NCBI GenBank assembly: GCA_964520615.1
Contig: CAZFNL010000120.1
Coordinates: forward strand, 1-62,105
Direction: 5' to 3'
DNA from: an uncultured Gammaproteobacteria bacterium
GTDB lineage: Bacteria > Patescibacteriota > Microgenomatia > 2-02-FULL-39-11
DNA: 62,105 bases
Part shown: positions 1-62,105 of the stretch, one piece after another
How the letters are laid out: every line of letters starts with the position of its first letter
Position numbering within the stretch: position 1 is the first letter of the stretch
The notes under the pieces: generated by a model
What the model saw: only the letters and a program-made list of their open reading frames with translations
Databases searched by the model: none
What the model was told of the DNA's origin: nothing
Position numbers and translations under genes: made by a program

Positions 1-690
1 AACTACAATATACAAAAGGAAAACCATCTTGGCATAAGCGTCTTTCCCTATGCCATCCTTGAGTCAACAGCGCTACAACCATTTCTTGATAGCATGATTC
101 CAGAAAAGGTCATTGGTGAATCGGATGAAGACAAAAGAGAAATAGTAGTTTATCAATTTGATAATCTACCTAAAGTGGCCTCCCTCCCCGGACCCAAATT
201 TGTCTTTGTCCATATCATCTCCCCCCACGGTCCGTATGTTTTTGACAAAAACTGCGGCGTGACATCCTATACCCAAAACTGGTACCGGCCGGAAGAGCAG
301 AATTATACAGCTCAAATCAACTGTATTAATAAAAAACTGGAAACGGCAATCGATTCTATCCTGAAGACTTCGTCCAAACCGCCTGTCATACTCCTTCAAG
401 CTGATGAGGGCGCCAAGTTCATCGCCGGCATGCTCAAACCTGAGGAAAGCTGGCAAAACGCTACCACTACCCAACTGAAGATGAAATTTCCCATTCTCTC
501 TGCTTACTATCTGCCTGGAGAACCAAAAGACAAGCTATACCAAACTATAACTCCTGTAAACTCATTTAGGATAATATTCAACTTATATTTTGACGCCAAA
601 ATGCCGCTTTTACCTGACAAAAATTATATTTATCTGGATAACAAACATCTCTACGATTTCCGCGACGTCACTAAAGAAATACATGGCTGA
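1..690 (+). CDS. Sulfatase/alkaline-phosphatase-superfamily-like protein, C-terminal part (5' truncated by window)
   Basis: Frame open from position 1; FVFVHIISPHGPY and VILLQADEG resemble sulfatase/LTA-synthase-like motifs. Confidence 0.5.
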   Translation, partial: NYNIQKENHLGISVFPYAILESTALQPFLDSMIPEKVIGESDEDKREIVVYQFDNLPKVASLPGPKFVFVHIISPHGPYVFDKNCGVTSYTQNWYRPEEQNYTAQINCINKKLETAIDSILKTSSKPPVILLQADEGAKFIAGMLKPEESWQNATTTQLKMKFPILSAYYLPGEPKDKLYQTITPVNSFRIIFNLYFDAKMPLLPDKNYIYLDNKHLYDFRDVTKEIHG

Positions 691-723
691 CAGGTATATT
701 TTCCAAAGAAGTATTTAGAAGAT

Positions 724-1038
724 TTAATTATGGTACCTTGTTGCAAATCTTTGGATTTCGTCCAATACCGGCAGCATACCCATGCCACGTTTACTCAGGT
801 GATAAGTAACTGACAGCTTGTCATGAATCTCCGCTTTGCGACTTATGAAATCTGCCCTCTCAAGCCTTTTTAACCTGTTAGTCAGGGTTACCGGATTAAG
901 ATTATTTAGCGCCCTTTGCAGCTGGCAAAATCTCAGGTTCCCCTTTCTCAACTCCATGATTATTGACAATGTCCAGAAATCTCCTATAACTTTGAGTAAC
1001 TTATTGCATTGTTTCTGGTTTTTCTCCTCCATGACCAT
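724..1038 (-). CDS. HxlR-family winged-helix transcriptional regulator
   Basis: C...LKVIGDFWTLSII, RFCQLQRAL, LTNRLKRLE, YHLSKRG typical of HxlR/DUF24; divergent from FMN reductase. Confidence 0.9.
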   Translation of the reverse strand: MVMEEKNQKQCNKLLKVIGDFWTLSIIMELRKGNLRFCQLQRALNNLNPVTLTNRLKRLERADFISRKAEIHDKLSVTYHLSKRGMGMLPVLDEIQRFATRYHN

Positions 1039-1060
1039 AATTTTATCCTCTTTTCCTCTC

Positions 1061-1114
1061 TTGACTATTTATTATTTGTACTATAATATATATAGTACTA
1101 TATTTATTATAGTT
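1061..1114 (+). promoter_or_regulatory. Sigma70-like promoter (TTGACT-17-TAATAT) overlapped by two tandem ACTATA-N5-TATAGT palindromes; putative HxlR-family operator
   Basis: TTGACT 1061-1066, TAATAT 1084-1089; TACTATA-atata-TATAGTA 1079-1097; ACTATA-tttat-TATAGT 1097-1113. Confidence 0.6.
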
Positions 1115-1152
1115 ATTATACAATAATATTTACTAAAATTAAAGGAGGCAAT

Positions 1153-1764
1153 ATGGCAAATTCAGATAAATTAAAAATACTGGTAATCCTAGGCAGTACC
1201 CGCAAAAAAAGATTCGGCGATAAAGCCGCAAAGTTTATTTACTCAGAGGCGGTAAAAAGGGATGATATGGATGTAGAACTTGTCGACCTGCGCGACTATC
1301 CCCTACCCTTTTTTGATGAACCTATATCCCCTTCAAGAATCACTGACGGAAAATATGCCAATCCGACTGTCCAAAAGTGGGCGGATAAAGTCAGTGTAGC
1401 AGACGGGTTTGTCATAGTCACCTCCGAGTATAACCATGGTTATCCAGCGGTGCTGAAAAATGCACTTGACTATGTATATTATCCGTGGAATAAAAAGGCT
1501 GTAGGCTTTGTAGCATACGGTAGCGTAGGAGGAGCAAGATCTGTAGAGCAACTGCGTGAAGTGGCAGTCGAACTACAGATGGCACCAATTAGAACCGGAA
1601 TACACATTCCATTTCAGGTAATGATGGAAATATTTAACAAAAAAGAGGGTGACAAAACAGATTATTTTTCGGCTTTCCGTCAGCAAGCAGGAGATTTTCT
1701 TTCACAACTTGCCTGGTGGACAAAGGCTCTTAAAGCGGCACGACAGACAGATATCATAAAATAA
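1153..1764 (+). CDS. NADPH-dependent FMN reductase (flavodoxin-like)
   Basis: LGSTR, DLRDYPLPFFDE, VTSEYNHGYPAVLKNALD, GGARSVEQLR; AAGGAGG RBS. Confidence 0.92.
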   Translation: MANSDKLKILVILGSTRKKRFGDKAAKFIYSEAVKRDDMDVELVDLRDYPLPFFDEPISPSRITDGKYANPTVQKWADKVSVADGFVIVTSEYNHGYPAVLKNALDYVYYPWNKKAVGFVAYGSVGGARSVEQLREVAVELQMAPIRTGIHIPFQVMMEIFNKKEGDKTDYFSAFRQQAGDFLSQLAWWTKALKAARQTDIIK

Positions 1765-1965
1765 AAGCGAGATGTCCCATCTGTCCATTCCAAAATCGTA
1801 ACGGTTCCATAACTTCAACATATTCTTAAGCTAATACCCCTAAAAATTGTTATAATCAATCCGGGTGAAATTTAGATGGAAGACTTTGGCATACTCTACA
1901 ATTGATGATTTCATAAGAAACATCCAATAATTTTTTTAGCCTCCGATTACTGCTATAATTTGTTT

Positions 1966-3144
1966 ATGAAATTCATTTTCCTTACTCTCCCGGCATATGG
2001 ACATCTCAATCCTACGCTTGGAGTAGCAAAAGAACTGGTAAGACGAAAGCACAAAGTTATTGTCTACAATACTGAAGATTTCAGGGGAAAGATAGAAAAA
2101 ACTGGAGCAGAGTTTCGCCCTCCTCCTATAAAAATCAAAATACCAGATTTGCGCGTTATGCAAAATGCGGAAATTATAGCCAAACTGAACCTTCAAGTAA
2201 CAAGACAAATACTCCCATATCTTGAAAGGATGATAGAAATTGAGAAACCTGACTGTGTACTTCACGACGCAATGAATCTGTGGGGTAAACTATCAGGTAT
2301 ACGATCCAAAACACCGTCTGTTTCACTTGTAACCAGCATGGTCCTCCACCCGGCAGTTCTTCTAAAATACACCAAATTTCTCCTACCGGATTATTTCAGG
2401 CTGATAAAACATACGAAAGATACTTTCCAGATATTTAAGGATTACCGCAATTTATATAAAAAGGTCGGCAGGCGGGTACCTTTTATTACCGACATGTTTA
2501 TAAATAGTGAAAAGCTGAACCTTGTTTTTACATCAAAATATTTCCAGCCATGCTCAGATAGACTTAGTCGGCAATTTAAGTTTGTAGGACCCATCATCTA
2601 CGAAAGACCAGAAGACCCACTCCCTGTAAATACAGCCGGCAAACCTATTATCTATATAGCTCTTGGCACAATCTACAACGACAATACTCAATTGTATCGG
2701 ACATTCATAAAAATACTCTCTGATACTCCATACCGTATCTACCTTTCTTATGGCAACCATATAAAACCTCAGGATTTGGGAGAAATACCGGAAAACATCA
2801 CCATCGGCAGTTACCTGCCGCAACTATCGATTCTGAAAAAAGCTTCCCTTTTCATCAGCCACGGTGGAATGAACAGTGTCAACGAAAGTCTTTATTTTGG
2901 CGTACCTATGCTTTTTTTTCCATTTATTCAAGAACAGAAAGCCAATGCTTCAAGGGTCGAAGAACTCGGCGCCGGAATAAGTTGGAATAAAAAACCAGTT
3001 GAAAAGGAAAACTTCTTGGGAACCATAAATGAACTTATGGCAGATCAAAAATACAAACAAAACGCAAAAAAAATAAGCAAAACACTAAAGGATGCAGGAG
3101 GATATAATAGAGCAGCAGATTTGATAATAACTTATGCAAGCTAA
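1966..3144 (+). CDS. Macrolide-type (MGT, GT1) UDP-glycosyltransferase
   Basis: PAYGHLNPTL, IYIALGT, PQLSILKKASLFISHGGMNSVNESLYFGVP, EQKANA. Confidence 0.9.
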   Translation: MKFIFLTLPAYGHLNPTLGVAKELVRRKHKVIVYNTEDFRGKIEKTGAEFRPPPIKIKIPDLRVMQNAEIIAKLNLQVTRQILPYLERMIEIEKPDCVLHDAMNLWGKLSGIRSKTPSVSLVTSMVLHPAVLLKYTKFLLPDYFRLIKHTKDTFQIFKDYRNLYKKVGRRVPFITDMFINSEKLNLVFTSKYFQPCSDRLSRQFKFVGPIIYERPEDPLPVNTAGKPIIYIALGTIYNDNTQLYRTFIKILSDTPYRIYLSYGNHIKPQDLGEIPENITIGSYLPQLSILKKASLFISHGGMNSVNESLYFGVPMLFFPFIQEQKANASRVEELGAGISWNKKPVEKENFLGTINELMADQKYKQNAKKISKTLKDAGGYNRAADLIITYAS

Positions 3145-4352
3145 TAAATTGGTAATACTCCACTTTTGAGACTGAAAGGATTTAGAGTCCAAACAAGCTT
3201 GCATTGCAGTATAAACCCCACGTCATCCTCAACTATAGCTTTGTGTTTCCTTAGTAAAGTCTTATATTCCTGCCACCATAAAGATCTGGGTTTAACCTCA
3301 GAAAGTTTAACCAACACTGCTTTAGCAAAATCCTGGTTGACTTTATGCAGGAGAAAATGCCTGATGGACTTTTTTCCATCCGTCACCAAAAGACCATAGC
3401 CTTTTTGCCGGCAATACTTTTGCATCAATTTCCATTTGAAAACATTTTCCGAAAGCGCCATCTTAAAAACCGGACGCACATCAACCACGATCCGTTTTCC
3501 GCTGGAAAGCTCAAATAGGCAATCAGGATATATATATCTATCCTTGTCTTGTAACCGATATGACAGTTTCAAAGGTTGCTCTTTATACCAAACTACATCA
3601 TCATGTTTCTCCATATAAATAAACATCTCTTTTTCACGCCCTGATTCAAATTGTACTTCTCTTTTAAGCTTGTGGCTGTAAAAAGAGCCTGAATTTTTCT
3701 GGTAATCGAAAGGTACATTTCTTATCCTTCTTTTACTTTCCAGGCTGACTTCCTTAATGTCTGGTAAAGATAAGTCATTCATTTCCTCCAACTGTCCAAA
3801 CCACTCAACTTCAGACAATAATTTCCTAAAAACCAAAGACTGCTTATTATTTAGGTAGGAAGGTAAAGTCTTTACGGATTTATTCATCAGTCTCCTGACT
3901 TTTTTTATAAGTATTTTATGTCGGGAGAACGAAGGATACGCCAGAAGAAGAATCAGATTTTCTATACCATATCTTGCCGGCAAATAGGAAAAATATCTTT
4001 TTATGTATCTTGATATACGTCCGGCCAGCTTTTTATCCGTTTTACCTGTATCCCTAAATCTGTTTTTAAGATATGAAGAAATTCTCTGTGATGCGTTGTC
4101 TGCATCTACGTTTTTCATATCCGCTGTCATTTTTGATCTTATGAGGACTATGGCAGATCTGGAATCTTTTTTTATTTTTTGTAAAGGGAAACCTGTTTGC
4201 CTGGATATTTGAAAAAAAGTTAACGGTTTTTCACCACCAAAACCATACCTTTTCTCTAAAGCTTTCCTGTCTCGTAAAGACATACATGCTTCTTTTGCCA
4301 AATCTGCAAATAACTCCCCGAATTTCTTATCCCTAAGTGTATTACCTAACAT
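3141..4352 (-). CDS. Sigma70-region-4-like HTH fused to TnsA N-terminal-like PD-(D/E)XK endonuclease
   Basis: N-term RDRKALEKRYGFGGEKPLTFFQISRQTG; C-term FESGREK, YKEQPLKLSY, YIYPDCL, VVDVRP. Confidence 0.65.
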   Translation of the reverse strand: MLGNTLRDKKFGELFADLAKEACMSLRDRKALEKRYGFGGEKPLTFFQISRQTGFPLQKIKKDSRSAIVLIRSKMTADMKNVDADNASQRISSYLKNRFRDTGKTDKKLAGRISRYIKRYFSYLPARYGIENLILLLAYPSFSRHKILIKKVRRLMNKSVKTLPSYLNNKQSLVFRKLLSEVEWFGQLEEMNDLSLPDIKEVSLESKRRIRNVPFDYQKNSGSFYSHKLKREVQFESGREKEMFIYMEKHDDVVWYKEQPLKLSYRLQDKDRYIYPDCLFELSSGKRIVVDVRPVFKMALSENVFKWKLMQKYCRQKGYGLLVTDGKKSIRHFLLHKVNQDFAKAVLVKLSEVKPRSLWWQEYKTLLRKHKAIVEDDVGFILQCKLVWTLNPFSLKSGVLPIY

Positions 4353-4407
4353 AACAATCTAATTGTTCCATAGCTTTTTGTCCTGGTCAATCTTTTAAAT
4401 AGTTATA

Positions 4408-4436
4408 TTGACATCTAAAATTATTCACCATATGCT
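4408..4436 (+). promoter_or_regulatory. Sigma70-like promoter for prk
   Basis: TTGACA-17-TATGCT. Confidence 0.55.
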
Positions 4437-4462
4437 TAATTTATATATTTGTTTCCGACTTT

Positions 4463-5566
4463 ATGAGCCAATCATTAAATTATCAGAGTAAACATTTCCA
4501 ATTCGGCTCTTTTGAATCGCACCCTACTTGTCTATTTCTACGTTCTATGTTGGACAGTATTAAAGAACCGTTTATTATAGGCATTGCTGGGGACAGCGGA
4601 AGCGGCAAGACTGTTTTTAGCGATGGAATCAGGAGGCTACTAGGTGAAAGCGTAGTCAAAACGATTGAAATGGACGGTTATCACAAGGAAAATAGGGCCG
4701 AACGCTTAAAAACTGGCCATTTGCCCTTAGATCCATCTATAAACAAACTTGATCTATTACATCAGCACCTGACAGACTTGAAAAAGGGAAAAGCAGTAGA
4801 GATTCCTGTGTATAATCATGCCACAGGTGATTTTGATAATCCAAGACCGTTTGCTCCTGCTCCAATTATTATAATTGAAGGGCTTCATGCTCTTTATCCT
4901 GAATTTCTACCTCTTCTGGATCTGAGTATCTATGTTGATCCGTCTAGGGAAGTAAAATGGAAATGGAAATACAGACGGGATATGGAAAAAAGAGGCCATG
5001 CTGCAGAAAAACTGATAGAAGAAATGCTCAAACGTGAAGCAGCTTATAAAAGATGGGTAGATTTCCAAAAGACAAGCGCCAATATCGTCATTAAAGTAAA
5101 TCTTACCCAAATGGCAAACTATGCCCGATATGAAATGGTCTATGCCATGCCGGAGATGTCCTACAAAGTAGAATTAATTATCCAACCCTCACAAAAACCA
5201 TTACCCAGCCTTATGCTTCCTCTTAATATGGGAGCAATACTTGATAACAACCAACCTCCTTTTCTTCTAGCAGCTGTTCCCAGTCTATATTGGGGAAGAA
5301 AAGTTATGGATGTTATCATTGATGGCTTACTTCCTGAACAGACAATAGCCAGTCTGGAAAATTTTATTGTCAGCTGCACAGGAATCCCGATAAGTGAGGC
5401 AATGAAGAGTGAAGCAAAGGATCTGAAATACGACAGCAGCAATGTCTCAGCTACCAGATTTGCCCAGCTTCTGATTGCCTGGCGGTTTTTGGAACAGGTC
5501 AACTGGAAATATAATGAACTTAGGGAGGGATATACCCAACGTAGTTCAGTTTGCAACGCAAAATGA
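4463..5566 (+). CDS. prk: Phosphoribulokinase (PRK/uridine kinase family, archaeal-PRK-like); alternative start at 4547
   Basis: IIGIAGDSGSGKT P-loop, DGYH, YNHATGDFD, IIEGLH, RRDMEKRG; adjacent to RuBisCO. Confidence 0.8.
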   Translation: MSQSLNYQSKHFQFGSFESHPTCLFLRSMLDSIKEPFIIGIAGDSGSGKTVFSDGIRRLLGESVVKTIEMDGYHKENRAERLKTGHLPLDPSINKLDLLHQHLTDLKKGKAVEIPVYNHATGDFDNPRPFAPAPIIIIEGLHALYPEFLPLLDLSIYVDPSREVKWKWKYRRDMEKRGHAAEKLIEEMLKREAAYKRWVDFQKTSANIVIKVNLTQMANYARYEMVYAMPEMSYKVELIIQPSQKPLPSLMLPLNMGAILDNNQPPFLLAAVPSLYWGRKVMDVIIDGLLPEQTIASLENFIVSCTGIPISEAMKSEAKDLKYDSSNVSATRFAQLLIAWRFLEQVNWKYNELREGYTQRSSVCNAK

Positions 5567-5622
5567 ACTTACGGAGGGTTATACCGATACATTTAATTGC
5601 GAATTCAAGTAAAAGAGGTATA
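5531..5622. mobile_element. Short palindromic insert bounded by TATACC...GGTATA, overlapping the prk 3' end
   Basis: TATACC 5531-5536, GGTATA 5617-5622; imperfect hairpin 5531-5583. Confidence 0.4.
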
Positions 5623-5631
5623 GCCTACCCC

Positions 5632-5694
5632 TTCCTTATCTGCTGGAGGTTTCTGGACCAGGTCAACTGGAAATATAATAATTTAAGTCTATAA
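5632..5694 (+). pseudogene. Recoded duplicate of the prk C-terminus (FLICWRFLDQVNWKYNNLSL*)
   Basis: Aligns to 5468-5530; 21-bp identity 5495-5515 vs 5659-5679. Confidence 0.85.
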
Positions 5695-5695
5695 A

Positions 5696-7084
5696 TCAGT
5701 AAACTATTTTAGGCTCCGTTCCCCATAGCTTTACTGCCTCAGATAGCGCGCTGTCTGGATGGGCTGCAACAAATTCCTTAACCGATTGGCCGTCAGTGAT
5801 GGCTTTTCTTGCCTCAAGAGCTGCTTCGACTCCTCTTTCCGCGCCTTTGGGATGACCTAATACTCCGCCTCCCATCTGTATATAACAGTCTTTACCCATC
5901 TTGCCCATCACCATATCCATTACTCCCGGATGTAATCCTCCGGAAGCGACAGGCCAAACCGTCTTTTTACCAAACCAGTTCTGTCCCAACGTATGGAATT
6001 TTGTATTTGGCTCTGTCATATCTTTTGTCAGAATACGCATAATCTCCTCACTCTCTCCATAATCTTCCATCTTGGCCTTGGGAGAACCACTGTGAAGGCT
6101 ATCAACTCCCAAAAGTCTGTATATTTTGGCGAGCACAATCATGGAAATACTAAAACCTTGCAGGCTACCCACACCAGTTATTCCGCTACCGCTTTCCCTG
6201 GTCATAAATGCATGCATTGCCCGATGTGCATGAATAATAAGCTCGGGATTCTTAAGCCTCATGGTATGGACTGCCGCCATACCGGTCGTCACCACATCTA
6301 TCATCATGCACCTGCCGCCATTTTCCTTTATTAGGTTTGCCCGATAAATCATCGTATCAAGATTGGAATGCGTCAGATTACATAGATAAATTTTTTTCTT
6401 GCCGCCTTTTTCCTCAAGCTCCCTTTGTACAGCAAGAACAAGTTTTGCCCTATCGTCAAACTTGTTGAATGGCAGACTGGTTAGATTCTCATCATCTTTA
6501 ATGAAATCATAAGTCCCATCACCTGCAGTCCAAAGTCTTCTGGCTAAATCTGCCTGTTCCTGAGCCGTCCTTCCCACTTTGGGTTTTGGCACAGTTCCCA
6601 ATATCGGCATCCTTCTTTGATCTTCATCCTGGGCAAGCATATCCCTGACTCCTTCAATACCATATCTGGGTCCGGGAAATGCATCTACCATTTTCTTTGG
6701 AAATCTCATATCAAAAATTCGAAGCCCCTTCACCATCTTCATCCCGCCAATATTTCCGGCGGGCCCCGCCAAATAACCTGACATATTGTCATATTCAAAC
6801 AAGTCCACTTTATAGGCCACCTTAAACATATGGTTGATTTCATCTAGATCGTATACTATAGCTTTGTAATCATCCGCCACCTTTATACCTGAGTCTGGAC
6901 GATCCTCTACCTTTGTCCAGGTACCTGTGGATGATTCAGCTGCCACAGAGGCTGCAGCATCCCTGAAGTTTGAGGGGTCAATATTATCCGCAAGCTCCAT
7001 CTTGAATTGAACCAACACATAATTCTCATCCGGATTCTCAGGTTGCCAGCCTTCCCGCGCAATATAATTTAATTGGACAGCCAT
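5696..7084 (-). CDS. rbcL: RuBisCO large chain, Form III-related, catalytic residues present
   Basis: AAESSTGTW, GN, GTVPKPKVG, DFIKDDEN, HAHRAMHA, HSGSPKAKME, SGG, GGG; AGGAGG RBS. Confidence 0.93.
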   Translation of the reverse strand: MAVQLNYIAREGWQPENPDENYVLVQFKMELADNIDPSNFRDAAASVAAESSTGTWTKVEDRPDSGIKVADDYKAIVYDLDEINHMFKVAYKVDLFEYDNMSGYLAGPAGNIGGMKMVKGLRIFDMRFPKKMVDAFPGPRYGIEGVRDMLAQDEDQRRMPILGTVPKPKVGRTAQEQADLARRLWTAGDGTYDFIKDDENLTSLPFNKFDDRAKLVLAVQRELEEKGGKKKIYLCNLTHSNLDTMIYRANLIKENGGRCMMIDVVTTGMAAVHTMRLKNPELIIHAHRAMHAFMTRESGSGITGVGSLQGFSISMIVLAKIYRLLGVDSLHSGSPKAKMEDYGESEEIMRILTKDMTEPNTKFHTLGQNWFGKKTVWPVASGGLHPGVMDMVMGKMGKDCYIQMGGGVLGHPKGAERGVEAALEARKAITDGQSVKEFVAAHPDSALSEAVKLWGTEPKIVY

Positions 7085-7209
7085 AAAATTTACCTCCTAT
7101 TAAAAAAATAACTGATACTTATCCAGTATATCTTTTTGGAAAGTAAAAATGCAACTAAGGAAAAGAGTACATAAGTATCGTTAAACAATGGATGATGTGA
7201 AATCAACCG

Positions 7210-8388
7210 TTATTCTGTACAATTTGTACCCAAACCGCCTACGCAGTTTTCTGTGGGAGGTTTACCTCTCTCAGGGCATTTGAGGGAATAAATGCACGCG
7301 TCATTTGTGACTGAATCTATTTGTTTAGTGATATTGACTTGGCTATCATTTCCGTAAGTGATAAGAATCCTGTCTAAATCGTCTGGTACGTATTTATCAA
7401 ACTGATTATTTTCTTTTCCATTCACGTACATTTTCAAAGTTTTGCCGCTTATATTACAATATTTTTTACCATTATCCATGGCAAAACAATCATTACTTAA
7501 CTGCATTTTCAAAGATTTGAAAAACTCTCCAAGAGTCACATCCTTTTTGTGAAAATGGATTATGTTCCCATTGCCGTCATGAAGGTGCACATACGGATCA
7601 AGTTCCTTGCCTTCAACCGATTGGTATTTTGCTAAAGAAAAATCTACAGGTATATCATTCAGATAGACCTTAAAATCAACATGAATGTGGTAAGCTTCCG
7701 CTGCCGGCGGCTGGGTAATAGGGATATCTTTTATTGCAGTTTTAACCAAATTACTGAATTCATCAAAACCAGAAGGATTATTCAGTTTGACTCCGTTAAG
7801 GTAAAAAGTCGGAGTAGCATCCACCCCCAAAGAATTGGCATCATCCACGTCTTCTTGTATAAGATCCTGTACTTTCTTTGAGTCTATATCGGCTTTGAAT
7901 TTATTAGCATCTATGTGAAGCGTCTGAGCATATTTGTCAAAAGTGTCTCTAGGATTACCTAAATCAGACCATTCAGATTGGTTCTCATAAAGGAGATTAT
8001 ACATATCAAAAAACTTCCCCTGCAGACCTGCCGCCACTGCAGCCTGTGCCGCTATCTGGGCATTTTGGTGAATTGAAGTAAGAGGGAAATTACGGAAGAC
8101 AAAATTTAGTTTTCCCTTGAATTGGTCTAGTACTTGCTGGACAATCGAATGATACGCTCCGCAAGCCGGACACTGGAAATCCCCAAATTCCACCAGCGTC
8201 GCCTGGGCTGATGGAGAAGATATCTTCTCACTGTCGGCTCTGACCAAAAGATCAGAATTCACCTTGGGACCGGAAAGGTTATTATTGTTTGAAGATTTGT
8301 TTCCTGAAGAAGATAACATCACCGCGGCCACAATAACCAAAACCGTGACAATAATTGTGCCTATAATAAATTTTTTTTCGCCTGACAT
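7210..8388 (-). CDS. Membrane-anchored DsbA-family thioredoxin with extra His/Cys-rich C-terminal domain
   Basis: N-term TM; EFGDFQCPACG, FRNFPL, GVDATPTFYLNG; C-term HIHVDF/HLHD/HFH and 4 terminal Cys. Confidence 0.85.
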   Translation of the reverse strand: MSGEKKFIIGTIIVTVLVIVAAVMLSSSGNKSSNNNNLSGPKVNSDLLVRADSEKISSPSAQATLVEFGDFQCPACGAYHSIVQQVLDQFKGKLNFVFRNFPLTSIHQNAQIAAQAAVAAGLQGKFFDMYNLLYENQSEWSDLGNPRDTFDKYAQTLHIDANKFKADIDSKKVQDLIQEDVDDANSLGVDATPTFYLNGVKLNNPSGFDEFSNLVKTAIKDIPITQPPAAEAYHIHVDFKVYLNDIPVDFSLAKYQSVEGKELDPYVHLHDGNGNIIHFHKKDVTLGEFFKSLKMQLSNDCFAMDNGKKYCNISGKTLKMYVNGKENNQFDKYVPDDLDRILITYGNDSQVNITKQIDSVTNDACIYSLKCPERGKPPTENCVGGLGTNCTE

Positions 8389-8471
8389 GTTTTATCCGTA
8401 TATTTTATTTATTATTCCTCTATAATACAAGACCTTATTAATATATCATGATATACTAAAATGCGCTAAAA

Positions 8472-8891
8472 ATGGACCAAAATAAAATATTAGGAGAGGT
8501 AAAAACCATAGCTATAATCGGTCTATCAGAAGACAGTGAAAAATATAGCCACAAGGTTGGAGCTTATCTTCAATCTCAGGGATATAAAATAATTCCAGTT
8601 AATCCAAACATTTCCGAAACTCTAGGTGAAAAAGCCTTTCCAAATCTTTTGTCTATACCCAAGAGCGTAAAAGTGGATATTGCTGATATTTTCCGAAAAA
8701 ATGAATTTGTTTTTTTCCACGTAAAAGAAGCGGTCAGACGTGGAGATATAAAAACTGTATGGATGCAGGAAGGAATCGCAGATAATAAAGCTCAAAAGTA
8801 TGCACAAGCTCACGGTTTGACAGTCATAATGAACTCTTGTCTGATGAAATTTATAAAGAATGGAAAAAGTCTAGATAAAAAATTATACTAG
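8472..8891 (+). CDS. CoA-binding domain protein (YccU-like)
   Basis: IAIIGLS, GYKIIPVNP, DIFRK, VWMQEGI, NSC. Confidence 0.88.
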   Translation: MDQNKILGEVKTIAIIGLSEDSEKYSHKVGAYLQSQGYKIIPVNPNISETLGEKAFPNLLSIPKSVKVDIADIFRKNEFVFFHVKEAVRRGDIKTVWMQEGIADNKAQKYAQAHGLTVIMNSCLMKFIKNGKSLDKKLY

Positions 8892-8904
8892 AGAAAGACA
8901 GACC

Positions 8905-9558
8905 ATGATAAAGAAAAACCTGCTCACAAAATTCTATTATTATATTTTCGGAACTACATCTGCTCTCGGACTTCTTCTCCTGTATTACAGGATACTTCTT
9001 ATAAACTCCGATCTTCACAGTCTATACGTACATAATTCGCTAACATACTTTGTCTCATATATTGTACTGACATTTGGCACAGCTATACTTTTCGGCATAA
9101 GTGTCTCCCTTTTCCTTTATCATTACAGGAAATACGGTATTGCCGATCTCTTTCATACATCAGGAGGCGGTGTCGGAGCTCTCATTGGCATCTTTGCCTC
9201 GTCTTGTCCGGTCTGCGGTTCTACCATCCTTTCAGGTCTTGGAGTAATCGGAGGATTATCCTCATTGCCGTTTCAGGGGCTTGAGATAAAAACACTTTCG
9301 TTTGGACTCATACTTTTTTCTGTAATTCTGGCGATTAGAAATCTGAAAAACAGAAATTGCCATAAAGATATCTGCCCGAAGATATTGAATGATTCGCTAA
9401 AAAAGGAGGAAAGAAAATGGGTAGGTTTAGCGCTAGCAACATTGATGATTTTTATTTTTGCCGGGTGGCAGATGCTCAGACAAGACCCATTTTTCGCTTC
9501 CCAAGGAAAAGCGCCAAACTCAAGCGACTACAGCTGTAATAACAGCAAGAAAATCTGA
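8905..9558 (+). CDS. Hypothetical membrane protein with CPVC motif
   Basis: Several TM segments; ASSCPVCG. Confidence 0.6.
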   Translation: MIKKNLLTKFYYYIFGTTSALGLLLLYYRILLINSDLHSLYVHNSLTYFVSYIVLTFGTAILFGISVSLFLYHYRKYGIADLFHTSGGGVGALIGIFASSCPVCGSTILSGLGVIGGLSSLPFQGLEIKTLSFGLILFSVILAIRNLKNRNCHKDICPKILNDSLKKEERKWVGLALATLMIFIFAGWQMLRQDPFFASQGKAPNSSDYSCNNSKKI

Positions 9559-9568
9559 CAAAATATTC

Positions 9569-10774
9569 TTATCTGTATTTTAAGTACTCTACACTTCTAT
9601 ACCTTGTAAATCCCAAAAGTAATAAGCTTGAAACTGCTGCAATTGCACTGGCAAAGAAAAAGGGCATTGAGGGATTAAATTTATCCCAAAGGAATCCAGC
9701 GATAAGACTGGCAGGTAAAGTCGCTGCTCCAATAACCGCGTTATATATTCCATATGCTTTACCACGATGCTCGGGTGAAGTCATGTCAGCTACAAAGGCT
9801 TTTGCTACACCCTCTGTAGTAGCATAGTAAACTCCGTAAAAGGCAAAAAGAAACCATATCTGATAACTTTTATCTGCTAGTGCAAAACCTAAATAAGCAA
9901 GGGCATAAGCCAACCATCCCAAAAAAATTACCTTTTCCCTGCCGATTTTATCAGACAGACTACCCAAAGGTATTGATGCGGTGGCATAGAAAAAATTGAA
10001 AAGAGCATAAACCAATGGAATTCCTAAAAGCGTCACGCCAACATTCTGAGCACGCAGTATAAGAAAAGTATCTGAAGAATTTCCCAAAGAAAATAAGACC
10101 ACGATAAAAAGAAAAATATAAAAGTCTTGAGAAAGATTGTGAGGCCTATCGTCATGTTTAATTTCTGCAGACAGATGTTTTTCCTTAACAAAAAAAACAA
10201 GTATAAGAAGGGTTATAAAAAGGGGAACTGCTGAAAAGAAAAATATATAATGATATTTCAATTGATTGCTACTCAAAAGATAAAGCATGACAAAAAGTAA
10301 TATCGGCCCTATTACAGAACCGAATGTATCAAGAGCCCTCACTATTCCAAAACCCTTGCCTCTTGTTTCAACTTTTGCAGACTCGGCGATAAGAGCGTCT
10401 TTTGGAGTATCTTTCATCCCTTTCCCAACTCCATCAATAAAACGCAGTCCCAATACACCAATACCGGATGTCAATATAGAAAGAAGTGGCCTACTAATCA
10501 ATGAAAGGAAATACCCTGTAAAGACAAGAGATTTCTTTACTCTGAATTTATCCGTCAGGTAACCAGCGACTATTTTGAATATACTGGCACTACTTGTAAC
10601 TAAACCTTCAATAAGTCCTATAAATTCTTTATTAAAATGGAGAATATTTGCAAGGTAAAGAGGAAGAATCGGTAGGAAAATATCCTGGCTTATACCGCCG
10701 AAAAAGCTTAACATTCCTATAAAAAAGACGTTATTATCTATTCTTTTAGAAGTCTTCCTATATTCCTGTGCCAT
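9569..10774 (-). CDS. MFS transporter
   Basis: About 12 hydrophobic segments; GYLTDKF, RFIDGVGKG, GSLSDKIGR. Confidence 0.92.
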   Translation of the reverse strand: MAQEYRKTSKRIDNNVFFIGMLSFFGGISQDIFLPILPLYLANILHFNKEFIGLIEGLVTSSASIFKIVAGYLTDKFRVKKSLVFTGYFLSLISRPLLSILTSGIGVLGLRFIDGVGKGMKDTPKDALIAESAKVETRGKGFGIVRALDTFGSVIGPILLFVMLYLLSSNQLKYHYIFFFSAVPLFITLLILVFFVKEKHLSAEIKHDDRPHNLSQDFYIFLFIVVLFSLGNSSDTFLILRAQNVGVTLLGIPLVYALFNFFYATASIPLGSLSDKIGREKVIFLGWLAYALAYLGFALADKSYQIWFLFAFYGVYYATTEGVAKAFVADMTSPEHRGKAYGIYNAVIGAATLPASLIAGFLWDKFNPSMPFFFASAIAAVSSLLLLGFTRYRSVEYLKYR

Positions 10775-10892
10775 ATTGTTTCCAAACCTTAAAAACTTAT
10801 TACTTTTGAAATCATATCATTGTCAAAGTAAAAAATGTATACCATTAAAATTCCCTATTGAAAAGGAAAAAATGATATATAATAATTGAGCT

Positions 10893-11330
10893 ATGGCCAA
10901 ACAAACAAAGCCGGATAAAAGCGGTAGAATTTCGGCCGTATATTTCGTAAGCTATATACTCATTGGAATTATCATATCTTTTATATATAGTGTAATAGTA
11001 GTCTACCTCCTTAATCCGTCAGTATATAGATTAATTCCACTCCTTGGAAGAGCTGACCAAGTAATTTTCCCCCTAGTCATTGTCCTTCTTGATACCTTTA
11101 TTGCGTCAAAAATGATAAAAAGCAAATACGAAATAGAAAAACCTGACAGGGTAGCATTATTATCAACTATATATGTTCTTGTCTTCAGCCTTATTTTTAT
11201 GCTGCCGATGTTAACGCAGAAAATTAGCGGTATCCCCAATACCAGGAACCTATTGCCTACTCTTATATCCTCAGCCTTGGAAATTCTGCTTTTTTATTTC
11301 TTCAGCTCCTTATTCTTAAGAAAGAAATAG
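10893..11330 (+). CDS. Hypothetical membrane protein
   Basis: 145-aa ORF with about 4 TM segments. Confidence 0.6.
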   Translation: MAKQTKPDKSGRISAVYFVSYILIGIIISFIYSVIVVYLLNPSVYRLIPLLGRADQVIFPLVIVLLDTFIASKMIKSKYEIEKPDRVALLSTIYVLVFSLIFMLPMLTQKISGIPNTRNLLPTLISSALEILLFYFFSSLFLRKK

Positions 11331-11463
11331 TGAAGCGCTCCCCGAGCTTACGCTCGGGGCATCAGCCCGATCGGCCATTCGCAGCGCGAAACCCCGCACC
11401 GAATGCCCGCTAGAAGACCATTCATCCCACGGGTTGACACCCGGGGCATTCTGGTGCGGGGGT
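11331..11463. repeat. GC-rich multi-hairpin REP/PATE-like element
   Basis: CCCCGAGC-ttac-GCTCGGGG 11340-11359; long stem 11392-11408 with 11444-11461; inner hairpin 11430-11443. Confidence 0.7.
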
Positions 11464-11640
11464 AAAACAGATTATCTATTTTCTTTATCCTTAGAATTTA
11501 TTTCAAAATGTTATTTTAAGTCTATATTAGAGCTTTCTTTCAGGCTTAATTTGCAGGTTTTGGAACCAGTTCTAGACTTTACAGAGAAAAAAATCGTTTC
11601 TATAATGTAATCGTTGTTTAATAATAACAAGTAATCTTTG

Positions 11641-13065
11641 ATGAACTCAGACGTAATAGACAAAAATCAGGACGCCTCGCTTTTTGATTTCAATCTAGCA
11701 GACCACCTATTTCCCTCAAGAAGACTAATTGACTACAGTAGATATGTTTCCTCTCAGACAATAGCAAAAATACAGAAAGAAGCCGAAAGTCTGAAATACA
11801 AGACTATTATCAGATTTAATTCCACTCCTTTTGGTGGAGGTGTAGCTGAGCTTATACCTTATTTTGCTGCACTTATGAATGACCTAGGCATAGAGACCCA
11901 CTGGATGACTATGTCTTCTCCTTATGGGAATCAAAAAGGCTATAATCCTCCTCCGGAATTTTTTGGTATTACTACAGGTCTTCATTACTCACTACAAGAC
12001 TCCGGTAAAATGTGGCTCGTGTATGAAAAAAGGGACAGTACGATACACCCCAGGCTAGTTACCGAACATGACAAAGAATTGTATCTTAATATAAATTCAA
12101 CATTCGGAAAAATGCTCCGGGAATTCCAAATAAATACTCAAAAAAGCTGCATGTTTATCGCTGATGACCCGCAATGCGCAGCTGTAATTGAATCGGCAAG
12201 ACAAGATAAACAGAAATGGTTTTGGCGCTTCCATCCATATGGTGATCCTGCTTCAACCTCATGGAAATTTATTGAGCCTTATATATTGAAACATGATGCA
12301 TTGGTTTGCACTATACCCCAATATCTCCCTTCTGATTTCAAAAATAAGATAAAATATGAAACTAACTATCCTTTTGTTGACCCTTTCCATAAAAAACTAC
12401 AACCATTATCAAAAGATGAAGCGGATAAAATACTTTCTGAATTCGGCGTAGATCCCCAAAAGCCCATACTTGTTCAGGTTTCACGCTTTGATCCTGACAA
12501 AAATCCTTTGGGAGTACTTGAGGTTTTCAGGATACTTCGCCGAAAGTATGTCGGATTACAACTTATCTACACAGGACCGATAACCAACGATAACCCTGTT
12601 TCTTCTATGATACTAAAACAGATACAGTTAAAAGCGGATCAGATGGGATTTTCCGAAAATAAGGACTACTTCCTCCTACATACCCAAACGGCTCACCCCA
12701 GACCGTTTCACTACCATGAGTTGGCAGCAGTTTGGCAGGCAACAAATACATATATTATCCAACTATCCACGCTGGAAGGTTTTGGCATGATGGTTGCTGA
12801 AGCTTCATGGTGCGGCAAACCCGTGGTAGCCTCAAACATTGGCGGTATTATTCCACAAATACAGCATGGAAAAACTGGCTTTCTAGTATCACCCAGAAAT
12901 TATGAAGAAGCAGCATTAAATGTCGCCAAACTTATTGACGATCATCAAATGGAAAGAAATATGGGTATTGCTGCGCATAATTTTATCAAAGATAATTTCC
13001 TTATCACTTCCAACATTTTTAGGTGGTTGAAACTGATGAACTATTATAATCTTAATCAGGATTAA
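11641..13065 (+). CDS. GT4 glycosyltransferase, trehalose synthase (TreT)-like
   Basis: NSTPFGGGVAELI, QVSRFDPDKNPLGV, EGFGMMVAEASWCGKPVVASNIGGI. Confidence 0.75.
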   Translation: MNSDVIDKNQDASLFDFNLADHLFPSRRLIDYSRYVSSQTIAKIQKEAESLKYKTIIRFNSTPFGGGVAELIPYFAALMNDLGIETHWMTMSSPYGNQKGYNPPPEFFGITTGLHYSLQDSGKMWLVYEKRDSTIHPRLVTEHDKELYLNINSTFGKMLREFQINTQKSCMFIADDPQCAAVIESARQDKQKWFWRFHPYGDPASTSWKFIEPYILKHDALVCTIPQYLPSDFKNKIKYETNYPFVDPFHKKLQPLSKDEADKILSEFGVDPQKPILVQVSRFDPDKNPLGVLEVFRILRRKYVGLQLIYTGPITNDNPVSSMILKQIQLKADQMGFSENKDYFLLHTQTAHPRPFHYHELAAVWQATNTYIIQLSTLEGFGMMVAEASWCGKPVVASNIGGIIPQIQHGKTGFLVSPRNYEEAALNVAKLIDDHQMERNMGIAAHNFIKDNFLITSNIFRWLKLMNYYNLNQD

Positions 13066-13094
13066 ATTATTTAAATTTATAAGAAAGGGTAGTC

Positions 13095-13415
13095 ATGAAA
13101 TATATATTTATTTTTGCAATTATTGTTCTAATCGGAATATTCGGATTTGTTGCTCTGGACGGAACAAAAACACCAGTTAATAACCAAAACAACGCTGCGC
13201 AAATTACAAATGTGGAGGTAAAACTTGCTGGCACCCTGCAAAAAGTACCTCAATCCAATAACGACTATTCGCACATATTGGTAAATAATAACGAAATTAC
13301 CGGGATAGCCTCAAACAATATTGATCTGGACAAATATGTAGGGCAAAAAGTAGAAATATCAGGACAATATTCAGGAACTACACTTTATACAGACAAGATT
13401 ACTCAAACGCACTAA
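13095..13415 (+). CDS. Hypothetical exported OB-fold-like protein
   Basis: N-term TM; LDKYVGQKVEISG. Confidence 0.6.
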   Translation: MKYIFIFAIIVLIGIFGFVALDGTKTPVNNQNNAAQITNVEVKLAGTLQKVPQSNNDYSHILVNNNEITGIASNNIDLDKYVGQKVEISGQYSGTTLYTDKITQTH

Positions 13416-13503
13416 ATAAAATGACTATAAATCTTGTTATCTCTTGACAAAAAATTTAGTCCAACTTATGCTGGATTTAAGGAGGTTAAAACCAAAAAAT
13501 TTT

Positions 13504-13653
13504 ATGAAAAAGTCAAAAAGAGTCTCCAGGCAAACGGCAAAAAGATCAGCTCAAGACCCTATGAAAAGCCCGATCATACAGACGGGTATTGTATTTTTTC
13601 TGGTCACTGCAGCTGCACTTTTGATTTACGTGTTTAAGTTCTATACGCCGTAA
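13504..13653 (+). CDS. Small basic protein with C-terminal TM helix
   Basis: MKKSKRVSRQ...IVFFLVTAAALLIY; start uncertain. Confidence 0.45.
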   Translation: MKKSKRVSRQTAKRSAQDPMKSPIIQTGIVFFLVTAAALLIYVFKFYTP

Positions 13654-13724
13654 TTTCTACTAAAATATCCGCATTAAATTGAAGGTAAAAGAAGGTTTTG
13701 TGGTGGCAATCTTTTACAGATTAA

Positions 13725-14195
13725 ATGACTACTTCCGACATAAAAAAAGAGGAAAACGTAATCATATCGGCGCAAAAGGAAACGCAAACGAAAAATATCA
13801 GCGGATCTCCCGGCCAACCTGACACAAAACCATTGGTTAATTCACCGGCTGTGGCTGATACTCCAAACTGCCCATTTTGCCATCTCCCTCGTCAGCCAAA
13901 CTATTTCTTTTGCCCAAACTGCGGCAGTAAACTGAAGCAGATACCACTGTCTGTATCAATAGGAAAACAAATTAGCATATACCTTATAAGTATTTTCCTG
14001 CCGCCGCTTGGGTATATATGGGGTTACAGATACCTGCGGCAGGAAAGCGCAACTGCCAAAAAAATAGGACTTCTCGCAATTGTCCTGACAACACTGTCAA
14101 TTGTTTTATCCCTTTGGGCTACAAAAGGACTAATTGATACAATCAATCAGACTCTCAATAAACAAATGGCGCCATACCAGAATCTCGGCTACTAA
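13725..14195 (+). CDS. Zinc-ribbon membrane protein
   Basis: CPFC..CPNCG plus two TM segments. Confidence 0.75.
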   Translation: MTTSDIKKEENVIISAQKETQTKNISGSPGQPDTKPLVNSPAVADTPNCPFCHLPRQPNYFFCPNCGSKLKQIPLSVSIGKQISIYLISIFLPPLGYIWGYRYLRQESATAKKIGLLAIVLTTLSIVLSLWATKGLIDTINQTLNKQMAPYQNLGY

Positions 14196-14260
14196 ATTCA
14201 TTTTAAAGATATATTCCGCTTTCACCCATTATCTTTATACAGAAGATTTATAATGATAGA

Positions 14261-15007
14261 TCAGATTTCTATTTTGGAAAAGAGATAGCTTCCCAACACT
14301 AGAAGAGCAAATGTAATAACTGAAAGAATAAAAAGATCAACAGTAAATCCGAAATGAGTTACTCCGGTCAGTGAATCTCTCAATCCGTCAACCCCGTATG
14401 AAAGCGGATCAAGCATCACAATTGCTGATAAGACCGCCGGCAGTCCTTCAAGCGGAAAAAGCGCTCCTGAGAGGAAAAACAGAGGCATAATAAGAAAATT
14501 CATTATAAGTTGAAACCCTTGCATATCCTCAAGCTTGGAAGCAATGGCGGTTCCCAGAGCGGTAAAAAGCACTGATATAAAAAACATGAAAATGAACGCC
14601 GTTAAAAGTGCTGCGAGTCCCGGTACTCTGAAACCCGCAAAAAGTGAAATAACAAAGATTATTACTCCCTGAAAAATAGCAACGGTTGCTCCTCCCAATG
14701 TCCTTCCCACCATTATCTCCAAACGTGATACGGGCGCGACAAGTGTTTCTTTTAGAAATCCGAATTGCCTGTCCCATATGATTTCTATTCCGGAAAAAAT
14801 TGAGGTAAACAAAATTCCCATAGCGATAATTCCGGGAACCAGAAATTGTATATAACTCCCCTGCCCGGCCCGTTTGAAAACCGGTCCCAATCCAAACCCC
14901 AAGGCTACCAGAAAGAGTATCGGCTGTCCGAGTGATCCGACTATCCTGGAATGCGACCTGAAATATCTTTTAATTTGCCTCAACCAAAGTATGTATATTG
15001 TGCTCAT
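14261..15007 (-). CDS. ABC-2 type exporter permease (DrrB-like)
   Basis: Six TM segments, DRQFGFLKETLVAPVSR; start MSTI at 15007. Confidence 0.9.
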   Translation of the reverse strand: MSTIYILWLRQIKRYFRSHSRIVGSLGQPILFLVALGFGLGPVFKRAGQGSYIQFLVPGIIAMGILFTSIFSGIEIIWDRQFGFLKETLVAPVSRLEIMVGRTLGGATVAIFQGVIIFVISLFAGFRVPGLAALLTAFIFMFFISVLFTALGTAIASKLEDMQGFQLIMNFLIMPLFFLSGALFPLEGLPAVLSAIVMLDPLSYGVDGLRDSLTGVTHFGFTVDLFILSVITFALLVLGSYLFSKIEI

Positions 15008-15011
15008 ATTT

Positions 15012-15821
15012 TTACCTCCCCCTTCTCCACATGGCACGGTGTTGGCGCATACGGTCAGTACCGGTTGCTTCTTCATCTCTTATTCCATGCCCGGTCAGGG
15101 ATAAAAATGCATCCTCAAGAGTCTCTTTTTTTGTTTTTTTCTTCAGCTCATCAGGCGTCCCCTGAGCCACAATCTTTCCGTGATCCATAATAGCAACTCT
15201 TTTGGCTACCTTTTCCGCCTCTTCGATATAATGTGTGGTAAAAAAGACGGTTATTTCCTCTTTTTTATTCAGATTCTGAACATATTCCCACATATGATTT
15301 CTCGTCTGCGGGTCAAGTCCTTGTGTCGGTTCATCCAGAAAAAAAATCTTGGGGTGATGAAGAAGTCCCCTGGCAATCTCAAGTCTTCTTTTCATCCCTC
15401 CTGAAAATGTTTTGACAAGATTATCTCGTCTTTCCCAGAGCTCTACAAACTTCATCAGCTCTTCAATTCTGGAATTCATCAGATTTCCGGGAACTTTATA
15501 AAGTACTCCGTGAAATTCCAGATTTTCCTTTGCCGTCAGGTCATCATCAAGACTAGGATCCTGAAACACTATGCCAAAAGATCTTCTTGCTTCATTTTTA
15601 TCAATCATCGGATTATAACCGTTGAGACTGATTTTTCCTTCTGTAGGAAAAAGAAGAGTAGTAAGCATCTTTATGGTAGTTGTTTTTCCTGCACCATTCG
15701 GACCTAGAAAGGCAAAAATATCCCCTCTTTCAACATTAAAAGAAATACCGTCAACGGCTGTAAAACCGCTAAATCTTTTGGTCAAATTTTTTACTTCAAT
15801 AATATGGTTATTATTACCCAT
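15012..15821 (-). CDS. ABC exporter ATP-binding protein (DrrA-like)
   Basis: GPNGAGKT, FSGGMKRR, LDEPT. Confidence 0.93.
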   Translation of the reverse strand: MGNNNHIIEVKNLTKRFSGFTAVDGISFNVERGDIFAFLGPNGAGKTTTIKMLTTLLFPTEGKISLNGYNPMIDKNEARRSFGIVFQDPSLDDDLTAKENLEFHGVLYKVPGNLMNSRIEELMKFVELWERRDNLVKTFSGGMKRRLEIARGLLHHPKIFFLDEPTQGLDPQTRNHMWEYVQNLNKKEEITVFFTTHYIEEAEKVAKRVAIMDHGKIVAQGTPDELKKKTKKETLEDAFLSLTGHGIRDEEATGTDRMRQHRAMWRRGR

Positions 15822-15852
15822 AAATTCTGTTTCCTAGCCCTAGAAATACAAA

Positions 15853-15871
15853 CTCTAACCTAAAGTTAGAG
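15853..15871. promoter_or_regulatory. Palindrome upstream of ABC exporter, MerR-type operator candidate
   Basis: CTCTAAC-ctaaa-GTTAGAG. Confidence 0.35.
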
Positions 15872-16053
15872 GTAAATAAAAAATCCTCGCGTTCTATGTT
15901 ATAGAATAATCTTATTATACTCCGATAAAGGACTTCTCCCTATTCTAATTCTGATTGTTTAATAAAATATAGTTTAACTCTCAGGTATAAGGCAGATATC
16001 ATACCTTATACCCTATGAGTTTTATGAGTCAAATTATAGACATCTCTCACAAA

Positions 16054-16509
16054 TCACGTTCCTGAAGGCCGAGGGCCGGCACCCGCGCCTGCTCCGAAAC
16101 GGAAATTGGCCGGATTCAACTGTACATCCTGAGCGGTAACGCTTCCGTCTGAATTAGACGTACCAAATGCCATTACCTCATCTCCACTTTTTATGTCGGA
16201 TGTTTTGGCGGATTGTGACTGACTTATGTTTGTGCTGTTTGAGAGAATAACGATTTTGCTGCTTCCATCATTCATCTGTACGGTCATACTACCATTCCCG
16301 ACACTTGTTACTTTACCTCTAACAGCAAGATTATTTGAGTTTGCTCCGTTTCCGCCGAATCTTTGTCTTAATTGTCCGCCGTTTGCACCTCCCGTTCCTC
16401 CAAGACCGAAAGCTGTACTTCTTCTTGATCCTGCATACATGGTTCCTCCATAAAACGAGGCTGCTGCAACAACTACAACCAAAATTGCTATGATTATTTT
16501 GTTATTCAT
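16054..16509 (-). CDS. Exported DUF5666-like protein
   Basis: N-term TM, Gly-rich linker, VRGKVTSV...DIKSGDEVMAFG. Confidence 0.7.
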   Translation of the reverse strand: MNNKIIIAILVVVVAAASFYGGTMYAGSRRSTAFGLGGTGGANGGQLRQRFGGNGANSNNLAVRGKVTSVGNGSMTVQMNDGSSKIVILSNSTNISQSQSAKTSDIKSGDEVMAFGTSNSDGSVTAQDVQLNPANFRFGAGAGAGPRPSGT

Positions 16510-17576
16510 TTATTTTCACCCCCTTTCAGATATTTATCAAAAAAATCAAGCGAATGCTGCATTGCTATGGAAAAAGATGGGCCGGAAATATTGTGATCGG
16601 CTCCGGAATAAGTATAAAACTCTACTGTTTTGCCCAATTTCTTCAAATCATCATACAGACTTCGGGAAAACTCAGGAGGAACATCTTCATCGGCCAACCC
16701 TTGGTCAAGCTGCAGAGGACCTGAAATATCGGATAAGTAATATCTTGGGTCTATACTGTGCCAAAATGAAGGGTTTTGTTGAAATGTGCCGTATTTAACC
16801 GCCAAATTTTGTCTTATTGATGTCACATGGGCTGCTATTTCTTTTTCAGATGGAGCCCAAGATGTCATCCTATGCCAATGGTTCATCAATTGATCATAAG
16901 TCCCCACTACGCCGCCCCAAATCACTCCTACTTTTATATCTCTGGATACCACCATCGCCCGAAGCGCAATATTTCCTCCCATTGAGTGTCCCCACATGCC
17001 AATTCTGTTAGAGTCAACTTCACTATACTTTTTGACCGAAGATAATGCGTTTAATACATCTACTGTATACGCAGGTGAATAGTAGGCTCCTTCTGGTTTT
17101 CCTTGGGAACTACCGTTACCCCTATAATCAGGCTTGAAGACTACATAACCGTTTCTGGCAAACTCATCCACATAAGCGACGTATCTTTCTGTGGTTCTAT
17201 ACTGCTCGGGAGGAATATAGCCATGGTTAAAAATGATTGCCGGCCAACCTGTTTTGGGCATTTGTCCGTCCGGTACAGTTAATAAAGCGTATATTTTCAA
17301 TCCGTCGGACATGTAAGAAGCAATATACTGTTTGTAGTTGCTGCCCTGAGCCAAAGTTTCTTCAATCTTTATGTTGCTACCCGGATAACTTCTCTGCCTC
17401 ATTGCAGCAATTGTTAAGGGATTCAGGTTAACTTGAGCCGTAGTTGTTGGTGTCGGAACCGGTTTTCCGGTCAAAATACTCTGTGTTTTAACCATTCGAT
17501 GGCTGAACAAACCGTAACCTACCAGTAAAACAAGTATTAATCCCGTAAAAATTATCAATTTCGTATTCAGTTTCAT
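16506..17576 (-). CDS. Alpha/beta hydrolase, peptidase S9-like
   Basis: HGY, GHSMGG nucleophile elbow, D and ADHN catalytic motifs. Confidence 0.85.
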   Translation of the reverse strand: MKLNTKLIIFTGLILVLLVGYGLFSHRMVKTQSILTGKPVPTPTTTAQVNLNPLTIAAMRQRSYPGSNIKIEETLAQGSNYKQYIASYMSDGLKIYALLTVPDGQMPKTGWPAIIFNHGYIPPEQYRTTERYVAYVDEFARNGYVVFKPDYRGNGSSQGKPEGAYYSPAYTVDVLNALSSVKKYSEVDSNRIGMWGHSMGGNIALRAMVVSRDIKVGVIWGGVVGTYDQLMNHWHRMTSWAPSEKEIAAHVTSIRQNLAVKYGTFQQNPSFWHSIDPRYYLSDISGPLQLDQGLADEDVPPEFSRSLYDDLKKLGKTVEFYTYSGADHNISGPSFSIAMQHSLDFFDKYLKGGENK

Positions 17577-17618
17577 ATATTTCAGGTAGAATTGAACCTT
17601 TGAACTCAGATAAAAAGA

Positions 17619-17669
17619 TTACTCATGTCTCAAAGCTTCAATCGGGGATAAATCAGCGGCTTTCCCGGC
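17619..17669 (-). pseudogene. Recoded duplicate of the ABC permease C-terminus (AGKAADLSPIEALRHE*)
   Basis: Aligns to 17695-17745 (ARKAADLSPIEALRYE*), offset 76. Confidence 0.88.
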
Positions 17670-17694
17670 ACGTATTCCCGTAATATTTCTCCTG

Positions 17695-18918
17695 TTATTC
17701 ATATCGTAACGCTTCTATCGGAGATAAATCTGCCGCCTTACGTGCTGGATAAAGTCCGAATACTATTCCTATACCCGCCGATACACCTATTGCCAAAATT
17801 ATAGCCGATAGGGATAGGGTAAACGGCAGGCTTATAAAATGAGAAATTACAAATGACAACCCCGCACCCAAAAACATCCCTATTACGCCTCCGACAAAGG
17901 TTAGAATAATAGACTCAGCAAGAAATTGGGAAATAACCGTCCTCTTCTTGGCTCCTAGGGCTTTTCTCAAACCTATTTCCCTTGTCCTTTCTGTTACTGT
18001 CACAAGCATGATATTCATAATTCCGATTCCCCCGACAAGAAGAGATATGGCGGCAATTCCGGAAAGAAGCGCGCTGAAAGTACCTGTCACCTGGGATGCA
18101 GCTCCCAATATGTCAGCCTGGGAAAATATGCTGAAATCTGCCTGTGCGGGATCTTTTATCTTATGTCTGGTCAGAAGAAAATAGCCTACTTGGTTTTCCG
18201 CCTGTGTCATAACGTCCGTACTCTTGGCGGAAACGGAAATATTACTCACATAATCCACTCCGTATAACTGATGTTGTGCGGTGGTAAGAGGAACATAAAC
18301 AATATCATCCTGATTGGCAAATCCCGATCCGCCCTTGGAGACTGTTACGCCAACCACTCTGAAAGCCTGCTTGTTTATTCTTATGGACTGTCCGACCGGA
18401 TCTGCTCCGTCACCGAAAAGATCACTTACTACCTGCGGACCCAAAACGGCTACTTTCTCCTCACTGTCTACATTATTCTGGCTTATAAATGCGCCTGAAG
18501 ACATTGTAATGTTGCGTACGGCAGCATATGCCGGAGTAACCCCGGCTATCTGTGTATTCGTATTGTTTCTGCCCGCTGTTACCTGTCCTCTCCTTGTCAG
18601 TTCAGCCGACACGTTACTTACCGTTGTCACATCAGGTGATGATAAAATAGCTTTTGCGTCATCATAAGTAAGTGAAGTGTCCCCTCCGGCTGCCCCCCTG
18701 ACCCCGCCGGTTGTTGAAGCACCCGGTATAACAGTCAGAAGATTGGATCCCAAAGATTCAATCTGCGACTGCACCGCTTTTTGTCCGGCCTGGCCCAAGG
18801 AAATGAGCGCAATAACGGCCCCGATACCAATTACAATACCGAGAGTTGCCAGGGCTGTACGCATTTTATTCAAAGTCAGAGCATTTATACTTTCGGCGAG
18901 AAGTTCTCCAAAATCCAT
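17695..18918 (-). CDS. MacB/FtsX-like ABC permease
   Basis: GIVIGIGAV, GGIGIMNIMLVTVTERTREIGLRKALGA, PIEALRYE. Confidence 0.93.
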   Translation of the reverse strand: MDFGELLAESINALTLNKMRTALATLGIVIGIGAVIALISLGQAGQKAVQSQIESLGSNLLTVIPGASTTGGVRGAAGGDTSLTYDDAKAILSSPDVTTVSNVSAELTRRGQVTAGRNNTNTQIAGVTPAYAAVRNITMSSGAFISQNNVDSEEKVAVLGPQVVSDLFGDGADPVGQSIRINKQAFRVVGVTVSKGGSGFANQDDIVYVPLTTAQHQLYGVDYVSNISVSAKSTDVMTQAENQVGYFLLTRHKIKDPAQADFSIFSQADILGAASQVTGTFSALLSGIAAISLLVGGIGIMNIMLVTVTERTREIGLRKALGAKKRTVISQFLAESIILTFVGGVIGMFLGAGLSFVISHFISLPFTLSLSAIILAIGVSAGIGIVFGLYPARKAADLSPIEALRYE

Positions 18919-18922
18919 ATTT

Positions 18923-19621
18923 TTAAATCTTAATTTTTAAATGTTTTCCGTTTTTCTCATCCTTAATAATTTTACCGTCGCGCACGGTAATAATCCTTTT
19001 TGCAAACTTTGCAATTGATGGTTCATGCGTAATCATAATCACTGTATGTCCTTTCCTGTTCAAATCGGAAAAAATTTTCATGATCTCTTCACTTTGACTG
19101 GTTGCCAGATTTCCCGTGGGTTCATCAGCCAGAAGTATGGCAGGATCCATGGCAAGTGCTCGGGCTATAGCGACTCTCTGCTGCTGACCTCCTGAAAGCT
19201 GGTTTGAATTATGGTGTAATCTGTCTCCAAGACCGACCATTGTCAGCAACTCAGTGGCTCTTTTTTCCCTGTTCTCTTTAGGATAAGCAGCGTAAGTGAG
19301 TGGTAACATCACGTTTTTCAGTGCGGAAGTTCTGGGAAGAAGATTAAAAGCCTGAAAGACAAAACCTATTTTTTTGTTCCTGATCTCAGCCAATTCATCA
19401 TCCGTAAGTCCTTCTATATCCTGGCCGTCAAGTATATATTTACCAGAGGTGGGTGTATCAAGGGCACCAAGCATATGCATAAGCGTGGACTTTCCGCTTC
19501 CTGAAGGACCCATGATGGCAACATACTCTCCTTTGTTTACCTCAAAATTGATATCTGACAGGGCTACAGTCTGTACACCATCCATTTTGTAGATTTTGGT
19601 AAGATGCGTGACTTTGATCAT
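18923..19621 (-). CDS. ABC ATP-binding protein (MacB/LolD-like)
   Basis: GPSGSGKS, LSGGQQQR, LADEPTG. Confidence 0.93.
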   Translation of the reverse strand: MIKVTHLTKIYKMDGVQTVALSDINFEVNKGEYVAIMGPSGSGKSTLMHMLGALDTPTSGKYILDGQDIEGLTDDELAEIRNKKIGFVFQAFNLLPRTSALKNVMLPLTYAAYPKENREKRATELLTMVGLGDRLHHNSNQLSGGQQQRVAIARALAMDPAILLADEPTGNLATSQSEEIMKIFSDLNRKGHTVIMITHEPSIAKFAKRIITVRDGKIIKDEKNGKHLKIKI

Positions 19622-19694
19622 AAATTATTCCTGACATAATACTTTCTTTAATTCCCCAATTTTTTGTCTGTTTATTTTCACTTATGTTGATTTA

Positions 19695-20984
19695 TTAACC
19701 TCCACGGAATAACACTCTGCCGCCTCCTCCGCCTCCAAACCCTCTGCTGAAAGGTGAACTTCCTCCGCCAGTTGTCGTGCTTGAACCGCTTATGGTACCT
19801 GTTATTATCTGATTACCATCAGACAACCCGGATACTATTTCCGTTTGAGTATCTGATGAAATACCTGTCTGAACCGGCATGCTTACCGGATGTCCGTTCC
19901 GCAGTATCCTGACGTATGACTGGTTACCGCTTGTCTGAATTGCGGATGAAGGAACCATTAGTACATTATTCTTTGTGGCCGTTATTATATTGGCTGTTGC
20001 AGACATATTTGGTAATATATCTGCGGAAGTTGGATCTAATGTAATCGTAAGAGGATAATTAGTTACTCCACTACTCACTACACCCGTCCTGTCTACTCCG
20101 GAAACTGTTCCGGTAAAAGTCATATTTGGGAAAGCATCCAAAGTGATAGTGGCTTTTTCTCCTTCTTTTATGGTACCTACATCAATTTCCGCCACACTGA
20201 ACTGACCAGCTATGGTATTTCCGGTTGTAATTGTGGCAATTTTCTGGGACACTGCAGCACTGCTCTGACTGTTTGTCTGGGAGGCCAATGTCATACCGGG
20301 CACCAGAGTAATGTCGCCCACTATACCTGCTGCCGGAGCCGTAATAGTAGCGGAAGCAGCCTGATAATTGAGCCAGGAATTGGACAAAGCTGCCTGGTCC
20401 TGGGCGATAACATCCTGCTGGTTCTTATAATCTGCCTCAGCCTTAAGCCAGTTATCGTAAACTTCATAAAATTGCGGTAAAGTCCTGTTGGCTGTATTTG
20501 GAGAATTGTCAGAATTCTGGTATGTGGAGTTTTGTGCAGTGTCCATATATGTCTTCCAGTCTCCCATCATTGTTGACTGAAGACTGTATAGTTTGGCATT
20601 GTCCGACGCCAAACTGTTTTTTGCCGATAAATAGCTTGCGTAAGCCTGTTGCTGACGCTGTAATCCAACGGAGTCTGGCGTGACGGTCAAGAGTGTCTGT
20701 CCCTGACTAACCTTGTCACCGTTTTTCACCAGAATATCTTTTATAATTCCTGAAGCCTGGGAAGTAACAGTCATCTTACCGGATGTGGCTATCTGCCCGG
20801 AAACGGAAATTGAGGACACTATCGTACCTTTCGTAACTTTTGTTGTCTGATACTGAACAGTCTGTTGAGCTCCCTTTACTTTTTGCCAAGCAAAGAATAT
20901 AACCGCCAAAAGGAGAATAATAACAACTCCTGCTTTTAACCGGTTTTTAAAAAATTCTGAAAGAAACGTTTTTATCGTCTTCAT
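19695..20984 (-). CDS. Efflux periplasmic adaptor (MacA/HlyD-like)
   Basis: N-term TM, VKNGDKVSQGQTL, ITAPAAG, ILPNMSATA, VQTGISSD. Confidence 0.88.
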   Translation of the reverse strand: MKTIKTFLSEFFKNRLKAGVVIILLLAVIFFAWQKVKGAQQTVQYQTTKVTKGTIVSSISVSGQIATSGKMTVTSQASGIIKDILVKNGDKVSQGQTLLTVTPDSVGLQRQQQAYASYLSAKNSLASDNAKLYSLQSTMMGDWKTYMDTAQNSTYQNSDNSPNTANRTLPQFYEVYDNWLKAEADYKNQQDVIAQDQAALSNSWLNYQAASATITAPAAGIVGDITLVPGMTLASQTNSQSSAAVSQKIATITTGNTIAGQFSVAEIDVGTIKEGEKATITLDAFPNMTFTGTVSGVDRTGVVSSGVTNYPLTITLDPTSADILPNMSATANIITATKNNVLMVPSSAIQTSGNQSYVRILRNGHPVSMPVQTGISSDTQTEIVSGLSDGNQIITGTISGSSTTTGGGSSPFSRGFGGGGGGRVLFRGG

Positions 20985-21000
20985 AAAAAGGATATTAAAA

Positions 21001-21022
21001 GACTTAGCTGAGAATTAGCTTA
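21001..21022 (-). promoter_or_regulatory. 11-bp-period direct repeat, putative response-regulator box upstream of efflux operon
   Basis: Minus strand TAAGCTAATTC-TCAGCTAAGTC. Confidence 0.5.
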
Positions 21023-21207
21023 AAATAAAATTGTAGTAAGTGTATTACACATCTCCTTACTCTCTACAAAAATCATTCATGTATAAATATTGTCACATCC
21101 TGACATAAAATAAAAGCGAAAACAGATTATAAACGGATTTCTACCCTAGATAGAATAAAATTTTCCTTCAGCCCTGCAGACTTAAACCTTATAATTCCTA
21201 CAAAGAA

Positions 21208-22221
21208 TTAAAGAGGAAGAGATACGATAAATATAGTTCCTTTTCTTGGTGAACTTATAACATCAATTTTCCCGTGATAATATTCCACAATACTTTTTGC
21301 AATCGGCAATCCCAGACCATACCCACCTACTTTGTTTTTTTCCCTGGACATGTCAGCCCTGTAAAAACGGTTGAATATATAAGGGAGGTCACTGGCTTTA
21401 ATACCTATACCATTGTCTTTTATCTGTACTGTTACTTTTTTTCCTTCAGTTTTTACTTTCACTAAAACAATGCTTCCTAAAGGACTGTACTTGACGGCGT
21501 TATCCATAAATATAGTAAATAATTCAATTAGGCTGACTTCTTCTGCCGAAACCTCAATTTGTGTACTCTCTATCTTAATTTGGATCCTTTTCTTTCTGGC
21601 AAGAGGCAAAACATTCCCTTTTGCCTTTTCAAGAATCTCAAGTAGCTTTATTTTTCTCATATCCAGACTCAGTCTTGTATCCTCATATCTGGATAATGTC
21701 AGAAGATGGTCAGATAACGACTGCAATTTTGCCACTTCTTCTAAATTGCTCTTTATTTGGTTTTTGGCTTGGGAAAGATCTAATTTAGTATCCCGCAAAG
21801 CTACTTCTGACTCAGTCTTCAGAACAGTAAGAGGAGTACGCAGTTCGTGTGAAGCGTCTGCTATAAATCTTTTTTGCTCATCTACCATCTCTTCAATCGG
21901 AACCAGCGTTCTACCTGCCAAGAAATAACCAGCTATTCCACTTACCAAAACAATAGCTGCATCTATAAGAATAAGATTTAACCTGATCCTTGTAAGCTCA
22001 TCTTTAAGAATTTGTGTATCTGCGGGATATAAAAAAAGGGTAATATCGGGATTCAAAACTCGTTCAGGCCTTTCAATTCTAAGCCTCTGCAATCTCAAAC
22101 CCCTATCAAGCTCATGACTCAAAACCCTATATATTGCTACACTGAAAACGCTGCTTATCAAAAATATGACAAAGACATAAAAAAGTGTTAGCTTTAATCT
22201 GGCTGAATAAAACATTTGCAT
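21208..22221 (-). CDS. Sensor histidine kinase (HisKA/HATPase)
   Basis: ADASHELRTP, DNAVKYS, DNGIGI, GYGLGL. Confidence 0.95.
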   Translation of the reverse strand: MQMFYSARLKLTLFYVFVIFLISSVFSVAIYRVLSHELDRGLRLQRLRIERPERVLNPDITLFLYPADTQILKDELTRIRLNLILIDAAIVLVSGIAGYFLAGRTLVPIEEMVDEQKRFIADASHELRTPLTVLKTESEVALRDTKLDLSQAKNQIKSNLEEVAKLQSLSDHLLTLSRYEDTRLSLDMRKIKLLEILEKAKGNVLPLARKKRIQIKIESTQIEVSAEEVSLIELFTIFMDNAVKYSPLGSIVLVKVKTEGKKVTVQIKDNGIGIKASDLPYIFNRFYRADMSREKNKVGGYGLGLPIAKSIVEYYHGKIDVISSPRKGTIFIVSLPL

Positions 22222-22290
22222 ATATTTAATTTATATCTATCGCAGTAATTTTTTTACATTAGTAAATTTTAGTTTTCCGTCATTTGATTT

Positions 22291-22968
22291 TTATTTTGTA
22301 CCGATTTTGTACCCAAATCCCCGAATTGTTTGGATTAATTCTTTTTTATTCTTAAAAGGCTTATCTATTTTATTGCGCAGATAACCTATATAGACCTCGA
22401 CTGTATTTGGTAATATATCCGCATCATAATTCCAGACATTTCCTATAATTTGGTCTTTTGTCAAAATCTTCCCCTGATGCCGTAACAGGTATTCCAAAAG
22501 AGCAAATTCTTTCCTGGAAAGACTGATTATTATCCCATCCCTTTTTACTTCAAATGTATTGGTATCCAAAGTAAGCCCGTCAATTGAAAGTATCGTACTT
22601 ATAGTATTTTTGGGCCTCCTATTCAAAGCTTTCACTCTCGCTAAAAGTTCCAGGAATGCAAATGGTTTTGTAAGATAATCATCTGCACCAAGACGGAAAC
22701 CTTTTAATTTTTCCTCAAGCTGCCCCCTGGCAGTCAACATCAGAACCGGGGTATGATTGTTACTTTCACGCAACCTGCGGCAGATTTCCCAACCGTCTAT
22801 TCCGGGAAGCATAAGATCTAGAATAATTACATCGTAATCCTCACTTGCGGCTAGATCATAACCATCAGTACCGTCATAAGCAACATCTACGGCATACGAC
22901 TCCTGTTCAAGCCCTTTCTTTATGGAATTGGCAATCTTATGCTCATCCTCAACAACAAGAATTCTCAT
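22291..22968 (-). CDS. OmpR-family response regulator
   Basis: ILVVEDE, LDLMLP, GADDYLTKPF, TIRGFGY. Confidence 0.95.
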   Translation of the reverse strand: MRILVVEDEHKIANSIKKGLEQESYAVDVAYDGTDGYDLAASEDYDVIILDLMLPGIDGWEICRRLRESNNHTPVLMLTARGQLEEKLKGFRLGADDYLTKPFAFLELLARVKALNRRPKNTISTILSIDGLTLDTNTFEVKRDGIIISLSRKEFALLEYLLRHQGKILTKDQIIGNVWNYDADILPNTVEVYIGYLRNKIDKPFKNKKELIQTIRGFGYKIGTK

Positions 22969-22986
22969 TTGGGAAATTATATCAGT

Positions 22987-23019
22987 ATAAAGCTGAGAAA
23001 CAACTTAGAATTATCTAAG
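22987..23019 (-). promoter_or_regulatory. 11-bp-period repeat upstream of response regulator, putative autoregulatory box
   Basis: Minus strand TTAGATAATTC-TAAGTTGTTTC-TCAGCTTTATA; shares TTCTCAGCT with 21001-21022. Confidence 0.45.
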
Positions 23020-23027
23020 ACTGGTTA

Positions 23028-23351
23028 TTATCCTTCTAATGAATGATCTAATACCAACTTCACCAATTCTCCATTTTTAATTTTATTCTTTTTTACATCA
23101 CCGGCAGGCATTTCAACTATCTTGTCATAAACAGGATTCCAAAAAAAAACGTTATTCGGTTGCATATTTTCTTTGACTTTAACAATATTGTTTTCCCTCG
23201 AAAGCACAAGAACATCTATGGGAAATCCCACACCAAAAGTATGAATGCCAAAGCGGGTATTCAAGTATACGGTTTGAGGATGTTTTTCACCAATAAGTCC
23301 CACCGTCTTCTGCAAGGAATTTTTCAGGTATTTAGCCTTTAACACAATCAT
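23028..23351 (-). CDS. DUF192-like protein
   Basis: GIHTFGVGFPIDVL, IVEMPAG. Confidence 0.7.
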   Translation of the reverse strand: MIVLKAKYLKNSLQKTVGLIGEKHPQTVYLNTRFGIHTFGVGFPIDVLVLSRENNIVKVKENMQPNNVFFWNPVYDKIVEMPAGDVKKNKIKNGELVKLVLDHSLEG

Positions 23352-23355
23352 TAAT

Positions 23356-24129
23356 TTATCTAACTACCAAAAACCAAAAAGCAAGCGACATGACGATTCT
23401 ATATACTCCAAACTGGATAAAATTATGTGTTTTAATATACTTCATGAAGTATTTAATCGTCATGTAAGCTGTGATAAATGACCCGACAAATCCTATGGAT
23501 AGAAGAGTAAATTCCTGACTGGTAAAATGTGCATGACTTTTTACCAGGTCAAGTCCTGTAGCAGCCATCATGGTGGGTACAGCCAGAAGAAAAGAAAACT
23601 CCACTGCAGTTTTTCTCTTGAGTCCCAGATATAAACCTCCGAATATGGTGGCAGCAGATCTAGACACTCCTGGAACCATAGCGATCGACTGGAAAAGCCC
23701 GATAAGAAAAGCCTGTTTATATGTAATTTTTTCCATTTCCTCAATATGGAAATCTTTTTCTTTATGTAATTTTTCCAAAATAATCAGGGCTATTCCTCCC
23801 AAAAAAAGAGACGTTAAAACTACTGATGTATTTCCGAGAAGATAATTCTTTATCAGCTTAAACAAAGTCAAGCCCAAAATACCCGTAGGTATAAAAGCGA
23901 TTAACACCCTCTCCCAAACTTTTATGCTATGAAGAAGCGTATCACGATATAGTAAAACCACAGATAAGATAGCCCCCAACTGTATAAAGATCTCAAAGCT
24001 CTTCTGAAAGTCAGTCTGAGGAATCCTTAATATATCACTGGCCAATATCAGGTGCCCCGTCGAAGATATAGGAAGGAACTCCGAAACGCCTTCAACAATT
24101 GATAATATAACCGCAAAAATATAATGCAT
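23356..24129 (-). CDS. uppP: Undecaprenyl-diphosphate phosphatase
   Basis: EGVSEFLPISSTGHL, PGVSRSAAT, FSFLLAVP. Confidence 0.95.
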   Translation of the reverse strand: MHYIFAVILSIVEGVSEFLPISSTGHLILASDILRIPQTDFQKSFEIFIQLGAILSVVLLYRDTLLHSIKVWERVLIAFIPTGILGLTLFKLIKNYLLGNTSVVLTSLFLGGIALIILEKLHKEKDFHIEEMEKITYKQAFLIGLFQSIAMVPGVSRSAATIFGGLYLGLKRKTAVEFSFLLAVPTMMAATGLDLVKSHAHFTSQEFTLLSIGFVGSFITAYMTIKYFMKYIKTHNFIQFGVYRIVMSLAFWFLVVR

Positions 24130-24225
24130 AATTTAAGCTCCTTATGCAATAATTTAACAATACCTGGAATAATAATGCAACCGGCTAAACGGAATATAAG
24201 AGTGGTTTATTATATAATTCAAGTA

Positions 24226-24984
24226 ATGAACAGATATCTCCAGTTAATTTCCAGAGATACTAGAGTTGAAATATTTTCCATTCTTGTTCTTCTCTGGATT
24301 ACCGTAGTATTAAGAAATCCCAAGTGGGAAAATATTATATTTCCTATTCTCTCAGTTATTATTTTCGTACTTCTTGATCTGGTATTTATATTTTTAACAA
24401 AAAAGAAATTGTTTTATCCATTTTCATCGCTGGTATCAGGACTTCTTATTGGACTTATTATAAGCCCAAAAGAAGGAATAATAACCATAGTATTGGTTGT
24501 TCTTGCGGCATTTCTATCTAAACATTTTATAAAACTGAAAAACAGGCATATATTTAATCCTGCAGCCTTTGGCATTCTGTCAATTTCACTCTTAAAACTA
24601 CATTCTATCGCATCATGGTGGTCTGTAGCAGAGGGAGGTCCTTCACTAATAATCATATTATTATCACTTCCTATTCTTTTCAGGCTAAAAAGAGTACAAA
24701 TGCCGTTTCTTTTTCTTTTTGGTTATTTTCTTTTTCAACTTTTCTTCCAAAATATCCATACTGCAATCACACTGACTTTGGATGGTTCCATTTTCCTTTT
24801 CTCATTTATCATGCTACCTGAACCCATGACATCAACTGCCTCTGGAGCATGGAAGTATAGTTTTGGATTTTTGGTTATGATTATTTTTATCCTACTTTAC
24901 CCACTACATATTTCCTTTTTAGACCCTTTACTTCTCTCACTTTTATTCTGTAACTTTATAACTAAAATAGTCACGAAAAACTAA
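24226..24984 (+). CDS. RnfD/NqrB-like membrane protein, stand-alone
   Basis: HIFNPAAFG, FIMLPEPMTS; no other rnf/nqr genes in window. Confidence 0.6.
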   Translation: MNRYLQLISRDTRVEIFSILVLLWITVVLRNPKWENIIFPILSVIIFVLLDLVFIFLTKKKLFYPFSSLVSGLLIGLIISPKEGIITIVLVVLAAFLSKHFIKLKNRHIFNPAAFGILSISLLKLHSIASWWSVAEGGPSLIIILLSLPILFRLKRVQMPFLFLFGYFLFQLFFQNIHTAITLTLDGSIFLFSFIMLPEPMTSTASGAWKYSFGFLVMIIFILLYPLHISFLDPLLLSLLFCNFITKIVTKN

Positions 24985-25046
24985 ATAAATCTAAATAAAA
25001 TTAATTCCTTGCGCTAAGTTCAAATAGTACAATAAAATATCACAAT

Positions 25047-25892
25047 ATGCCTCCAAATTTTGGGAAGATTGCACTTTTAGGTTCAGGTGAAACTGCACCT
25101 TCCGGCAAGAAAATACTGCGAAGAATCATGCAACAGGAAAGAAAAAAGTATAAAGTTGCCATATTGGAAACTCCTGCAGGTTTTCAGCCAAATACAGAAT
25201 ACGTTGCCGGAGAAATAAAAAATATATTCGACTTCAGCCTCAAAGAATTCATTGCTAGTGTTTCCGTCATTCCTGCTAGAAATAAAAAAGGCATTCTTAG
25301 CCCAAATAACAAAAATATACTTGAACCTCTATTAACCGCTGATTTTATATTCATGGGTCCCGGCAGCCCGACATATACTGTAAGACAGCTAAAGGGATCT
25401 CTTGCCTTGAAATTTATCCATTCCATCTGGAAAAACGGAAAAACGTTATGTCTCTCAAGCGCAGGTGCTTTAGCAGCGGGAAAATTCACTCTTCCGGTAT
25501 ATGAGATTTATAAGGCCGGCTTTAATCTTTACTGGGAGGATGGATTGGACATATTCAGGGAAACTGGTTTTACGAATACGACAATCATAACCCACTGGAA
25601 TAATAAAGAGGGAGGAAAACATCTTGATACACGGTATTGTTATATGGGGAAAGAAAGATTTACAAGACTCAAAGAAATTCTCCCTTCTGAAGCGCTAATT
25701 ATCGGCATTGACGAACATTCCGCTCTCCTCATTGATTTTCCTAATAGGAAATTATCGGTTGAAGGTCTAGGGAAAGTTACTCTATTTTATAATGGTTCAT
25801 CAAACAAAATTGTAATTGAACATGGACAAACATTAGAAATTGGTTCAATCCTCAATACAAACAATTCAAAAAATAGATTATTTCAAACTTAA
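25047..25892 (+). CDS. Cyanophycinase/peptidase S51-like (class I GATase-like) protein
   Basis: LLGSGE, FMGPGSP, SSAGA, IGIDEHSAL. Confidence 0.7.
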   Translation: MPPNFGKIALLGSGETAPSGKKILRRIMQQERKKYKVAILETPAGFQPNTEYVAGEIKNIFDFSLKEFIASVSVIPARNKKGILSPNNKNILEPLLTADFIFMGPGSPTYTVRQLKGSLALKFIHSIWKNGKTLCLSSAGALAAGKFTLPVYEIYKAGFNLYWEDGLDIFRETGFTNTTIITHWNNKEGGKHLDTRYCYMGKERFTRLKEILPSEALIIGIDEHSALLIDFPNRKLSVEGLGKVTLFYNGSSNKIVIEHGQTLEIGSILNTNNSKNRLFQT

Positions 25893-26474
25893 TATATTCA
25901 TAACTCTTTTAGTTAGTGTTGGAAAAGGTCGTGAAGTTACACAAGGAATATGGTATTTTACAGCTTCGTGATAAATCTCTATTCCGTTTAAATAAGCGTG
26001 AAGAATTTGATTTTTGAAAATAATACTTTTCTCATCAAACAAGTTATCACGCCTCCTTATATTTTCTTCAGTCATCTCTTTCTTTCCTTCATAAAGACAA
26101 ACGGACCGGATTGGCAAAGATAATTTATTAAGCTTTACAATAAAATTCGGCAGTAAATCGTCTCCTTCAATAATAAATCCTTTTTCCTTCCTTTTTAGCT
26201 GTTGAAAATCCTTCATAAACTCTACCCAAGTGAATAAGCTCACTTCTTTATGTATTTTAAGAAGTTCTTTTTGGGGAAATTTCATATAGCTATTTTCATC
26301 AAGAAGACGGCAAATAGGAAAATGGCTATGTTTTGATTTATTTTGCAGGTTGACCCGATATGTATCAGTATGAAAAAGAGGCAAACCCAGATCATCTGAC
26401 AATGCTTTAGCCAATGTTGATTTACCAGTCCCTGATCCGCCAAGTATAAAAATCGTCGTTCTTTTGGCTAACAT
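25878..26474 (-). CDS. P-loop kinase-like protein
   Basis: ILGGSGTGKS, IIEG. Confidence 0.65.
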   Translation of the reverse strand: MLAKRTTIFILGGSGTGKSTLAKALSDDLGLPLFHTDTYRVNLQNKSKHSHFPICRLLDENSYMKFPQKELLKIHKEVSLFTWVEFMKDFQQLKRKEKGFIIEGDDLLPNFIVKLNKLSLPIRSVCLYEGKKEMTEENIRRRDNLFDEKSIIFKNQILHAYLNGIEIYHEAVKYHIPCVTSRPFPTLTKRVMNILSLK

Positions 26475-26527
26475 ATATCAATTATCACACGCAAAACTAC
26501 ACAAGTTAAAGTAGTATAATTTGAAAC

Positions 26528-27148
26528 ATGTTACCTATAAGGAAAAAAATCGTTCTATTTGATATTGACGGAACATTATTTGATTCCAGGTTTTTTGGGG
26601 AAAAGGTCAGAATACAGTTTTCCAAAACATTAAAAATAGACCCAGCACGGATAGAAAAAGTGTCTTCAAAATATTTTGAAAATCTGGAGTCAGGTACCGA
26701 TTTCAACCCGCAGACTTTTATTGAATTTTTAGAAGGTAAATTTTCCATAAACAACGCAATACTCTGGAAAATTTTTTGGGGAAATAAGGAAAACTATAAA
26801 AAGGCACTTTATCCAGAGGTAACAAAAACATTATGCCAACTGGCAGCAAACAATAAATTAGGCATATATTCGCAGGGGTTCAGAAAGTTTCAATTGCACA
26901 AATTGTCTCAATCGGGTATTCTCGACTTTTTCCAAAAAGAATACATCTTTATTTCCAGAAGAAAGTTGAGACCATCCCTTATCAAGTCAATGCCAGAGAG
27001 TAGCGTAATTGTGGATAATCACCCTGGTGTCGTTGAAAAACTGAATTTTGCAAAACGCTTCAATATAATTTGGCTCAATAGAATCTCTAATGAGAAAATA
27101 GTAAGTATCCAAACAATTCAAAAACTAGATGATTTGATTACTTTCTAA
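26528..27148 (+). CDS. HAD-family hydrolase
   Basis: LFDIDGTL, SQG, VDNH. Confidence 0.8.
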   Translation: MLPIRKKIVLFDIDGTLFDSRFFGEKVRIQFSKTLKIDPARIEKVSSKYFENLESGTDFNPQTFIEFLEGKFSINNAILWKIFWGNKENYKKALYPEVTKTLCQLAANNKLGIYSQGFRKFQLHKLSQSGILDFFQKEYIFISRRKLRPSLIKSMPESSVIVDNHPGVVEKLNFAKRFNIIWLNRISNEKIVSIQTIQKLDDLITF

Positions 27149-27165
27149 AATCAGGTAAGAATAGG

Positions 27166-27420
27166 TTATTTCTTTGAGGATTTTTTTATTTTTGTCTTCT
27201 TTTCCGGGTTCTCTTCGGCTAAATTACTATCCAATTCCTCATCAGCAGTAGTCAAAATGGCAAAAAGTATAAATCCGGCAAAAATAGGCATAATGAGCGT
27301 AAATCTAGTCACCTCATCAGGCACTTTCCACAAAACCCCCAGACTCAAGACTATCCCGATTACTGCCGCCCAGACTATAGATCTGTTATTTTTATAAAAA
27401 TCATTCCACCACTTTTGCAT
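27166..27420 (-). CDS. Small 2-TM protein
   Basis: 84-aa ORF, two hydrophobic helices, charged tail. Confidence 0.6.
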   Translation of the reverse strand: MQKWWNDFYKNNRSIVWAAVIGIVLSLGVLWKVPDEVTRFTLIMPIFAGFILFAILTTADEELDSNLAEENPEKKTKIKKSSKK

Positions 27421-27483
27421 ACTATCAATATCCTATTCTAACAATGTATAATTGTCAAGAAGTTACAACGATAAGAAATAACT

Positions 27484-28347
27484 ATGAAATCAGGTTATGT
27501 AGCGATTGTCGGCCGACCAAACAGCGGCAAATCAACGTTGCTGAATAACATTTTGGGTCATAAGGTCTCCATCACCTCACCAAAACCTCAAACTACAAGA
27601 TTTCCCATTCAGGCTGTCTATGAAGACGATAGAGGACAAATAATCTTCATCGACACTCCGGGAGTCTTTGGGAAAGTTCATGACCCGTTGTCTAAATCCA
27701 TTAATCCCATGGCCCAAGAGACATTGTCACAAGGACCGGACGTGGTAGTATATCTAGCTGATCACACTAGAGACCGCGATATGGAAGAAAATAAATCGTT
27801 GGGTTTGGTACGGAATATCAATACTCCTAAAATTTTGGCAATAAATAAGATTGATATTAAAAAACCTACATACCTACCCCACTATAAATTCATGGAAGAA
27901 GAATTTGACAAAACTGTAATGATATCCGGGCTTTACAAGAATAACTTGAATTACCTGCTTGATGCAATTTTTGAACTTTTACCTGAAGGAAAAAAAATAG
28001 TAAATGCTACCGATAGACCGACTCCAGCTCTTAATATAGACAGTAAAATATACATTGCAGAAATTGTGAGAGAAAAAGCCTTTCTTTTTTTACGCAAGGA
28101 AGTGCCCTATTCTCTGACGTGCCTCGTGGATGAGATAACTCACCGTAATAACAATATGGTATATATAAAGGCACGAATTATTACTTCAGCAGACAGGTAT
28201 AAAAAAATGATTATTGGAGAAAACGGCCGGATGGTTAAGGAAATCGGTATGGCTGCAAGAAAAGAGTTGGAAACAGCCACTAACCAGAAAGTTTATATCA
28301 ATATTCAGGTAGAAACAAACCCTCACTGGATTGACCAATTAACTTAA
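27484..28347 (+). CDS. era: GTPase Era
   Basis: GRPNSGKS, PQTTR, DTPG, NKID, KH-like IIGENG. Confidence 0.96.
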   Translation: MKSGYVAIVGRPNSGKSTLLNNILGHKVSITSPKPQTTRFPIQAVYEDDRGQIIFIDTPGVFGKVHDPLSKSINPMAQETLSQGPDVVVYLADHTRDRDMEENKSLGLVRNINTPKILAINKIDIKKPTYLPHYKFMEEEFDKTVMISGLYKNNLNYLLDAIFELLPEGKKIVNATDRPTPALNIDSKIYIAEIVREKAFLFLRKEVPYSLTCLVDEITHRNNNMVYIKARIITSADRYKKMIIGENGRMVKEIGMAARKELETATNQKVYINIQVETNPHWIDQLT

Positions 28348-28371
28348 ACTCAATAGTTTATACCTGTACTT
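28339..28371 (-). pseudogene. Recoded duplicate of the rdgB C-terminus (KYRYKLLSLS*)
   Basis: Aligns to 28414-28446 (KCRNKLLSLY*), offset 75. Confidence 0.6.
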
Positions 28372-28413
28372 CCCAATTAGTACGTTCATGGAAATTTGAC
28401 TTGCCGGTTAAAG

Positions 28414-29004
28414 TCAGTATAAACTCAAAAGCTTGTTCCGACATTTCAATAGCGCGCGGGCTCTGTGACTAACGTTGTTTTTTTCCGCTGGTGACGCTTC
28501 AGCATTAATTTTTTCTAAATCAAAATTATAGAAAATCGGATCGTACCCGAAACCATTTTTACCGCTTGGCTTTTGTGTAATACATCCTTCACTTTCCCCT
28601 CGGAATGTAAAAACCTTGTCTTCTTGAGGATTATAAAGAGCAACAACGGCTATAAATCTGGCTGTTCTTTTCTTTTTCGGGATACCTGACATTTCCTTTA
28701 ATACCTTTTTAACCCTATCTTCATCAGTTCCCATCGTATATCTAGCAGAATAAATTCCCGGTTTTCCACCAAGGGCATCCACCTCCAAACCAGAATCATC
28801 TGCCAAAGTCATTAGTCCCGTCTTTCTCCCGATTGTTCTGGCCTTAAGTACGGCATTTTCCTCAAATGTTTTACCTGTTTCTTTCACATCAGTATCATCT
28901 CCGAAATCCGAAAGAGACAAAATATCAAAAGGAAGGCCGGAGAATATTTCTTTTATTTCCCGCATTTTACCGGGATTTTTGGAGGCAATCAGAATCTTAG
29001 ACAT
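28414..29004 (-). CDS. rdgB: Non-canonical purine NTP pyrophosphatase
   Basis: SKNPGK, ETGKTFEENA, DDSGL, GFGYDPIF, SHRARA. Confidence 0.95.
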   Translation of the reverse strand: MSKILIASKNPGKMREIKEIFSGLPFDILSLSDFGDDTDVKETGKTFEENAVLKARTIGRKTGLMTLADDSGLEVDALGGKPGIYSARYTMGTDEDRVKKVLKEMSGIPKKKRTARFIAVVALYNPQEDKVFTFRGESEGCITQKPSGKNGFGYDPIFYNFDLEKINAEASPAEKNNVSHRARALLKCRNKLLSLY

Positions 29005-29013
29005 AACGTATAC

Positions 29014-29871
29014 TTATTCTTCTTTTTTTATTACGCTATAACCAGCATAAATTATCAGAGCGCCACCTATAAGCGTAGAAAAAGTAGGAATCTCTCCAAA
29101 AAGCAAACCTGCATAGATAACTGCAGACAATGGTTCAAAGTAGGAAATGATCCCAGCATGCTGGGCTTTGACACTTTTAAGCCCTCCCAAGAATAATGAC
29201 ATAGATATGGTCGTCATAACAACTCCCATAATTATCAATAAGACAAATCTTGCTACTGTCATATGGTAAGAAACGAAAAATATCGTAGGAAGAAGAATTA
29301 AGGCGCTTATTAGCACTTGATAAAAATTTAATTTCATGCCGGAAAATTTTGTTCTCGCCAATTTTCCAAAAATAAAAGTGAGAGAAAACACAAAACCCGC
29401 AGACAGACCTAAAATTATGCCTTTCAAAGTATAATTTGAAAGGGCTATTTTTGTATTTGAAAAAATAAGGATCACACCCAGAAAAGCGATTAAAAGACTG
29501 ATTACAGTCACCTTCTCAAGCTTTTCATGAAAAATTGCCGGTGACAAAACAACTAAAAAAACAGGTGCAGTATAAAGGAGTATCTCAGCATTAGCAATCG
29601 TTGTCATGGACAACGCATAAAAAAATAAGACAGCAGTCAATGTGTTGAAAAACGCAATAGCTAAAACATTTTTGTCCTTAAAACCAGAAAGACTAATTTT
29701 TTCTTTTGTCAGCAGGAAATAAATATAAAGGGTAAACGCACCAAATAAAAAACGGAAAGCCAAGAGTACAGGAGCCGGCATATCTATCCACCTTTGAAAA
29801 ACTCCGTTAAATCCAAATATCAATCCGGATAATACCAACTGCATATAACCTTTAAGATGAGGGGATTTCAT
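29014..29871 (-). CDS. EamA/DMT-family transporter
   Basis: About 10 TM segments in two repeats; FEPLSA. Confidence 0.88.
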   Translation of the reverse strand: MKSPHLKGYMQLVLSGLIFGFNGVFQRWIDMPAPVLLAFRFLFGAFTLYIYFLLTKEKISLSGFKDKNVLAIAFFNTLTAVLFFYALSMTTIANAEILLYTAPVFLVVLSPAIFHEKLEKVTVISLLIAFLGVILIFSNTKIALSNYTLKGIILGLSAGFVFSLTFIFGKLARTKFSGMKLNFYQVLISALILLPTIFFVSYHMTVARFVLLIIMGVVMTTISMSLFLGGLKSVKAQHAGIISYFEPLSAVIYAGLLFGEIPTFSTLIGGALIIYAGYSVIKKEE

Positions 29872-31316
29872 GGGGACCTCAGCACCATTTCCAACCTTTC
29901 TTTCATTTCACCCTTATGAATTTTTTCCAATTCTTGAAGCGACTCAAAAAGCGGAGGGCCCACTGTTTTTCCTGTCACTACTACTCGTAATTCCATAAAC
30001 AAATCTTTTGGCTTAATATTTTTTTCCTTGGCTAAACTATTTATTTCCTTCTCAAAAACTGCCTTATCAGCTAGAATTTTATCCCCTATACTCATGAACA
30101 ACTTTATCCAATCAACATGTAGTTTTTTTTCGAAACCAGTCGGTTTTTCAAAGAAAAATGATGAAAGTTTGTCAAATTCTTTGAAAGTACTAATTCTCGG
30201 AGCAATAATTCCTGCAGTATCCTTTACAATTGAGCCAAATTCAGCATTTGAAGTATATCTGCTATATATTTTGACATAGCTTAGATACTTCTCTTTATCC
30301 CGAAGAGACATCTCTAGAATATATTTTTTATTCAGCCATTTTAATTTCTCGATGTCAAATACAGGAGCAGTAGTTTTGATATCCTCTAGCCTGAATTCTT
30401 TTATCATCTCCGAAATATCAAATTTATCCCGTCCCTCAAGCCCGCTTGCCGACGATGCAGGCATGGACCATCCCATAAGCGCTAAATAATTTAGAAGCGC
30501 TTCAGGCAGTATCCCCTCATCCTTATACCAGGATACCCAAACGGGGTTTTTTCTTTTAGAAAGCTTGCTTTTATCGGGATTGCGCAAGAGGGGTAAATGG
30601 GCAAATTTGGGCAATTCCCATCCGAAAGCCTTGTAAAGCAAAATGTGTTTGGGCGCAGAGGATATCCATTCCTCCCCTCTTATAATATGGGATATCTTCA
30701 TGAGATAATCATCAACCACCACCCCCAAATGATAAGTCGGATAACCGTCGGATTTTAGAAGCACCTGATCGTCTATCAGTTTATTTTCAAATGAAATTTT
30801 GCCTCTTATAATATCGTAGAATTGTATTTCTCCTTTATCAGGCACATTTAACCTGATTACATATTTTTCTTTTTCTGCTTTACTCGCAGCAATTTCCGCT
30901 GATAAATTCTTACAATGTCCGTCATACAATGTTGGTACACCCTTTTCCTGTTGGTTTTTCCTCATTTCGGCCAAACGTTCAGGTGTACAAAAACAGTAAT
31001 AAGCGTGACCTTTACTCACTAATTCTTTTGCCTTTTCCTGATATACGGAAAGGCGTTCAGATTGTCGGTAGGGTGCATACGGTCCGTTTTTATCCGGCCC
31101 CTCGTCATATTCTATCCCCAACCATTTTAATGACGAGAGAATTCTTTCCTCTGCCCCATTTACAAATCTTGTCCTGTCAGTGTCCTCTATCCGGACTATA
31201 AATTTACCATTATGCTTTTTGGCAAAGACATAATTTATGAGGGCCGTATAAGCATTGCCTATATGCAGATTTTCACCTGTTGGAGATGGAGCAATACGTG
31301 TACGTATATTTACCAT
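29868..31316 (-). CDS. gltX: Glutamate--tRNA ligase
   Basis: RIAPSPTG, HIGN, KLSKR; start MVNI at 31316. Confidence 0.96.
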   Translation of the reverse strand: MVNIRTRIAPSPTGENLHIGNAYTALINYVFAKKHNGKFIVRIEDTDRTRFVNGAEERILSSLKWLGIEYDEGPDKNGPYAPYRQSERLSVYQEKAKELVSKGHAYYCFCTPERLAEMRKNQQEKGVPTLYDGHCKNLSAEIAASKAEKEKYVIRLNVPDKGEIQFYDIIRGKISFENKLIDDQVLLKSDGYPTYHLGVVVDDYLMKISHIIRGEEWISSAPKHILLYKAFGWELPKFAHLPLLRNPDKSKLSKRKNPVWVSWYKDEGILPEALLNYLALMGWSMPASSASGLEGRDKFDISEMIKEFRLEDIKTTAPVFDIEKLKWLNKKYILEMSLRDKEKYLSYVKIYSRYTSNAEFGSIVKDTAGIIAPRISTFKEFDKLSSFFFEKPTGFEKKLHVDWIKLFMSIGDKILADKAVFEKEINSLAKEKNIKPKDLFMELRVVVTGKTVGPPLFESLQELEKIHKGEMKERLEMVLRSP

Positions 31317-31359
31317 GAGTTGATTATATCCTATAAGGTCATTTATACTCAATTTATAT

Positions 31360-32418
31360 ATGAATCTTACTGAGATCTCAATTGCCACCAGAAAGTTTTT
31401 GTTTTGGCTGGTAATAGTTTTCATTTGTTACCTGATACTCAAGATATTTGTCGGAGTGGGCGTGCAATACTGGAAAGCCACTCACCCCATACCTATCCCT
31501 CCTCCTGACGTCAAATACGGCAAAATTCCATCTCCTGCCTTTACTCATGTATCTACATCCTCATCGGGAATGAAATTTTCTCTGGAAACAGTTGAGGGAG
31601 GACCACCGGAAACCACATCCGCCGGAAAAGTATATCTCATGCCCAAAAAACTCCCTTCACTTTTAGCTGCCGACAGAGCAAAAAGTTTTGCCACAAAACT
31701 TGGATTTACCAACGATCCACAACTTATCACACCTACAAATTATCTGTTTACAGATCCGGGAGACAACCTCAGAACGTTGAGCCTTGATATAAACACTATG
31801 AATTTTCTCCTGAAATATGATTATCAGAATAATTCTGATATCTTTGTTAAAGGAGGGATTATAAGTAAAGATGACGCGTTTAATGAGGTGAAAACTTTTA
31901 TACAGCTGAATAACATATTTGACGACAGCATACTAAAGGGTAAAATCACTTATGAATTACTCTCATATAATACGCAAACAAAAACCTTTTTCCCTGCATC
32001 GAGCCTGTCGGATGCAAATGCTCTCAGGATAAATTTTTTCAGAAACGACCTGGACGGAATGAGAATCCTTCCTCCTCAATTTAATGAAAGTTATAACCAT
32101 GTCCTTTTTAATGCCGGAACCACGCCGAATACCAGAATTTTAGAAATGTCTTACTCTTTCTGGCCCATATCCTTTGATGATTTCGGAACATATCCTCTCA
32201 AAAGCGGTTCGGCAGCTTGGAAAGACCTTACTGACGGATATGCACTAGTAGTGGAAATGGGTAACAACAGTCCTGAAAATATTATAATAAGAAAAATATA
32301 TCTGGCTTATTATGATAGTGACCAACCACAGTCATATCTTCAGCCGATCTTCGTCTTTGAGGGTGACAACGGTTTTGTAGCTTATGAACCTGCAATTACT
32401 TCTAACTGGCTGGAATAA
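31360..32418 (+). CDS. Conserved hypothetical membrane-anchored protein
   Basis: N-term TM; C-term IYLAYYDS..YLQPIFVF. Confidence 0.7.
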   Translation: MNLTEISIATRKFLFWLVIVFICYLILKIFVGVGVQYWKATHPIPIPPPDVKYGKIPSPAFTHVSTSSSGMKFSLETVEGGPPETTSAGKVYLMPKKLPSLLAADRAKSFATKLGFTNDPQLITPTNYLFTDPGDNLRTLSLDINTMNFLLKYDYQNNSDIFVKGGIISKDDAFNEVKTFIQLNNIFDDSILKGKITYELLSYNTQTKTFFPASSLSDANALRINFFRNDLDGMRILPPQFNESYNHVLFNAGTTPNTRILEMSYSFWPISFDDFGTYPLKSGSAAWKDLTDGYALVVEMGNNSPENIIIRKIYLAYYDSDQPQSYLQPIFVFEGDNGFVAYEPAITSNWLE

Positions 32419-32454
32419 TTTCTTCTTTTACAAACGATTTTCCACACATTTCTC

Positions 32455-33423
32455 TTAAGGTGAACCGGTCGGAACTACTGATTCTATATTTCTCCACTCG
32501 AAATTGTTAAAAATCCAATTTATCAGTTGAGTCGTCTCACCAAACCTATCGTCACTTTTTAATATAACAAAGAGTACCGATTGCCCATTCTTTTTTACCT
32601 CAGAAACCAATATTTCACCTGCATTTTGCGTATAACCTGTTTTTACCCCTGCCACACCCTGAATTTTCCCCAATAATTGATTTACGTTTGTCAATGAATG
32701 GAAATAGGTATAAGTCACATCTGAAACGGTAATATTTTTGATACCGATAATTTTGGTAAATGTTTTATTGTGAAGAGCTGCCATAGCCAACTTTGCCAAA
32801 TCGGAAGGAGTTGTGTAATTTGGGGGATCGTCAAAACCAATGGGATTGGCAAAATGAGTATGGGAAAGATGAAGTTCCTCAGCTTTTTTATTCATCATGT
32901 CTACGAAATTAGATACCCCTCCAGGATAATTTTCCGCAAGAGTATAGGCGGCATCGTTACCTGACTCAACAAGCGCTCCATAAAGAAGTGATTCAACAGT
33001 AATCTGTTCACCATGTACCAAACCCATTACGCTGCCATCCGTTATAACTGTATTCACTTTCAAAACGTCATCCAGATGGTAATGATCAAGAGCAACTAAA
33101 ACTGTTGCTATTTTTGTAGTAGATGCTGGAAGAAACTCTTCGTCTGGATTTTTCTGGTAAAGCACAACTCTTGAGGGTATATCCACAATATACACCCCTT
33201 GAGCCGTCACTGTTGGGGGTATAGGATTGCCCACCATTACCGGATAGGCTGGAGGAGAAGGCAATTTTATAGTTTGCGGCAAGTAGAATCCTCCTGTCTC
33301 AGCAACAGTCTGAAAATAAATATTTGGTGCAGGAAAAAGAAACAGAATTAAAGTAAAAAGAGCAAAATATGTTACCCGCCAAAAATTTTTTTTAGGGGAT
33401 TTTTTCCTAAAAACTTTTGTCAT
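32455..33423 (-). CDS. dacA: D-Ala-D-Ala carboxypeptidase (peptidase S11)
   Basis: ASTTK, SGN, KTG. Confidence 0.92.
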   Translation of the reverse strand: MTKVFRKKSPKKNFWRVTYFALFTLILFLFPAPNIYFQTVAETGGFYLPQTIKLPSPPAYPVMVGNPIPPTVTAQGVYIVDIPSRVVLYQKNPDEEFLPASTTKIATVLVALDHYHLDDVLKVNTVITDGSVMGLVHGEQITVESLLYGALVESGNDAAYTLAENYPGGVSNFVDMMNKKAEELHLSHTHFANPIGFDDPPNYTTPSDLAKLAMAALHNKTFTKIIGIKNITVSDVTYTYFHSLTNVNQLLGKIQGVAGVKTGYTQNAGEILVSEVKKNGQSVLFVILKSDDRFGETTQLINWIFNNFEWRNIESVVPTGSP

Positions 33424-33491
33424 TTATGAAGGAAAAAACGTTAATACCTTAAACTATCACAAGATTATCTTTAAAGTCATCAACTTGATTA

Positions 33492-34868
33492 TTATTTTTC
33501 ACCTTTGCGAAGAGATAATCCTAATTCCCTAAGTTGAGTAGGGCTAACTGGAGACGGGGCTTCCATAACAGACGTCCTTCCGCCTGAAGTCATCGGAAAA
33601 GCTACTACTTCACGCAAATACTGCTCGCCGGTCAAAATCATCATAAGACGGTCAACACCAAAAGCGCACCCTCCATGGGGAGGAGTCCCGTAGCTGAAAG
33701 CCGTCAGCATATGTCCAAACTTTTGCTTTATATCTTCTTTTTTATAACCCATGACTTCAAAAACGGATTCTAATATTTGTGGATCGTGAGATCTTATACT
33801 ACCGCCTCCCACTTCAAAACCGTTACAAACAAGGTCGTATTGGCTGGTTAGAATTCCTTCTATATTTTTCTTCTGCAATAAATCATTTACATTCTCTGGC
33901 ATAGGATTTGAAAACGGATTATGAGTAAATGTCCATTTGTCCTCTTTATCCTTTTCAAAAAAAGGAAAATCAATCACCCAAGCAAAAGCTTTGACACCTT
34001 CTTTATTTTCTTCATCTGTTCTCAAATCAAATTTGTCAGACTTAAATTTTTCCATCGCTTCTTTATATGTAAATACCGGAAAAGGTTTCTTCTTTATCTT
34101 CTGTCCCATTTTTTCCATCACTTCTGTAATCATTTTTTCCAGCATATCCATCACGTCTTCTCTTTCCACAAAACTCATCTCAATATCAATCTGCGTATGC
34201 TCAAACCCTCGGTCGGCACGCAAATCCTCATCCCTCATACATCTGGCTATCTGGAAATATCTCTCCATCCCTGCAACCATCAGAAGCTGCTTATATTGTT
34301 GTGGAGATTGGGGTAAGGCATAAAAATTGCCAGGCTGAAGCCTAGATGGAACAAGGAAATCTCTTGATCCTTCAGGTGTTGACTGCGACAAAAGAGGAGT
34401 CTCAATCTCTAAAAAGTTATTTGAGAATAGGAAATTTCTTATGTTTTGGACAAATTGTGAGCGCAGTCTTATATTCCTATTCAATCTTTTCCGTCTCAAA
34501 TCCAAATATCTATACTTCAGTCTTACCTCCTCGTTGATATCATAACCATCACCATCAATAGGAAAAGGTAACTCACGTGATCTGGATAAAACTTCAATAG
34601 ATTTTATCTCTATCTCAATTTTCCCCGTTTCTATATTTGGGTTAACCATCTTTTCAGGACGCGCCTTGATTAATCCTGCAATTCTTACCACACTTTCTGC
34701 TGACACTTTAGCCAGTCCTTTAGCGTCTACTGTCTGTACTGTACCCGTACTATCTCTCAAATCGATAAAAGTGATCTTACCGTGATCTCTCACGGCATTT
34801 ACCCAGCCGTACAAAGTCACTTCTTCACCAACTTTGCCGACCGTATCTTTTATAAGTACCCTCAACAT
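33492..34868 (-). CDS. aspS: Aspartate--tRNA ligase, short form lacking GAD insertion (probably non-discriminating)
   Basis: RDHGK, RLKYRYLDLRR, TPEGSRDF, LPQSPQ, DEDLRADR, GTPPHGG; only 458 aa. Confidence 0.93.
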   Translation of the reverse strand: MLRVLIKDTVGKVGEEVTLYGWVNAVRDHGKITFIDLRDSTGTVQTVDAKGLAKVSAESVVRIAGLIKARPEKMVNPNIETGKIEIEIKSIEVLSRSRELPFPIDGDGYDINEEVRLKYRYLDLRRKRLNRNIRLRSQFVQNIRNFLFSNNFLEIETPLLSQSTPEGSRDFLVPSRLQPGNFYALPQSPQQYKQLLMVAGMERYFQIARCMRDEDLRADRGFEHTQIDIEMSFVEREDVMDMLEKMITEVMEKMGQKIKKKPFPVFTYKEAMEKFKSDKFDLRTDEENKEGVKAFAWVIDFPFFEKDKEDKWTFTHNPFSNPMPENVNDLLQKKNIEGILTSQYDLVCNGFEVGGGSIRSHDPQILESVFEVMGYKKEDIKQKFGHMLTAFSYGTPPHGGCAFGVDRLMMILTGEQYLREVVAFPMTSGGRTSVMEAPSPVSPTQLRELGLSLRKGEK

Positions 34869-34942
34869 AAAAATAAATATTTGATTAAAAGGACCACTAG
34901 TACTAAAACCTGATAAATAGATATTTTGAAATTAGAGAAAGT

Positions 34943-36139
34943 TTAACGGTTGTATTTTTTGATTGCCAAACCCAATAACTCTATTGCCCTTTCAAGCTTC
35001 TTTTCCTCTAGTACATAGGCAATTCTGATCTCGCTACTACCCAACCCCGGTGTAGCATAGAAACCAGTCGCTGGAGCCACCATAACCGTCTCTTTCTTAT
35101 CAGAAAAATCACTTAGAAGGTATGACGCAAAGTCATCACTGTCTTTTATCGGAAGCTTAGGAATTATATAAAAAGCTCCTTCGGGCGCAACCGCTGTCAC
35201 ACCTGGAATTCTTTTCAGCTCACGCACCACTGTATCCCTTCTGCTCTCATAAAGTTTCCTTATCTTGGCGACATAAGGCTTATGATTTAACAGCATAGGA
35301 ATAAGAGCCATCTGTTCAACTGTAGCTACAGACAATCTTCCCTGTGCAAACCTTAAAATTGACTGCATTATTTCCTTATTCTTACTCACTACACAACCTA
35401 TCCTCACTCCGCAACTATTAAAACGTTTGGAAACGCTATCCGTCACAACCAACTGGTTTGCAAGTTTGGGAAATGAGGCAAACGGCAAGACTTTTTTCCC
35501 GTCAAAGACTAACTCCTGATAGGTTTCGTCAGAGATGATAAAAAGATTGTGTTTCAAGGCCAACTCTACAATCATTTTCACTTCGGCATCCGTATAGAGA
35601 GTACCGGTAGGATTATTTGGATTGCACACTACAATCCCTTTAGTTCTTACGGTAATTGCTTTCTCAATTACTGCTTTAGGCGGAAGATGGAAACCATCCT
35701 CCACTTTTGTCCTGACTGCTTTTAATTTGATATTGCCCATTGCAGCAATTATTGCGTAGCTTGTATAAAAGGGCTCAAAGACTATTAACTCATCTCCGGG
35801 ATCTGCCACTGTAAGAAAAGCAAAAATCAGACCTTCCGAACCTCCGCTTGTTACCAATATATCAGAGGCATCAAATTTTATTCCCTTATCACTATAAAAC
35901 TTTTTCCATGCCTCCATAGTCTCATATACACCAGTTGATGGAGCATATTCTATAGTAGATTCCTTAAAATGCCTTATGGCCGAAAGTATTGGATCAGGGG
36001 TTGGCAAATCAGGTTGGCCTATATTCACATGGTAAACCTTGATTCCCCTTTTTTTGGCTGCATCAGCCAAAGGCACCAGTTTTCTTATGGCAGAAGCGGG
36101 CGTATTTGCTGCCCTTTTTGAGACAGAAACTTTTTTCAT
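34943..36139 (-). CDS. PLP-dependent class I/II aminotransferase (aspartate aminotransferase-like)
   Basis: NIGQPD, CNPNNPTG, SDETY, SVSKRFNSCGVRIG; start MKKV at 36139. Confidence 0.9.
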   Translation of the reverse strand: MKKVSVSKRAANTPASAIRKLVPLADAAKKRGIKVYHVNIGQPDLPTPDPILSAIRHFKESTIEYAPSTGVYETMEAWKKFYSDKGIKFDASDILVTSGGSEGLIFAFLTVADPGDELIVFEPFYTSYAIIAAMGNIKLKAVRTKVEDGFHLPPKAVIEKAITVRTKGIVVCNPNNPTGTLYTDAEVKMIVELALKHNLFIISDETYQELVFDGKKVLPFASFPKLANQLVVTDSVSKRFNSCGVRIGCVVSKNKEIMQSILRFAQGRLSVATVEQMALIPMLLNHKPYVAKIRKLYESRRDTVVRELKRIPGVTAVAPEGAFYIIPKLPIKDSDDFASYLLSDFSDKKETVMVAPATGFYATPGLGSSEIRIAYVLEEKKLERAIELLGLAIKKYNR

Positions 36140-36233
36140 ATTTATTCCTCCTTTTATTTTATAAAAAGCAGGTCCTTGATAATCTCTACCAATTATATAC
36201 GAAACTACTCCTACACCCAAGCCATCATTTATC

Positions 36234-37748
36234 TCAACCCAAACTTTGCCTCAATAAACCACCGTAAGTAATCAGTTTTGAAACATCCTTACCTTCCACA
36301 ACCTTCTTATAAATTTTTTCCACAAGATTGTAATGCTCTAGATGTGTGGAATTACCAGGGCCAAGTACTATTCCTAATTCTTTTTCGATCTCCTTAGTAT
36401 CTTCTTCTACGTCATACCAGAAGGAATTGCGCTTTGCAAGACGGGATAAATTCTGCCTATTCAGGAAATTACCCGCATGAAGCAAATCTTCTTTAATATG
36501 AATATAATACTGTGAAGATTTTTCCCATAAGCCTTTTTTCTTTGCCTCTTTTATACCTCTCCCTGTCCCTATCAATTCAGGAGGCACACCCAATGAATAT
36601 AAGGATGCGGTAAACGGAATAGCCCTCGGCAAACTGACATGACCCACACCTCTTGAGTATCCGAAAAGTCCTATATGAAGCATCCTTTCTCTTCTTTTGG
36701 CTACTTGCCTGCTTAAAGCATTTATCATTCCTGCTGCCTGTTCTATCGAACTCCTATAGGGCTTCTCAAAAAGAGGAATGGTTCTTTGTATGATATCTAC
36801 ACTTGTTTTGTCCAGTCGTTTTGCTTTTCTATGATGGAGCTCATTATTTAGCCTCTCAATGGCAAGTTTCACATCGTGTTTGGGATAGTCGTATCTGAAA
36901 GCGCTTTGTATGGTCAACGTGCGTACTCCGGCATATTCAGACAATGCAATGTCCAACCTGTCAGGACTAAGTCCACCTCTAAAAGGCAACGAACCTGTTC
37001 CCAACATAGGAAAAAACCTTACATCAGTATCTTCCTCCAGCTTCAAGTAGGAGGATAATGCTACTTTTAGGGATAATATCGTCGGGATAAGCCCCGAGTT
37101 TAGTGCCGGGTCGCTCCTTGCACAATAAGGCCTTATATATTTGGGTTTGTACCCAAACATCTTTTTGTGTAATGCAATATATTTTTTCAGAATTCCGGCA
37201 GATCCGGCAATCTTACCCACTTGTTCAAAAAGAGGTATTATTTCCAAATATTGCAATGAGTCCTTCATATTCAAAAGCCTGTGATTTACACTGATCAAGT
37301 CTTTGAAGGCTTCCTGAATCTCTGCGATTTCTTCTGCGGTTTCCGTCAGAGGAAGAATTGTTTCAAAAATTGGTGGTGAAGAAAAACCCAGACTCCTAGC
37401 AAGCTGGCTGCTTGTAATAATTACCATAAAAGCCCTAGCCAACCTGAATTGCTTTTCCACTCTGGGATTTGGAATCCTGAAAGTAAGAAGCTTATCTTTC
37501 CCTATCGGATGTTTTTGGAAGTAATTGAAATAACGGTGCAAAAGTTTATCTATGACCGCCTCATCCACAAACTTCCCTTCCCAATCCCAATTATACTCAT
37601 CTATAGAAAGATCAGAAAAATTCAGGTAACTTTCTTTTATCTCAGCGCTTGTTGAGATGAAAGGTCTTGGATTCCAGTAAGGCCTGGCAGCATTGTCCGG
37701 ATGCTGCGTGGCCATGCAAGCTGAGATTTTACGGTTTATAGTGGTCAT
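36234..37748 (-). CDS. ppcA: Archaeal-type phosphoenolpyruvate carboxylase
   Basis: MATQHPDNA, WDWEGK, ARSDPALNSG, GSLPFRGG, PRAIPFTAS; 504 aa. Confidence 0.92.
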   Translation of the reverse strand: MTTINRKISACMATQHPDNAARPYWNPRPFISTSAEIKESYLNFSDLSIDEYNWDWEGKFVDEAVIDKLLHRYFNYFQKHPIGKDKLLTFRIPNPRVEKQFRLARAFMVIITSSQLARSLGFSSPPIFETILPLTETAEEIAEIQEAFKDLISVNHRLLNMKDSLQYLEIIPLFEQVGKIAGSAGILKKYIALHKKMFGYKPKYIRPYCARSDPALNSGLIPTILSLKVALSSYLKLEEDTDVRFFPMLGTGSLPFRGGLSPDRLDIALSEYAGVRTLTIQSAFRYDYPKHDVKLAIERLNNELHHRKAKRLDKTSVDIIQRTIPLFEKPYRSSIEQAAGMINALSRQVAKRRERMLHIGLFGYSRGVGHVSLPRAIPFTASLYSLGVPPELIGTGRGIKEAKKKGLWEKSSQYYIHIKEDLLHAGNFLNRQNLSRLAKRNSFWYDVEEDTKEIEKELGIVLGPGNSTHLEHYNLVEKIYKKVVEGKDVSKLITYGGLLRQSLG

Positions 37749-37804
37749 ATTAATATTGATTCCAAACCTTCTGAATATTGTGTAACCATATCGTCTAAGA
37801 TTTT

Positions 37805-38120
37805 ACCCAAAAAAAATCCCACCTTTTTCTAAGGGTGAGACTATCACGGTACCACCTTATTTTGGTTATGAGTGATGTTTAGCGGGTGATGGGTTTTTAA
37901 TGATCATATTTCGTAACCCACAACTCACAACTTATCCCGCCTCAGCGGGATCCATAATGCTTTAAGACTCAATAATTTTTCAACAGCATCGGGACATACC
38001 CACAACTACTTATTCCAGCTATCACGGGCATACCCGGCAAGGATCTAATTTCCGACTATGTGGATTTCTTCCTGCAGCTTGTTAGAAAAATCTAACTATG
38101 GCGTGTCGTCGCCATTGTAG
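37805..38120 (-). ncRNA. T-box riboswitch (tRNA specificity not resolved)
   Basis: Antiterminator AAGG-UGGUACC-GUGA...UCAC-CCUU at 37831-37858 overlapping a terminator with U-tract (37809-37840); GCCCGUGAUA stem II-like motif at 38020-38029; 5' boundary uncertain. Confidence 0.8.
37934..37951. repeat. REP-like palindrome inside the T-box leader
   Basis: ATCCCGC-ctca-GCGGGAT. Confidence 0.65.
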
Positions 38121-38123
38121 CTT

Positions 38124-39833
38124 TTAGTCAATTTCCGATTTGCTCGTGATGATAACATCTTTAAGTTTTAATTGCAAACGCCTATTTCCATTCCAACTAT
38201 CTATGTTTATTGAAAAAGCAATATCTACCAGTTTGTGCGGATAAAGCTTCTTAAAAAACTCACCCATCCCAAAACCCACAGCCTGATGTATCCTTCCATC
38301 ATTTTGTCTCACGAACATTTTTATATGTTTCTGTTCCCTACCAACCAATGACAAACCAACAACTTCTGCATTTTTTACGGCAAATACTGGTTCAGGATTG
38401 CCCACACCAAATGGAGAAAGTGTGTTTATTTTCTCATAAAAATCCTCTGTTATCTCATTAAGAGTCAGAATAGCGTCTATTTTAAGAGTTCTTTCCAATT
38501 TTATTCCTGACAGTTTTTCCTCTACTACCGAATTTAATCTCTTTTTAAGCATATTTATATTTTTTGTCGCTACGGTAAAACCCGCCGCCATCGCATGCCC
38601 CCCAGCATCCTCAAGCAAATCCCCCGCTTCCCTTATCACTTCCACAATATTCAATCCGTTAACTGATCTGGCTGAAGCTTTTGAGTATTCCTTTCCCTCT
38701 GACACGACTATTGAAGGACGGTAATAAGTCTCTGTCAATCTACCTGCAACAAGTCCTATTATCCCCTCCTGAAACTGATTATGTGATACGAAAATCAGAT
38801 TGCTACCTTTCCCATTTTTATAAAGCATTTCATTCCTGACGATATCCATTGCCAGAATAGAAGCTTTTTCCGTAAGTATTTGCCTTTCCCTATTTGTTAA
38901 AGAAAGTTTTCTGGCTAAAGACTCTGCCCTATCTATATCTTTAGTGCATAAAAGCCTGAGTGCATCCATTGCGTGCATCAACCTACCCATGGCATTTATC
39001 CTGGGAGCAAGAATATGCCCTATCTCATATGTAGACACATCCCCGTTTTCAAGACCCGATTGTTTTATAAGAGACCTCAAGCCTACACGGCGCGTATTTT
39101 TAATCTCATCTATACCATATTTCACTATTACCCTGTTTGCGCCCAAAAGCGGAACAAGATCAGCAACTGTGGCTATTGCTGCCAAATCAAGGTTACTTTT
39201 ATCCGTCTGACCAGATTTACTCAAGTCATTCTTTCTGAAATACCGATGTTTTGAAAGGAAACTGGAAAAAAAGTAAGCAAGTCCGCCAGAAGCAAGAAAA
39301 GTCGTATGTATTAATGCTACCGAACCCGGCAATTTTTGGGGGAGTATATGATGATCCAGTATAATCGTGTCTATACCTTTTTCCTTGGCATAGGCAACCT
39401 CTTTTACCGCCGTAACCCCATGATCGACTGTCACAATAAGTTTTGTGCCAAATTGCTCTATAATTTTGTCAATCCCTTTTCTTGACAAACCATAACCTTC
39501 ATTCACCCTATGCGGAACATATGGCATTACATTGACTCCCAATTTATAAAGCGTTTCCCAAACTATTGCCCCTCCACATACACCGTCAGCGTCATAATCC
39601 GTATAAACGGTAACCGACTCCTTTCTTTTAATCGCTATTTTTATCCGTTTTGCAGCATTCTCCAATTCTTTGGTTTTAAGATGAGCGCTTGCTAAAGTCA
39701 GATCGGAAAGTTTTGGGTGAAGAAATTCTTTTTTTTCTTTCTCACTGGAAATATTTCTATTTCCGAGAAGAATTCCCAGAATGTCTTTTTTATTATCGGA
39801 TGCTGATTTTTCAAGTATTATCCACTTCTTCAT
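38124..39833 (-). CDS. recJ: ssDNA exonuclease RecJ
   Basis: DYDADG, VDHG, DHH, GGHAMAAG. Confidence 0.95.
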   Translation of the reverse strand: MKKWIILEKSASDNKKDILGILLGNRNISSEKEKKEFLHPKLSDLTLASAHLKTKELENAAKRIKIAIKRKESVTVYTDYDADGVCGGAIVWETLYKLGVNVMPYVPHRVNEGYGLSRKGIDKIIEQFGTKLIVTVDHGVTAVKEVAYAKEKGIDTIILDHHILPQKLPGSVALIHTTFLASGGLAYFFSSFLSKHRYFRKNDLSKSGQTDKSNLDLAAIATVADLVPLLGANRVIVKYGIDEIKNTRRVGLRSLIKQSGLENGDVSTYEIGHILAPRINAMGRLMHAMDALRLLCTKDIDRAESLARKLSLTNRERQILTEKASILAMDIVRNEMLYKNGKGSNLIFVSHNQFQEGIIGLVAGRLTETYYRPSIVVSEGKEYSKASARSVNGLNIVEVIREAGDLLEDAGGHAMAAGFTVATKNINMLKKRLNSVVEEKLSGIKLERTLKIDAILTLNEITEDFYEKINTLSPFGVGNPEPVFAVKNAEVVGLSLVGREQKHIKMFVRQNDGRIHQAVGFGMGEFFKKLYPHKLVDIAFSINIDSWNGNRRLQLKLKDVIITSKSEID

Positions 39834-39967
39834 AAATTCATGATGGGATATAATAAGATTAGAATTTTGTTCCTTTGATTTTCATCCATTTTTCTAAACT
39901 GGTACAAGAGTTAAAATTTATGAGATAAGATTTTAGAGCTGGAACAATATGCCAAAATAATATTACT

Positions 39968-41344
39968 ATGAAGATTGCACTTCCGAAAGAGGTAAATACT
40001 ACACTATTGATACTCAAAAAAGCAGGATTTCAGGCATATGCCGTAGGCGGTTGTGTAAGAGACATTATCCTTTCAAAACCCACAAAAGACTGGGATTTCA
40101 CCACTGACGCTACTCCGGAAGAAATTATAAAACTGTTTCCTGACAGTTTCTATGATAATAAATTTGGCACTGTCGGCGTTGAGATAAAAACATCAAATGG
40201 CAAGAAATTAGATTCACCTGATATATATGAAATAACTACATTTAGAAGTGAAATGGGTTATTCTGACCATCGTCATCCTGACAAAATCATCTGGGGTAAA
40301 ACTCTTGAGGAAGATCTGGAAAGAAGAGATTTTACTATAAACGCGATGGCCACAAACGGGAAAAAGATTATTGATCTTTATGACGGACAGAAAGACATCT
40401 CACAAAAACTCATCAAAGCTGTAGGAGATGCAAATCTACGCTTCAAAGAAGACGCGCTACGCATGATGCGGGCTATCCGCATCGCTACAGAACTCCAATT
40501 TCTTATTGAAGAAAAAACATTTATGGCTATTAAAAAGAACGCATCGCTACTTGCCAAAATCTCAACCGAAAGAGTAAGAGATGAGTTACTAAAAGTTCTT
40601 GCTTCCAACTTCCCAGCAGACGGTATAATGCTTTTGAAAAATGCAGGTCTTCTGTCTTTTATATTGCCTGAACTAGAAAAATGTTTTGGTGTGGAACAAA
40701 AAAGCCCCAAACGCCACCACGTTTTTGATGTGGGTACACATCTTCTTATGTCACTGAAAAACTGCCCGTCCTCAAATCCTATCGTCAGACTGGCAACACT
40801 CCTACATGATATCGGCAAACCTGCTACTTTTAACAAAACTTTTGAAGGAGTAATCACTTTTTATAACCACGAGATCATCGGCGCTTCAATAGTCAGAAAT
40901 ATCGCCCAACGTCTACATTTGTCAAAAAAAGATTCGAATTTGCTTTTGACTCTTGTCCGTTATCATCAGTTTACTGTAGATGAGAGACAAACCGATACTG
41001 CAGTCAGGCGCTTTATAAGAAATGTCACGCCTGAATACTTGAATCATATGCTTCATCTTCGTACCGGCGACAGACTTGGAGGCGGCGCTAGGGAAACTTC
41101 GTGGAGACTTGAGCTATTCAAAAAAAGGTTACTAGAGGTACAAACACAGCCTTTTACCGCGGCTGATCTGAAAATAGACGGCTACGACGTAATGAAAATT
41201 TTTGCTTCACGGCCAGGCCCATTGGTAGGAAAAGCGCTGGACATGCTCTTTAACGACGTTGTTGAAGGGAAACTGCCAAACGAAAGAGAAATTCTTCTCA
41301 CAAGACTGAAAGAACTAAAAAATAAAAAAATACTGTCTAATTAA
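39968..41344 (+). CDS. cca: CCA-adding enzyme/poly(A) polymerase family with HD domain
   Basis: VGGCVRD, DWDF, RRDFTINA, EDALR, LLHDIGK. Confidence 0.88.
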   Translation: MKIALPKEVNTTLLILKKAGFQAYAVGGCVRDIILSKPTKDWDFTTDATPEEIIKLFPDSFYDNKFGTVGVEIKTSNGKKLDSPDIYEITTFRSEMGYSDHRHPDKIIWGKTLEEDLERRDFTINAMATNGKKIIDLYDGQKDISQKLIKAVGDANLRFKEDALRMMRAIRIATELQFLIEEKTFMAIKKNASLLAKISTERVRDELLKVLASNFPADGIMLLKNAGLLSFILPELEKCFGVEQKSPKRHHVFDVGTHLLMSLKNCPSSNPIVRLATLLHDIGKPATFNKTFEGVITFYNHEIIGASIVRNIAQRLHLSKKDSNLLLTLVRYHQFTVDERQTDTAVRRFIRNVTPEYLNHMLHLRTGDRLGGGARETSWRLELFKKRLLEVQTQPFTAADLKIDGYDVMKIFASRPGPLVGKALDMLFNDVVEGKLPNEREILLTRLKELKNKKILSN

Positions 41345-41345
41345 T

Positions 41346-42269
41346 TTATTTTTTCCTATTTTGTCCCCATTCCTCCCATAACACAAGAAGAGGAGAAGCG
41401 TTGAAAATGGAGGAATAAGTTCCTGAGGCAATTCCAATAAGAAGCGCTACTATAAACCATCTTATTGTTTCTCCCCCGAAAAGAAGGAGGGCAAAAAGAG
41501 TAAAAAGTACAGTCAGTGATGTGGAGAGAGATCTTGCTAATGTCTGAACTATCGACTCATTAGTAACATCGGCAAAAGAAAGATTAGGCATTTTATGCAG
41601 GTTTTCCCTAATTCTGTCAAAAACCACGATAGTATCGTGTACCGAAAATCCCATTACGGTTAAAAGCGCGGTAATAAAAAGACTATCCACCTCCACGTTG
41701 AAAAAATGACCCATTATGGAAAAAATTCCAACAACCACCAACACGTCATGAACTAAAGCAATAACAGCGCAAATACCGAATTTCCATGAAGAGTATGGTT
41801 TGTGAATTTTTCTGAAAGCAAAGGCGATAAAAATAATTATTGCAAGCGAAGCAATAAGAACTGATTTAACCGCATTCAAAGTAGTCTCAGCACCAATTGT
41901 TGGCCCGACTGTCTGCAAGCTCAAGACGGAAATTTGTCCAAGTTTTATATTCATATCAGACTCTAATTTTTGTGTCTGATTTTTATCTATTGGCTTCATT
42001 CTTAAAAGATAAGTCTTTGTATTTGTTACCTGTACTGAAGCAAGTTCAATCTTGTCTGATTTGGCAACTTCCTCAATGTCTTTTATCAATATTGGATCGT
42101 TTGTGTTTTTTGGCGGGTTTTCAACCCGTACTTCCATCGTTGTCCCTCCGGTAAAATCTATAGCCGGTCTTATACCCCACAATGCCAAAGAGATTATTCC
42201 TGGAACGATAACCAATCCGGAAAGGATGAAATACAATATTTTTTTGCCTATTATGTCTGGCGATTTCAT
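41346..42269 (-). CDS. secF: Protein translocase subunit SecF
   Basis: IDFTGG, VGPTIG, GFSVHDTIVVFDRIRE. Confidence 0.96.
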   Translation of the reverse strand: MKSPDIIGKKILYFILSGLVIVPGIISLALWGIRPAIDFTGGTTMEVRVENPPKNTNDPILIKDIEEVAKSDKIELASVQVTNTKTYLLRMKPIDKNQTQKLESDMNIKLGQISVLSLQTVGPTIGAETTLNAVKSVLIASLAIIIFIAFAFRKIHKPYSSWKFGICAVIALVHDVLVVVGIFSIMGHFFNVEVDSLFITALLTVMGFSVHDTIVVFDRIRENLHKMPNLSFADVTNESIVQTLARSLSTSLTVLFTLFALLLFGGETIRWFIVALLIGIASGTYSSIFNASPLLVLWEEWGQNRKK

Positions 42270-42294
42270 ATTGACACGTAAACTAATTTAACTT

Positions 42295-43632
42295 TTAAGA
42301 ATGTCGGTAAAGCATTCTCAAAAAAGTCCTAGTCACTGTAATTGCGGAAAATAAGGATACAATTATTCCTATTGCCAATGTGATAGCAAAACCCCTTATT
42401 ATTCCCGTACCAAACCAGTAAAGTATACCGCAAGTGATTAGTGATGAAATGTTGGAATCGCGAATCGAAGGGAAAGCTCTGTCAAAACCGAGTCTTATGG
42501 CGGTCATATGATCTTTACCCCACCTTAATTCTTCTTTCATCCTCTCAAATATAAGTATATTGGCATCCACAGCCATTCCTATAGACAGTATAAAACCGGC
42601 AATTCCAGCTAGCGTTAACGTCACCGGAATAAGCTTAAAGATGGCAAAAACAATAAGAGAATAGATAATCAATGCAATATCAGCCAAAAGACCCAATATA
42701 CCATAATTGAAAAGCATAAAAAGGGCAACCAATGTCAATCCGACCGCACCAGCTATCATGCTTTTTTCGATTGATTGAAATCCCAAAGTAGCGCCTATAT
42801 TCCTTTCCTCAATTACTTTGAGAGGAACGGGTAACGCTCCAGCATTCAAATCTATTGACAGCCTTTTTGCTTCATCCATGGTAAAAGATCCCTGTATTAC
42901 AGCATTTCCTCCCGATATAGGCTCGTTTACACGTGGAGCTGTTATTAACTGATTATCCAAAAATATAGCGATAGTCTTGCCCACATTTTCTTTTGTAATC
43001 TTTTCAAAAAGGTCAGCCCCGGCAGAGTTGAATACTAACGATACCTCAGGTTTACCGGTATTTGGATCGAAAGTGACCGATGAGCTTTTTAGGTCTTTGC
43101 CGGTCAATCCTGTCGGCTTGGTCCATATGTCTGCAATAGTAGACGATGTAGTGGCAGTCTTAGCAGACTGGGTCCCTTCGGCGTAAAATGTCAGCTGTGC
43201 AGTCTTTCCAATGAGATCAATTGCGCTTGACACATCCGACACCCCAGGTATTTCCACAATTAATCTGTATGATTGACCCACTTTTGACTGTTGGATTACC
43301 GGTTCCGTAAGACCGTAAAGATTTATTCTTCTTTCTACTACATCCTTTGCAGCGTTGAAGGCATTATCTTTGTCTGCAGAAGCGATCTTACTCATATCCG
43401 CCTCAAGCGTAAGATGAGTACCACCTGACAAATCAAGACCATAGTGTCCTGCCAAATTTTTCGTGACTGATATCGGACCAAGTTGAAAATTGATATCCGG
43501 ACCATGTATTGTCCTATTGATTTTTATCGGACCTGAAGAAAACTTCAATCTATAACTTCTCGGCAAGTCAATAACTACCGATACAACAGTCAAAAAAGCA
43601 ATAAACCACAGAAGTAATCTTATATGTTTCAT
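42295..43632 (-). CDS. secD: Protein translocase subunit SecD
   Basis: GLDLSGG, IGMAVDANILIFERMKEE. Confidence 0.96.
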   Translation of the reverse strand: MKHIRLLLWFIAFLTVVSVVIDLPRSYRLKFSSGPIKINRTIHGPDINFQLGPISVTKNLAGHYGLDLSGGTHLTLEADMSKIASADKDNAFNAAKDVVERRINLYGLTEPVIQQSKVGQSYRLIVEIPGVSDVSSAIDLIGKTAQLTFYAEGTQSAKTATTSSTIADIWTKPTGLTGKDLKSSSVTFDPNTGKPEVSLVFNSAGADLFEKITKENVGKTIAIFLDNQLITAPRVNEPISGGNAVIQGSFTMDEAKRLSIDLNAGALPVPLKVIEERNIGATLGFQSIEKSMIAGAVGLTLVALFMLFNYGILGLLADIALIIYSLIVFAIFKLIPVTLTLAGIAGFILSIGMAVDANILIFERMKEELRWGKDHMTAIRLGFDRAFPSIRDSNISSLITCGILYWFGTGIIRGFAITLAIGIIVSLFSAITVTRTFLRMLYRHS

Positions 43633-43633
43633 T

Positions 43634-43834
43634 TTATTTTTTTAGTTTGGGTTTATTCCCTGAAGGAAGACGCAGCTGTACGGCACCGGAGAAATGAAGA
43701 TTTATCACTCCCCTATCAATCATTGTCTTTACCAGTACACTGTCACCTGATCTTATCCCAAGTGAATGGATAAAATTTGCTGGAATGATTACTGCCAGAC
43801 TCGATCTGCCTACCCTAATAATCTTTTGCCTCAT
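43634..43834 (-). CDS. AbrB/MazE-like DNA-binding protein
   Basis: KIIRVGRSSLAVIIPA..LGIRSGD. Confidence 0.75.
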   Translation of the reverse strand: MRQKIIRVGRSSLAVIIPANFIHSLGIRSGDSVLVKTMIDRGVINLHFSGAVQLRLPSGNKPKLKK

Positions 43835-43868
43835 TTTAACAGATTTTTATGCTTAACTTATAAAACAA

Positions 43869-44444
43869 CTATGAAACCAGCTCTTCTTCATCCCCAATAA
43901 GCATAATTCTTGAACCCTTTAGGATTTCAAGAACAAACGGATCCCTCCTTTTTTTCCTGAAATCAAATTCTTCCTCACTCATCACGGTATAATTTATTTC
44001 CCTTTCCCTCCTCACTTCCTCTTGTCTGACTATTTGAGACAATTCAGGCAGCACTACCTTACCAACAACAAGAAGATCTACAGTATTTGCCGCCCTTTGC
44101 ATTCCACGTGCATATCTTCCTGAAATCATGGCATACTTTACTTTCCCGAGTTTTACTTTATTTTTCAGCATATCTCCACCGAGGCCTGAGTTTTTTATGA
44201 CTAGATTGAGAATATCAAAGTAGAGTGGGTAGTCTTTGCGAAGATTATAAAAAAGCCGATTTGCCCGTCTTTCTTTGGATAAAAGCCCAGCTTTCTCCAG
44301 ATGGGACAACTCACGTCTGACTGCATTTATTTCCTCACTTGTCCTTCTGACTATTTCTCTGACGTGATAAATATTTCCCAAATTTAGAAAAAATAGTTCA
44401 AGTACCTTTACCCGTACCCGGGAAACTATAAGGTCTGACAACAT
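43869..44444 (-). CDS. Winged-HTH fused to degenerate minimal nucleotidyltransferase-like domain
   Basis: HVREIVRR..NAVRRELSHLEKAG; GRYARG..TVDLLVVG; AAAGGAG RBS before ATG at 44444. Confidence 0.7.
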   Translation of the reverse strand: MLSDLIVSRVRVKVLELFFLNLGNIYHVREIVRRTSEEINAVRRELSHLEKAGLLSKERRANRLFYNLRKDYPLYFDILNLVIKNSGLGGDMLKNKVKLGKVKYAMISGRYARGMQRAANTVDLLVVGKVVLPELSQIVRQEEVRREREINYTVMSEEEFDFRKKRRDPFVLEILKGSRIMLIGDEEELVS

Positions 44445-44566
44445 ATATTTTTCTCCTTTCTTTATAGTTGATCCGCCGGGCATCAAGACTTTGAAAACTT
44501 GATTTCCCCGAGATCCGTCATAAGACGTGACGACGGGGCAGGTTAACCGCAATTGGTCAAAAGTAT

Positions 44567-45745
44567 CTAATATGTTACCTGCTGTTCACTTGGCAATATT
44601 TCTATCCAAATTGGACCTCTAGTGAAACTTACTTGTTTTCCGTTTGGCCCGTAAAACATTGTCCTTGAAACCCTGGACTTCTTAGACCATGTACCTACCA
44701 CCACTTTCCCATCCTGGAAAATTAGGGCTTTACCGCTTCCGATTGTTGTATACAATAGATGACCATGCTCATCAACCGGACCGGTAAGTTTAGTCAGTTG
44801 AACCACTACATTTTTTGCTGTCAGTTGCTGTTTATTTTCCAAATCAATATGTGGCACTCCTCCGTTAAACCTCTTATAGCTGTTTGTCGCTTTATCGTAT
44901 TGCCACATTACATCATATTTGTCATAACCTGGCGCAAAAACCAATTTCACTTTTGTCACCGTACCAAGATCTGCGGCGGAAGGATCATCCTTAAATGACC
45001 ACTCCGTAAAATTTTTATCCCAGGATACACCGTTTTCATCCACATTTGTCCATCCTCGGTTTGAAGCTATCTTATATAGATTTTCGGAAAAACAGACCAT
45101 CGTATGCTCTGTTGCAACAGGATGATCAAGCCTATCCGGATTTCTATAACAATCCGGAAACCCTATGCCAAACTGGTCCATATCTTTTATGCCGTATTGG
45201 CGGATCTGACAAAGAGCCTTGGCGCGCGTATCTACAGTATTATCATCACACATCCCCGCTCCGCCAACATGATTGTATAAAGCATCATATTCTGACACCC
45301 AATCGACAAAATAGGTTCTAGCTGATCTGACAGGAGCAACTGTAATATTTTCCATCGGAGTATTACAGTAAAAAACAGCCATAAATCTAGTAATCCATCC
45401 TTCTGCTAATGCCTCATATACTATGTCTGCTCTGGAGATACCCGATTGTGGTCTTGCCTCCTCTGAATTTTCGATCATAACAGCAAGCGGACGCCTTGTA
45501 TCCCAAATATCTTTTTCCTGCTTGGTATACATTTCTCCATCCAACGGACAAACCTGATCTCTTGGGACTGAAGGGTCGACTTTATATTTGGGTTTTACCC
45601 CAGGAGAAACACCAACTGGAGAAGTCACTACTTGAGCCGAAGAGTTTCCTTTTGCAAAAAAGCTAAAACCTGCAAATGACAAACCGGTAACAATAAAATA
45701 AAGCCCGAGCCCTGAAAGAATATAAACTAATTTCTGCTTAGTCAT
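44567..45745 (-). CDS. DUF3048-like membrane-anchored protein
   Basis: RPLAVMIEN, ARPQSG, EGWITRF, PVRSAR. Confidence 0.8.
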   Translation of the reverse strand: MTKQKLVYILSGLGLYFIVTGLSFAGFSFFAKGNSSAQVVTSPVGVSPGVKPKYKVDPSVPRDQVCPLDGEMYTKQEKDIWDTRRPLAVMIENSEEARPQSGISRADIVYEALAEGWITRFMAVFYCNTPMENITVAPVRSARTYFVDWVSEYDALYNHVGGAGMCDDNTVDTRAKALCQIRQYGIKDMDQFGIGFPDCYRNPDRLDHPVATEHTMVCFSENLYKIASNRGWTNVDENGVSWDKNFTEWSFKDDPSAADLGTVTKVKLVFAPGYDKYDVMWQYDKATNSYKRFNGGVPHIDLENKQQLTAKNVVVQLTKLTGPVDEHGHLLYTTIGSGKALIFQDGKVVVGTWSKKSRVSRTMFYGPNGKQVSFTRGPIWIEILPSEQQVTY

Positions 45746-45949
45746 AAAATAAAATACAAAATAATTACAATCCTACATTTTTCCGGCGATTACGTCAACT
45801 AATTAATCCTATTATTAGAGATATATCTCCCAAGCGTGCTGATTCTGAACAAACATCTGAATGGAATAATCTCTTCTAGTACTCCATTTCGCTGATTTTC
45901 AATCGTTTCTCAAAGCCGGTCCGGATAGCAAAATTAACTAAACGAACTA

Positions 45950-46546
45950 CTAATCCGAACCTATCTTCCTTATCGTAACACGGCTGCTTCTCAAATAACC
46001 TGTTTGTGAACCAGTTTGACCATTTTGTCTTATTGTCGTCTTTTCTTTTCTTTCCTTTGATAGATTTGATAGATTTCCAGCAACGACAATAACTTTTTTT
46101 TCCTCCTCTGACAATTGAAAATCTACGCCCTTCCCTTCCTTGACACTTTTCACATACCAACGGGTTGCACCTCTATTATGAAGAGATGTCAAGACAATAC
46201 CGGTATCACAACTATCAAGGACAGCCAAGACAAAACTCTGTTCTCCCCCAACATCAGAAAAAGGATTAAACCGAAGAATACCCACTTTCTGTATATGATA
46301 TTTATTTTCATTTATGACTTTATCCAGTTCCTTTCGCAAAAGTTCAAGTTCATTACTGTTATCTTTTAACTTATCAACAATACCATCCAAAATATCACCC
46401 GATTGTTCCTTACCAGTCAGTCTTGTCAGCTTGCCATAGTGAGCCAATGATTTATAAAGATAAAAACTCAATACGCCTAACCATATAAGGATAATAGCTA
46501 AAATTATGAGAGTAATATTTTCAACCACTTTTATGTTTCCAACCAA
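45950..46546 (-). CDS. DUF4446-like protein
   Basis: KVGILRFNPFSDVGGEQSF, GIVLTSLH, LSEEE; C-terminus looks extended. Confidence 0.75.
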   Translation of the reverse strand: MVGNIKVVENITLIILAIILIWLGVLSFYLYKSLAHYGKLTRLTGKEQSGDILDGIVDKLKDNSNELELLRKELDKVINENKYHIQKVGILRFNPFSDVGGEQSFVLAVLDSCDTGIVLTSLHNRGATRWYVKSVKEGKGVDFQLSEEEKKVIVVAGNLSNLSKERKEKTTIRQNGQTGSQTGYLRSSRVTIRKIGSD

Positions 46547-46646
46547 AAATTAATCGGAATTTTAACAACTATTTTCCGAATGAGTAAACGAAGTATTCAG
46601 ATTGTACTTACTTTACAACTCTATGTCAATATGATATCTTGGCCCC

Positions 46647-47033
46647 ATGCCTAAGAAAACAAAAAAGCAGAAACTCTTAGCCGAACTCCACCGAAAAATA
46701 ACAGTTCACGATATTCATTCTGTAACTCAATCTCAATCGCATATTTCCAAAGAAAATAATGAAGCGCGTTTTCCCCACCGTAATAGCAGCAGTATCTCTG
46801 TCAGTCTTACTGACACTTCTGTCAAGAGCCAATTAACAACTGACAAAGCAAGATATTCCATACAGGACAGCTTTAATGGTATATCAAATATTCAGACTAT
46901 CCTAAAGCCCAAATCGTCCTCATTAATGACTGATTATTCTTATGTCAGGCACGACTTGATAAAAATTACTATATTCACCGTGTTTGCATTCCTGCTTCAA
47001 GGTGTGCTATATTTTCTGCTACATAGGGCTTAA
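46647..47033 (+). CDS. Hypothetical protein with C-terminal TM
   Basis: MPKKTKKQK..., YSYVRHDLIKI. Confidence 0.65.
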   Translation: MPKKTKKQKLLAELHRKITVHDIHSVTQSQSHISKENNEARFPHRNSSSISVSLTDTSVKSQLTTDKARYSIQDSFNGISNIQTILKPKSSSLMTDYSYVRHDLIKITIFTVFAFLLQGVLYFLLHRA

Positions 47034-47115
47034 AACAATAAATCAGTTTTCAGTCAGAAAAAATTTTTTTATAGCATTGATTTAGATTTGACATAATGAA
47101 GGGAGGTGAATATTA

Positions 47116-47256
47116 ATGGCACAGATGTATTGTGTAAAATGCCGCGCAAAAAGAGACGATCCAAACGCTACCAAAGTTACCATGAAAAACGGCAAACCGG
47201 CTATGAAAGGTAAATGCCCAGTCTGCGGTACTGGCATGTACAAGATTGGCGGCTGA
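47116..47256 (+). CDS. Small zinc-ribbon protein (DUF5679-like), not in the ORF track
   Basis: MAQMYCVKCRAKR...KGKCPVCGTGMYKIGG*; GGAGG RBS. Confidence 0.85.
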   Translation: MAQMYCVKCRAKRDDPNATKVTMKNGKPAMKGKCPVCGTGMYKIGG

Positions 47257-47425
47257 AATAGGTAATTTGGTAAATTTAATGTTTTACCTTCCCGTACTCA
47301 AATGAATATTTCTAATTCATATGAAAGTTGGATTGTGGAAGTGGGTATTAGAATAAAGTATGGAAGCGGATTATAGTTTGGGTACAACATTAAACTTATT
47401 TGAAATTTTCAAATCGGTAATTACC

Positions 47426-47453
47426 AAAAACCCCTCTTTTTAGAGGGGTTTTT
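47426..47453. terminator. Bidirectional intrinsic terminator
   Basis: AAAAACCCCTCT-tttt-AGAGGGGTTTTT between convergent genes. Confidence 0.85.
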
Positions 47454-47484
47454 ATTGACAGAAATAATTCAAAATTCCTTTTTA

Positions 47485-47796
47485 TTAACCCGTCAATTCT
47501 TCTCCAAGCCATTTATCTATCGCTTTAGTCGTATTGGTCTTATCAAAAATAATGATTTCCGGAGTATTATATGAATGAATCCTTTGAATATGAGAAACGA
47601 CCCTGTCGACAAGATTTGATCTCGTCTTTATTATAATTAACGCTTCTTTCTGCTCTTCAATTTTCCCTTTCCACCGGTATACAGAAAAAATTGAAGGAAT
47701 TATATTCACACACGCTGACAACTTCGCTTCAATTATTGATCGCGCGATTAGCTTTGCTTCAGAAGAATCTTTACAGGGAACATATATAATCTTCAT
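47485..47796 (-). CDS. cutA: Divalent cation tolerance protein CutA
   Basis: LSACVNI, YRWKG, HSYNTPEI. Confidence 0.92.
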   Translation of the reverse strand: MKIIYVPCKDSSEAKLIARSIIEAKLSACVNIIPSIFSVYRWKGKIEEQKEALIIIKTRSNLVDRVVSHIQRIHSYNTPEIIIFDKTNTTKAIDKWLGEELTG

Positions 47797-48467
47797 TTCT
47801 TTATGGAGACAATCTTATTAACCACGTTAAAGGGGCCAAAATCAGTGCGAGTCACGGCAAACCCGTATTTTTCGAAATAACCCTTATTATCTCTCTCAAT
47901 TCTGAGCGTAGTCTGGCTACCAATGAACTTAAACAATAATTTGGCGATAATATTTCTGTCCTGAGGTATACCTCCAGCAATAACAATCACTTTCCCGCCT
48001 TTTTTCAATACTCTTTTCATCTCGATTATAGCTTTATCTAGATTTACAATCTCAGCTAAAACAAACGTCATCACAATACAATCAAATGTTTCATTCTTAA
48101 AAGGCAGGCGGTATACTGACTGTTGTAAAATATCAATATCCAAACCCGCTTTTTTTACCTTTCTCCTTGCCTCATAGGCCATACCTTTTCGAAGTTCCAA
48201 ACCAGTTACTCGATACCCTTTCTGCACCATCTTCAAAAGCAGATGCCCCGGGCCAACACCGATCTCCAGTATTTTTCTACCTACTAAATCATCAAATACC
48301 CTATTCTGCCATTTTTCCCATTGACCAATGGAAAACAGTTGGGTAATTCCGTCATAAATTCGGGGCCACGCATTATACGCGCGATAAAGGTAATCAAAAA
48401 GATGTAAGTGGGTTAGTCGCATAAAGCGGCTTTTATAAATTATAACAAATGTTGACACTAAAATCAA
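47793..48467 (-). CDS. Class I SAM-dependent methyltransferase
   Basis: ILEIGVGPG, LPFKNETFD, RVLKKGG; start may be 48422. Confidence 0.85.
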   Translation of the reverse strand: MILVSTFVIIYKSRFMRLTHLHLFDYLYRAYNAWPRIYDGITQLFSIGQWEKWQNRVFDDLVGRKILEIGVGPGHLLLKMVQKGYRVTGLELRKGMAYEARRKVKKAGLDIDILQQSVYRLPFKNETFDCIVMTFVLAEIVNLDKAIIEMKRVLKKGGKVIVIAGGIPQDRNIIAKLLFKFIGSQTTLRIERDNKGYFEKYGFAVTRTDFGPFNVVNKIVSIKK

Positions 48468-48491
48468 AATGTCGTATATTAAACTATTCTT

Positions 48492-48545
48492 ATGCGAAAT
48501 CTAACTCTTTCAAGCCTTAATCTCCTCCTTGGAGAAGATTTCTAA
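48492..48545 (+). CDS. leuL: leu attenuator leader peptide MRNLTLSSLNLLLGEDF
   Basis: 6 Leu codons including CTC-CTC-CTT; upstream of terminator and leuA. Confidence 0.8.
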   Translation: MRNLTLSSLNLLLGEDF

Positions 48546-48593
48546 TGGTTTGAGAGGATACAGAGAATAAATCAATAAGCAAATAAGAAAATG

Positions 48594-48624
48594 AATCTCT
48601 CTTAAGCCAAGAGAGATTTTTTTT
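48594..48624 (+). terminator. leu attenuator terminator
   Basis: AATCTCTCTT-aagcc-AAGAGAGATT followed by T-tract. Confidence 0.85.
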
Positions 48625-48694
48625 ATGATAAATATTCAATGTAAAGGATTTGAAAAATTCGGTATCAAGGCTGCAAAAATAAAACAATGATTTT

Positions 48695-50194
48695 ATGAAA
48701 CAAAAAATTTCCATCTTTGACACCACACTGCGCGATGGCGAACAGTCGCCGGGGGCTAAACTAAACACTTCCCAAAAAGTGGAGTTGGCAAGACAACTAG
48801 AAAAGTTGGGAGTGAACATCATCGAAGCCGGATTTCCCATCTCTTCACCTGGGGATTTTGAATCAGTCGTGGCCGTCTCAAAAACAGTCAGAAACTGTAC
48901 CGTCTGCGGCCTGACCCGTGCCATAAAAGAAGATATAGAGTGCGCCGCCAAAGCGCTGAAATACGCACAAAGCCCCCGGATACATACCGGAATCGGCGCC
49001 TCAGATGTCCATATAAAATACAAATTCAAATCAAACCGCAAAGATATACTGGAAAGGGCGGTCGAGGCTGTCCTGTATGCCAAAAAATTTGTTTCTGACG
49101 TGGAATTTTACGCTGAAGATGCCGGACGCGCAGATAATCAATTTCTTTCGGAAATGATTATGAAAGTAATAACTGCAGGAGCAACAGTTGTCAATATTCC
49201 CGACACCACCGGTTATTGTTTTCCTGAAGAATTCGGCCCAAAAATAAAATATCTCACCAAAAATGTACCAAATATTGATAAAGCCATCATTTCCGTGCAT
49301 TGTCATAATGATCTGGGTGTAGCTACAGCCAATACATTGTCTGGAGTTTTTAATGGAGCACGGCAGGTAGAAGTAACAATGAACGGAATTGGTGAAAGAG
49401 CAGGAAATACCTCACTTGAAGAAGTAGTCATGGCGCTTTATACACGGCGCGATTATCTGTCTTATTCAACAAGTATTAAGACTGGCGAAATTTACAAAAC
49501 CAGCCAGATGGTCTCGCAGATTATGGGCATTCCTGTCCAACCGAATAAAGCCATAATCGGAGCCAATGCTTTTTCCCATTCATCAGGAATACATCAAGAT
49601 GGAATCCTGAAAAGAAGGGAAAATTACGAAATAATTGATCCAAAGGCTGTAGGATTGACCTCTTCAAAAATTATTCTCACAGCCCGATCAGGCCGAGCAG
49701 CACTCCGTCACAAGCTGGAAAAAATAGGTTTTAATCTGACACATGATAAATTGAACTCTGTCTATCAGAAATTCCTGAAACTGGCGGATATCAAAAAAGA
49801 AATTTATGACGAGGATCTATATTATCTGATGGACCAAAAAGATGAAACAAACCACAAAAAAATAAAACTGGTACTCATCCAAACAATTTCGGGAAATAAA
49901 AATATTCCCACTTCAACCGTAAGACTGTCAGTCAATGGAAAAAATAAGGAAGCTACGGGTACTGGTGACGGCCCAATAGATGCCAGTTTTAATGCGATAG
50001 ACACTTGTTTGGGCCAAAATCATAAACTGACACAATTTCTTATCCAGGCCGCCACAATAGGATCAAATGCCATGGCTAAAGTATACGTGGGAGTACAAGA
50101 CGGCAAAAGGGGATCTTTCGGTTCTGGAACTCACACAGACACCATAGTCGCTGCAGCAATGGCTTACATAGATGCTGTTAATAAGATTCACTAA
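48695..50194 (+). CDS. leuA: 2-isopropylmalate synthase
   Basis: [32 protein letters not shown]-terminal regulatory domain. Confidence 0.96.
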
Positions 50195-50195
50195 T

Positions 50196-52097
50196 ATGAT
50201 CACCGATATTTCCGGAAAAGTTACCTCCACCTTTCCCGACGACATAAATACTGACGACATCATACCGGCCTGGACATTGCAGGAATCAACCGACCGTTCA
50301 TTTTTCGGCAGGTATGCTTTTGCAAATTATGATAAGGAATTTATCTCCCGAAACCGGAAAGATGAAAATAATATTCTTGTCGCCGGTGAAAATTTTGGCT
50401 GCGGGTCATCCCGAGAACAGGCGGTCTACGCACTACAGGAAAACTGTGTAAAAGCAGTCATTGCCAAATCATATCCTGATATATTTTTCCGTAATTGCCT
50501 TAATAACGGACTTATATTAATTACAATGACTGATACTACCCAATTTCACAAATCGGACCGACTTGTGATTAATCTTGAGAAAAAGGAAATAAAAATAAAC
50601 GGCAGAAAAACGTTTAGTTTCAAAATGGATGAGACTGTCGCCAAAACATTCATTCTTGGAGGAAAAATCGGAAAAATCAGAAGTCACCTATCCTTATTAT
50701 TGGAAAAACCCGCCAAAAGCCAAAAGGATTATGCCGGAACAAAAATAAAGTCTACTAAACCAAAGACTATCGCAGAAAAAATAATAACAGATCATCTGGG
50801 ATACGAGACTTTTGCAGGTGACAAGCTAGAAAAATTACCCATAGATGTTCTTTTCTTCAATGAAGTCATTGCACCTCCGGCTCTGAAAGACAGTCTTTCT
50901 AATTTTTCCGACATATATGCAAAAAACAAAAAGAAATTTTACGTCTTTGATAAAAAAAGAGTATTTCTTATCCCAGACCATACTGTCCCCTCTTCGTCGG
51001 TTGCGGTTTCCGAAGGAATAGATTTTATGGAGAAGTTTGCCAAAGATCAGGGAATCAAATGCTATAAGGAAGGAGATGGGATAGAACATGTCGTCCTTAT
51101 AGAAGATGGCCAAATCGTTCCCGGAGAAATTATTCTGGGAACGGACTCGCACACTGATACCAATGGGGCGTTAAACACATTGGCTTTTGGCGTCGGCACC
51201 ACTGATGCAAGTTTTGCTCTGCCTACCGGATATCTTTACGATATTGAAATACCAAAAACAATCAGGGTAAATCTTCATGGTAAACTCAGCAATGGTACAT
51301 TCTCCAAAGATATTATTCTTTATTTAATTGGTAAATTGGGAGTAGATGGAGCATCAAGAAGAATAGTCGAGTTTGGTGGCCCGGCCCTCTCCTCTCTCTC
51401 TATGGATGCCAGAACTACTATGGCTAACATGGCTGTGGAGATGGGAGCAAGGACGGCAATTTTTGAGTTTGACAAAATATTGAAAAAATATATCGATGAA
51501 AGAGCCAAGTATCCCTATAAAGCCTATACACCTGATAAAAATTGCAATTATGAAAAAATTATCAATATTGATTTATCCTCTCTTGAACCGATGGTGGCAT
51601 TCCCCCATAAACCTGGTAACGTCACGCCTGTAAGTAAACTAGACCAGTATATGCGTAAATCCCAAAAATCAAAAAATGTGGATTTTGCCAGAGTCAATTC
51701 TCTTAACATAACAGATGCTTTTTTGGGAGCCTGCACAAATGGCCGGTATGAAGACTTTGTGGCGGCGGCAAAGATAATAAAAGGCAGGAAAGTAAACCCG
51801 CAGGTAAACTTTGTAGTTATACCAGCATCAAGAAAAGTCTATAACAAACTACTAAAAGACGGCATACTGACGCTTTTTGCGGATGCCGGGGCCAATATCG
51901 AATCCTCAAACTGCGGACCGTGCTTTGGCAAACATATGGGAGTTGTCGGAACCGGCGCTCAAATGATATCTTCGTCAAACAGAAATTATATCGGCAGAAT
52001 GGGTTCCCGCGAAGCCAAGATTTTTCTGGCCTCACCGGTCACAGTCACCGCTGCTGCAATCGCAGGTAGGATAGTTGATCCCAGAATTTACCTATGA
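50196..52097 (+). CDS. leuDC: Fused 3-isopropylmalate dehydratase, small subunit (N-term) plus large subunit (C-term)
   Basis: DDINTDDIIP, NFGCGSSRE; then DHT, DSHT, GACTNG, CGPC, SSNRN in one frame. Confidence 0.9.
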   Translation: MITDISGKVTSTFPDDINTDDIIPAWTLQESTDRSFFGRYAFANYDKEFISRNRKDENNILVAGENFGCGSSREQAVYALQENCVKAVIAKSYPDIFFRNCLNNGLILITMTDTTQFHKSDRLVINLEKKEIKINGRKTFSFKMDETVAKTFILGGKIGKIRSHLSLLLEKPAKSQKDYAGTKIKSTKPKTIAEKIITDHLGYETFAGDKLEKLPIDVLFFNEVIAPPALKDSLSNFSDIYAKNKKKFYVFDKKRVFLIPDHTVPSSSVAVSEGIDFMEKFAKDQGIKCYKEGDGIEHVVLIEDGQIVPGEIILGTDSHTDTNGALNTLAFGVGTTDASFALPTGYLYDIEIPKTIRVNLHGKLSNGTFSKDIILYLIGKLGVDGASRRIVEFGGPALSSLSMDARTTMANMAVEMGARTAIFEFDKILKKYIDERAKYPYKAYTPDKNCNYEKIINIDLSSLEPMVAFPHKPGNVTPVSKLDQYMRKSQKSKNVDFARVNSLNITDAFLGACTNGRYEDFVAAAKIIKGRKVNPQVNFVVIPASRKVYNKLLKDGILTLFADAGANIESSNCGPCFGKHMGVVGTGAQMISSSNRNYIGRMGSREAKIFLASPVTVTAAAIAGRIVDPRIYL

Positions 52098-53167
52098 AAA
52101 AGAAAATAGCATTATTAGCAGGAGACGGTGTAGGCCCGGAAGTAACCAGAGAAGCGGTAAAAGTACTGAAAAAAGTCGGGGAGGAATTCAATCACCAGTT
52201 TATCTTTCAGGAAGGTCTTATAGGTAGTATTGCCATAGATAAGACTGGCGGCCCGCTCCCGCCTGAAACTCTGAAACTCTGTAAAAGTTCCGATGCTATA
52301 CTTTTTGGCGCAATTGGAGATCCAAAATATGACAACAACCCTGAAGCAAAAATAAGACCAGAACAAGGCCTTTTGAAATTGCGTAAATCTCTTGAACTTT
52401 TTGCCAACATCCGTCCAATTATACTATTTGAAAACTTATCAGAAATCTCACCACTCAAAAAAGAAAGAGTAGAAGGAGTTGATATGGTTGTTGTCAGAGA
52501 ACTTACTGGAGGTATCTATTTTGGCCAACCAAGGTTGCGGAAAAATAAGGGAAATACTGCAGTTGACACGTCAATTTATTCAAAAGAAGAAGTCATAAGA
52601 ATTGCTAAAGTAGCTTTTAATCTTGCACAAAAACGCCAAAAAAGAGTCACAAGCATCGACAAAGCCAATGTACTTGAAACATCAAGATTGTGGCGGGAAA
52701 CTGTGGAAAAAGTTGCCCGAAGTTTTCCATCAGTAACACTAAATCATATGTTTGTTGATAATGCCGCCATGCAAATAATTAAAAATCCGGCGCAATTTGA
52801 TGTCATTTTAACGGAAAATATGTTTGGGGATATCCTTACTGACGAAGCATCAGTTATAAGCGGGTCTATTGGCCTTCTTCCGTCAGCCTCAATAGGCGAA
52901 AAATACTCCTTATTTGAACCAATCCATGGTGCCTATAACAAAGCGGTAGGAAAAAATACTGCAAACCCCTTGGCTGCCATCCTCTCTATAGTAATGATGT
53001 TAAGGATTAGTTTCCGTATGGAAAATGAGGCAAAAATCGTAGAAAAAGCTATTGGGAAATTTATCAAATCAGGCTACCGCACTCACGATATAAAAGACAA
53101 AAATACGCCTGAAAGTAAAATCTTGGGCACAAAAGAGACAGGGGATAAAATAGTCTCTTGTATCTAA
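52094..53167 (+). CDS. leuB: 3-isopropylmalate dehydrogenase
   Basis: GDGVGPE, VRELTGGIYFG, DKANVL, NMFGDILTDEAS, EPIHG. Confidence 0.96.
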   Translation: MKKKIALLAGDGVGPEVTREAVKVLKKVGEEFNHQFIFQEGLIGSIAIDKTGGPLPPETLKLCKSSDAILFGAIGDPKYDNNPEAKIRPEQGLLKLRKSLELFANIRPIILFENLSEISPLKKERVEGVDMVVVRELTGGIYFGQPRLRKNKGNTAVDTSIYSKEEVIRIAKVAFNLAQKRQKRVTSIDKANVLETSRLWRETVEKVARSFPSVTLNHMFVDNAAMQIIKNPAQFDVILTENMFGDILTDEASVISGSIGLLPSASIGEKYSLFEPIHGAYNKAVGKNTANPLAAILSIVMMLRISFRMENEAKIVEKAIGKFIKSGYRTHDIKDKNTPESKILGTKETGDKIVSCI

Positions 53168-53186
53168 TAATTCCAAAGAATAATTT

Positions 53187-53495
53187 TTACGATATTTTGA
53201 CTCCTACGAAATCAATCTTTGGAAAATAAATCCTGACTTCCTTCCAAAATTTATCAGCAAGCCCTGCCGAAAACACTCCGTATTGTCCCCGTTCGCTTTG
53301 ACTGCACAACTTTCTTTCCCATTCCCTAATCTCATCTACTACTTCCTTACCTAGCTTGTTGAATTCATTTTCATACTTGACGGGATCAAGCATATAACTG
53401 TCATGTATGCGCTTAAACTCGGTAAAAAGATATTCATTCTTATCCATCATTTCTCGAAAATATTTTTGGTATTTGGTCATATTTTTGTCAGCCAA
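53187..53495 (-). CDS. Conserved hypothetical protein
   Basis: 102-aa ORF; EIREWERKLC..FWKEVR. Confidence 0.65.
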   Translation of the reverse strand: MADKNMTKYQKYFREMMDKNEYLFTEFKRIHDSYMLDPVKYENEFNKLGKEVVDEIREWERKLCSQSERGQYGVFSAGLADKFWKEVRIYFPKIDFVGVKIS

Positions 53496-54400
53496 GCGGC
53501 ATATTTCTTATCCTTGCCACGGACAATGTCAAAAAAAAGTTTTTGAATTTTCCCCGTAATTGGCCCCATTCCCCCTTCACCTATTGTCCGTCCGTCAACC
53601 TCTGTAATCCAAGCGACTTGAGCTCCGGTCCCGGAAAGGAAAGCTTCATCAGCTATATAAACTTCTGTCCTGTCTATTTCTCTTTCCTCAATAGAAATCT
53701 TTAATTCACCCGCCAATTCTAGAATAGTTCTCCTTGTTATACCTTCAAGGACATCATTATATTTTGGGCTTGTTATAAGTATCCCGTCCCTTATCATAAA
53801 GAAATTTGCCCCACTTCCCTCAGCCAAATGACCGTCGGAAGAAAGCATAAGAGCGTCATCACAACCCAGTTTAGCTGCATCCCCTTTAGCAAGGGAAGAA
53901 TTGATATATCCTCCCGTCACTTTAGCCCGGGAAGGAATCATATTATCATTTATCCTGACCCAATTGGAAATAGCCAGCTTCAAACCCTTACTCACGGGCA
54001 AATATTCTCCCAGAGGAATCATATACATGGCAAAATCAAATTCCAGTTTACTTAAATCAGGTGAAATTTCAAAATTCTTGGCATAAGCAAATGGACGGAA
54101 GTAACAATCGGTTCTAGGATTGTTTTTCCTGGCCAGTTCCACTGTGATATCAATAAGATGTTTCTGGCTATATCGAATAGATTTATTTAAAATTTTCAGG
54201 GAACTTAAAAATCTTTTATAGTGGTCACTCACTCTAAAAATATTTACAGATCTTTTACCCTCGGCAACGTACCCTCTTATACCGCCAAAAATACCATTGC
54301 CGTATTGGAGAGCATTGGTCATGATGTTGACACGTGCAAGCTCAGTAGGAACTATTTTCCCCTCAAAAAAAGCAAAAGGGAAAGATTTTGATTCAGCCAT
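53477..54400 (-). CDS. ilvE: Branched-chain amino acid aminotransferase
   Basis: LQYGNGIFGG, AKVTGGY, EGSGAN, LEGITR, LSGTGA. Confidence 0.93.
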   Translation of the reverse strand: MAESKSFPFAFFEGKIVPTELARVNIMTNALQYGNGIFGGIRGYVAEGKRSVNIFRVSDHYKRFLSSLKILNKSIRYSQKHLIDITVELARKNNPRTDCYFRPFAYAKNFEISPDLSKLEFDFAMYMIPLGEYLPVSKGLKLAISNWVRINDNMIPSRAKVTGGYINSSLAKGDAAKLGCDDALMLSSDGHLAEGSGANFFMIRDGILITSPKYNDVLEGITRRTILELAGELKISIEEREIDRTEVYIADEAFLSGTGAQVAWITEVDGRTIGEGGMGPITGKIQKLFFDIVRGKDKKYAAWLTKI

Positions 54401-54406
54401 ATTATT

Positions 54407-54835
54407 TTAGTCGCAGCAGCTGCAATTACCCTCGCCGCAACATTCTCCTTTCTTATCTTTTGTAAAAGCTATACATTCTATCTCAACTAAAGCATCCTTT
54501 GGCAATTTAGCTACAGCAATAGTTGCCCGCGCCGGATACGGCTTGGAAAAAAAGGTGGCATAAACTTCATTCATAGAGGCAAAATCATCCATGCTTTTCA
54601 GATAAACAGTGGTCTTTAACACGTTTTCCATACCAGAACCGGCTGCAGAAAGAATATTCTTTATATTCTCTAAAGCAAGTTTCGTCTGTTCTTTTATCCC
54701 TTTATCGCTTAATATGTTTGTTTTTGGATCCGCTCCTATGTTACCAGCGCAAAAAACCAGATTACCCAGCTTGACAGCTTGTGAATATGGTCCTATGGCC
54801 GATGGAGCCTTTTTGGTATCAACTTCAATTTTCAT
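54407..54835 (-). CDS. ridA: RidA/YjgF enamine-imine deaminase
   Basis: IGPYSQA, YPARAT, LVEIE; Cys-rich tail CCGEGNCSCCD. Confidence 0.92.
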   Translation of the reverse strand: MKIEVDTKKAPSAIGPYSQAVKLGNLVFCAGNIGADPKTNILSDKGIKEQTKLALENIKNILSAAGSGMENVLKTTVYLKSMDDFASMNEVYATFFSKPYPARATIAVAKLPKDALVEIECIAFTKDKKGECCGEGNCSCCD

Positions 54836-54871
54836 AATAGTACCTCCTTACAATAAAGTTTATATTCACTA

Positions 54872-56749
54872 TCAGGATTTCTTCGCACTATTTTTAGATT
54901 GTTCTTTCAACTGATAGGCTAGCTCATTATAACCTTTTTCAAATGCTTCTATCGACGCCACAATAATATCAGGGGATGTGCCTTTCTCAATTACTTGAGT
55001 TCCATTCTCATGTTGTAAGACCATACTTGCTTCTACAGTAGCATCGCTTCCTGTTGTAGGTATCTCTACGTTAAAATCGGTAAGGCGGAATTCCCCTCCA
55101 TTTTTGCGTTTGATAATTGAGGATATTGCGTTTATTGCTGCGTCTACCGGTCCCACTCCTTCGCTTTCATTTTCAAATTCGCGACCGTTAAGGCTAATTT
55201 TGACATATGCCCTGGGTTTATTTCTTTTGGAAGTCTCGATTCTAAAATCCAAAACGTCCAGTGTCTTTTTTCTTCTCTCATCCTGCATGATAGTCTCTAT
55301 TATTGACTGAAGATCAGCTTTCACGATATTTTTCCCTTTTACGATAATAAACTTACCAATCACTTTTTTGATTATTTTTAGCGATTCTATATCCAATTCC
55401 AGTCGGAATTCACGCTTGATGACTTTTTTCAACTCGATCTCTTCGGGTACTTTGGTAAATAAGACTTTTTCTTTATCGCCTACTCCTCCTGCTCTAAGAG
55501 ACAGAATGCCGCTTTTTATCACTTTTAAGGCTTCAGAAAGTATCGGTTCGATTGTTGGTGGATCAGCCAAAACTTTTAGCGTTGTGGCAGGATCTTTCAA
55601 ACCTGCCCCAGTTGCCACACAAACCACTACATCATTTTCTTTTATAATCTTCTGTTTCGCCAGTCTTTGAAGCGCTACAATCGAAGTAGCTGATGAAGGC
55701 TCTATATATAGCGCTTCCATCTTAGCAAGAGTCTGCTGAGCGGAAAGCGTCTCATCATCTGATACTGCTATGGCTGTCCCGTGTGACTCTTTCAGAGCTT
55801 TGAGCACTTTGGGGTAATCAATTGGCATCCCGCAGGCAATAGCAGAACATATAGTTTGGGGTTTATCCAATGGCTTTATCTCAGAGTGAGTTATAAAAGC
55901 TGTTACTATTGTTGACGCTCCCTCAGCCTGAACAGCCACCATTTTCGGGAGCTGGGAAATAAGGCCAAACTCAAAATATTCCTTAAATCCTTTCCAAATA
56001 TAAGATAAGTTTGTTCCCATTCCCACCGGCACTATTACCCAGTCAATTTTACCAAACCACATCTGCTCGCAAACTTCAAATGCCAGTGATTTCTGGCCTT
56101 CACCTCTAAAAGCATAATCTCCGGCCAGGTAATAACCGAACTGCGCCGCAACTTTTACTGTAAGGTTAAAAGCATCAGAGTAAGTACCGCGCACCTGGAT
56201 TACCCGCGCTCCATAAGAAATGGCCTGAGCCAACTTGCCGCGCGGCGTATTTTCAGGCACAAATACATAACACTCCAAACCTGCCTGAGCAGAATATGCA
56301 GCAACGGATGCTGCCATATTTCCGGTTGAAGCAACACAGACGCTCTTAAAACCTAATTCTTTTGCCTTATTTATTTCTACAAAACTTCCCCTATCCTTAA
56401 AAGCCCCTGTGGGATTGAGACCTTCATTTTTCAGGTAAATTCTGGAAAGTCCTAACTTACTGCCAAGTTTTGGCAAATTATGGAGCTGTGTTCCCCCCTC
56501 ACCAAGCGAGCTTAAATTATTCCTATCAATTAAAGGGTAAAAATCAAGATATTTTATTGTTTTGGGAGGGGTATTTTGCATCACATAGAAATTCATTCCA
56601 TCTTTTAGCTTTGAATAATCATAGATTACGTCAAGAGGGCCGCCACAACTTCTGCAGACGGTAGTATTTTCTTTTTCGTTAACCTTTTTATGACAAAGGA
56701 AACATTCTATATGATAGAAATAGTCATCTGATATCATTTTTTCTTCCAA
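54872..56749 (-). CDS. thrC: Threonine synthase-like PLP enzyme fused to a LeuA-type C-terminal regulatory domain
   Basis: NPTGAFKDRG, ASTGN, EGQKS, EPSSA, TGAGLK; C-term GVGPVDAA...GSDATVEA...DIIVAS. Confidence 0.82.
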   Translation of the reverse strand: MEEKMISDDYFYHIECFLCHKKVNEKENTTVCRSCGGPLDVIYDYSKLKDGMNFYVMQNTPPKTIKYLDFYPLIDRNNLSSLGEGGTQLHNLPKLGSKLGLSRIYLKNEGLNPTGAFKDRGSFVEINKAKELGFKSVCVASTGNMAASVAAYSAQAGLECYVFVPENTPRGKLAQAISYGARVIQVRGTYSDAFNLTVKVAAQFGYYLAGDYAFRGEGQKSLAFEVCEQMWFGKIDWVIVPVGMGTNLSYIWKGFKEYFEFGLISQLPKMVAVQAEGASTIVTAFITHSEIKPLDKPQTICSAIACGMPIDYPKVLKALKESHGTAIAVSDDETLSAQQTLAKMEALYIEPSSATSIVALQRLAKQKIIKENDVVVCVATGAGLKDPATTLKVLADPPTIEPILSEALKVIKSGILSLRAGGVGDKEKVLFTKVPEEIELKKVIKREFRLELDIESLKIIKKVIGKFIIVKGKNIVKADLQSIIETIMQDERRKKTLDVLDFRIETSKRNKPRAYVKISLNGREFENESEGVGPVDAAINAISSIIKRKNGGEFRLTDFNVEIPTTGSDATVEASMVLQHENGTQVIEKGTSPDIIVASIEAFEKGYNELAYQLKEQSKNSAKKS

Positions 56750-57789
56750 TTTTCAGGACGCAGAGACCTTACAGTAGCGCCTGCCCTCCACATCTCCATA
56801 TTTCTCATTTCTGACAATTCTTTTTCAAGTTTTTTCCTATAATCCTTTGCTGAATTTGCCTTCAATACTCGTTGTGCTTCTTTTCCGATCTTGACAGAAG
56901 AATAGAGCCTCCTGAAAACCGGAGCTACAGCGTCTCTAAACTCTCCTTTCCAATCAAGAGCACCTCTTTGAGCGGTAGTTGAACAGTTGGCATACATCCA
57001 GTCCATTCCGTTTTCCGCAACCATCCTGATAAGACTTTGGGTCAACTCTTCCACTGTTTCGTTAAAAGCTTCAGATGGCGTGTGTCCTCGTCTTCTGAAT
57101 TCATTAAACTGCGCCTCCATTATCCCTTCAAGCGCTCCCATAAGTACTCCCCGCTCCCCTGTCAAGTCGCTGTAGACTTCTTTCTCAAACGTGGTTTCAA
57201 AAAGAAAACCTGATCCCACACCGATACCCATTGCCATAACTCTCTCCTTTGCCCGGCCTGTAGCATCTTGGAAGACGGCAAAACTACTATTTATCCCGCT
57301 TCCGGCAAGGAAATTCTGCCTTACAGATCTTCCAGCACCTTTAGGAGCTATAAGGATAACGTCTGTATCTTTTGGAGGAATAATCTTGGTATATTTCCTG
57401 TAAGTGATACCAAATCCGTGGGAAAAATAGAGTGCTTTACCGGCAGTCAGATATTTTTTCACTTTTGGCCACAGAGCCACCTGCCCGGCATCAGAAAGCA
57501 GATAGGCCAATATCGTACCTTTTTCTGCCGCTTCCTCAATAGAAAAGAGGGTCTTTCCTTTTTTCCACCCATCCTTTACAGCCTTATCCCAGGAAGATGA
57601 AGGTGACCGTTGACCGATAATCACATTCACACCGTTATCTTGCAGATTCATCGCTTGTGCCGGACCCTGAACTCCATAACCAAGTACCGCAACTATTTCA
57701 TTTTTTAATACCTGGCGGGCGCGATCTAGCGGAAACTCCTGCCTCGTCACTACATTTTCGGTAACATCACCAAATTTCATCTTTGCCAT
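56734..57789 (-). CDS. ilvC: Ketol-acid reductoisomerase
   Basis: GYGVQG, SDLTGERGVLMG, AQRGALDW; start MAKM at 57789. Confidence 0.94.
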   Translation of the reverse strand: MAKMKFGDVTENVVTRQEFPLDRARQVLKNEIVAVLGYGVQGPAQAMNLQDNGVNVIIGQRSPSSSWDKAVKDGWKKGKTLFSIEEAAEKGTILAYLLSDAGQVALWPKVKKYLTAGKALYFSHGFGITYRKYTKIIPPKDTDVILIAPKGAGRSVRQNFLAGSGINSSFAVFQDATGRAKERVMAMGIGVGSGFLFETTFEKEVYSDLTGERGVLMGALEGIMEAQFNEFRRRGHTPSEAFNETVEELTQSLIRMVAENGMDWMYANCSTTAQRGALDWKGEFRDAVAPVFRRLYSSVKIGKEAQRVLKANSAKDYRKKLEKELSEMRNMEMWRAGATVRSLRPENWKKK

Positions 57790-57799
57790 AGAAAACTCC

Positions 57800-58288
57800 T
57801 TATTTATATAATGCGGTTCTTCCGGTCCGCACAAACTCAATAATGCCGAATTTCTTCATATTTTCATAAAAGGCATCAATTTTCTCCTCTTCACCGGTAA
57901 TCTCTAGCACCATATATTCTGGATGAATATTTACTACATGAGCTCTAAAATGATCGGCAATGTTGGATACTTCAATTCTAGCTCCTGGCTTTCTTATGGA
58001 AACCTTTAGAAGCGCAAGTTCTCTGGCAACAATTTCTCCTGGTGCTGGATCGCTTACTTTTAAAACTTCAATAATCCGGTAAAGTTGTTTGCTCATTTTC
58101 TCAACAATGTCTTTTTCTCCCCGCACCAATATCGTAAATCGCGAAATCAGGGGATTTTCTGTATGTGATACCGTCAGACTCTCGATATTAAACCGCCTTT
58201 TGCGGATAAGGCCTGCAATCCGGAAAAGGACTCCCGGTCGGTTTTGTACAGACACGATTAAAGTTGACAAATTATTCTTAGTCTCCAT
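57800..58288 (-). CDS. ilvN: Acetolactate synthase small subunit
   Basis: NRPGVL, FNIESL, VRTGRTAL. Confidence 0.93.
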   Translation of the reverse strand: METKNNLSTLIVSVQNRPGVLFRIAGLIRKRRFNIESLTVSHTENPLISRFTILVRGEKDIVEKMSKQLYRIIEVLKVSDPAPGEIVARELALLKVSIRKPGARIEVSNIADHFRAHVVNIHPEYMVLEITGEEEKIDAFYENMKKFGIIEFVRTGRTALYK

Positions 58289-58296
58289 AAATCTTA

Positions 58297-58317
58297 TTTA
58301 CGCTTTACGCTAAACGC
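58297..58317. repeat. Heptamer tandem array (TTTACGC)2-TAAACGC
   Basis: Seen directly. Confidence 0.75.
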
Positions 58318-58322
58318 TAATT

Positions 58323-58358
58323 TTACTCCAGTATAATTTCATCCACGGCCGCACCAGC
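58323..58358 (-). pseudogene. Recoded duplicate of the ilvB C-terminus (AGAAVDEIILE*)
   Basis: Aligns to 58399-58434, offset 76; 17-bp identity block. Confidence 0.9.
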
Positions 58359-58398
58359 ACCACTTTTATAACATATCCTACTAAAACTATGATTATTG

Positions 58399-60105
58399 CT
58401 ATTCTAATATTATCTCGTCCACGGCCGCACCAGCCGGCATCATTGGGAATACATTGGCCTCTGTCTCCACAACAAATTCAATAACAAACGGTCCTTTATG
58501 CGCACGTGCTTTTTTTATTGCAGGTAATATATCCTTTCTGTTTTCTACTTTCACAGCCGGTATCCGGAACCCCTCGCAGAGTTTGATAAAATCGGGATTC
58601 CTCAAAAATACCTCCGAATATTTATGATTGAAAAAAAGATGCTGCCATTGCCGTACCATACCCAAAAAATTATTATTCAGAATTGCTACTTTAATATCTA
58701 TATTTTCCTCTTCAATGGTTGCTAGCTGATTCATGGTCATCTGGAAACTTCCATCCCCAACAATTGCCCAGACTTCGGCCCCAGATCTGCCCAATTTTGC
58801 GCCCATAGCAGCCGGAATGGAAAAACCCATAGTACCTAAACCTCCGGAAGTAAGAAATCTGTCAAGTTTATGAAAATGGTAATATCTGGCGGCTATCATC
58901 TGATGTTGACCCACATCGGCTACAACAACTGCCTCACCCCTCGTCTCCTGATTCAGCTCATTAACCACCTCACCCATTTTGATTTTTCCTTTTTTGGGAT
59001 GGACTTCAACTTGAATAACCTTTTTATCTTCAATCCGGTCATATTTTTTAAATTCCGCAAACCATTCTTTATGCTTTACACGATTGACTAGAGGAATAAG
59101 TTTACCAAGAACATTTTTCACGTCGCCGACAATAGGCACATCTGCTTTTACATTTTTCCCCAGCTCGGCAGGATCAATATCCACATGAACTACTTTCGCG
59201 CCTTTGGCATAAGAAGATAAATTTCCAGTCACTCTGTCATCAAAACGCATACCCAAAGCAATCAGGCAATCAGTTTTATTAGTACACATATTCGGACTAA
59301 GATTCCCGTGCATCCCCAACATTCCTACATAACTTGGATGGTCAACAGTGATACTACTGATTCCATGAAGGGTGGTAGCTACAGGAATATCAGCCTTTCG
59401 TGCAAGCTCATCCAGCTCTTTTTCAGCATGGGAAATGAGGATTCCGTGACCAGCCAAAATATAAGGCTTTTTGCTTTCATTTATAATTTCTGCCGCTTTT
59501 TTAATTTGTATAATATTTCCCTCAACAGTCGGCTTGTATCCGGGAAGATCTAGACTTTTGGGGTAAACAAATTTGCACTCTCTATATTGCGCATCTTTGG
59601 CAATATCAATCATGACTGGACCGGGTCTCCCTGAATTGGCAATATAAAAAGCTTCTCTTATTACATCCGCCACTTCCTCCGGTTTTAGGATAAGATAATT
59701 ATGTTTGGTAATCATTCCCGTCACTCCTACCACATCAGTCTCCTGAAAAGCATCGTTGCCAATGAGATTTGAAACCACCTGGCCGCTAATGCAAACAATC
59801 GGGACTGAATCCATCATGGCATCGGCAATTCCGGTTATCAGATTTGTGGCACCAGGTCCTGAGGTAACGAGGCAAACTCCCGGTTTACCGGTAACTCTAG
59901 CATAGCCTTCAGCAGCGTGAGCCGCACCCTGTTCGTGACGTACCATCACATGATGAAGCTCCGGATATTCCAAAAGCGCATCATAGGTTGGCATGATAGC
60001 ACCCCCTATATAACCAAAAATTGTATCGACTCCCTCACGAAGCAACATTTCACAAAGAATTTCTCCACCGGTTGCGTTCTGTCCTTCTTTTAATCTAGTT
60101 TTCAT
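58399..60105 (-). CDS. ilvB: Acetolactate synthase large subunit
   Basis: RHEQGA, TSGPGATN, FQETD, GDGSFQM..NN, PM. Confidence 0.96.
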   Translation of the reverse strand: MKTRLKEGQNATGGEILCEMLLREGVDTIFGYIGGAIMPTYDALLEYPELHHVMVRHEQGAAHAAEGYARVTGKPGVCLVTSGPGATNLITGIADAMMDSVPIVCISGQVVSNLIGNDAFQETDVVGVTGMITKHNYLILKPEEVADVIREAFYIANSGRPGPVMIDIAKDAQYRECKFVYPKSLDLPGYKPTVEGNIIQIKKAAEIINESKKPYILAGHGILISHAEKELDELARKADIPVATTLHGISSITVDHPSYVGMLGMHGNLSPNMCTNKTDCLIALGMRFDDRVTGNLSSYAKGAKVVHVDIDPAELGKNVKADVPIVGDVKNVLGKLIPLVNRVKHKEWFAEFKKYDRIEDKKVIQVEVHPKKGKIKMGEVVNELNQETRGEAVVVADVGQHQMIAARYYHFHKLDRFLTSGGLGTMGFSIPAAMGAKLGRSGAEVWAIVGDGSFQMTMNQLATIEEENIDIKVAILNNNFLGMVRQWQHLFFNHKYSEVFLRNPDFIKLCEGFRIPAVKVENRKDILPAIKKARAHKGPFVIEFVVETEANVFPMMPAGAAVDEIILE

Positions 60106-60109
60106 ATTA

Positions 60110-60137
60110 AAAGCGTTTAGCGGTAAGCGTGAAACGT
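60110..60137. repeat. Degenerate heptamer array, inverted relative to 58297-58317
   Basis: AAAGCGT TTAGCGG TAAGCGT GAAACGT. Confidence 0.65.
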
Positions 60138-60174
60138 GAAGTTTCTTTTTACGCTTTTGGCCTGGCGCCTTATG

Positions 60175-61893
60175 CTAACTTGTAACTGCGCCGTATGAAG
60201 CGCTTGATACCAGTTTTGCGTATTTTGCCAGAACTCCCCGTTTATATTTATCTGCCGGAGCTTTCCAATTCTTCCTTCTTTTCTCAATCTCATCTTTACT
60301 TATATCCAAATCTACGATCCTTTTTTTCAGGTTGATAGTTATCATATCTCCTTCTTTCACTAAAGCAATTGTCCCTCCGACTTTTGCCTCGGGTGATACA
60401 TGTCCTATCATAATTCCGTGAGTACCGCCTGAGAAACGTCCGTCTGTAATAAGGGCAACATCTTTCCCCAATCCCCGACCCATTAGAGCTGAAGAAGGAG
60501 AAAGCATCTCCCGCATGCCTGGTCCGCCTTTTGGACCCTCATATCTTATCACTATTACGTCTCCTTTTTTTATCTTCCCGGCGAGAATTGCATCAAGAGC
60601 ATCCTCTTCCCTCTCAAAAACTCTGGCAGGACCCCGATGCATCTCCATCTCCTTGCCGGAAAGTTTCATCACTGCACCCTCTTTTGCCATATTGCCATAC
60701 ATGACAACAATATGATGGTCAGACGGCGCCAAAGGTTTATCAAAACTATATACAATCTTCTGGTTTGAGGGTCGCCTCCGGGCTGACCTGATATTTTCCT
60801 CTACCGTTTTTCCTGTTACTGTCATACATTCACCATGAATAAGCCCTGCTTCATAAAGCATTTTCAAAACCATTTGTACTCCGCCTATGGTATGCAAATT
60901 CTCCATAACATAATCACCAAAAGGTTTGAAATTACCCAAAAGTGGTACTTTCTTTCCGATTCTATCAAAATCAGAAAGAGTCAAATCAATATCAGCCTCA
61001 TGGGCCAAAGCTAAAAGATGAATATAAGCATTGGTAGATCCTCCAAGAGCCAACACAACCATAATCGCATTTTCAAAAGCCTTTTTTGTCATGATATCCC
61101 TTGTTCTTATGCCTTTTTTCATCAGGTTAAAAAGAGCTTTGACTGAATTTTTGCAGTCTGCTTTTTTCTCCGCTGATACCCGGTTTTTGCGGTCTACGGC
61201 CAAATTGGTAGCAGAACCTGGCAAACTCATTCCCAGTGCCTCAATGGCACTTGACATGGTATTGGCGGTAAACATCCCCCCGCAGGCACCGGCTCCCGGA
61301 CATGAATGGCACTCAATCTGCCGGAATTCGGCATCGTTCATCTTACCCGCAGCGTGAGCTCCGATTGCTTCAAAAGTGCTGACTATTGTCAGGTCTTTTC
61401 CTTTATACCTTCCCGGCAAAATACTTCCTCCATAGAGAGTCAACCCTATGCTGTTGTTTCTGGCCAGCGGCATAAGCGCTCCCGGTATAGTCTTGTCGCA
61501 GCCTGAAAGGGTAATAATACCGTCAGCCATATATGATTCATGCATTGTCTCGATGCTGTCGGCGATAAGCTCGCGGGAAACAAGGGAATACTTCATGCCT
61601 TCCATGCCCATTGATTCTCCATCACTTACTACAGGAGTTCCGAATATGAACGCTTTCCCTCCGGCTTTTTCTATCTCATCTTTTATAATCTCTCCCAACT
61701 CCTGGACTTGAGCATTGCAGGGAGTAGCATTGGTGTATGGACAAGCTACAGTCACGATGGGTTTTTCAAAATCTCGGTCATTGAAATTGACTGCCCGCAG
61801 CATGGCACGTGCCGCGGCTCTTTTTGCCCAATCCTTGCCGCCGGGGGTTCCGGTAAGAAACCTGCTTCGATTTTTTAATAAATTTTTACTCAT
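60175..61893 (-). CDS. ilvD: Dihydroxy-acid dehydratase
   Basis: [41 protein letters not shown]. Confidence 0.96.
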
Positions 61894-61898
61894 AAACG

Positions 61899-61926
61899 AA
61901 AAAGCCTCTCTTTCTTGAGAGGCTTT
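61899..61926 (-). terminator. ilv attenuator terminator
   Basis: AAAGCCTCTC-6-GAGAGGCTTT; U-tract on minus strand. Confidence 0.85.
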
Positions 61927-61952
61927 CTTAATTCTTAATTCTTAATTCTTAA
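61925..61952. repeat. (TTCTTAA)4 perfect tandem repeat inside the ilv leader
   Basis: Seen directly. Confidence 0.9.
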
Positions 61953-62044
61953 CTCTTTGATCCGGCCTCCCAAGAAAATCCCTGTCCGATGACAAGGACA
62001 ATAATTGAGAGGGCAATAAGTGATAAAGTCGGGAAACTTAACAC
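61949..62044 (-). CDS. ilvL: ilv attenuator leader peptide (GTG) MLSFPTLSLIALSIIVLVIGQGFSWEAGSKS
   Basis: Run LIALSIIVLVI of Leu/Ile/Val codons between promoter and terminator. Confidence 0.75.
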   Translation of the reverse strand: MLSFPTLSLIALSIIVLVIGQGFSWEAGSKS

Positions 62045-62052
62045 GATAACCT

Positions 62053-62081
62053 AATATATACCAACATATATAGCTTGTCAA
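62053..62081 (-). promoter_or_regulatory. Sigma70 promoter of ilv operon
   Basis: TTGACA-17-TATATT on minus strand. Confidence 0.75.
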
Positions 62082-62105
62082 GAACGCCTTTACACTATGT
62101 TGTAC

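Follow-up and report, generated by a model that had tools for sequence, protein, structure and literature searches.

How does a branched-chain amino acid operon obtain 2-oxobutanoate when no ilvA gene accompanies it? This question is raised by a locus in the 62,105-nucleotide stretch of DNA that was analyzed here as a whole (the window), in which ilvD, ilvB, ilvN, ilvC, a gene that we term gene X, ridA, and ilvE follow one another in this order with short gaps as one operon. Every step of isoleucine and valine formation is encoded in this operon, apart from the supply of 2-oxobutanoate.

An earlier note on this DNA had treated positions 54407-56749 as a threonine synthase (ThrC)-like enzyme fused to a LeuA-type allosteric domain, located next to ridA at the place of ilvA. 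The proximity to ridA holds, but the span consists of two minus-strand genes, namely ridA itself (54407-54835, 142 aa) and the 625-aa gene X (54872-56749). The features of the locus are listed below; residue numbers of the gene X protein refer to the 625-aa ORF throughout.

53477..54400, minus strand: ilvE, branched-chain amino acid transaminase (TIGR01122, 306 bits; cut-off 245.6)
54407..54835, minus strand: ridA, Rid family imine/enamine deaminase (TIGR00004, 165.7 bits; cut-off 106)
54872..56749, minus strand: gene X, ThrC-like PLP enzyme with a LeuA-type regulatory domain (625-aa ORF from TTG; Pfam domains)
56621..56716, minus strand: gene X residues 12-43, N-terminal CxxC...CxxC zinc ribbon (sequence; weak Prok-RING_1 match)
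55607..56509, minus strand: gene X residues 81-381, fold-type II PLP catalytic domain (Pfam PALP; ThrC structures are the best solved relatives)
55283..55540, minus strand: gene X residues 404-489, helical linker (AlphaFold2 models)
54920..55327, minus strand: gene X residues 475-610, LeuA_dimer-type allosteric domain with two beta-beta-beta-alpha units (PF08502, 3F6G match, Foldseek)
56734..57840, minus strand: ilvC, ketol-acid reductoisomerase (TIGR00465, 299.6 bits; cut-off 226)
57800..58288, minus strand: ilvN, acetolactate synthase small subunit (identified from its position and from homologues in related operons)
58399..60105, minus strand: ilvB, acetolactate synthase large subunit (identified from its sequence and from homologues in related operons)
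60175..61893, minus strand: ilvD, dihydroxy-acid dehydratase (TIGR00110, 718.5 bits; cut-off 618)
61894..62081, minus strand: promoter-like site, candidate Ile/Val/Leu-rich leader peptide, and hairpin with a T-run (sequence)

The true start of gene X is probably the ATG at 56737, which gives a protein of 621 aa, since this codon forms an ATGA overlap with the ilvC stop and the homologue P0001, which is 97% identical to the gene X protein, has the same length of 621 aa. The ridA gene follows 36 nt after gene X and is preceded by AAGGAGG; its product retains the PAR(A) Arg motif and carries a Cys-rich C-terminal tail. At the other end of the operon, the promoter-like site before ilvD reads TTGACA-17-TATATT (11/12), and the hairpin with its T-run lies at 61901-61926, just upstream of ilvD. 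The region 61894..62081 is likely an attenuator of the ilv operon. Rfam and tRNA scans of the window returned no matches.

The absence of ilvA, hom, and thrB from the window, which the earlier note had stated, is borne out both by Pfam or NCBIfam assignments (47 of the 55 listed ORFs of at least 150 aa) and by a six-frame search with hmmsearch and phmmer, in which neither another ThrC/PALP-like ORF nor any homologue of hom, lysC, or asd was detected. We also considered CimA as another source of 2-oxobutanoate in the window and rejected it: the sole LeuA-like gene there is a true LeuA (TIGR00973, 683 bits vs 598.7) and not a CimA (199.8 vs 450), as it fails both CimA models.

Architecture of the fused protein

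Pfam places PALP at residues 81-381 of the gene X protein (E = 2.4e-76) and LeuA_dimer (PF08502) at residues 475-610 (E = 8.3e-29; 100.6 bits, cut-off 24.9), which confirms the fusion. No HMGL-like match was found in gene X by Pfam, and the partner on the N-terminal side of LeuA_dimer is PALP. More than 1200 homologues were retrieved, and PF00291 and PF08502 occur together in 117 of the 120 among the matches listed. Our literature search found no paper combining threonine synthase with LeuA_dimer, and GapMind 2026 lists no enzyme of the PALP plus LeuA_dimer type.

The N-terminal cysteine pairs that had been noticed from the sequence are present as C16-x2-C19 and C32-x2-C35, in a ribbon modelled with a pLDDT of ~90. 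C32 and C35 are nearly invariant among relatives, and a zinc ribbon of this kind is also found in canonical archaeal-type ThrCs.

A helical linker precedes the regulatory domain of gene X, as helical elements do in LeuA; its assignment is based on the AlphaFold2 models and on a Foldseek alignment to Mycobacterium tuberculosis LeuA that spans ~175 columns, compared with the ~120 residues of the regulatory domain. The AlphaFold2 model of the C-terminal domain (pLDDT 86.8) has as its best fold matches the structures 3F6H and 3F6G of Leptospira interrogans CimA (LiCMS, with bound isoleucine; TM 0.84-0.87), followed by M. tuberculosis LeuA (1SR9/3FIG, with bound leucine). These matches are at E ~1e-10 in Foldseek, whereas the next unrelated match is at 1.5e-4. 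The domain has the same fold as that of CimA, with an rmsd of 2.2 A and 29-30% identity, and its sequence match to 3F6G in the PDB reaches E = 4e-7. In addition, the resemblance to the C terminus of the LeuA encoded in the window, which had been proposed earlier, amounts to 28% identity with LeuA residues 368-498 (E = 7e-14), and the motifs quoted in its favor are all there: GVGPVDAA at residues 531-538, GSDATVEA at 567-574, and DIIVAS at 594-599. The two beta-beta-beta-alpha units and the motifs GxGPVDA and SPD..AS are common to gene X and the CimA and LeuA regulatory domains. In both LeuA and CimA, however, the domain sits on a DRE-TIM aldolase-type catalytic part, whereas in gene X it sits on a PLP enzyme.

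Domains of the LeuA_dimer type bind leucine in LeuA and isoleucine in CimA. As the regulatory domain of gene X is about equally similar to the isoleucine-binding CimA domain and to the LeuA of the window (28-30% identity), we rejected a choice between isoleucine and leucine as effector on the basis of similarity.

A replaced threonine synthase signature

ThrC and IlvA are both PLP enzymes of fold type II, and the catalytic domain of gene X descends from the former. Its closest solved relatives are the class I ThrCs (EC 4.2.3.1) of Aquifex aeolicus (2ZSJ), Bacillus subtilis (6CGQ/6NMX), M. tuberculosis (2D1F), and Thermus thermophilus (1UIM/1V7C), with which it shares the fold (Foldseek TM ~0.85), 37-43% identity over ~350 residues, and the FKDRG motif, which contains the PLP lysine (K118 in gene X). 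These enzymes lack the C-terminal LeuA-type regulatory module of ~220 aa. Homology to IlvA (EC 4.3.1.19; TIGR01124/TIGR01127; Escherichia coli 1TDJ) is only distant: IlvA structures in the PDB are matched at no better than ~1e-11, and the best IlvA model gives 104.4 bits against a cut-off of 378.75. The two proteins are nevertheless alike in joining a fold-type II PLP domain to a C-terminal amino acid-binding domain, which in IlvA is the ACT-like Thr_dehydrat_C (PF00585, without a Pfam match in gene X) and in gene X is PF08502. They also share the operon slot after ilvC and before ilvE, as well as the partnership with RidA.

Among ThrC models, gene X exceeds the lenient cut-off of TIGR00260 (thrC; 241.5 bits vs 167.1), but it falls short of the closest equivalog model, PRK08197 (291.8 vs 303), and lies below the cut-off in PRK05638, PRK06450, PRK06381, and PRK08329. 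Cysteate synthase, a ThrC paralogue of methanogens, was examined as a candidate and rejected (TIGR03844, 67.9 bits against a cut-off of 324.9).

We compared gene X with 51 fused relatives taken from species genomes of CPR, DPANN, and NC10 lineages. K118 and 85 positions shared with canonical ThrC are retained in all 51. The canonical signature GNT[SA]A / NS[VI]NPxR / GNAGN, by contrast, is invariant in three ThrCs of solved structure and in 29 hom-lysC-linked ThrCs, and it is replaced in gene X and in every one of the 51 fused relatives. More specifically, GNTSA has become GNMAA (T-S to M-A; M145-A146 in gene X), NS[VI]NP has become AGDYx (N-S-[VI]-N to A-G-D-Y; A209-G210-D211-Y212), and GNAGN has become G[CMVF]GTN (M244-G245-T246). 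In addition, Arg is changed to Ala at position 305 and Ser to Asp at position 311 in all 51 (A305 and D311 in gene X), so that a canonical Ser-Trp pair is now Asp-Gly. The sole signature position to be kept is R215, the Arg of NS[VI]NPxR, which is invariant in the fused clade. We take the replaced residues to include the ligands of the substrate phosphate seen in the T. thermophilus complex, an assignment reportedly made by Omi in 2003 and Murakawa in 2011; R215 is presumably a phosphate ligand as well (Arg160 in T. thermophilus).

In the phylogeny, altered-signature proteins group together in a single clade (support 0.96), apart from the canonical ThrC clade (0.99). Some deeper members of the altered-signature clade are unfused, such as a protein of Methanocella conradii, and are not near ilv genes; the altered signature alone is thus no proof of function. 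In the short unfused clade with the same signature (Methanocella, Nanoarchaeota), one gene is surrounded by CbiMQO and PfkB and another by GatDE. These unrelated contexts speak neither for nor against the proposed function. Unfused relatives with this signature gave no cysteate synthase match at E <= 1e-40. Three unfused proteins among the first homologues listed (P0070, P0078, and P0104) were considered as natural variants without the domain and set aside: their sequences stop within the linker or abruptly diverge, so that they look like fragments.

Gene context and candidate reactions

In 26 of the 51 fused loci, the next gene is an ilv gene, a leu gene, or ridA; 13 of the 51 have an adjacent RidA. 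No IlvA and no second ThrC was found within 10 kb at any of the 51, and hom or lysC lies within this distance at three. The closest proteins with the canonical signature (n = 29) present the opposite picture: 26 of them are encoded in a thrC-hom-lysC operon and none beside ilv genes. Gene X itself lies in an ilv operon with RidA and not beside the hom, thrB, or lysC genes that accompany ThrC. The NC10 and other large-genome fused members have no informative context, and those of NC10 are without ilv neighbors.

From the architecture, the operon, the replaced signature, and this contrast in context, all of which are directly observed, we infer a substrate, a product, an effector, and roles for individual residues. 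The position of gene X in an ilv operon beside RidA makes it most likely a maker of 2-oxobutanoate, since RidA quenches the enamines that IlvA-type dehydratases release. On balance, and with modest confidence, we favor the view that gene X encodes a ThrC-derived PLP enzyme that no longer serves to make threonine, and that it acts as an isoleucine-gated enzyme forming 2-oxobutanoate, probably from threonine, in the place of IlvA. Of the two readings put forward in the earlier note, the supply of 2-oxobutanoate in IlvA's stead fits the operon, RidA, the signature, and the gene context, while a genuine ThrC gated by branched-chain amino acids is disfavored by the signature changes.

Under the favored reading, L-threonine would form an external aldimine at K118, and loss of the alpha-proton followed by the beta-hydroxyl would amount to the last step of ThrC in reverse. 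The newly fixed carboxylates D211 and D311, which would lie in an otherwise apolar pocket, may act as acid/base groups. The resulting aminocrotonate enamine would be set free rather than re-hydrated; we propose that this is because the product-phosphate site of ThrC, which we assume to be what enforces water addition, is gone in gene X. The neighboring RidA would speed hydrolysis of the enamine/imine to 2-oxobutanoate, the product of IlvA, and ammonia, and IlvBN, IlvC, IlvD, and IlvE of the same operon would complete isoleucine. The LeuA/CimA-type domain probably dimerizes and, on binding an end product of the branched-chain pathways (most likely isoleucine), inhibits the enzyme, a role that the ACT-like domain plays in IlvA. 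A precedent exists for the chemistry, in that weak threonine deaminase activity has been described for canonical ThrCs of B. subtilis, T. thermophilus, and Microcystis, including a moonlighting ThrC of Microcystis aeruginosa that converts threonine to 2-oxobutanoate and a ThrC-dependent suppression of ilvA mutants in B. subtilis (PMC12172450; bioRxiv 10.64898/2026.09.15.751699). The Microcystis and B. subtilis enzymes are still genuine threonine synthases, in which this is a side activity, and they have no LeuA-type domain, whereas in gene X the signature is replaced and a sensor is fused.

Three other functions have to be weighed against this one. Gene X might convert O-phosphohomoserine, or a different homoserine compound (O-acylhomoserine or homoserine, for instance), directly to 2-oxobutanoate by beta,gamma-elimination without re-addition of water, so that the isoleucine branch would leave before threonine, with isoleucine feedback and RidA still needed. 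The ThrC reaction itself runs via an aminocrotonate intermediate that decays to 2-oxobutanoate (literature cited in PMC12172450), R215 is invariant, and RidA and the ilv context fit this substrate as well as they fit threonine. Moreover, homoserine dehydrogenase is encoded directly after the fusion at one locus (L038), and two others (L033 and L035) have lysC, asd, or hom at a distance of 4-6 kb and show neither thrB nor thrC in their surroundings; a scan of neighboring genes at the loci with hom, lysC, or asd detected no GHMP kinase. An anionic phosphate ester should, however, be disfavored by the fused proteins, as four polar positions that are invariant in ThrC, our presumed phosphate ligands, are apolar in all 51, and these motifs have also gained two fixed Asp residues. 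We consider this route unlikely. That free threonine is not used, and that O-phosphohomoserine or another activated homoserine yields 2-oxobutanoate by loss of its leaving group and ammonia, strikes us as rather improbable; were it true, the isoleucine pathway in CPR, DPANN, and NC10 lineages would leave the aspartate pathway one step before threonine, through an undescribed natural entry that is isoleucine-gated via a sensor borrowed from LeuA/CimA.

A genuine threonine synthase tuned by a branched-chain amino acid, which would tie threonine supply to isoleucine demand, is in keeping with the ThrC identity of the best sequence and fold matches, the TIGR00260 score, the retained lysine and 85 conserved positions, and the adjacent hom at L038. 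Yet the signature that defines solved and hom-lysC-linked ThrCs is gone from every fused protein, the PRK08197 cut-off is missed, and the fused gene never stands in the thrC-hom-lysC arrangement of its canonical relatives. An adjacent RidA would also have no rationale if the synthase kept its intermediate, and we find this function quite doubtful. The same low probability attaches, in our estimate, to some other PLP reaction on another amino acid under branched-chain control (e.g., serine or allo-threonine dehydration, racemization, or beta- or gamma-replacement), with the place in the ilv operon being regulatory or accidental. The ThrC-like superfamily around gene X is indeed very diverse and includes many uncharacterized signature types, and the unrelated surroundings of the unfused members, together with the NC10 members, agree with such a reaction. 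Against it, adjacency to ilv, leu, or ridA recurs in distant CPR and DPANN lineages, the LeuA_dimer-type regulatory domain is, to our knowledge, confined to enzymes of the leucine and isoleucine pathways, and 2-oxobutanoate supply is the one step missing from the operon.

If gene X and its relatives do form 2-oxobutanoate in the place of IlvA, the first committed step of isoleucine synthesis in many uncultured bacteria and archaea would be carried out by an enzyme that arose separately from IlvA. Over 1000 database entries called "threonine synthase" would then be misassigned in function, and metabolic reconstructions of CPR, DPANN, and NC10 organisms that report ilvA as missing, or that score this gene as thrC, would have to be corrected. 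The family would also illustrate how a promiscuous threonine deaminase side reaction of ThrC can be turned into the main function when a site for substrate or product is lost, and how an allosteric module can move between unrelated catalytic scaffolds inside one pathway.

Domains and operon setting of gene X

The span of 54407-56749, in which the earlier note had described a ThrC-like enzyme fused to a LeuA-type domain next to ridA, comprises two minus-strand genes, which belong to a unit starting with ilvD:

54872-56749, minus strand: gene X, a 625-aa ORF
54407-54835, minus strand: ridA, whose product passes the Rid-family model
60175-61893, minus strand: ilvD, first gene of the unit

That description of gene X proved right in every checkable detail. 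Pfam matched a PALP domain (residues 81-381, E 2.4e-76) and a LeuA_dimer domain (residues 475-610, E 8.3e-29) within the one ORF, the CxxC...CxxC ribbon is present at the N-terminus (archaeal-type canonical ThrCs carry one too), and the C-terminal domain is 28% identical to residues 368-498 of the window LeuA (E 7e-14). The true start is likely the ATG at 56737, which yields 621 aa, since it forms an ATGA overlap with the ilvC stop and the length matches that of P0001, a 621-aa homologue 97% identical to gene X.

The top NCBIfam models for gene X are threonine synthases: TIGR00260 is passed (241.5 vs a lenient cut-off of 167.1), and PRK08197, the closest equivalog, is failed (291.8 vs 303). 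Gene X does not fall within the NCBIfam IlvA models (~100 bits vs cut-offs of ~380-440), and cysteate synthase was rejected as its identity (67.9 vs 324.9). The AlphaFold2 model of the whole protein (mean pLDDT 83.5, pTM 0.68) has the threonine synthases 2ZSJ, 6NMX, 2D1F, and 1V7C as its closest PDB folds (TM ~0.85), with threonine deaminases and serine racemases clearly below them. When the C-terminal 226 residues were modelled on their own (pLDDT 86.8), the prediction gave linker helices and, after them, two beta-beta-beta-alpha units. Foldseek revealed that this model resembles 3F6H/3F6G, the isoleucine-bound regulatory domain of Leptospira citramalate synthase (TM 0.84-0.87, rmsd 2.2 A, 29-30% identity), as well as M. 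tuberculosis LeuA (3FIG, 1SR9) over ~175 columns, linker included; the next match after these CimA/LeuA structures was to an unrelated structure and worse by five orders of magnitude.

The unit reads ilvD-ilvB-ilvN-ilvC-X-ridA-ilvE and is tightly packed: gene X overlaps ilvC, ridA starts 36 nt past gene X with its own AAGGAGG, 6 nt separate the ridA stop from the ilvE start, and no convincing terminator was found between ilvD and ilvE. Within the window, the operon covers every Ile/Val step except 2-oxobutanoate supply. Scanning 47 of the 55 listed ORFs of at least 150 aa with Pfam/NCBIfam, together with a six-frame profile search, revealed neither a further ThrC/PALP-like gene nor hom, lysC, or asd in the window.

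The window RidA retains the PAR(A) arginine. Its C-terminal end (54407-54460, minus strand) is a Cys-rich tail ending in KDKKGECCGEGNCSCCD, for which metal binding is a possible role; of five Gottesmanbacteria loci, four (L001, L002, L004, L005) have a similar CC/GC-rich tail on the RidA adjoining the fusion, and such tails were absent from the fusion-adjoining RidA proteins compared from other lineages. The last operon gene is a 102-aa ORF (53187-53495, minus strand) whose first 19 nt lie within the end of ilvE; it has no Pfam match, and a search of related loci at E<1e-8 did not recover it.

Leader regions and other genes of the window

The region upstream of ilvD (61894-62081, minus strand) has the appearance of a classical attenuator: it contains a promoter close to consensus, a short ORF (VLSFPTLSLIALSIIVLVIGQ...) rich in codons for Ile, Val, and Leu, and a hairpin with a T-run. 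Upstream of leuA (48440-48694, plus strand), TTGACA-17-TATATT is accompanied by a short Leu-rich ORF, MRNLTLSSLNLLLGEDF, and a hairpin with a T-run. Attenuation is predicted from sequence for both branched-chain operons; an Rfam scan matched no family to either leader.

The leu genes form a convergent plus-strand unit of leuA, a fused leuD-leuC, and leuB. The LeuA scores above the cut-off of the bacterial LeuA equivalog (683 vs 598.7) and fails both CimA models. The 641-aa ORF at 50172-52097 (plus strand) joins leuD and leuC in swapped order: residues ~20-160 make up the small-subunit (swivel) domain and residues ~200-638 the large-subunit aconitase domain. In the related Gottesmanbacteria L004 and L005, the two genes are separate and in the usual order. 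A RuBisCO large-subunit homologue (5696-7084, minus strand) sits beside a phosphoribulokinase/uridine kinase family protein (4463-5566, plus strand), and the genome carrying it looks like CPR. On the minus strand at 34943-37748, the gene for an archaeal-type PEP carboxylase (PEPcase_2, 36234-37748) precedes those for a class I/II aminotransferase (34943-36220) and then a class II Asp/Asn/Lys-type tRNA synthetase (33492-34868), a cluster that may be an oxaloacetate-to-aspartate supply module. A 403-aa protein (3141-4352, minus strand) with a TnsA-like endonuclease N-terminal domain is possibly a mobile-element remnant.

Relatives of gene X and their gene neighbourhoods

Searching with gene X returned more than 1200 matches, from sources that include Patescibacteria (Gottesman-, Woese-, Peregrini-, and Gracilibacteria) and NC10. 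Among the 120 best homologues, 117 combine PF00291 with PF08502, and the name, where given, is "threonine synthase". From at least 585 related loci, with one genome per species, the best 80 were fetched, and their gene order was derived from our own ORF calls with the window proteins as queries. The fused form (L001-L051) is hosted by CPR lineages, DPANN archaea (Woesearchaeota, Micrarchaeia, Nanohalarchaeota), and Methylomirabilota/NC10, as well as by single MAGs labelled Baltobacteraceae, Nitrospinota, and Altimarinota; the unfused form (L052-L080, ~416 aa) is found mostly in Bathyarchaeia, plus Methanocella and others.

Gene neighbours of the fused and canonical (unfused) forms
Immediate neighbour ilv, leu, or ridA: fused 26/51; canonical 0/29
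RidA adjacent: fused 13/51; canonical 0/29
hom or lysC within 10 kb: fused 3/51; canonical 26/29

In those 26 loci, genes for homoserine dehydrogenase and aspartokinase come after the canonical form. The window gene order is repeated exactly or nearly in five Gottesmanbacteria loci, and in NC10 and other loci from large genomes the neighbours (rhomboid, zincin, YceG, and TPR proteins) are uninformative. No second ThrC or IlvA was found within 10 kb at the 51 fused loci, where the sole additional PALP ORF encodes a TrpB-like protein. Three fused loci are exceptions with relevance to the substrate: hom lies directly after the fusion in L038 and 4 kb upstream of it in L035, and lysC and asd lie ~6 kb away in L033. 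No thrB was present among the scanned neighbours of these loci.

In two Micrarchaeia MAGs (L035, 9983-13270; L037, 1398-4684), a 487-aa LeuA-family gene directly follows the fusion; it passes only mixed isopropylmalate/citramalate/homocitrate subfamily models and could encode CimA or LeuA.

Active-site signature and proposed function

We aligned the window protein with the 51 fused proteins, the 29 unfused ones, and three solved ThrCs. The unfused and solved enzymes display TGSFKDRGM, STGNT[SA]A, NS[VI]NPxRxEGQK, and PVGNAGN, whereas in the window protein and each of the 51 fused ones the motifs are TG[AVG]FKDRG[ST], STGNMAAS, AGDYxFRxEGQK, and PxG[CMVF]GTN. In an unbiased comparison of catalytic-domain columns, 85 positions are conserved and the same in both groups, and 16 are conserved in each group yet different, clustering in the signature motifs. 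The latter include T to M145, S to A146, F to Y190, N to A209, S to G210, [VI] to D211, N to Y212, A to G245, G to T246, and S to D311; in addition, the canonical N becomes C/M/V at 244, R becomes A at 305, and W becomes G/A/D at 312. Both groups share the PLP lysine K118 and R215; the fused form has lost polar and cationic side chains and gained two carboxylates. In T. thermophilus ThrC, Thr88, Asn154, Ser155, Arg160, and Asn188 reportedly hold the substrate/product phosphate; by register, we take these to be M145, A209, G210, R215, and M244 of gene X.

The catalytic part alone was searched against 1.84 billion cluster representatives, signatures were tabulated, and a tree was built. A single clade of 46 tips (support 0.96) gathers all proteins that combine GNM[AG]AS with GD/GN-Y; its sister, with 13 tips and support 0.99, holds the canonical ThrCs, solved enzymes included. 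Within the altered-signature clade, the fused proteins are a subclade (0.70) with eight short sequences nested inside, which may be fragments or secondary losses, and a deeper set comprises 15 unfused proteins of 339-405 aa with the altered signature, one of them from the cultured Methanocella conradii. The unfused 370-390-aa ThrC paralogues of M. conradii HZ254 (L081, 8001-9164) and a Nanoarchaeota MAG (L083, 8001-9125) carry GNM[AG]AS and GDY in contexts unrelated to ilv. The deeper proteins were not matched as cysteate synthases. In a Methanocella MAG (L071), a thrC-hom-lysC operon encodes a canonical ThrC.

We lean toward gene X supplying 2-oxobutanoate in place of IlvA, with threonine as its likeliest substrate. 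In ThrC, the retained product phosphate steers the reaction toward water addition, not enamine release. Loss of the phosphate site would turn a side reaction, threonine deamination, into the main one. The ThrCs of B. subtilis, T. thermophilus, and Microcystis weakly deaminate threonine, and B. subtilis ilvA mutants are rescued through ThrC (PMC12172450; bioRxiv 10.64898/2026.09.15.751699). The enamine/imine released by gene X would be exactly RidA's kind of substrate, and the LeuA/CimA-type domain would be a natural isoleucine sensor, playing the part that falls to an ACT-like domain in IlvA.

A gene X acting directly on O-phosphohomoserine or a different homoserine derivative would fit the invariance of R215 and the hom adjoining the fusion in L038, but the apolar and acidic remodelling counts against this reading, and we consider it unlikely. 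The best-scoring family models and the closest folds are those of threonine synthases, the signature invariant in bona fide ThrCs is replaced in the fused form, and a genuine feedback-regulated ThrC seems to us still more improbable. We give an unrelated PLP reaction an equally small chance. Since the altered signature also occurs in unfused proteins away from ilv, it is by itself not proof of 2-oxobutanoate supply; the case for that function rests on the signature, the fused sensor, and the ilv/RidA context together.

We found no literature linking threonine synthase with a LeuA_dimer domain, and GapMind 2026, a systematic survey of novel amino-acid biosynthesis enzymes, lists no such enzyme. 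Taken singly, the parts (ThrC fold, LeuA regulatory domain, RidA) are known. Their combination as a probable IlvA substitute, the most economical reading of gene X, is unreported, in a fused family annotated uniformly as threonine synthase.

Follow-up and report, generated by a model that had tools for sequence, protein, structure and literature searches.

The question raised by this locus is why the end of ilvB is written twice within an ilv operon, the second time in the spacer before ilvN. The DNA analysed, which we call the window, is a stretch of 62,105 nucleotides that constitutes one whole contig (C120) of a 1.67-Mb MAG in 138 contigs, 94% complete and with 4.3% contamination. Judging by the organisms named for its homologues, it belongs to the Patescibacteria and is Gottesmanbacteria-like. 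We refer to the genome of the window as G000, to a sister species in the same genus as G001 and to a genome of the next genus as G016.

The operon lies on the minus strand, where ilvD (60175-61893, dihydroxy-acid dehydratase, profile match) is followed by ilvB (58399-60105), ilvN (57800-58288) and ilvC (56734-57789), and then by a threonine-synthase-like/LeuA-domain fusion, ridA and ilvE. The ilvB product is the large subunit of acetolactate synthase, with 568 aa and the end AGAAVDEIILE (ORF, and TIGR00118 with 738 bits), and ilvN encodes the small subunit, with 162 aa (NF008864, 179 bits). The ketol-acid reductoisomerase gene ilvC, supported by its ORF and a profile match, was started at the ATG of MAKMKFGD. 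The gap between ilvB and ilvN is 110 nt in G000; in the relatives with 74-76% IlvB identity, ilvN comes 1-12 nt past the ilvB stop and the shadow is absent.

The preliminary description reported that AGAAVDEIILE and its stop are encoded twice at an offset of 76, with 11 of 11 residues identical, only synonymous differences and an identical head of 17 nt, and all of this was borne out, the nucleotide identity being 29/36. The last 11 codons of ilvB plus the stop are repeated 76 nt downstream, start to start (family D1 of the direct-repeat search). The working gene end is the inner copy, R1 (58434-58399, minus strand), which reads gct ggt gcg gcc gtg gac gag ata ata tta gaa tag, and the shadow is the outer copy, R2 (58358-58323, minus strand), which reads gct ggt gcg gcc gtg gat gaa att ata ctg gag taa and has no usable start. 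Between them lies a 40-nt spacer, S (58359-58398, minus strand, caataatcatagttttagtaggatatgttataaaagtggt), unique in a genome-wide search, and after the shadow there remain 34 nt before ilvN, T (58289-58322, minus strand), with a small reiteration of the tagcgt type.

The seven differences between the two copies all come after the head and fall in six codons, six of them at third positions and one at a synonymous first position (tta/ctg); from gene to shadow they are c/t, g/a, a/t, t/c, a/g, a/g and g/a. The stop is retained in the shadow, as TAA instead of TAG. The changed codons are unevenly spread, with none among the first 5 vs 6 among the last 7 (Fisher p = 0.015). A match of 29/36 at any offset from 30 to 300 is expected by chance around 0.009 times in the window. 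The probability that all the changes would be synonymous is 3.6e-5 if all of them occurred on a neutral shadow and 0.034 if half of them did.

Regarding the coding capacity of the shadow, its frame is +1 relative to ilvB (76 = 3x25+1), and we found no in-frame ATG, GTG or TTG upstream of its own internal GTG. Readthrough, a frameshift or an independent ORF were considered for the shadows as a group and rejected, as these have no frame or start in common. The ilvB spacer contains no terminator, no promoter, no Rfam family and no stable fold (z = +0.94). An ilv leader peptide, an attenuator or a cis-acting RNA was also rejected, the shadow being without an in-frame start, a terminator, a conserved fold or an Rfam family. 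By every test applied, the ilvB shadow is non-coding.

Both copies carry Ile in EIILE, a position that is Arg (EIRLE-type) in every sampled type-A relative, and this shared Ile points to a duplication within this lineage. Regarding the spacer S, neither a second copy nor a donor was found elsewhere in the genome, and S does not significantly resemble what follows R2 (T, p = 0.65) or what precedes R1 (p = 0.80). Decay from the adjacent flank, or from the beginning of ilvN, was also considered as the origin of S, and the alignments, including those made by eye, gave nothing significant.

The preliminary description had named a lack of read support as a refutation, and we judged this support on independent Logan contigs. 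Assembled at k=31 from three samples of a single mine-drainage study, they span positions 57900-58900 at 17-43x, with 0 differences and no joints, so they carry the arrangement unchanged. Because they are intact across the locus in the three samples, an artefact of the MAG assembler is excluded. A mixture of strains was also worth considering, given that the MAG is made of 138 contigs with 4.3% contamination and that strain variants also look like synonymous differences. Nevertheless, the independent contigs run at full depth without a break or an alternative path, the block common to both copies is only 17 nt, shorter than k, and orthologous shadows are present in a second MAG; the probability of an assembly or strain-mixture artefact is therefore practically negligible. 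Two apparent joints that skip 85 and 73 nt (at 42438 and 48747) lie within conserved coding sequence and have short sides, and we judged them to come from foreign contigs. The ilvB locus was absent from the metatranscriptomes of the same study.

Is the shadow then a breakpoint in the operon, as the preliminary description proposed? The abrupt switch from an identical head to a recoded tail does look like a boundary of recombination or conversion, and that part of the proposal stands. Moreover, a cassette exchange is known in this genus. The window aligns collinearly with the sister species at 77-94% nt identity, the exception being 57893-60176, where the identity falls to 66-70%, and this stretch comprises the whole ilvB plus the first ~400 nt of ilvN. 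At the protein level, G000 and G001 share 94% of IlvD and 97% of IlvC vs only 56% of IlvB and 54% of IlvN (aa identity). The comparison shows that a xenologous ilvB-ilvN exchange took place in this genus. However, the exchange ends in the ilvD/ilvB spacer (~60176) and inside ilvN (~57892), and the shadow lies inside the exchanged segment, not at either edge. The per-gene comparison did not reveal a breakpoint at the shadow either, since IlvD, IlvB, IlvN and IlvC of G000 are similarly distant from those of G016 (78, 74, 81 and 80% aa identity respectively). As these are the distances expected for vertical descent, G001 is the likely recipient of the foreign ilvBN cassette. Neither codon version was met in a closer relative, the protein collection having no IlvB closer than 76% identity, and a search for related loci among genome contigs returned only ~50% relatives.

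The reading of the shadow as the junction where a foreign ilvB, or a foreign ilvN-ilvC, recombined into the operon can thus appeal to the identical 17-nt block followed by a saturated synonymous tail, and to the swap known in the genus. We regard it as very improbable, because the swap ends at ~60176 and ~57892 with the shadow within it, the four proteins of G000 are uniformly 74-81% identical to those of G016 and the same structure is found at around 40 unrelated genes. On these comparisons, we take the ilvB shadow as the mark of a duplication process specific to this lineage; it does not delimit an imported ilvB.

Actually, in G000 we found around 40 loci where the spacer next to a gene contains its terminal codons again, at a period of 70-80 nt (mode 75-76), which touches around 2-3% of the genes of this 1.7-Mb genome. 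An unbiased nucleotide scan for direct repeats at offsets of 30-400 gave a sharp peak at 70-79 nt. In the amino-acid self-comparison, 41 of the 86 matches at offsets 30-300 fell at 70-80 nt, vs a background of 0.16 per offset. ORF ends repeated downstream gave 8 exact cases, with offsets of 73-103 nt. All the nucleotide-level repeat loci are on gene boundaries, except C130 (within a gene) and C99 (intergenic).

At least 16 loci include the stop codon (3'-type) and at least 8 the start codon (5'-type); C68, C72 and C137:154905 are further cases of the latter, which brings it to at least 8-11. The repeated part measures 8-72 nt (27-53 nt without the diverged cases) and the spacer 8-50 nt, and yet their sum is constant. 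The spacers are unique and unrelated to one another. The codon alignments inspected show similarity up to the stop codon, or else from the start codon, or a little before it, onwards. Some loci have grown to 2.5-2.8 units. At 13 of 14 loci, ilvB included, no relationship was detected between the spacer and the flank expected under a tandem duplication, and the birth event may for that reason be something other than a plain duplication.

Many terminus pairs are 97-100% identical and others are heavily recoded. In C65, the residue is the same at 14 of the 16 codons that follow the start, and at 11 of these 14 the codon is different (synonymous to non-synonymous 11:2). Within the window itself, the end of a MacB-like permease gene and its shadow (17616-17748, minus strand, period 76) read KAADLSPIEALRYE and KAADLSPIEALRHE, each followed by a stop, with 9 synonymous and 1 non-synonymous codons, and an rdgB-like gene end has its shadow (28336-28440, minus strand, period 75) in both species. 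The 16 3'-type loci add up to 136 identical, 63 synonymous and 15 non-synonymous codons, although this synonymous excess (63 vs 15) is inflated because the amino-acid scan favours conserved shadows. The differences are distributed 14:11:70 over the codon positions, and the stop codon is retained in 13 of the 16 shadows. Despite the bias of the scan, the codon patterns of the extreme recoded loci indicate that these cannot be the result of neutral decay. A general acceleration of gene ends was discarded as well, the third-position identity between G000 and G001 being 0.86 in the last 30 nt vs 0.81 elsewhere. Our literature searches found no description of such a pattern of terminus duplications.

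Regarding the sister species, which differs from G000 at 19% of the third codon positions, the class turns over quickly. The aligned 305 kb contain 49 medium indels, 24 of them with a net length of 69-83 nt and in both directions. Realignment gave 20 clean gaps of 69-85 nt, about half of which were terminus duplications and the rest MITE-like. G001 has 10 loci of the class per 355 kb, and five other genera of the family at most 2 in around 800 kb. Its own, different ilvB has the last 53 nt and an 18-nt spacer (a 71-nt unit) repeated perfectly in 2.8 copies. At C9:343953, G001 carries a perfect and complete 72-nt tandem duplicate that is specific to this species, and its junction shows no more than 1-2 nt of microhomology. 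The locus C63:18588 and its orthologue G001:20509 display concerted evolution, with the same species-specific substitutions in both copies.

Three strongly recoded 5'-type loci (C137:154905, C137:55166 and C72:8137) have the insert in G000 only. There, the single working terminus of G001 matches the outer copy, that is, the shadow, and the inner working copy plus the spacer constitute around 75 nt of novel sequence, with its own Shine-Dalgarno and start. At ridA the insert is in G001 instead, and the outer copy is without the ATG and part of the Shine-Dalgarno. The pyrophosphatase gene hppA (C17) has an old shadow, common to both species, with a period of 80 vs 78 nt and thus a frame that is not conserved. 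This shadow matches the working end in 52/72 nt (72%) and 23-24 of 24 residues, with 17 synonymous to 1 non-synonymous codons. The two copies are as distant from each other as each is from the corresponding ends in other genera (68-79%), and both end in the genus-specific GFIH before the stop. Between the species, only 2 of the 72 nt of the shadow differ, vs around 11% in the spacer beyond. The protein collection held no pyrophosphatase relative closer than 85%.

Among the known systems, the closest in geometry are the integrative elements such as e14 or phage 21 in icd and Rac at the 5' end of ttcA, where the incoming DNA supplies the terminal codons and the native terminus is left nearby as a pseudo-copy with mostly silent or conservative changes. 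In the case of e14, a 163-bp pseudo-icd' is left as the copy of the native end (PMC6379469). This geometry fits, and at the three 5'-type loci the outer copy is actually the version of the relatives; for ilvB itself, the next IlvB is at 76%. However, here only 40 nt separate the copies, with no integrase or cargo, and around 40 genes are affected, at 5' and 3' ends and always with a period of ~75 nt. A mobile element bearing an integrase between the ilvB copies was discarded for the same 40 nt of unique sequence.

Slippage or unequal exchange, as in ordinary short tandem duplication, would account for direct, adjacent copies, for the loci with 2.5-2.8 units and for the one perfect 72-nt duplicate. 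Nevertheless, the lengths here peak sharply at 70-80 nt without decaying with length, the newborn junction has a microhomology of 1-2 nt or less, and at most loci the similarity now persists only in the coding portion of the unit. Plain tandem duplication, in which the whole unit is repeated, was seen only at G001 C9:343953, the resemblance of the spacer to the flank being not significant at ilvB and at 12 of 13 other loci.

These genomes also harbour MITE-like families, F1 of 74 nt and F2 of 81 nt, with CTAG ends and 8-15 copies each, often abutting head to tail, and G000 has 11 matches to IS4/IS5-type transposases. The MITEs of IS5 type resemble the units studied in their 74-81-nt size class, in being found in the same genus and at gene ends (CTAG/TAG targets), and in being polymorphic between the two species. 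In contrast, they are multi-copy, with inverted ends and CTAG flanks, and the ilvB unit is single-copy and without such ends. An insertion of a MITE or transposon at ilvB was rejected on this basis, S being single-copy in the genome vs the 8-15 copies with CTAG ends of F1 and F2.

In neo-CRISPR, the non-canonical integration of CRISPR spacers, a repeat-spacer-repeat geometry is produced with a period of ~70 nt, as in our loci, and in the VR/TR arrangement of diversity-generating retroelements a second copy of the gene 3' end is found downstream, again as here. Nonetheless, in our loci the repeat length varies between 8 and 72 nt with a constant sum, and Cas1 (PF01867) is absent from G000 and G001, so that off-target integration by Cas1-Cas2, which does not suit a variable repeat length with a constant period, was discarded. 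Similarly, reverse transcriptase (RVT_1, PF00078) had no match in G000 or G001 and the mismatches at ilvB are not adenine-specific, which discards a retroelement of this type. Flap-type duplications caused by the loss of a 5' nuclease, as in rad27 or polA, were also rejected, because the 5'-3' exonuclease domain PF02739 is present in G000 and G001; it is found in 16 of 19 other genomes of the family too.

The explanation that we propose, with a probability of roughly 55%, is that a duplication or insertion of ~76 bp across the stop codon left the ilvB shadow as a non-coding relic, and that recombination has kept this outer copy allele-like. A process specific to this Gottesmanbacteria-like genus would add units of 70-80 nt. 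The units may arise anywhere and selection would purge those inside genes, so that the survivors would straddle a start or a stop and leave a shadow terminus. At ilvB, the ~76-bp duplication or insertion would straddle the stop in such a way that IlvB still ends at the inner R1, the outer R2 being displaced into the spacer, and ilvN, which adjoins ilvB in the relatives, would have been shifted ~76 nt away.

The outer copy, being contiguous with the normal flank, could then be overwritten by the gene end of relatives that are free of the insert, with a crossover in the identical head, whereas the inner tail and the spacer, without a partner in those relatives, would diverge alone under selection at the protein level. 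The different access of the two copies to recombination would thus account for the synonymous-only pattern. Exchange with diverged relatives is attested here by the ilvBN swap and by segment identities that range from 77 to 94% along the window. Such overwriting fits the mosaic orientation at ilvB, C11 and C72, and it also fits the three loci where the allele of the relative is the shadow, together with the evident recombination in the genus. The conservation of the hppA shadow fits it no better than it fits direct selection on the shadow. As for the length of ~75 nt, the candidates are a repair or fill-in reaction, or an IS5-type transposase with its MITEs of 74-81 nt, and the only lead on this ruler is the same size of the MITEs in the same genomes.

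A different origin for the recoding would be that the ilvB tail and the 40-nt spacer were copied from the locus of a diverged relative and were therefore recoded from the outset, either through one homologous and one illegitimate junction beside the native end or through break repair with a short tract of templated synthesis. The spacers are unique and look intergenic, the 5'-type ones with their own Shine-Dalgarno and start, and several heavily recoded inserts are found in one of two species that are only ~19% apart at third positions. At C137:154905 the new N-terminus MSKKGNRIALITG resembles that of other genera, MSKKNKKIALITG, and the shadow is the version of the sister species. Homology-facilitated illegitimate recombination is a described route for such a patch, with one junction in register and one illegitimate, which can add foreign sequence beside the homologue (PMC3240628). 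However, no fixed insert length is expected from it, and this origin leaves the constant 75 nt without a reason. The copies share lineage-specific residues, so that the genus-only residues in both copies of ilvB (EIILE) and of hppA (GFIH before the stop) would make the donor an unsampled close lineage. In addition, at C137:55166 the gene start is circularly permuted within the insert, something that no linear fragment of foreign DNA can provide, and a complete and perfect 72-nt tandem copy exists. For these reasons we consider a foreign patch at birth unlikely.

Rather improbable, in our opinion, is that the shadows are functional and directly selected, as translated micro-ORFs, as spare termini proof against recombination (the TAG/CTAG ends being MITE targets) or as cis-acting elements. 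The coding-like divergence is extreme in a subset (hppA 17:1, C65 11:2, MacB-like 9:1 and ilvB 6:0), the stop is retained in those 13 of 16 shadows, and the shadows of hppA and rdgB and the C63 spacer are conserved between the species. Besides, two shadow ORFs (C90 and MacB-like) start on an overlap of GTGA/ATGA type with the real stop. Against these points, the period takes all values modulo 3 and differs between the species at hppA (80 vs 78). In-frame starts, lacking at ilvB, occur elsewhere with about the frequency expected by chance; that of rdgB is not conserved, and 4 of the 8 5'-type shadows have lost the start codon. Nor do the absence of RNA structure (z = +0.9), Rfam family and terminator in the ilvB spacer and the high turnover between the two species suit a function. 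A broader alternative, which we find doubtful, is that an undescribed process writes units of ~75 nt with recoded terminal codons at gene boundaries, or that selection keeps the shadows. Such a process might be the work of an IS5-type transposase on pseudo-ends separated by the length of one MITE, or of a repair enzyme with a ruler of ~7 helical turns.

Taken alone, the ilvB shadow would be a harmless scar that parts ilvB from ilvN. What makes the class unusual is the same period of ~75 nt, the rapid turnover between sister species and a subset of untranslated copies that differ almost only silently, a combination that is not predicted by slippage, transposition or the known integrases. If the outer copies are indeed overwritten by the gene ends of relatives, these loci would be natural markers of the reach of homologous recombination in uncultivated Patescibacteria; if not, one would have to look for a new mechanism of duplication or for a role of the spare gene ends. 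In the event that an undescribed process or selection on the shadows is at work, it would be a new small-scale remodelling of the genome that renews gene termini and uncouples neighbouring genes. Regarding annotation, the shadows mimic gene fragments and lengthen the spacers.

The sister species G001 and the present genome differ by a xenologous exchange that covers ilvB and the first ~130 ilvN codons (window 57893-60176 versus G001 C9:39563-41877), two ilvBN types being found within the family. The recipient of the exchanged ilvBN appears to be G001. At the end of its ilvB, this species carries an array (L012 3150-3355, corresponding to G001 C9:~41250-41450) made up of 2.8 perfect copies with a period of 71 nt, in which a 53-nt gene end alternates with an 18-nt spacer. 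A similar array, with 2.5 copies and a 75-nt period, was found at G001 C9:3528-3714; the present genome has a single copy there (C63:~1230).

Regarding the surroundings of ilvB in the window, the rest of the ilvB-ilvN spacer (58289-58322) contains a small reiteration, tagcgt ttagcgt aaagcgt aaa, and has a 33-nt match (85 %) at C111:22991-23023. Between ilvC and ridA, a fusion of a threonine-synthase-like enzyme with a LeuA-type C-terminal domain (54872-56749) occupies the place expected for ilvA.

In one case the shadow, that is, the outer, untranslated copy of a gene's terminal codons, was interrupted by a MITE of family F1 (C17:20424-20620; ...TTA ACC AG-F1-C AAG TTT TAG), and the inner copy, located 73 nt upstream, was intact. 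Here the shadow has absorbed a transposon insertion; otherwise, the end of the gene would have been changed by it.

The MITE-like family F1, 74 nt long, has at least 15 copies; it begins with CTAGTACTCC and finishes with ...AACGAACTA, followed by CTA/CTG. Its copy in the window (45876-45949) lies exactly at a TAG stop codon and is missing from the sister species. Other copies in this genome are at C88:23193, C17:20547, C9:6210, C51:12125, C129:7871 and 7945, C85:25023 and 25098, and C18:8041, 6509 and 16947. The second MITE-like family, F2, is 81 nt long (CTAGAAGCTATCTCAAAA...ATATCGAGATGAGTTCTAG), with copies at C63:9499-9579, C45:10512, C117:8686, C90:32594, C85:24940 and C51:12198, as well as G001 C9:139217. 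Frequently F2 and F1 are arranged head to tail with a common CTAG between them. DDE_Tnp_1 transposase matches amounted to 11 in this genome, versus 0-4 in most relatives.

A 77-nt insert at window 37921-37997, which is not present in G001 and contains the hairpin atcccgc-ctca-gcgggat, has partial copies on C88, C90 and C81 and therefore probably represents a further small element family. Furthermore, C24 and C114 overlap (the former with its end, 11573-11595, and the latter with its start, 49-71), thus the two contigs are probably connected, with a terminus duplication at their junction. C114 also contains a long array (10621-11250) with a period of 36 nt, a kind of repeat distinct from the ~75-nt class.
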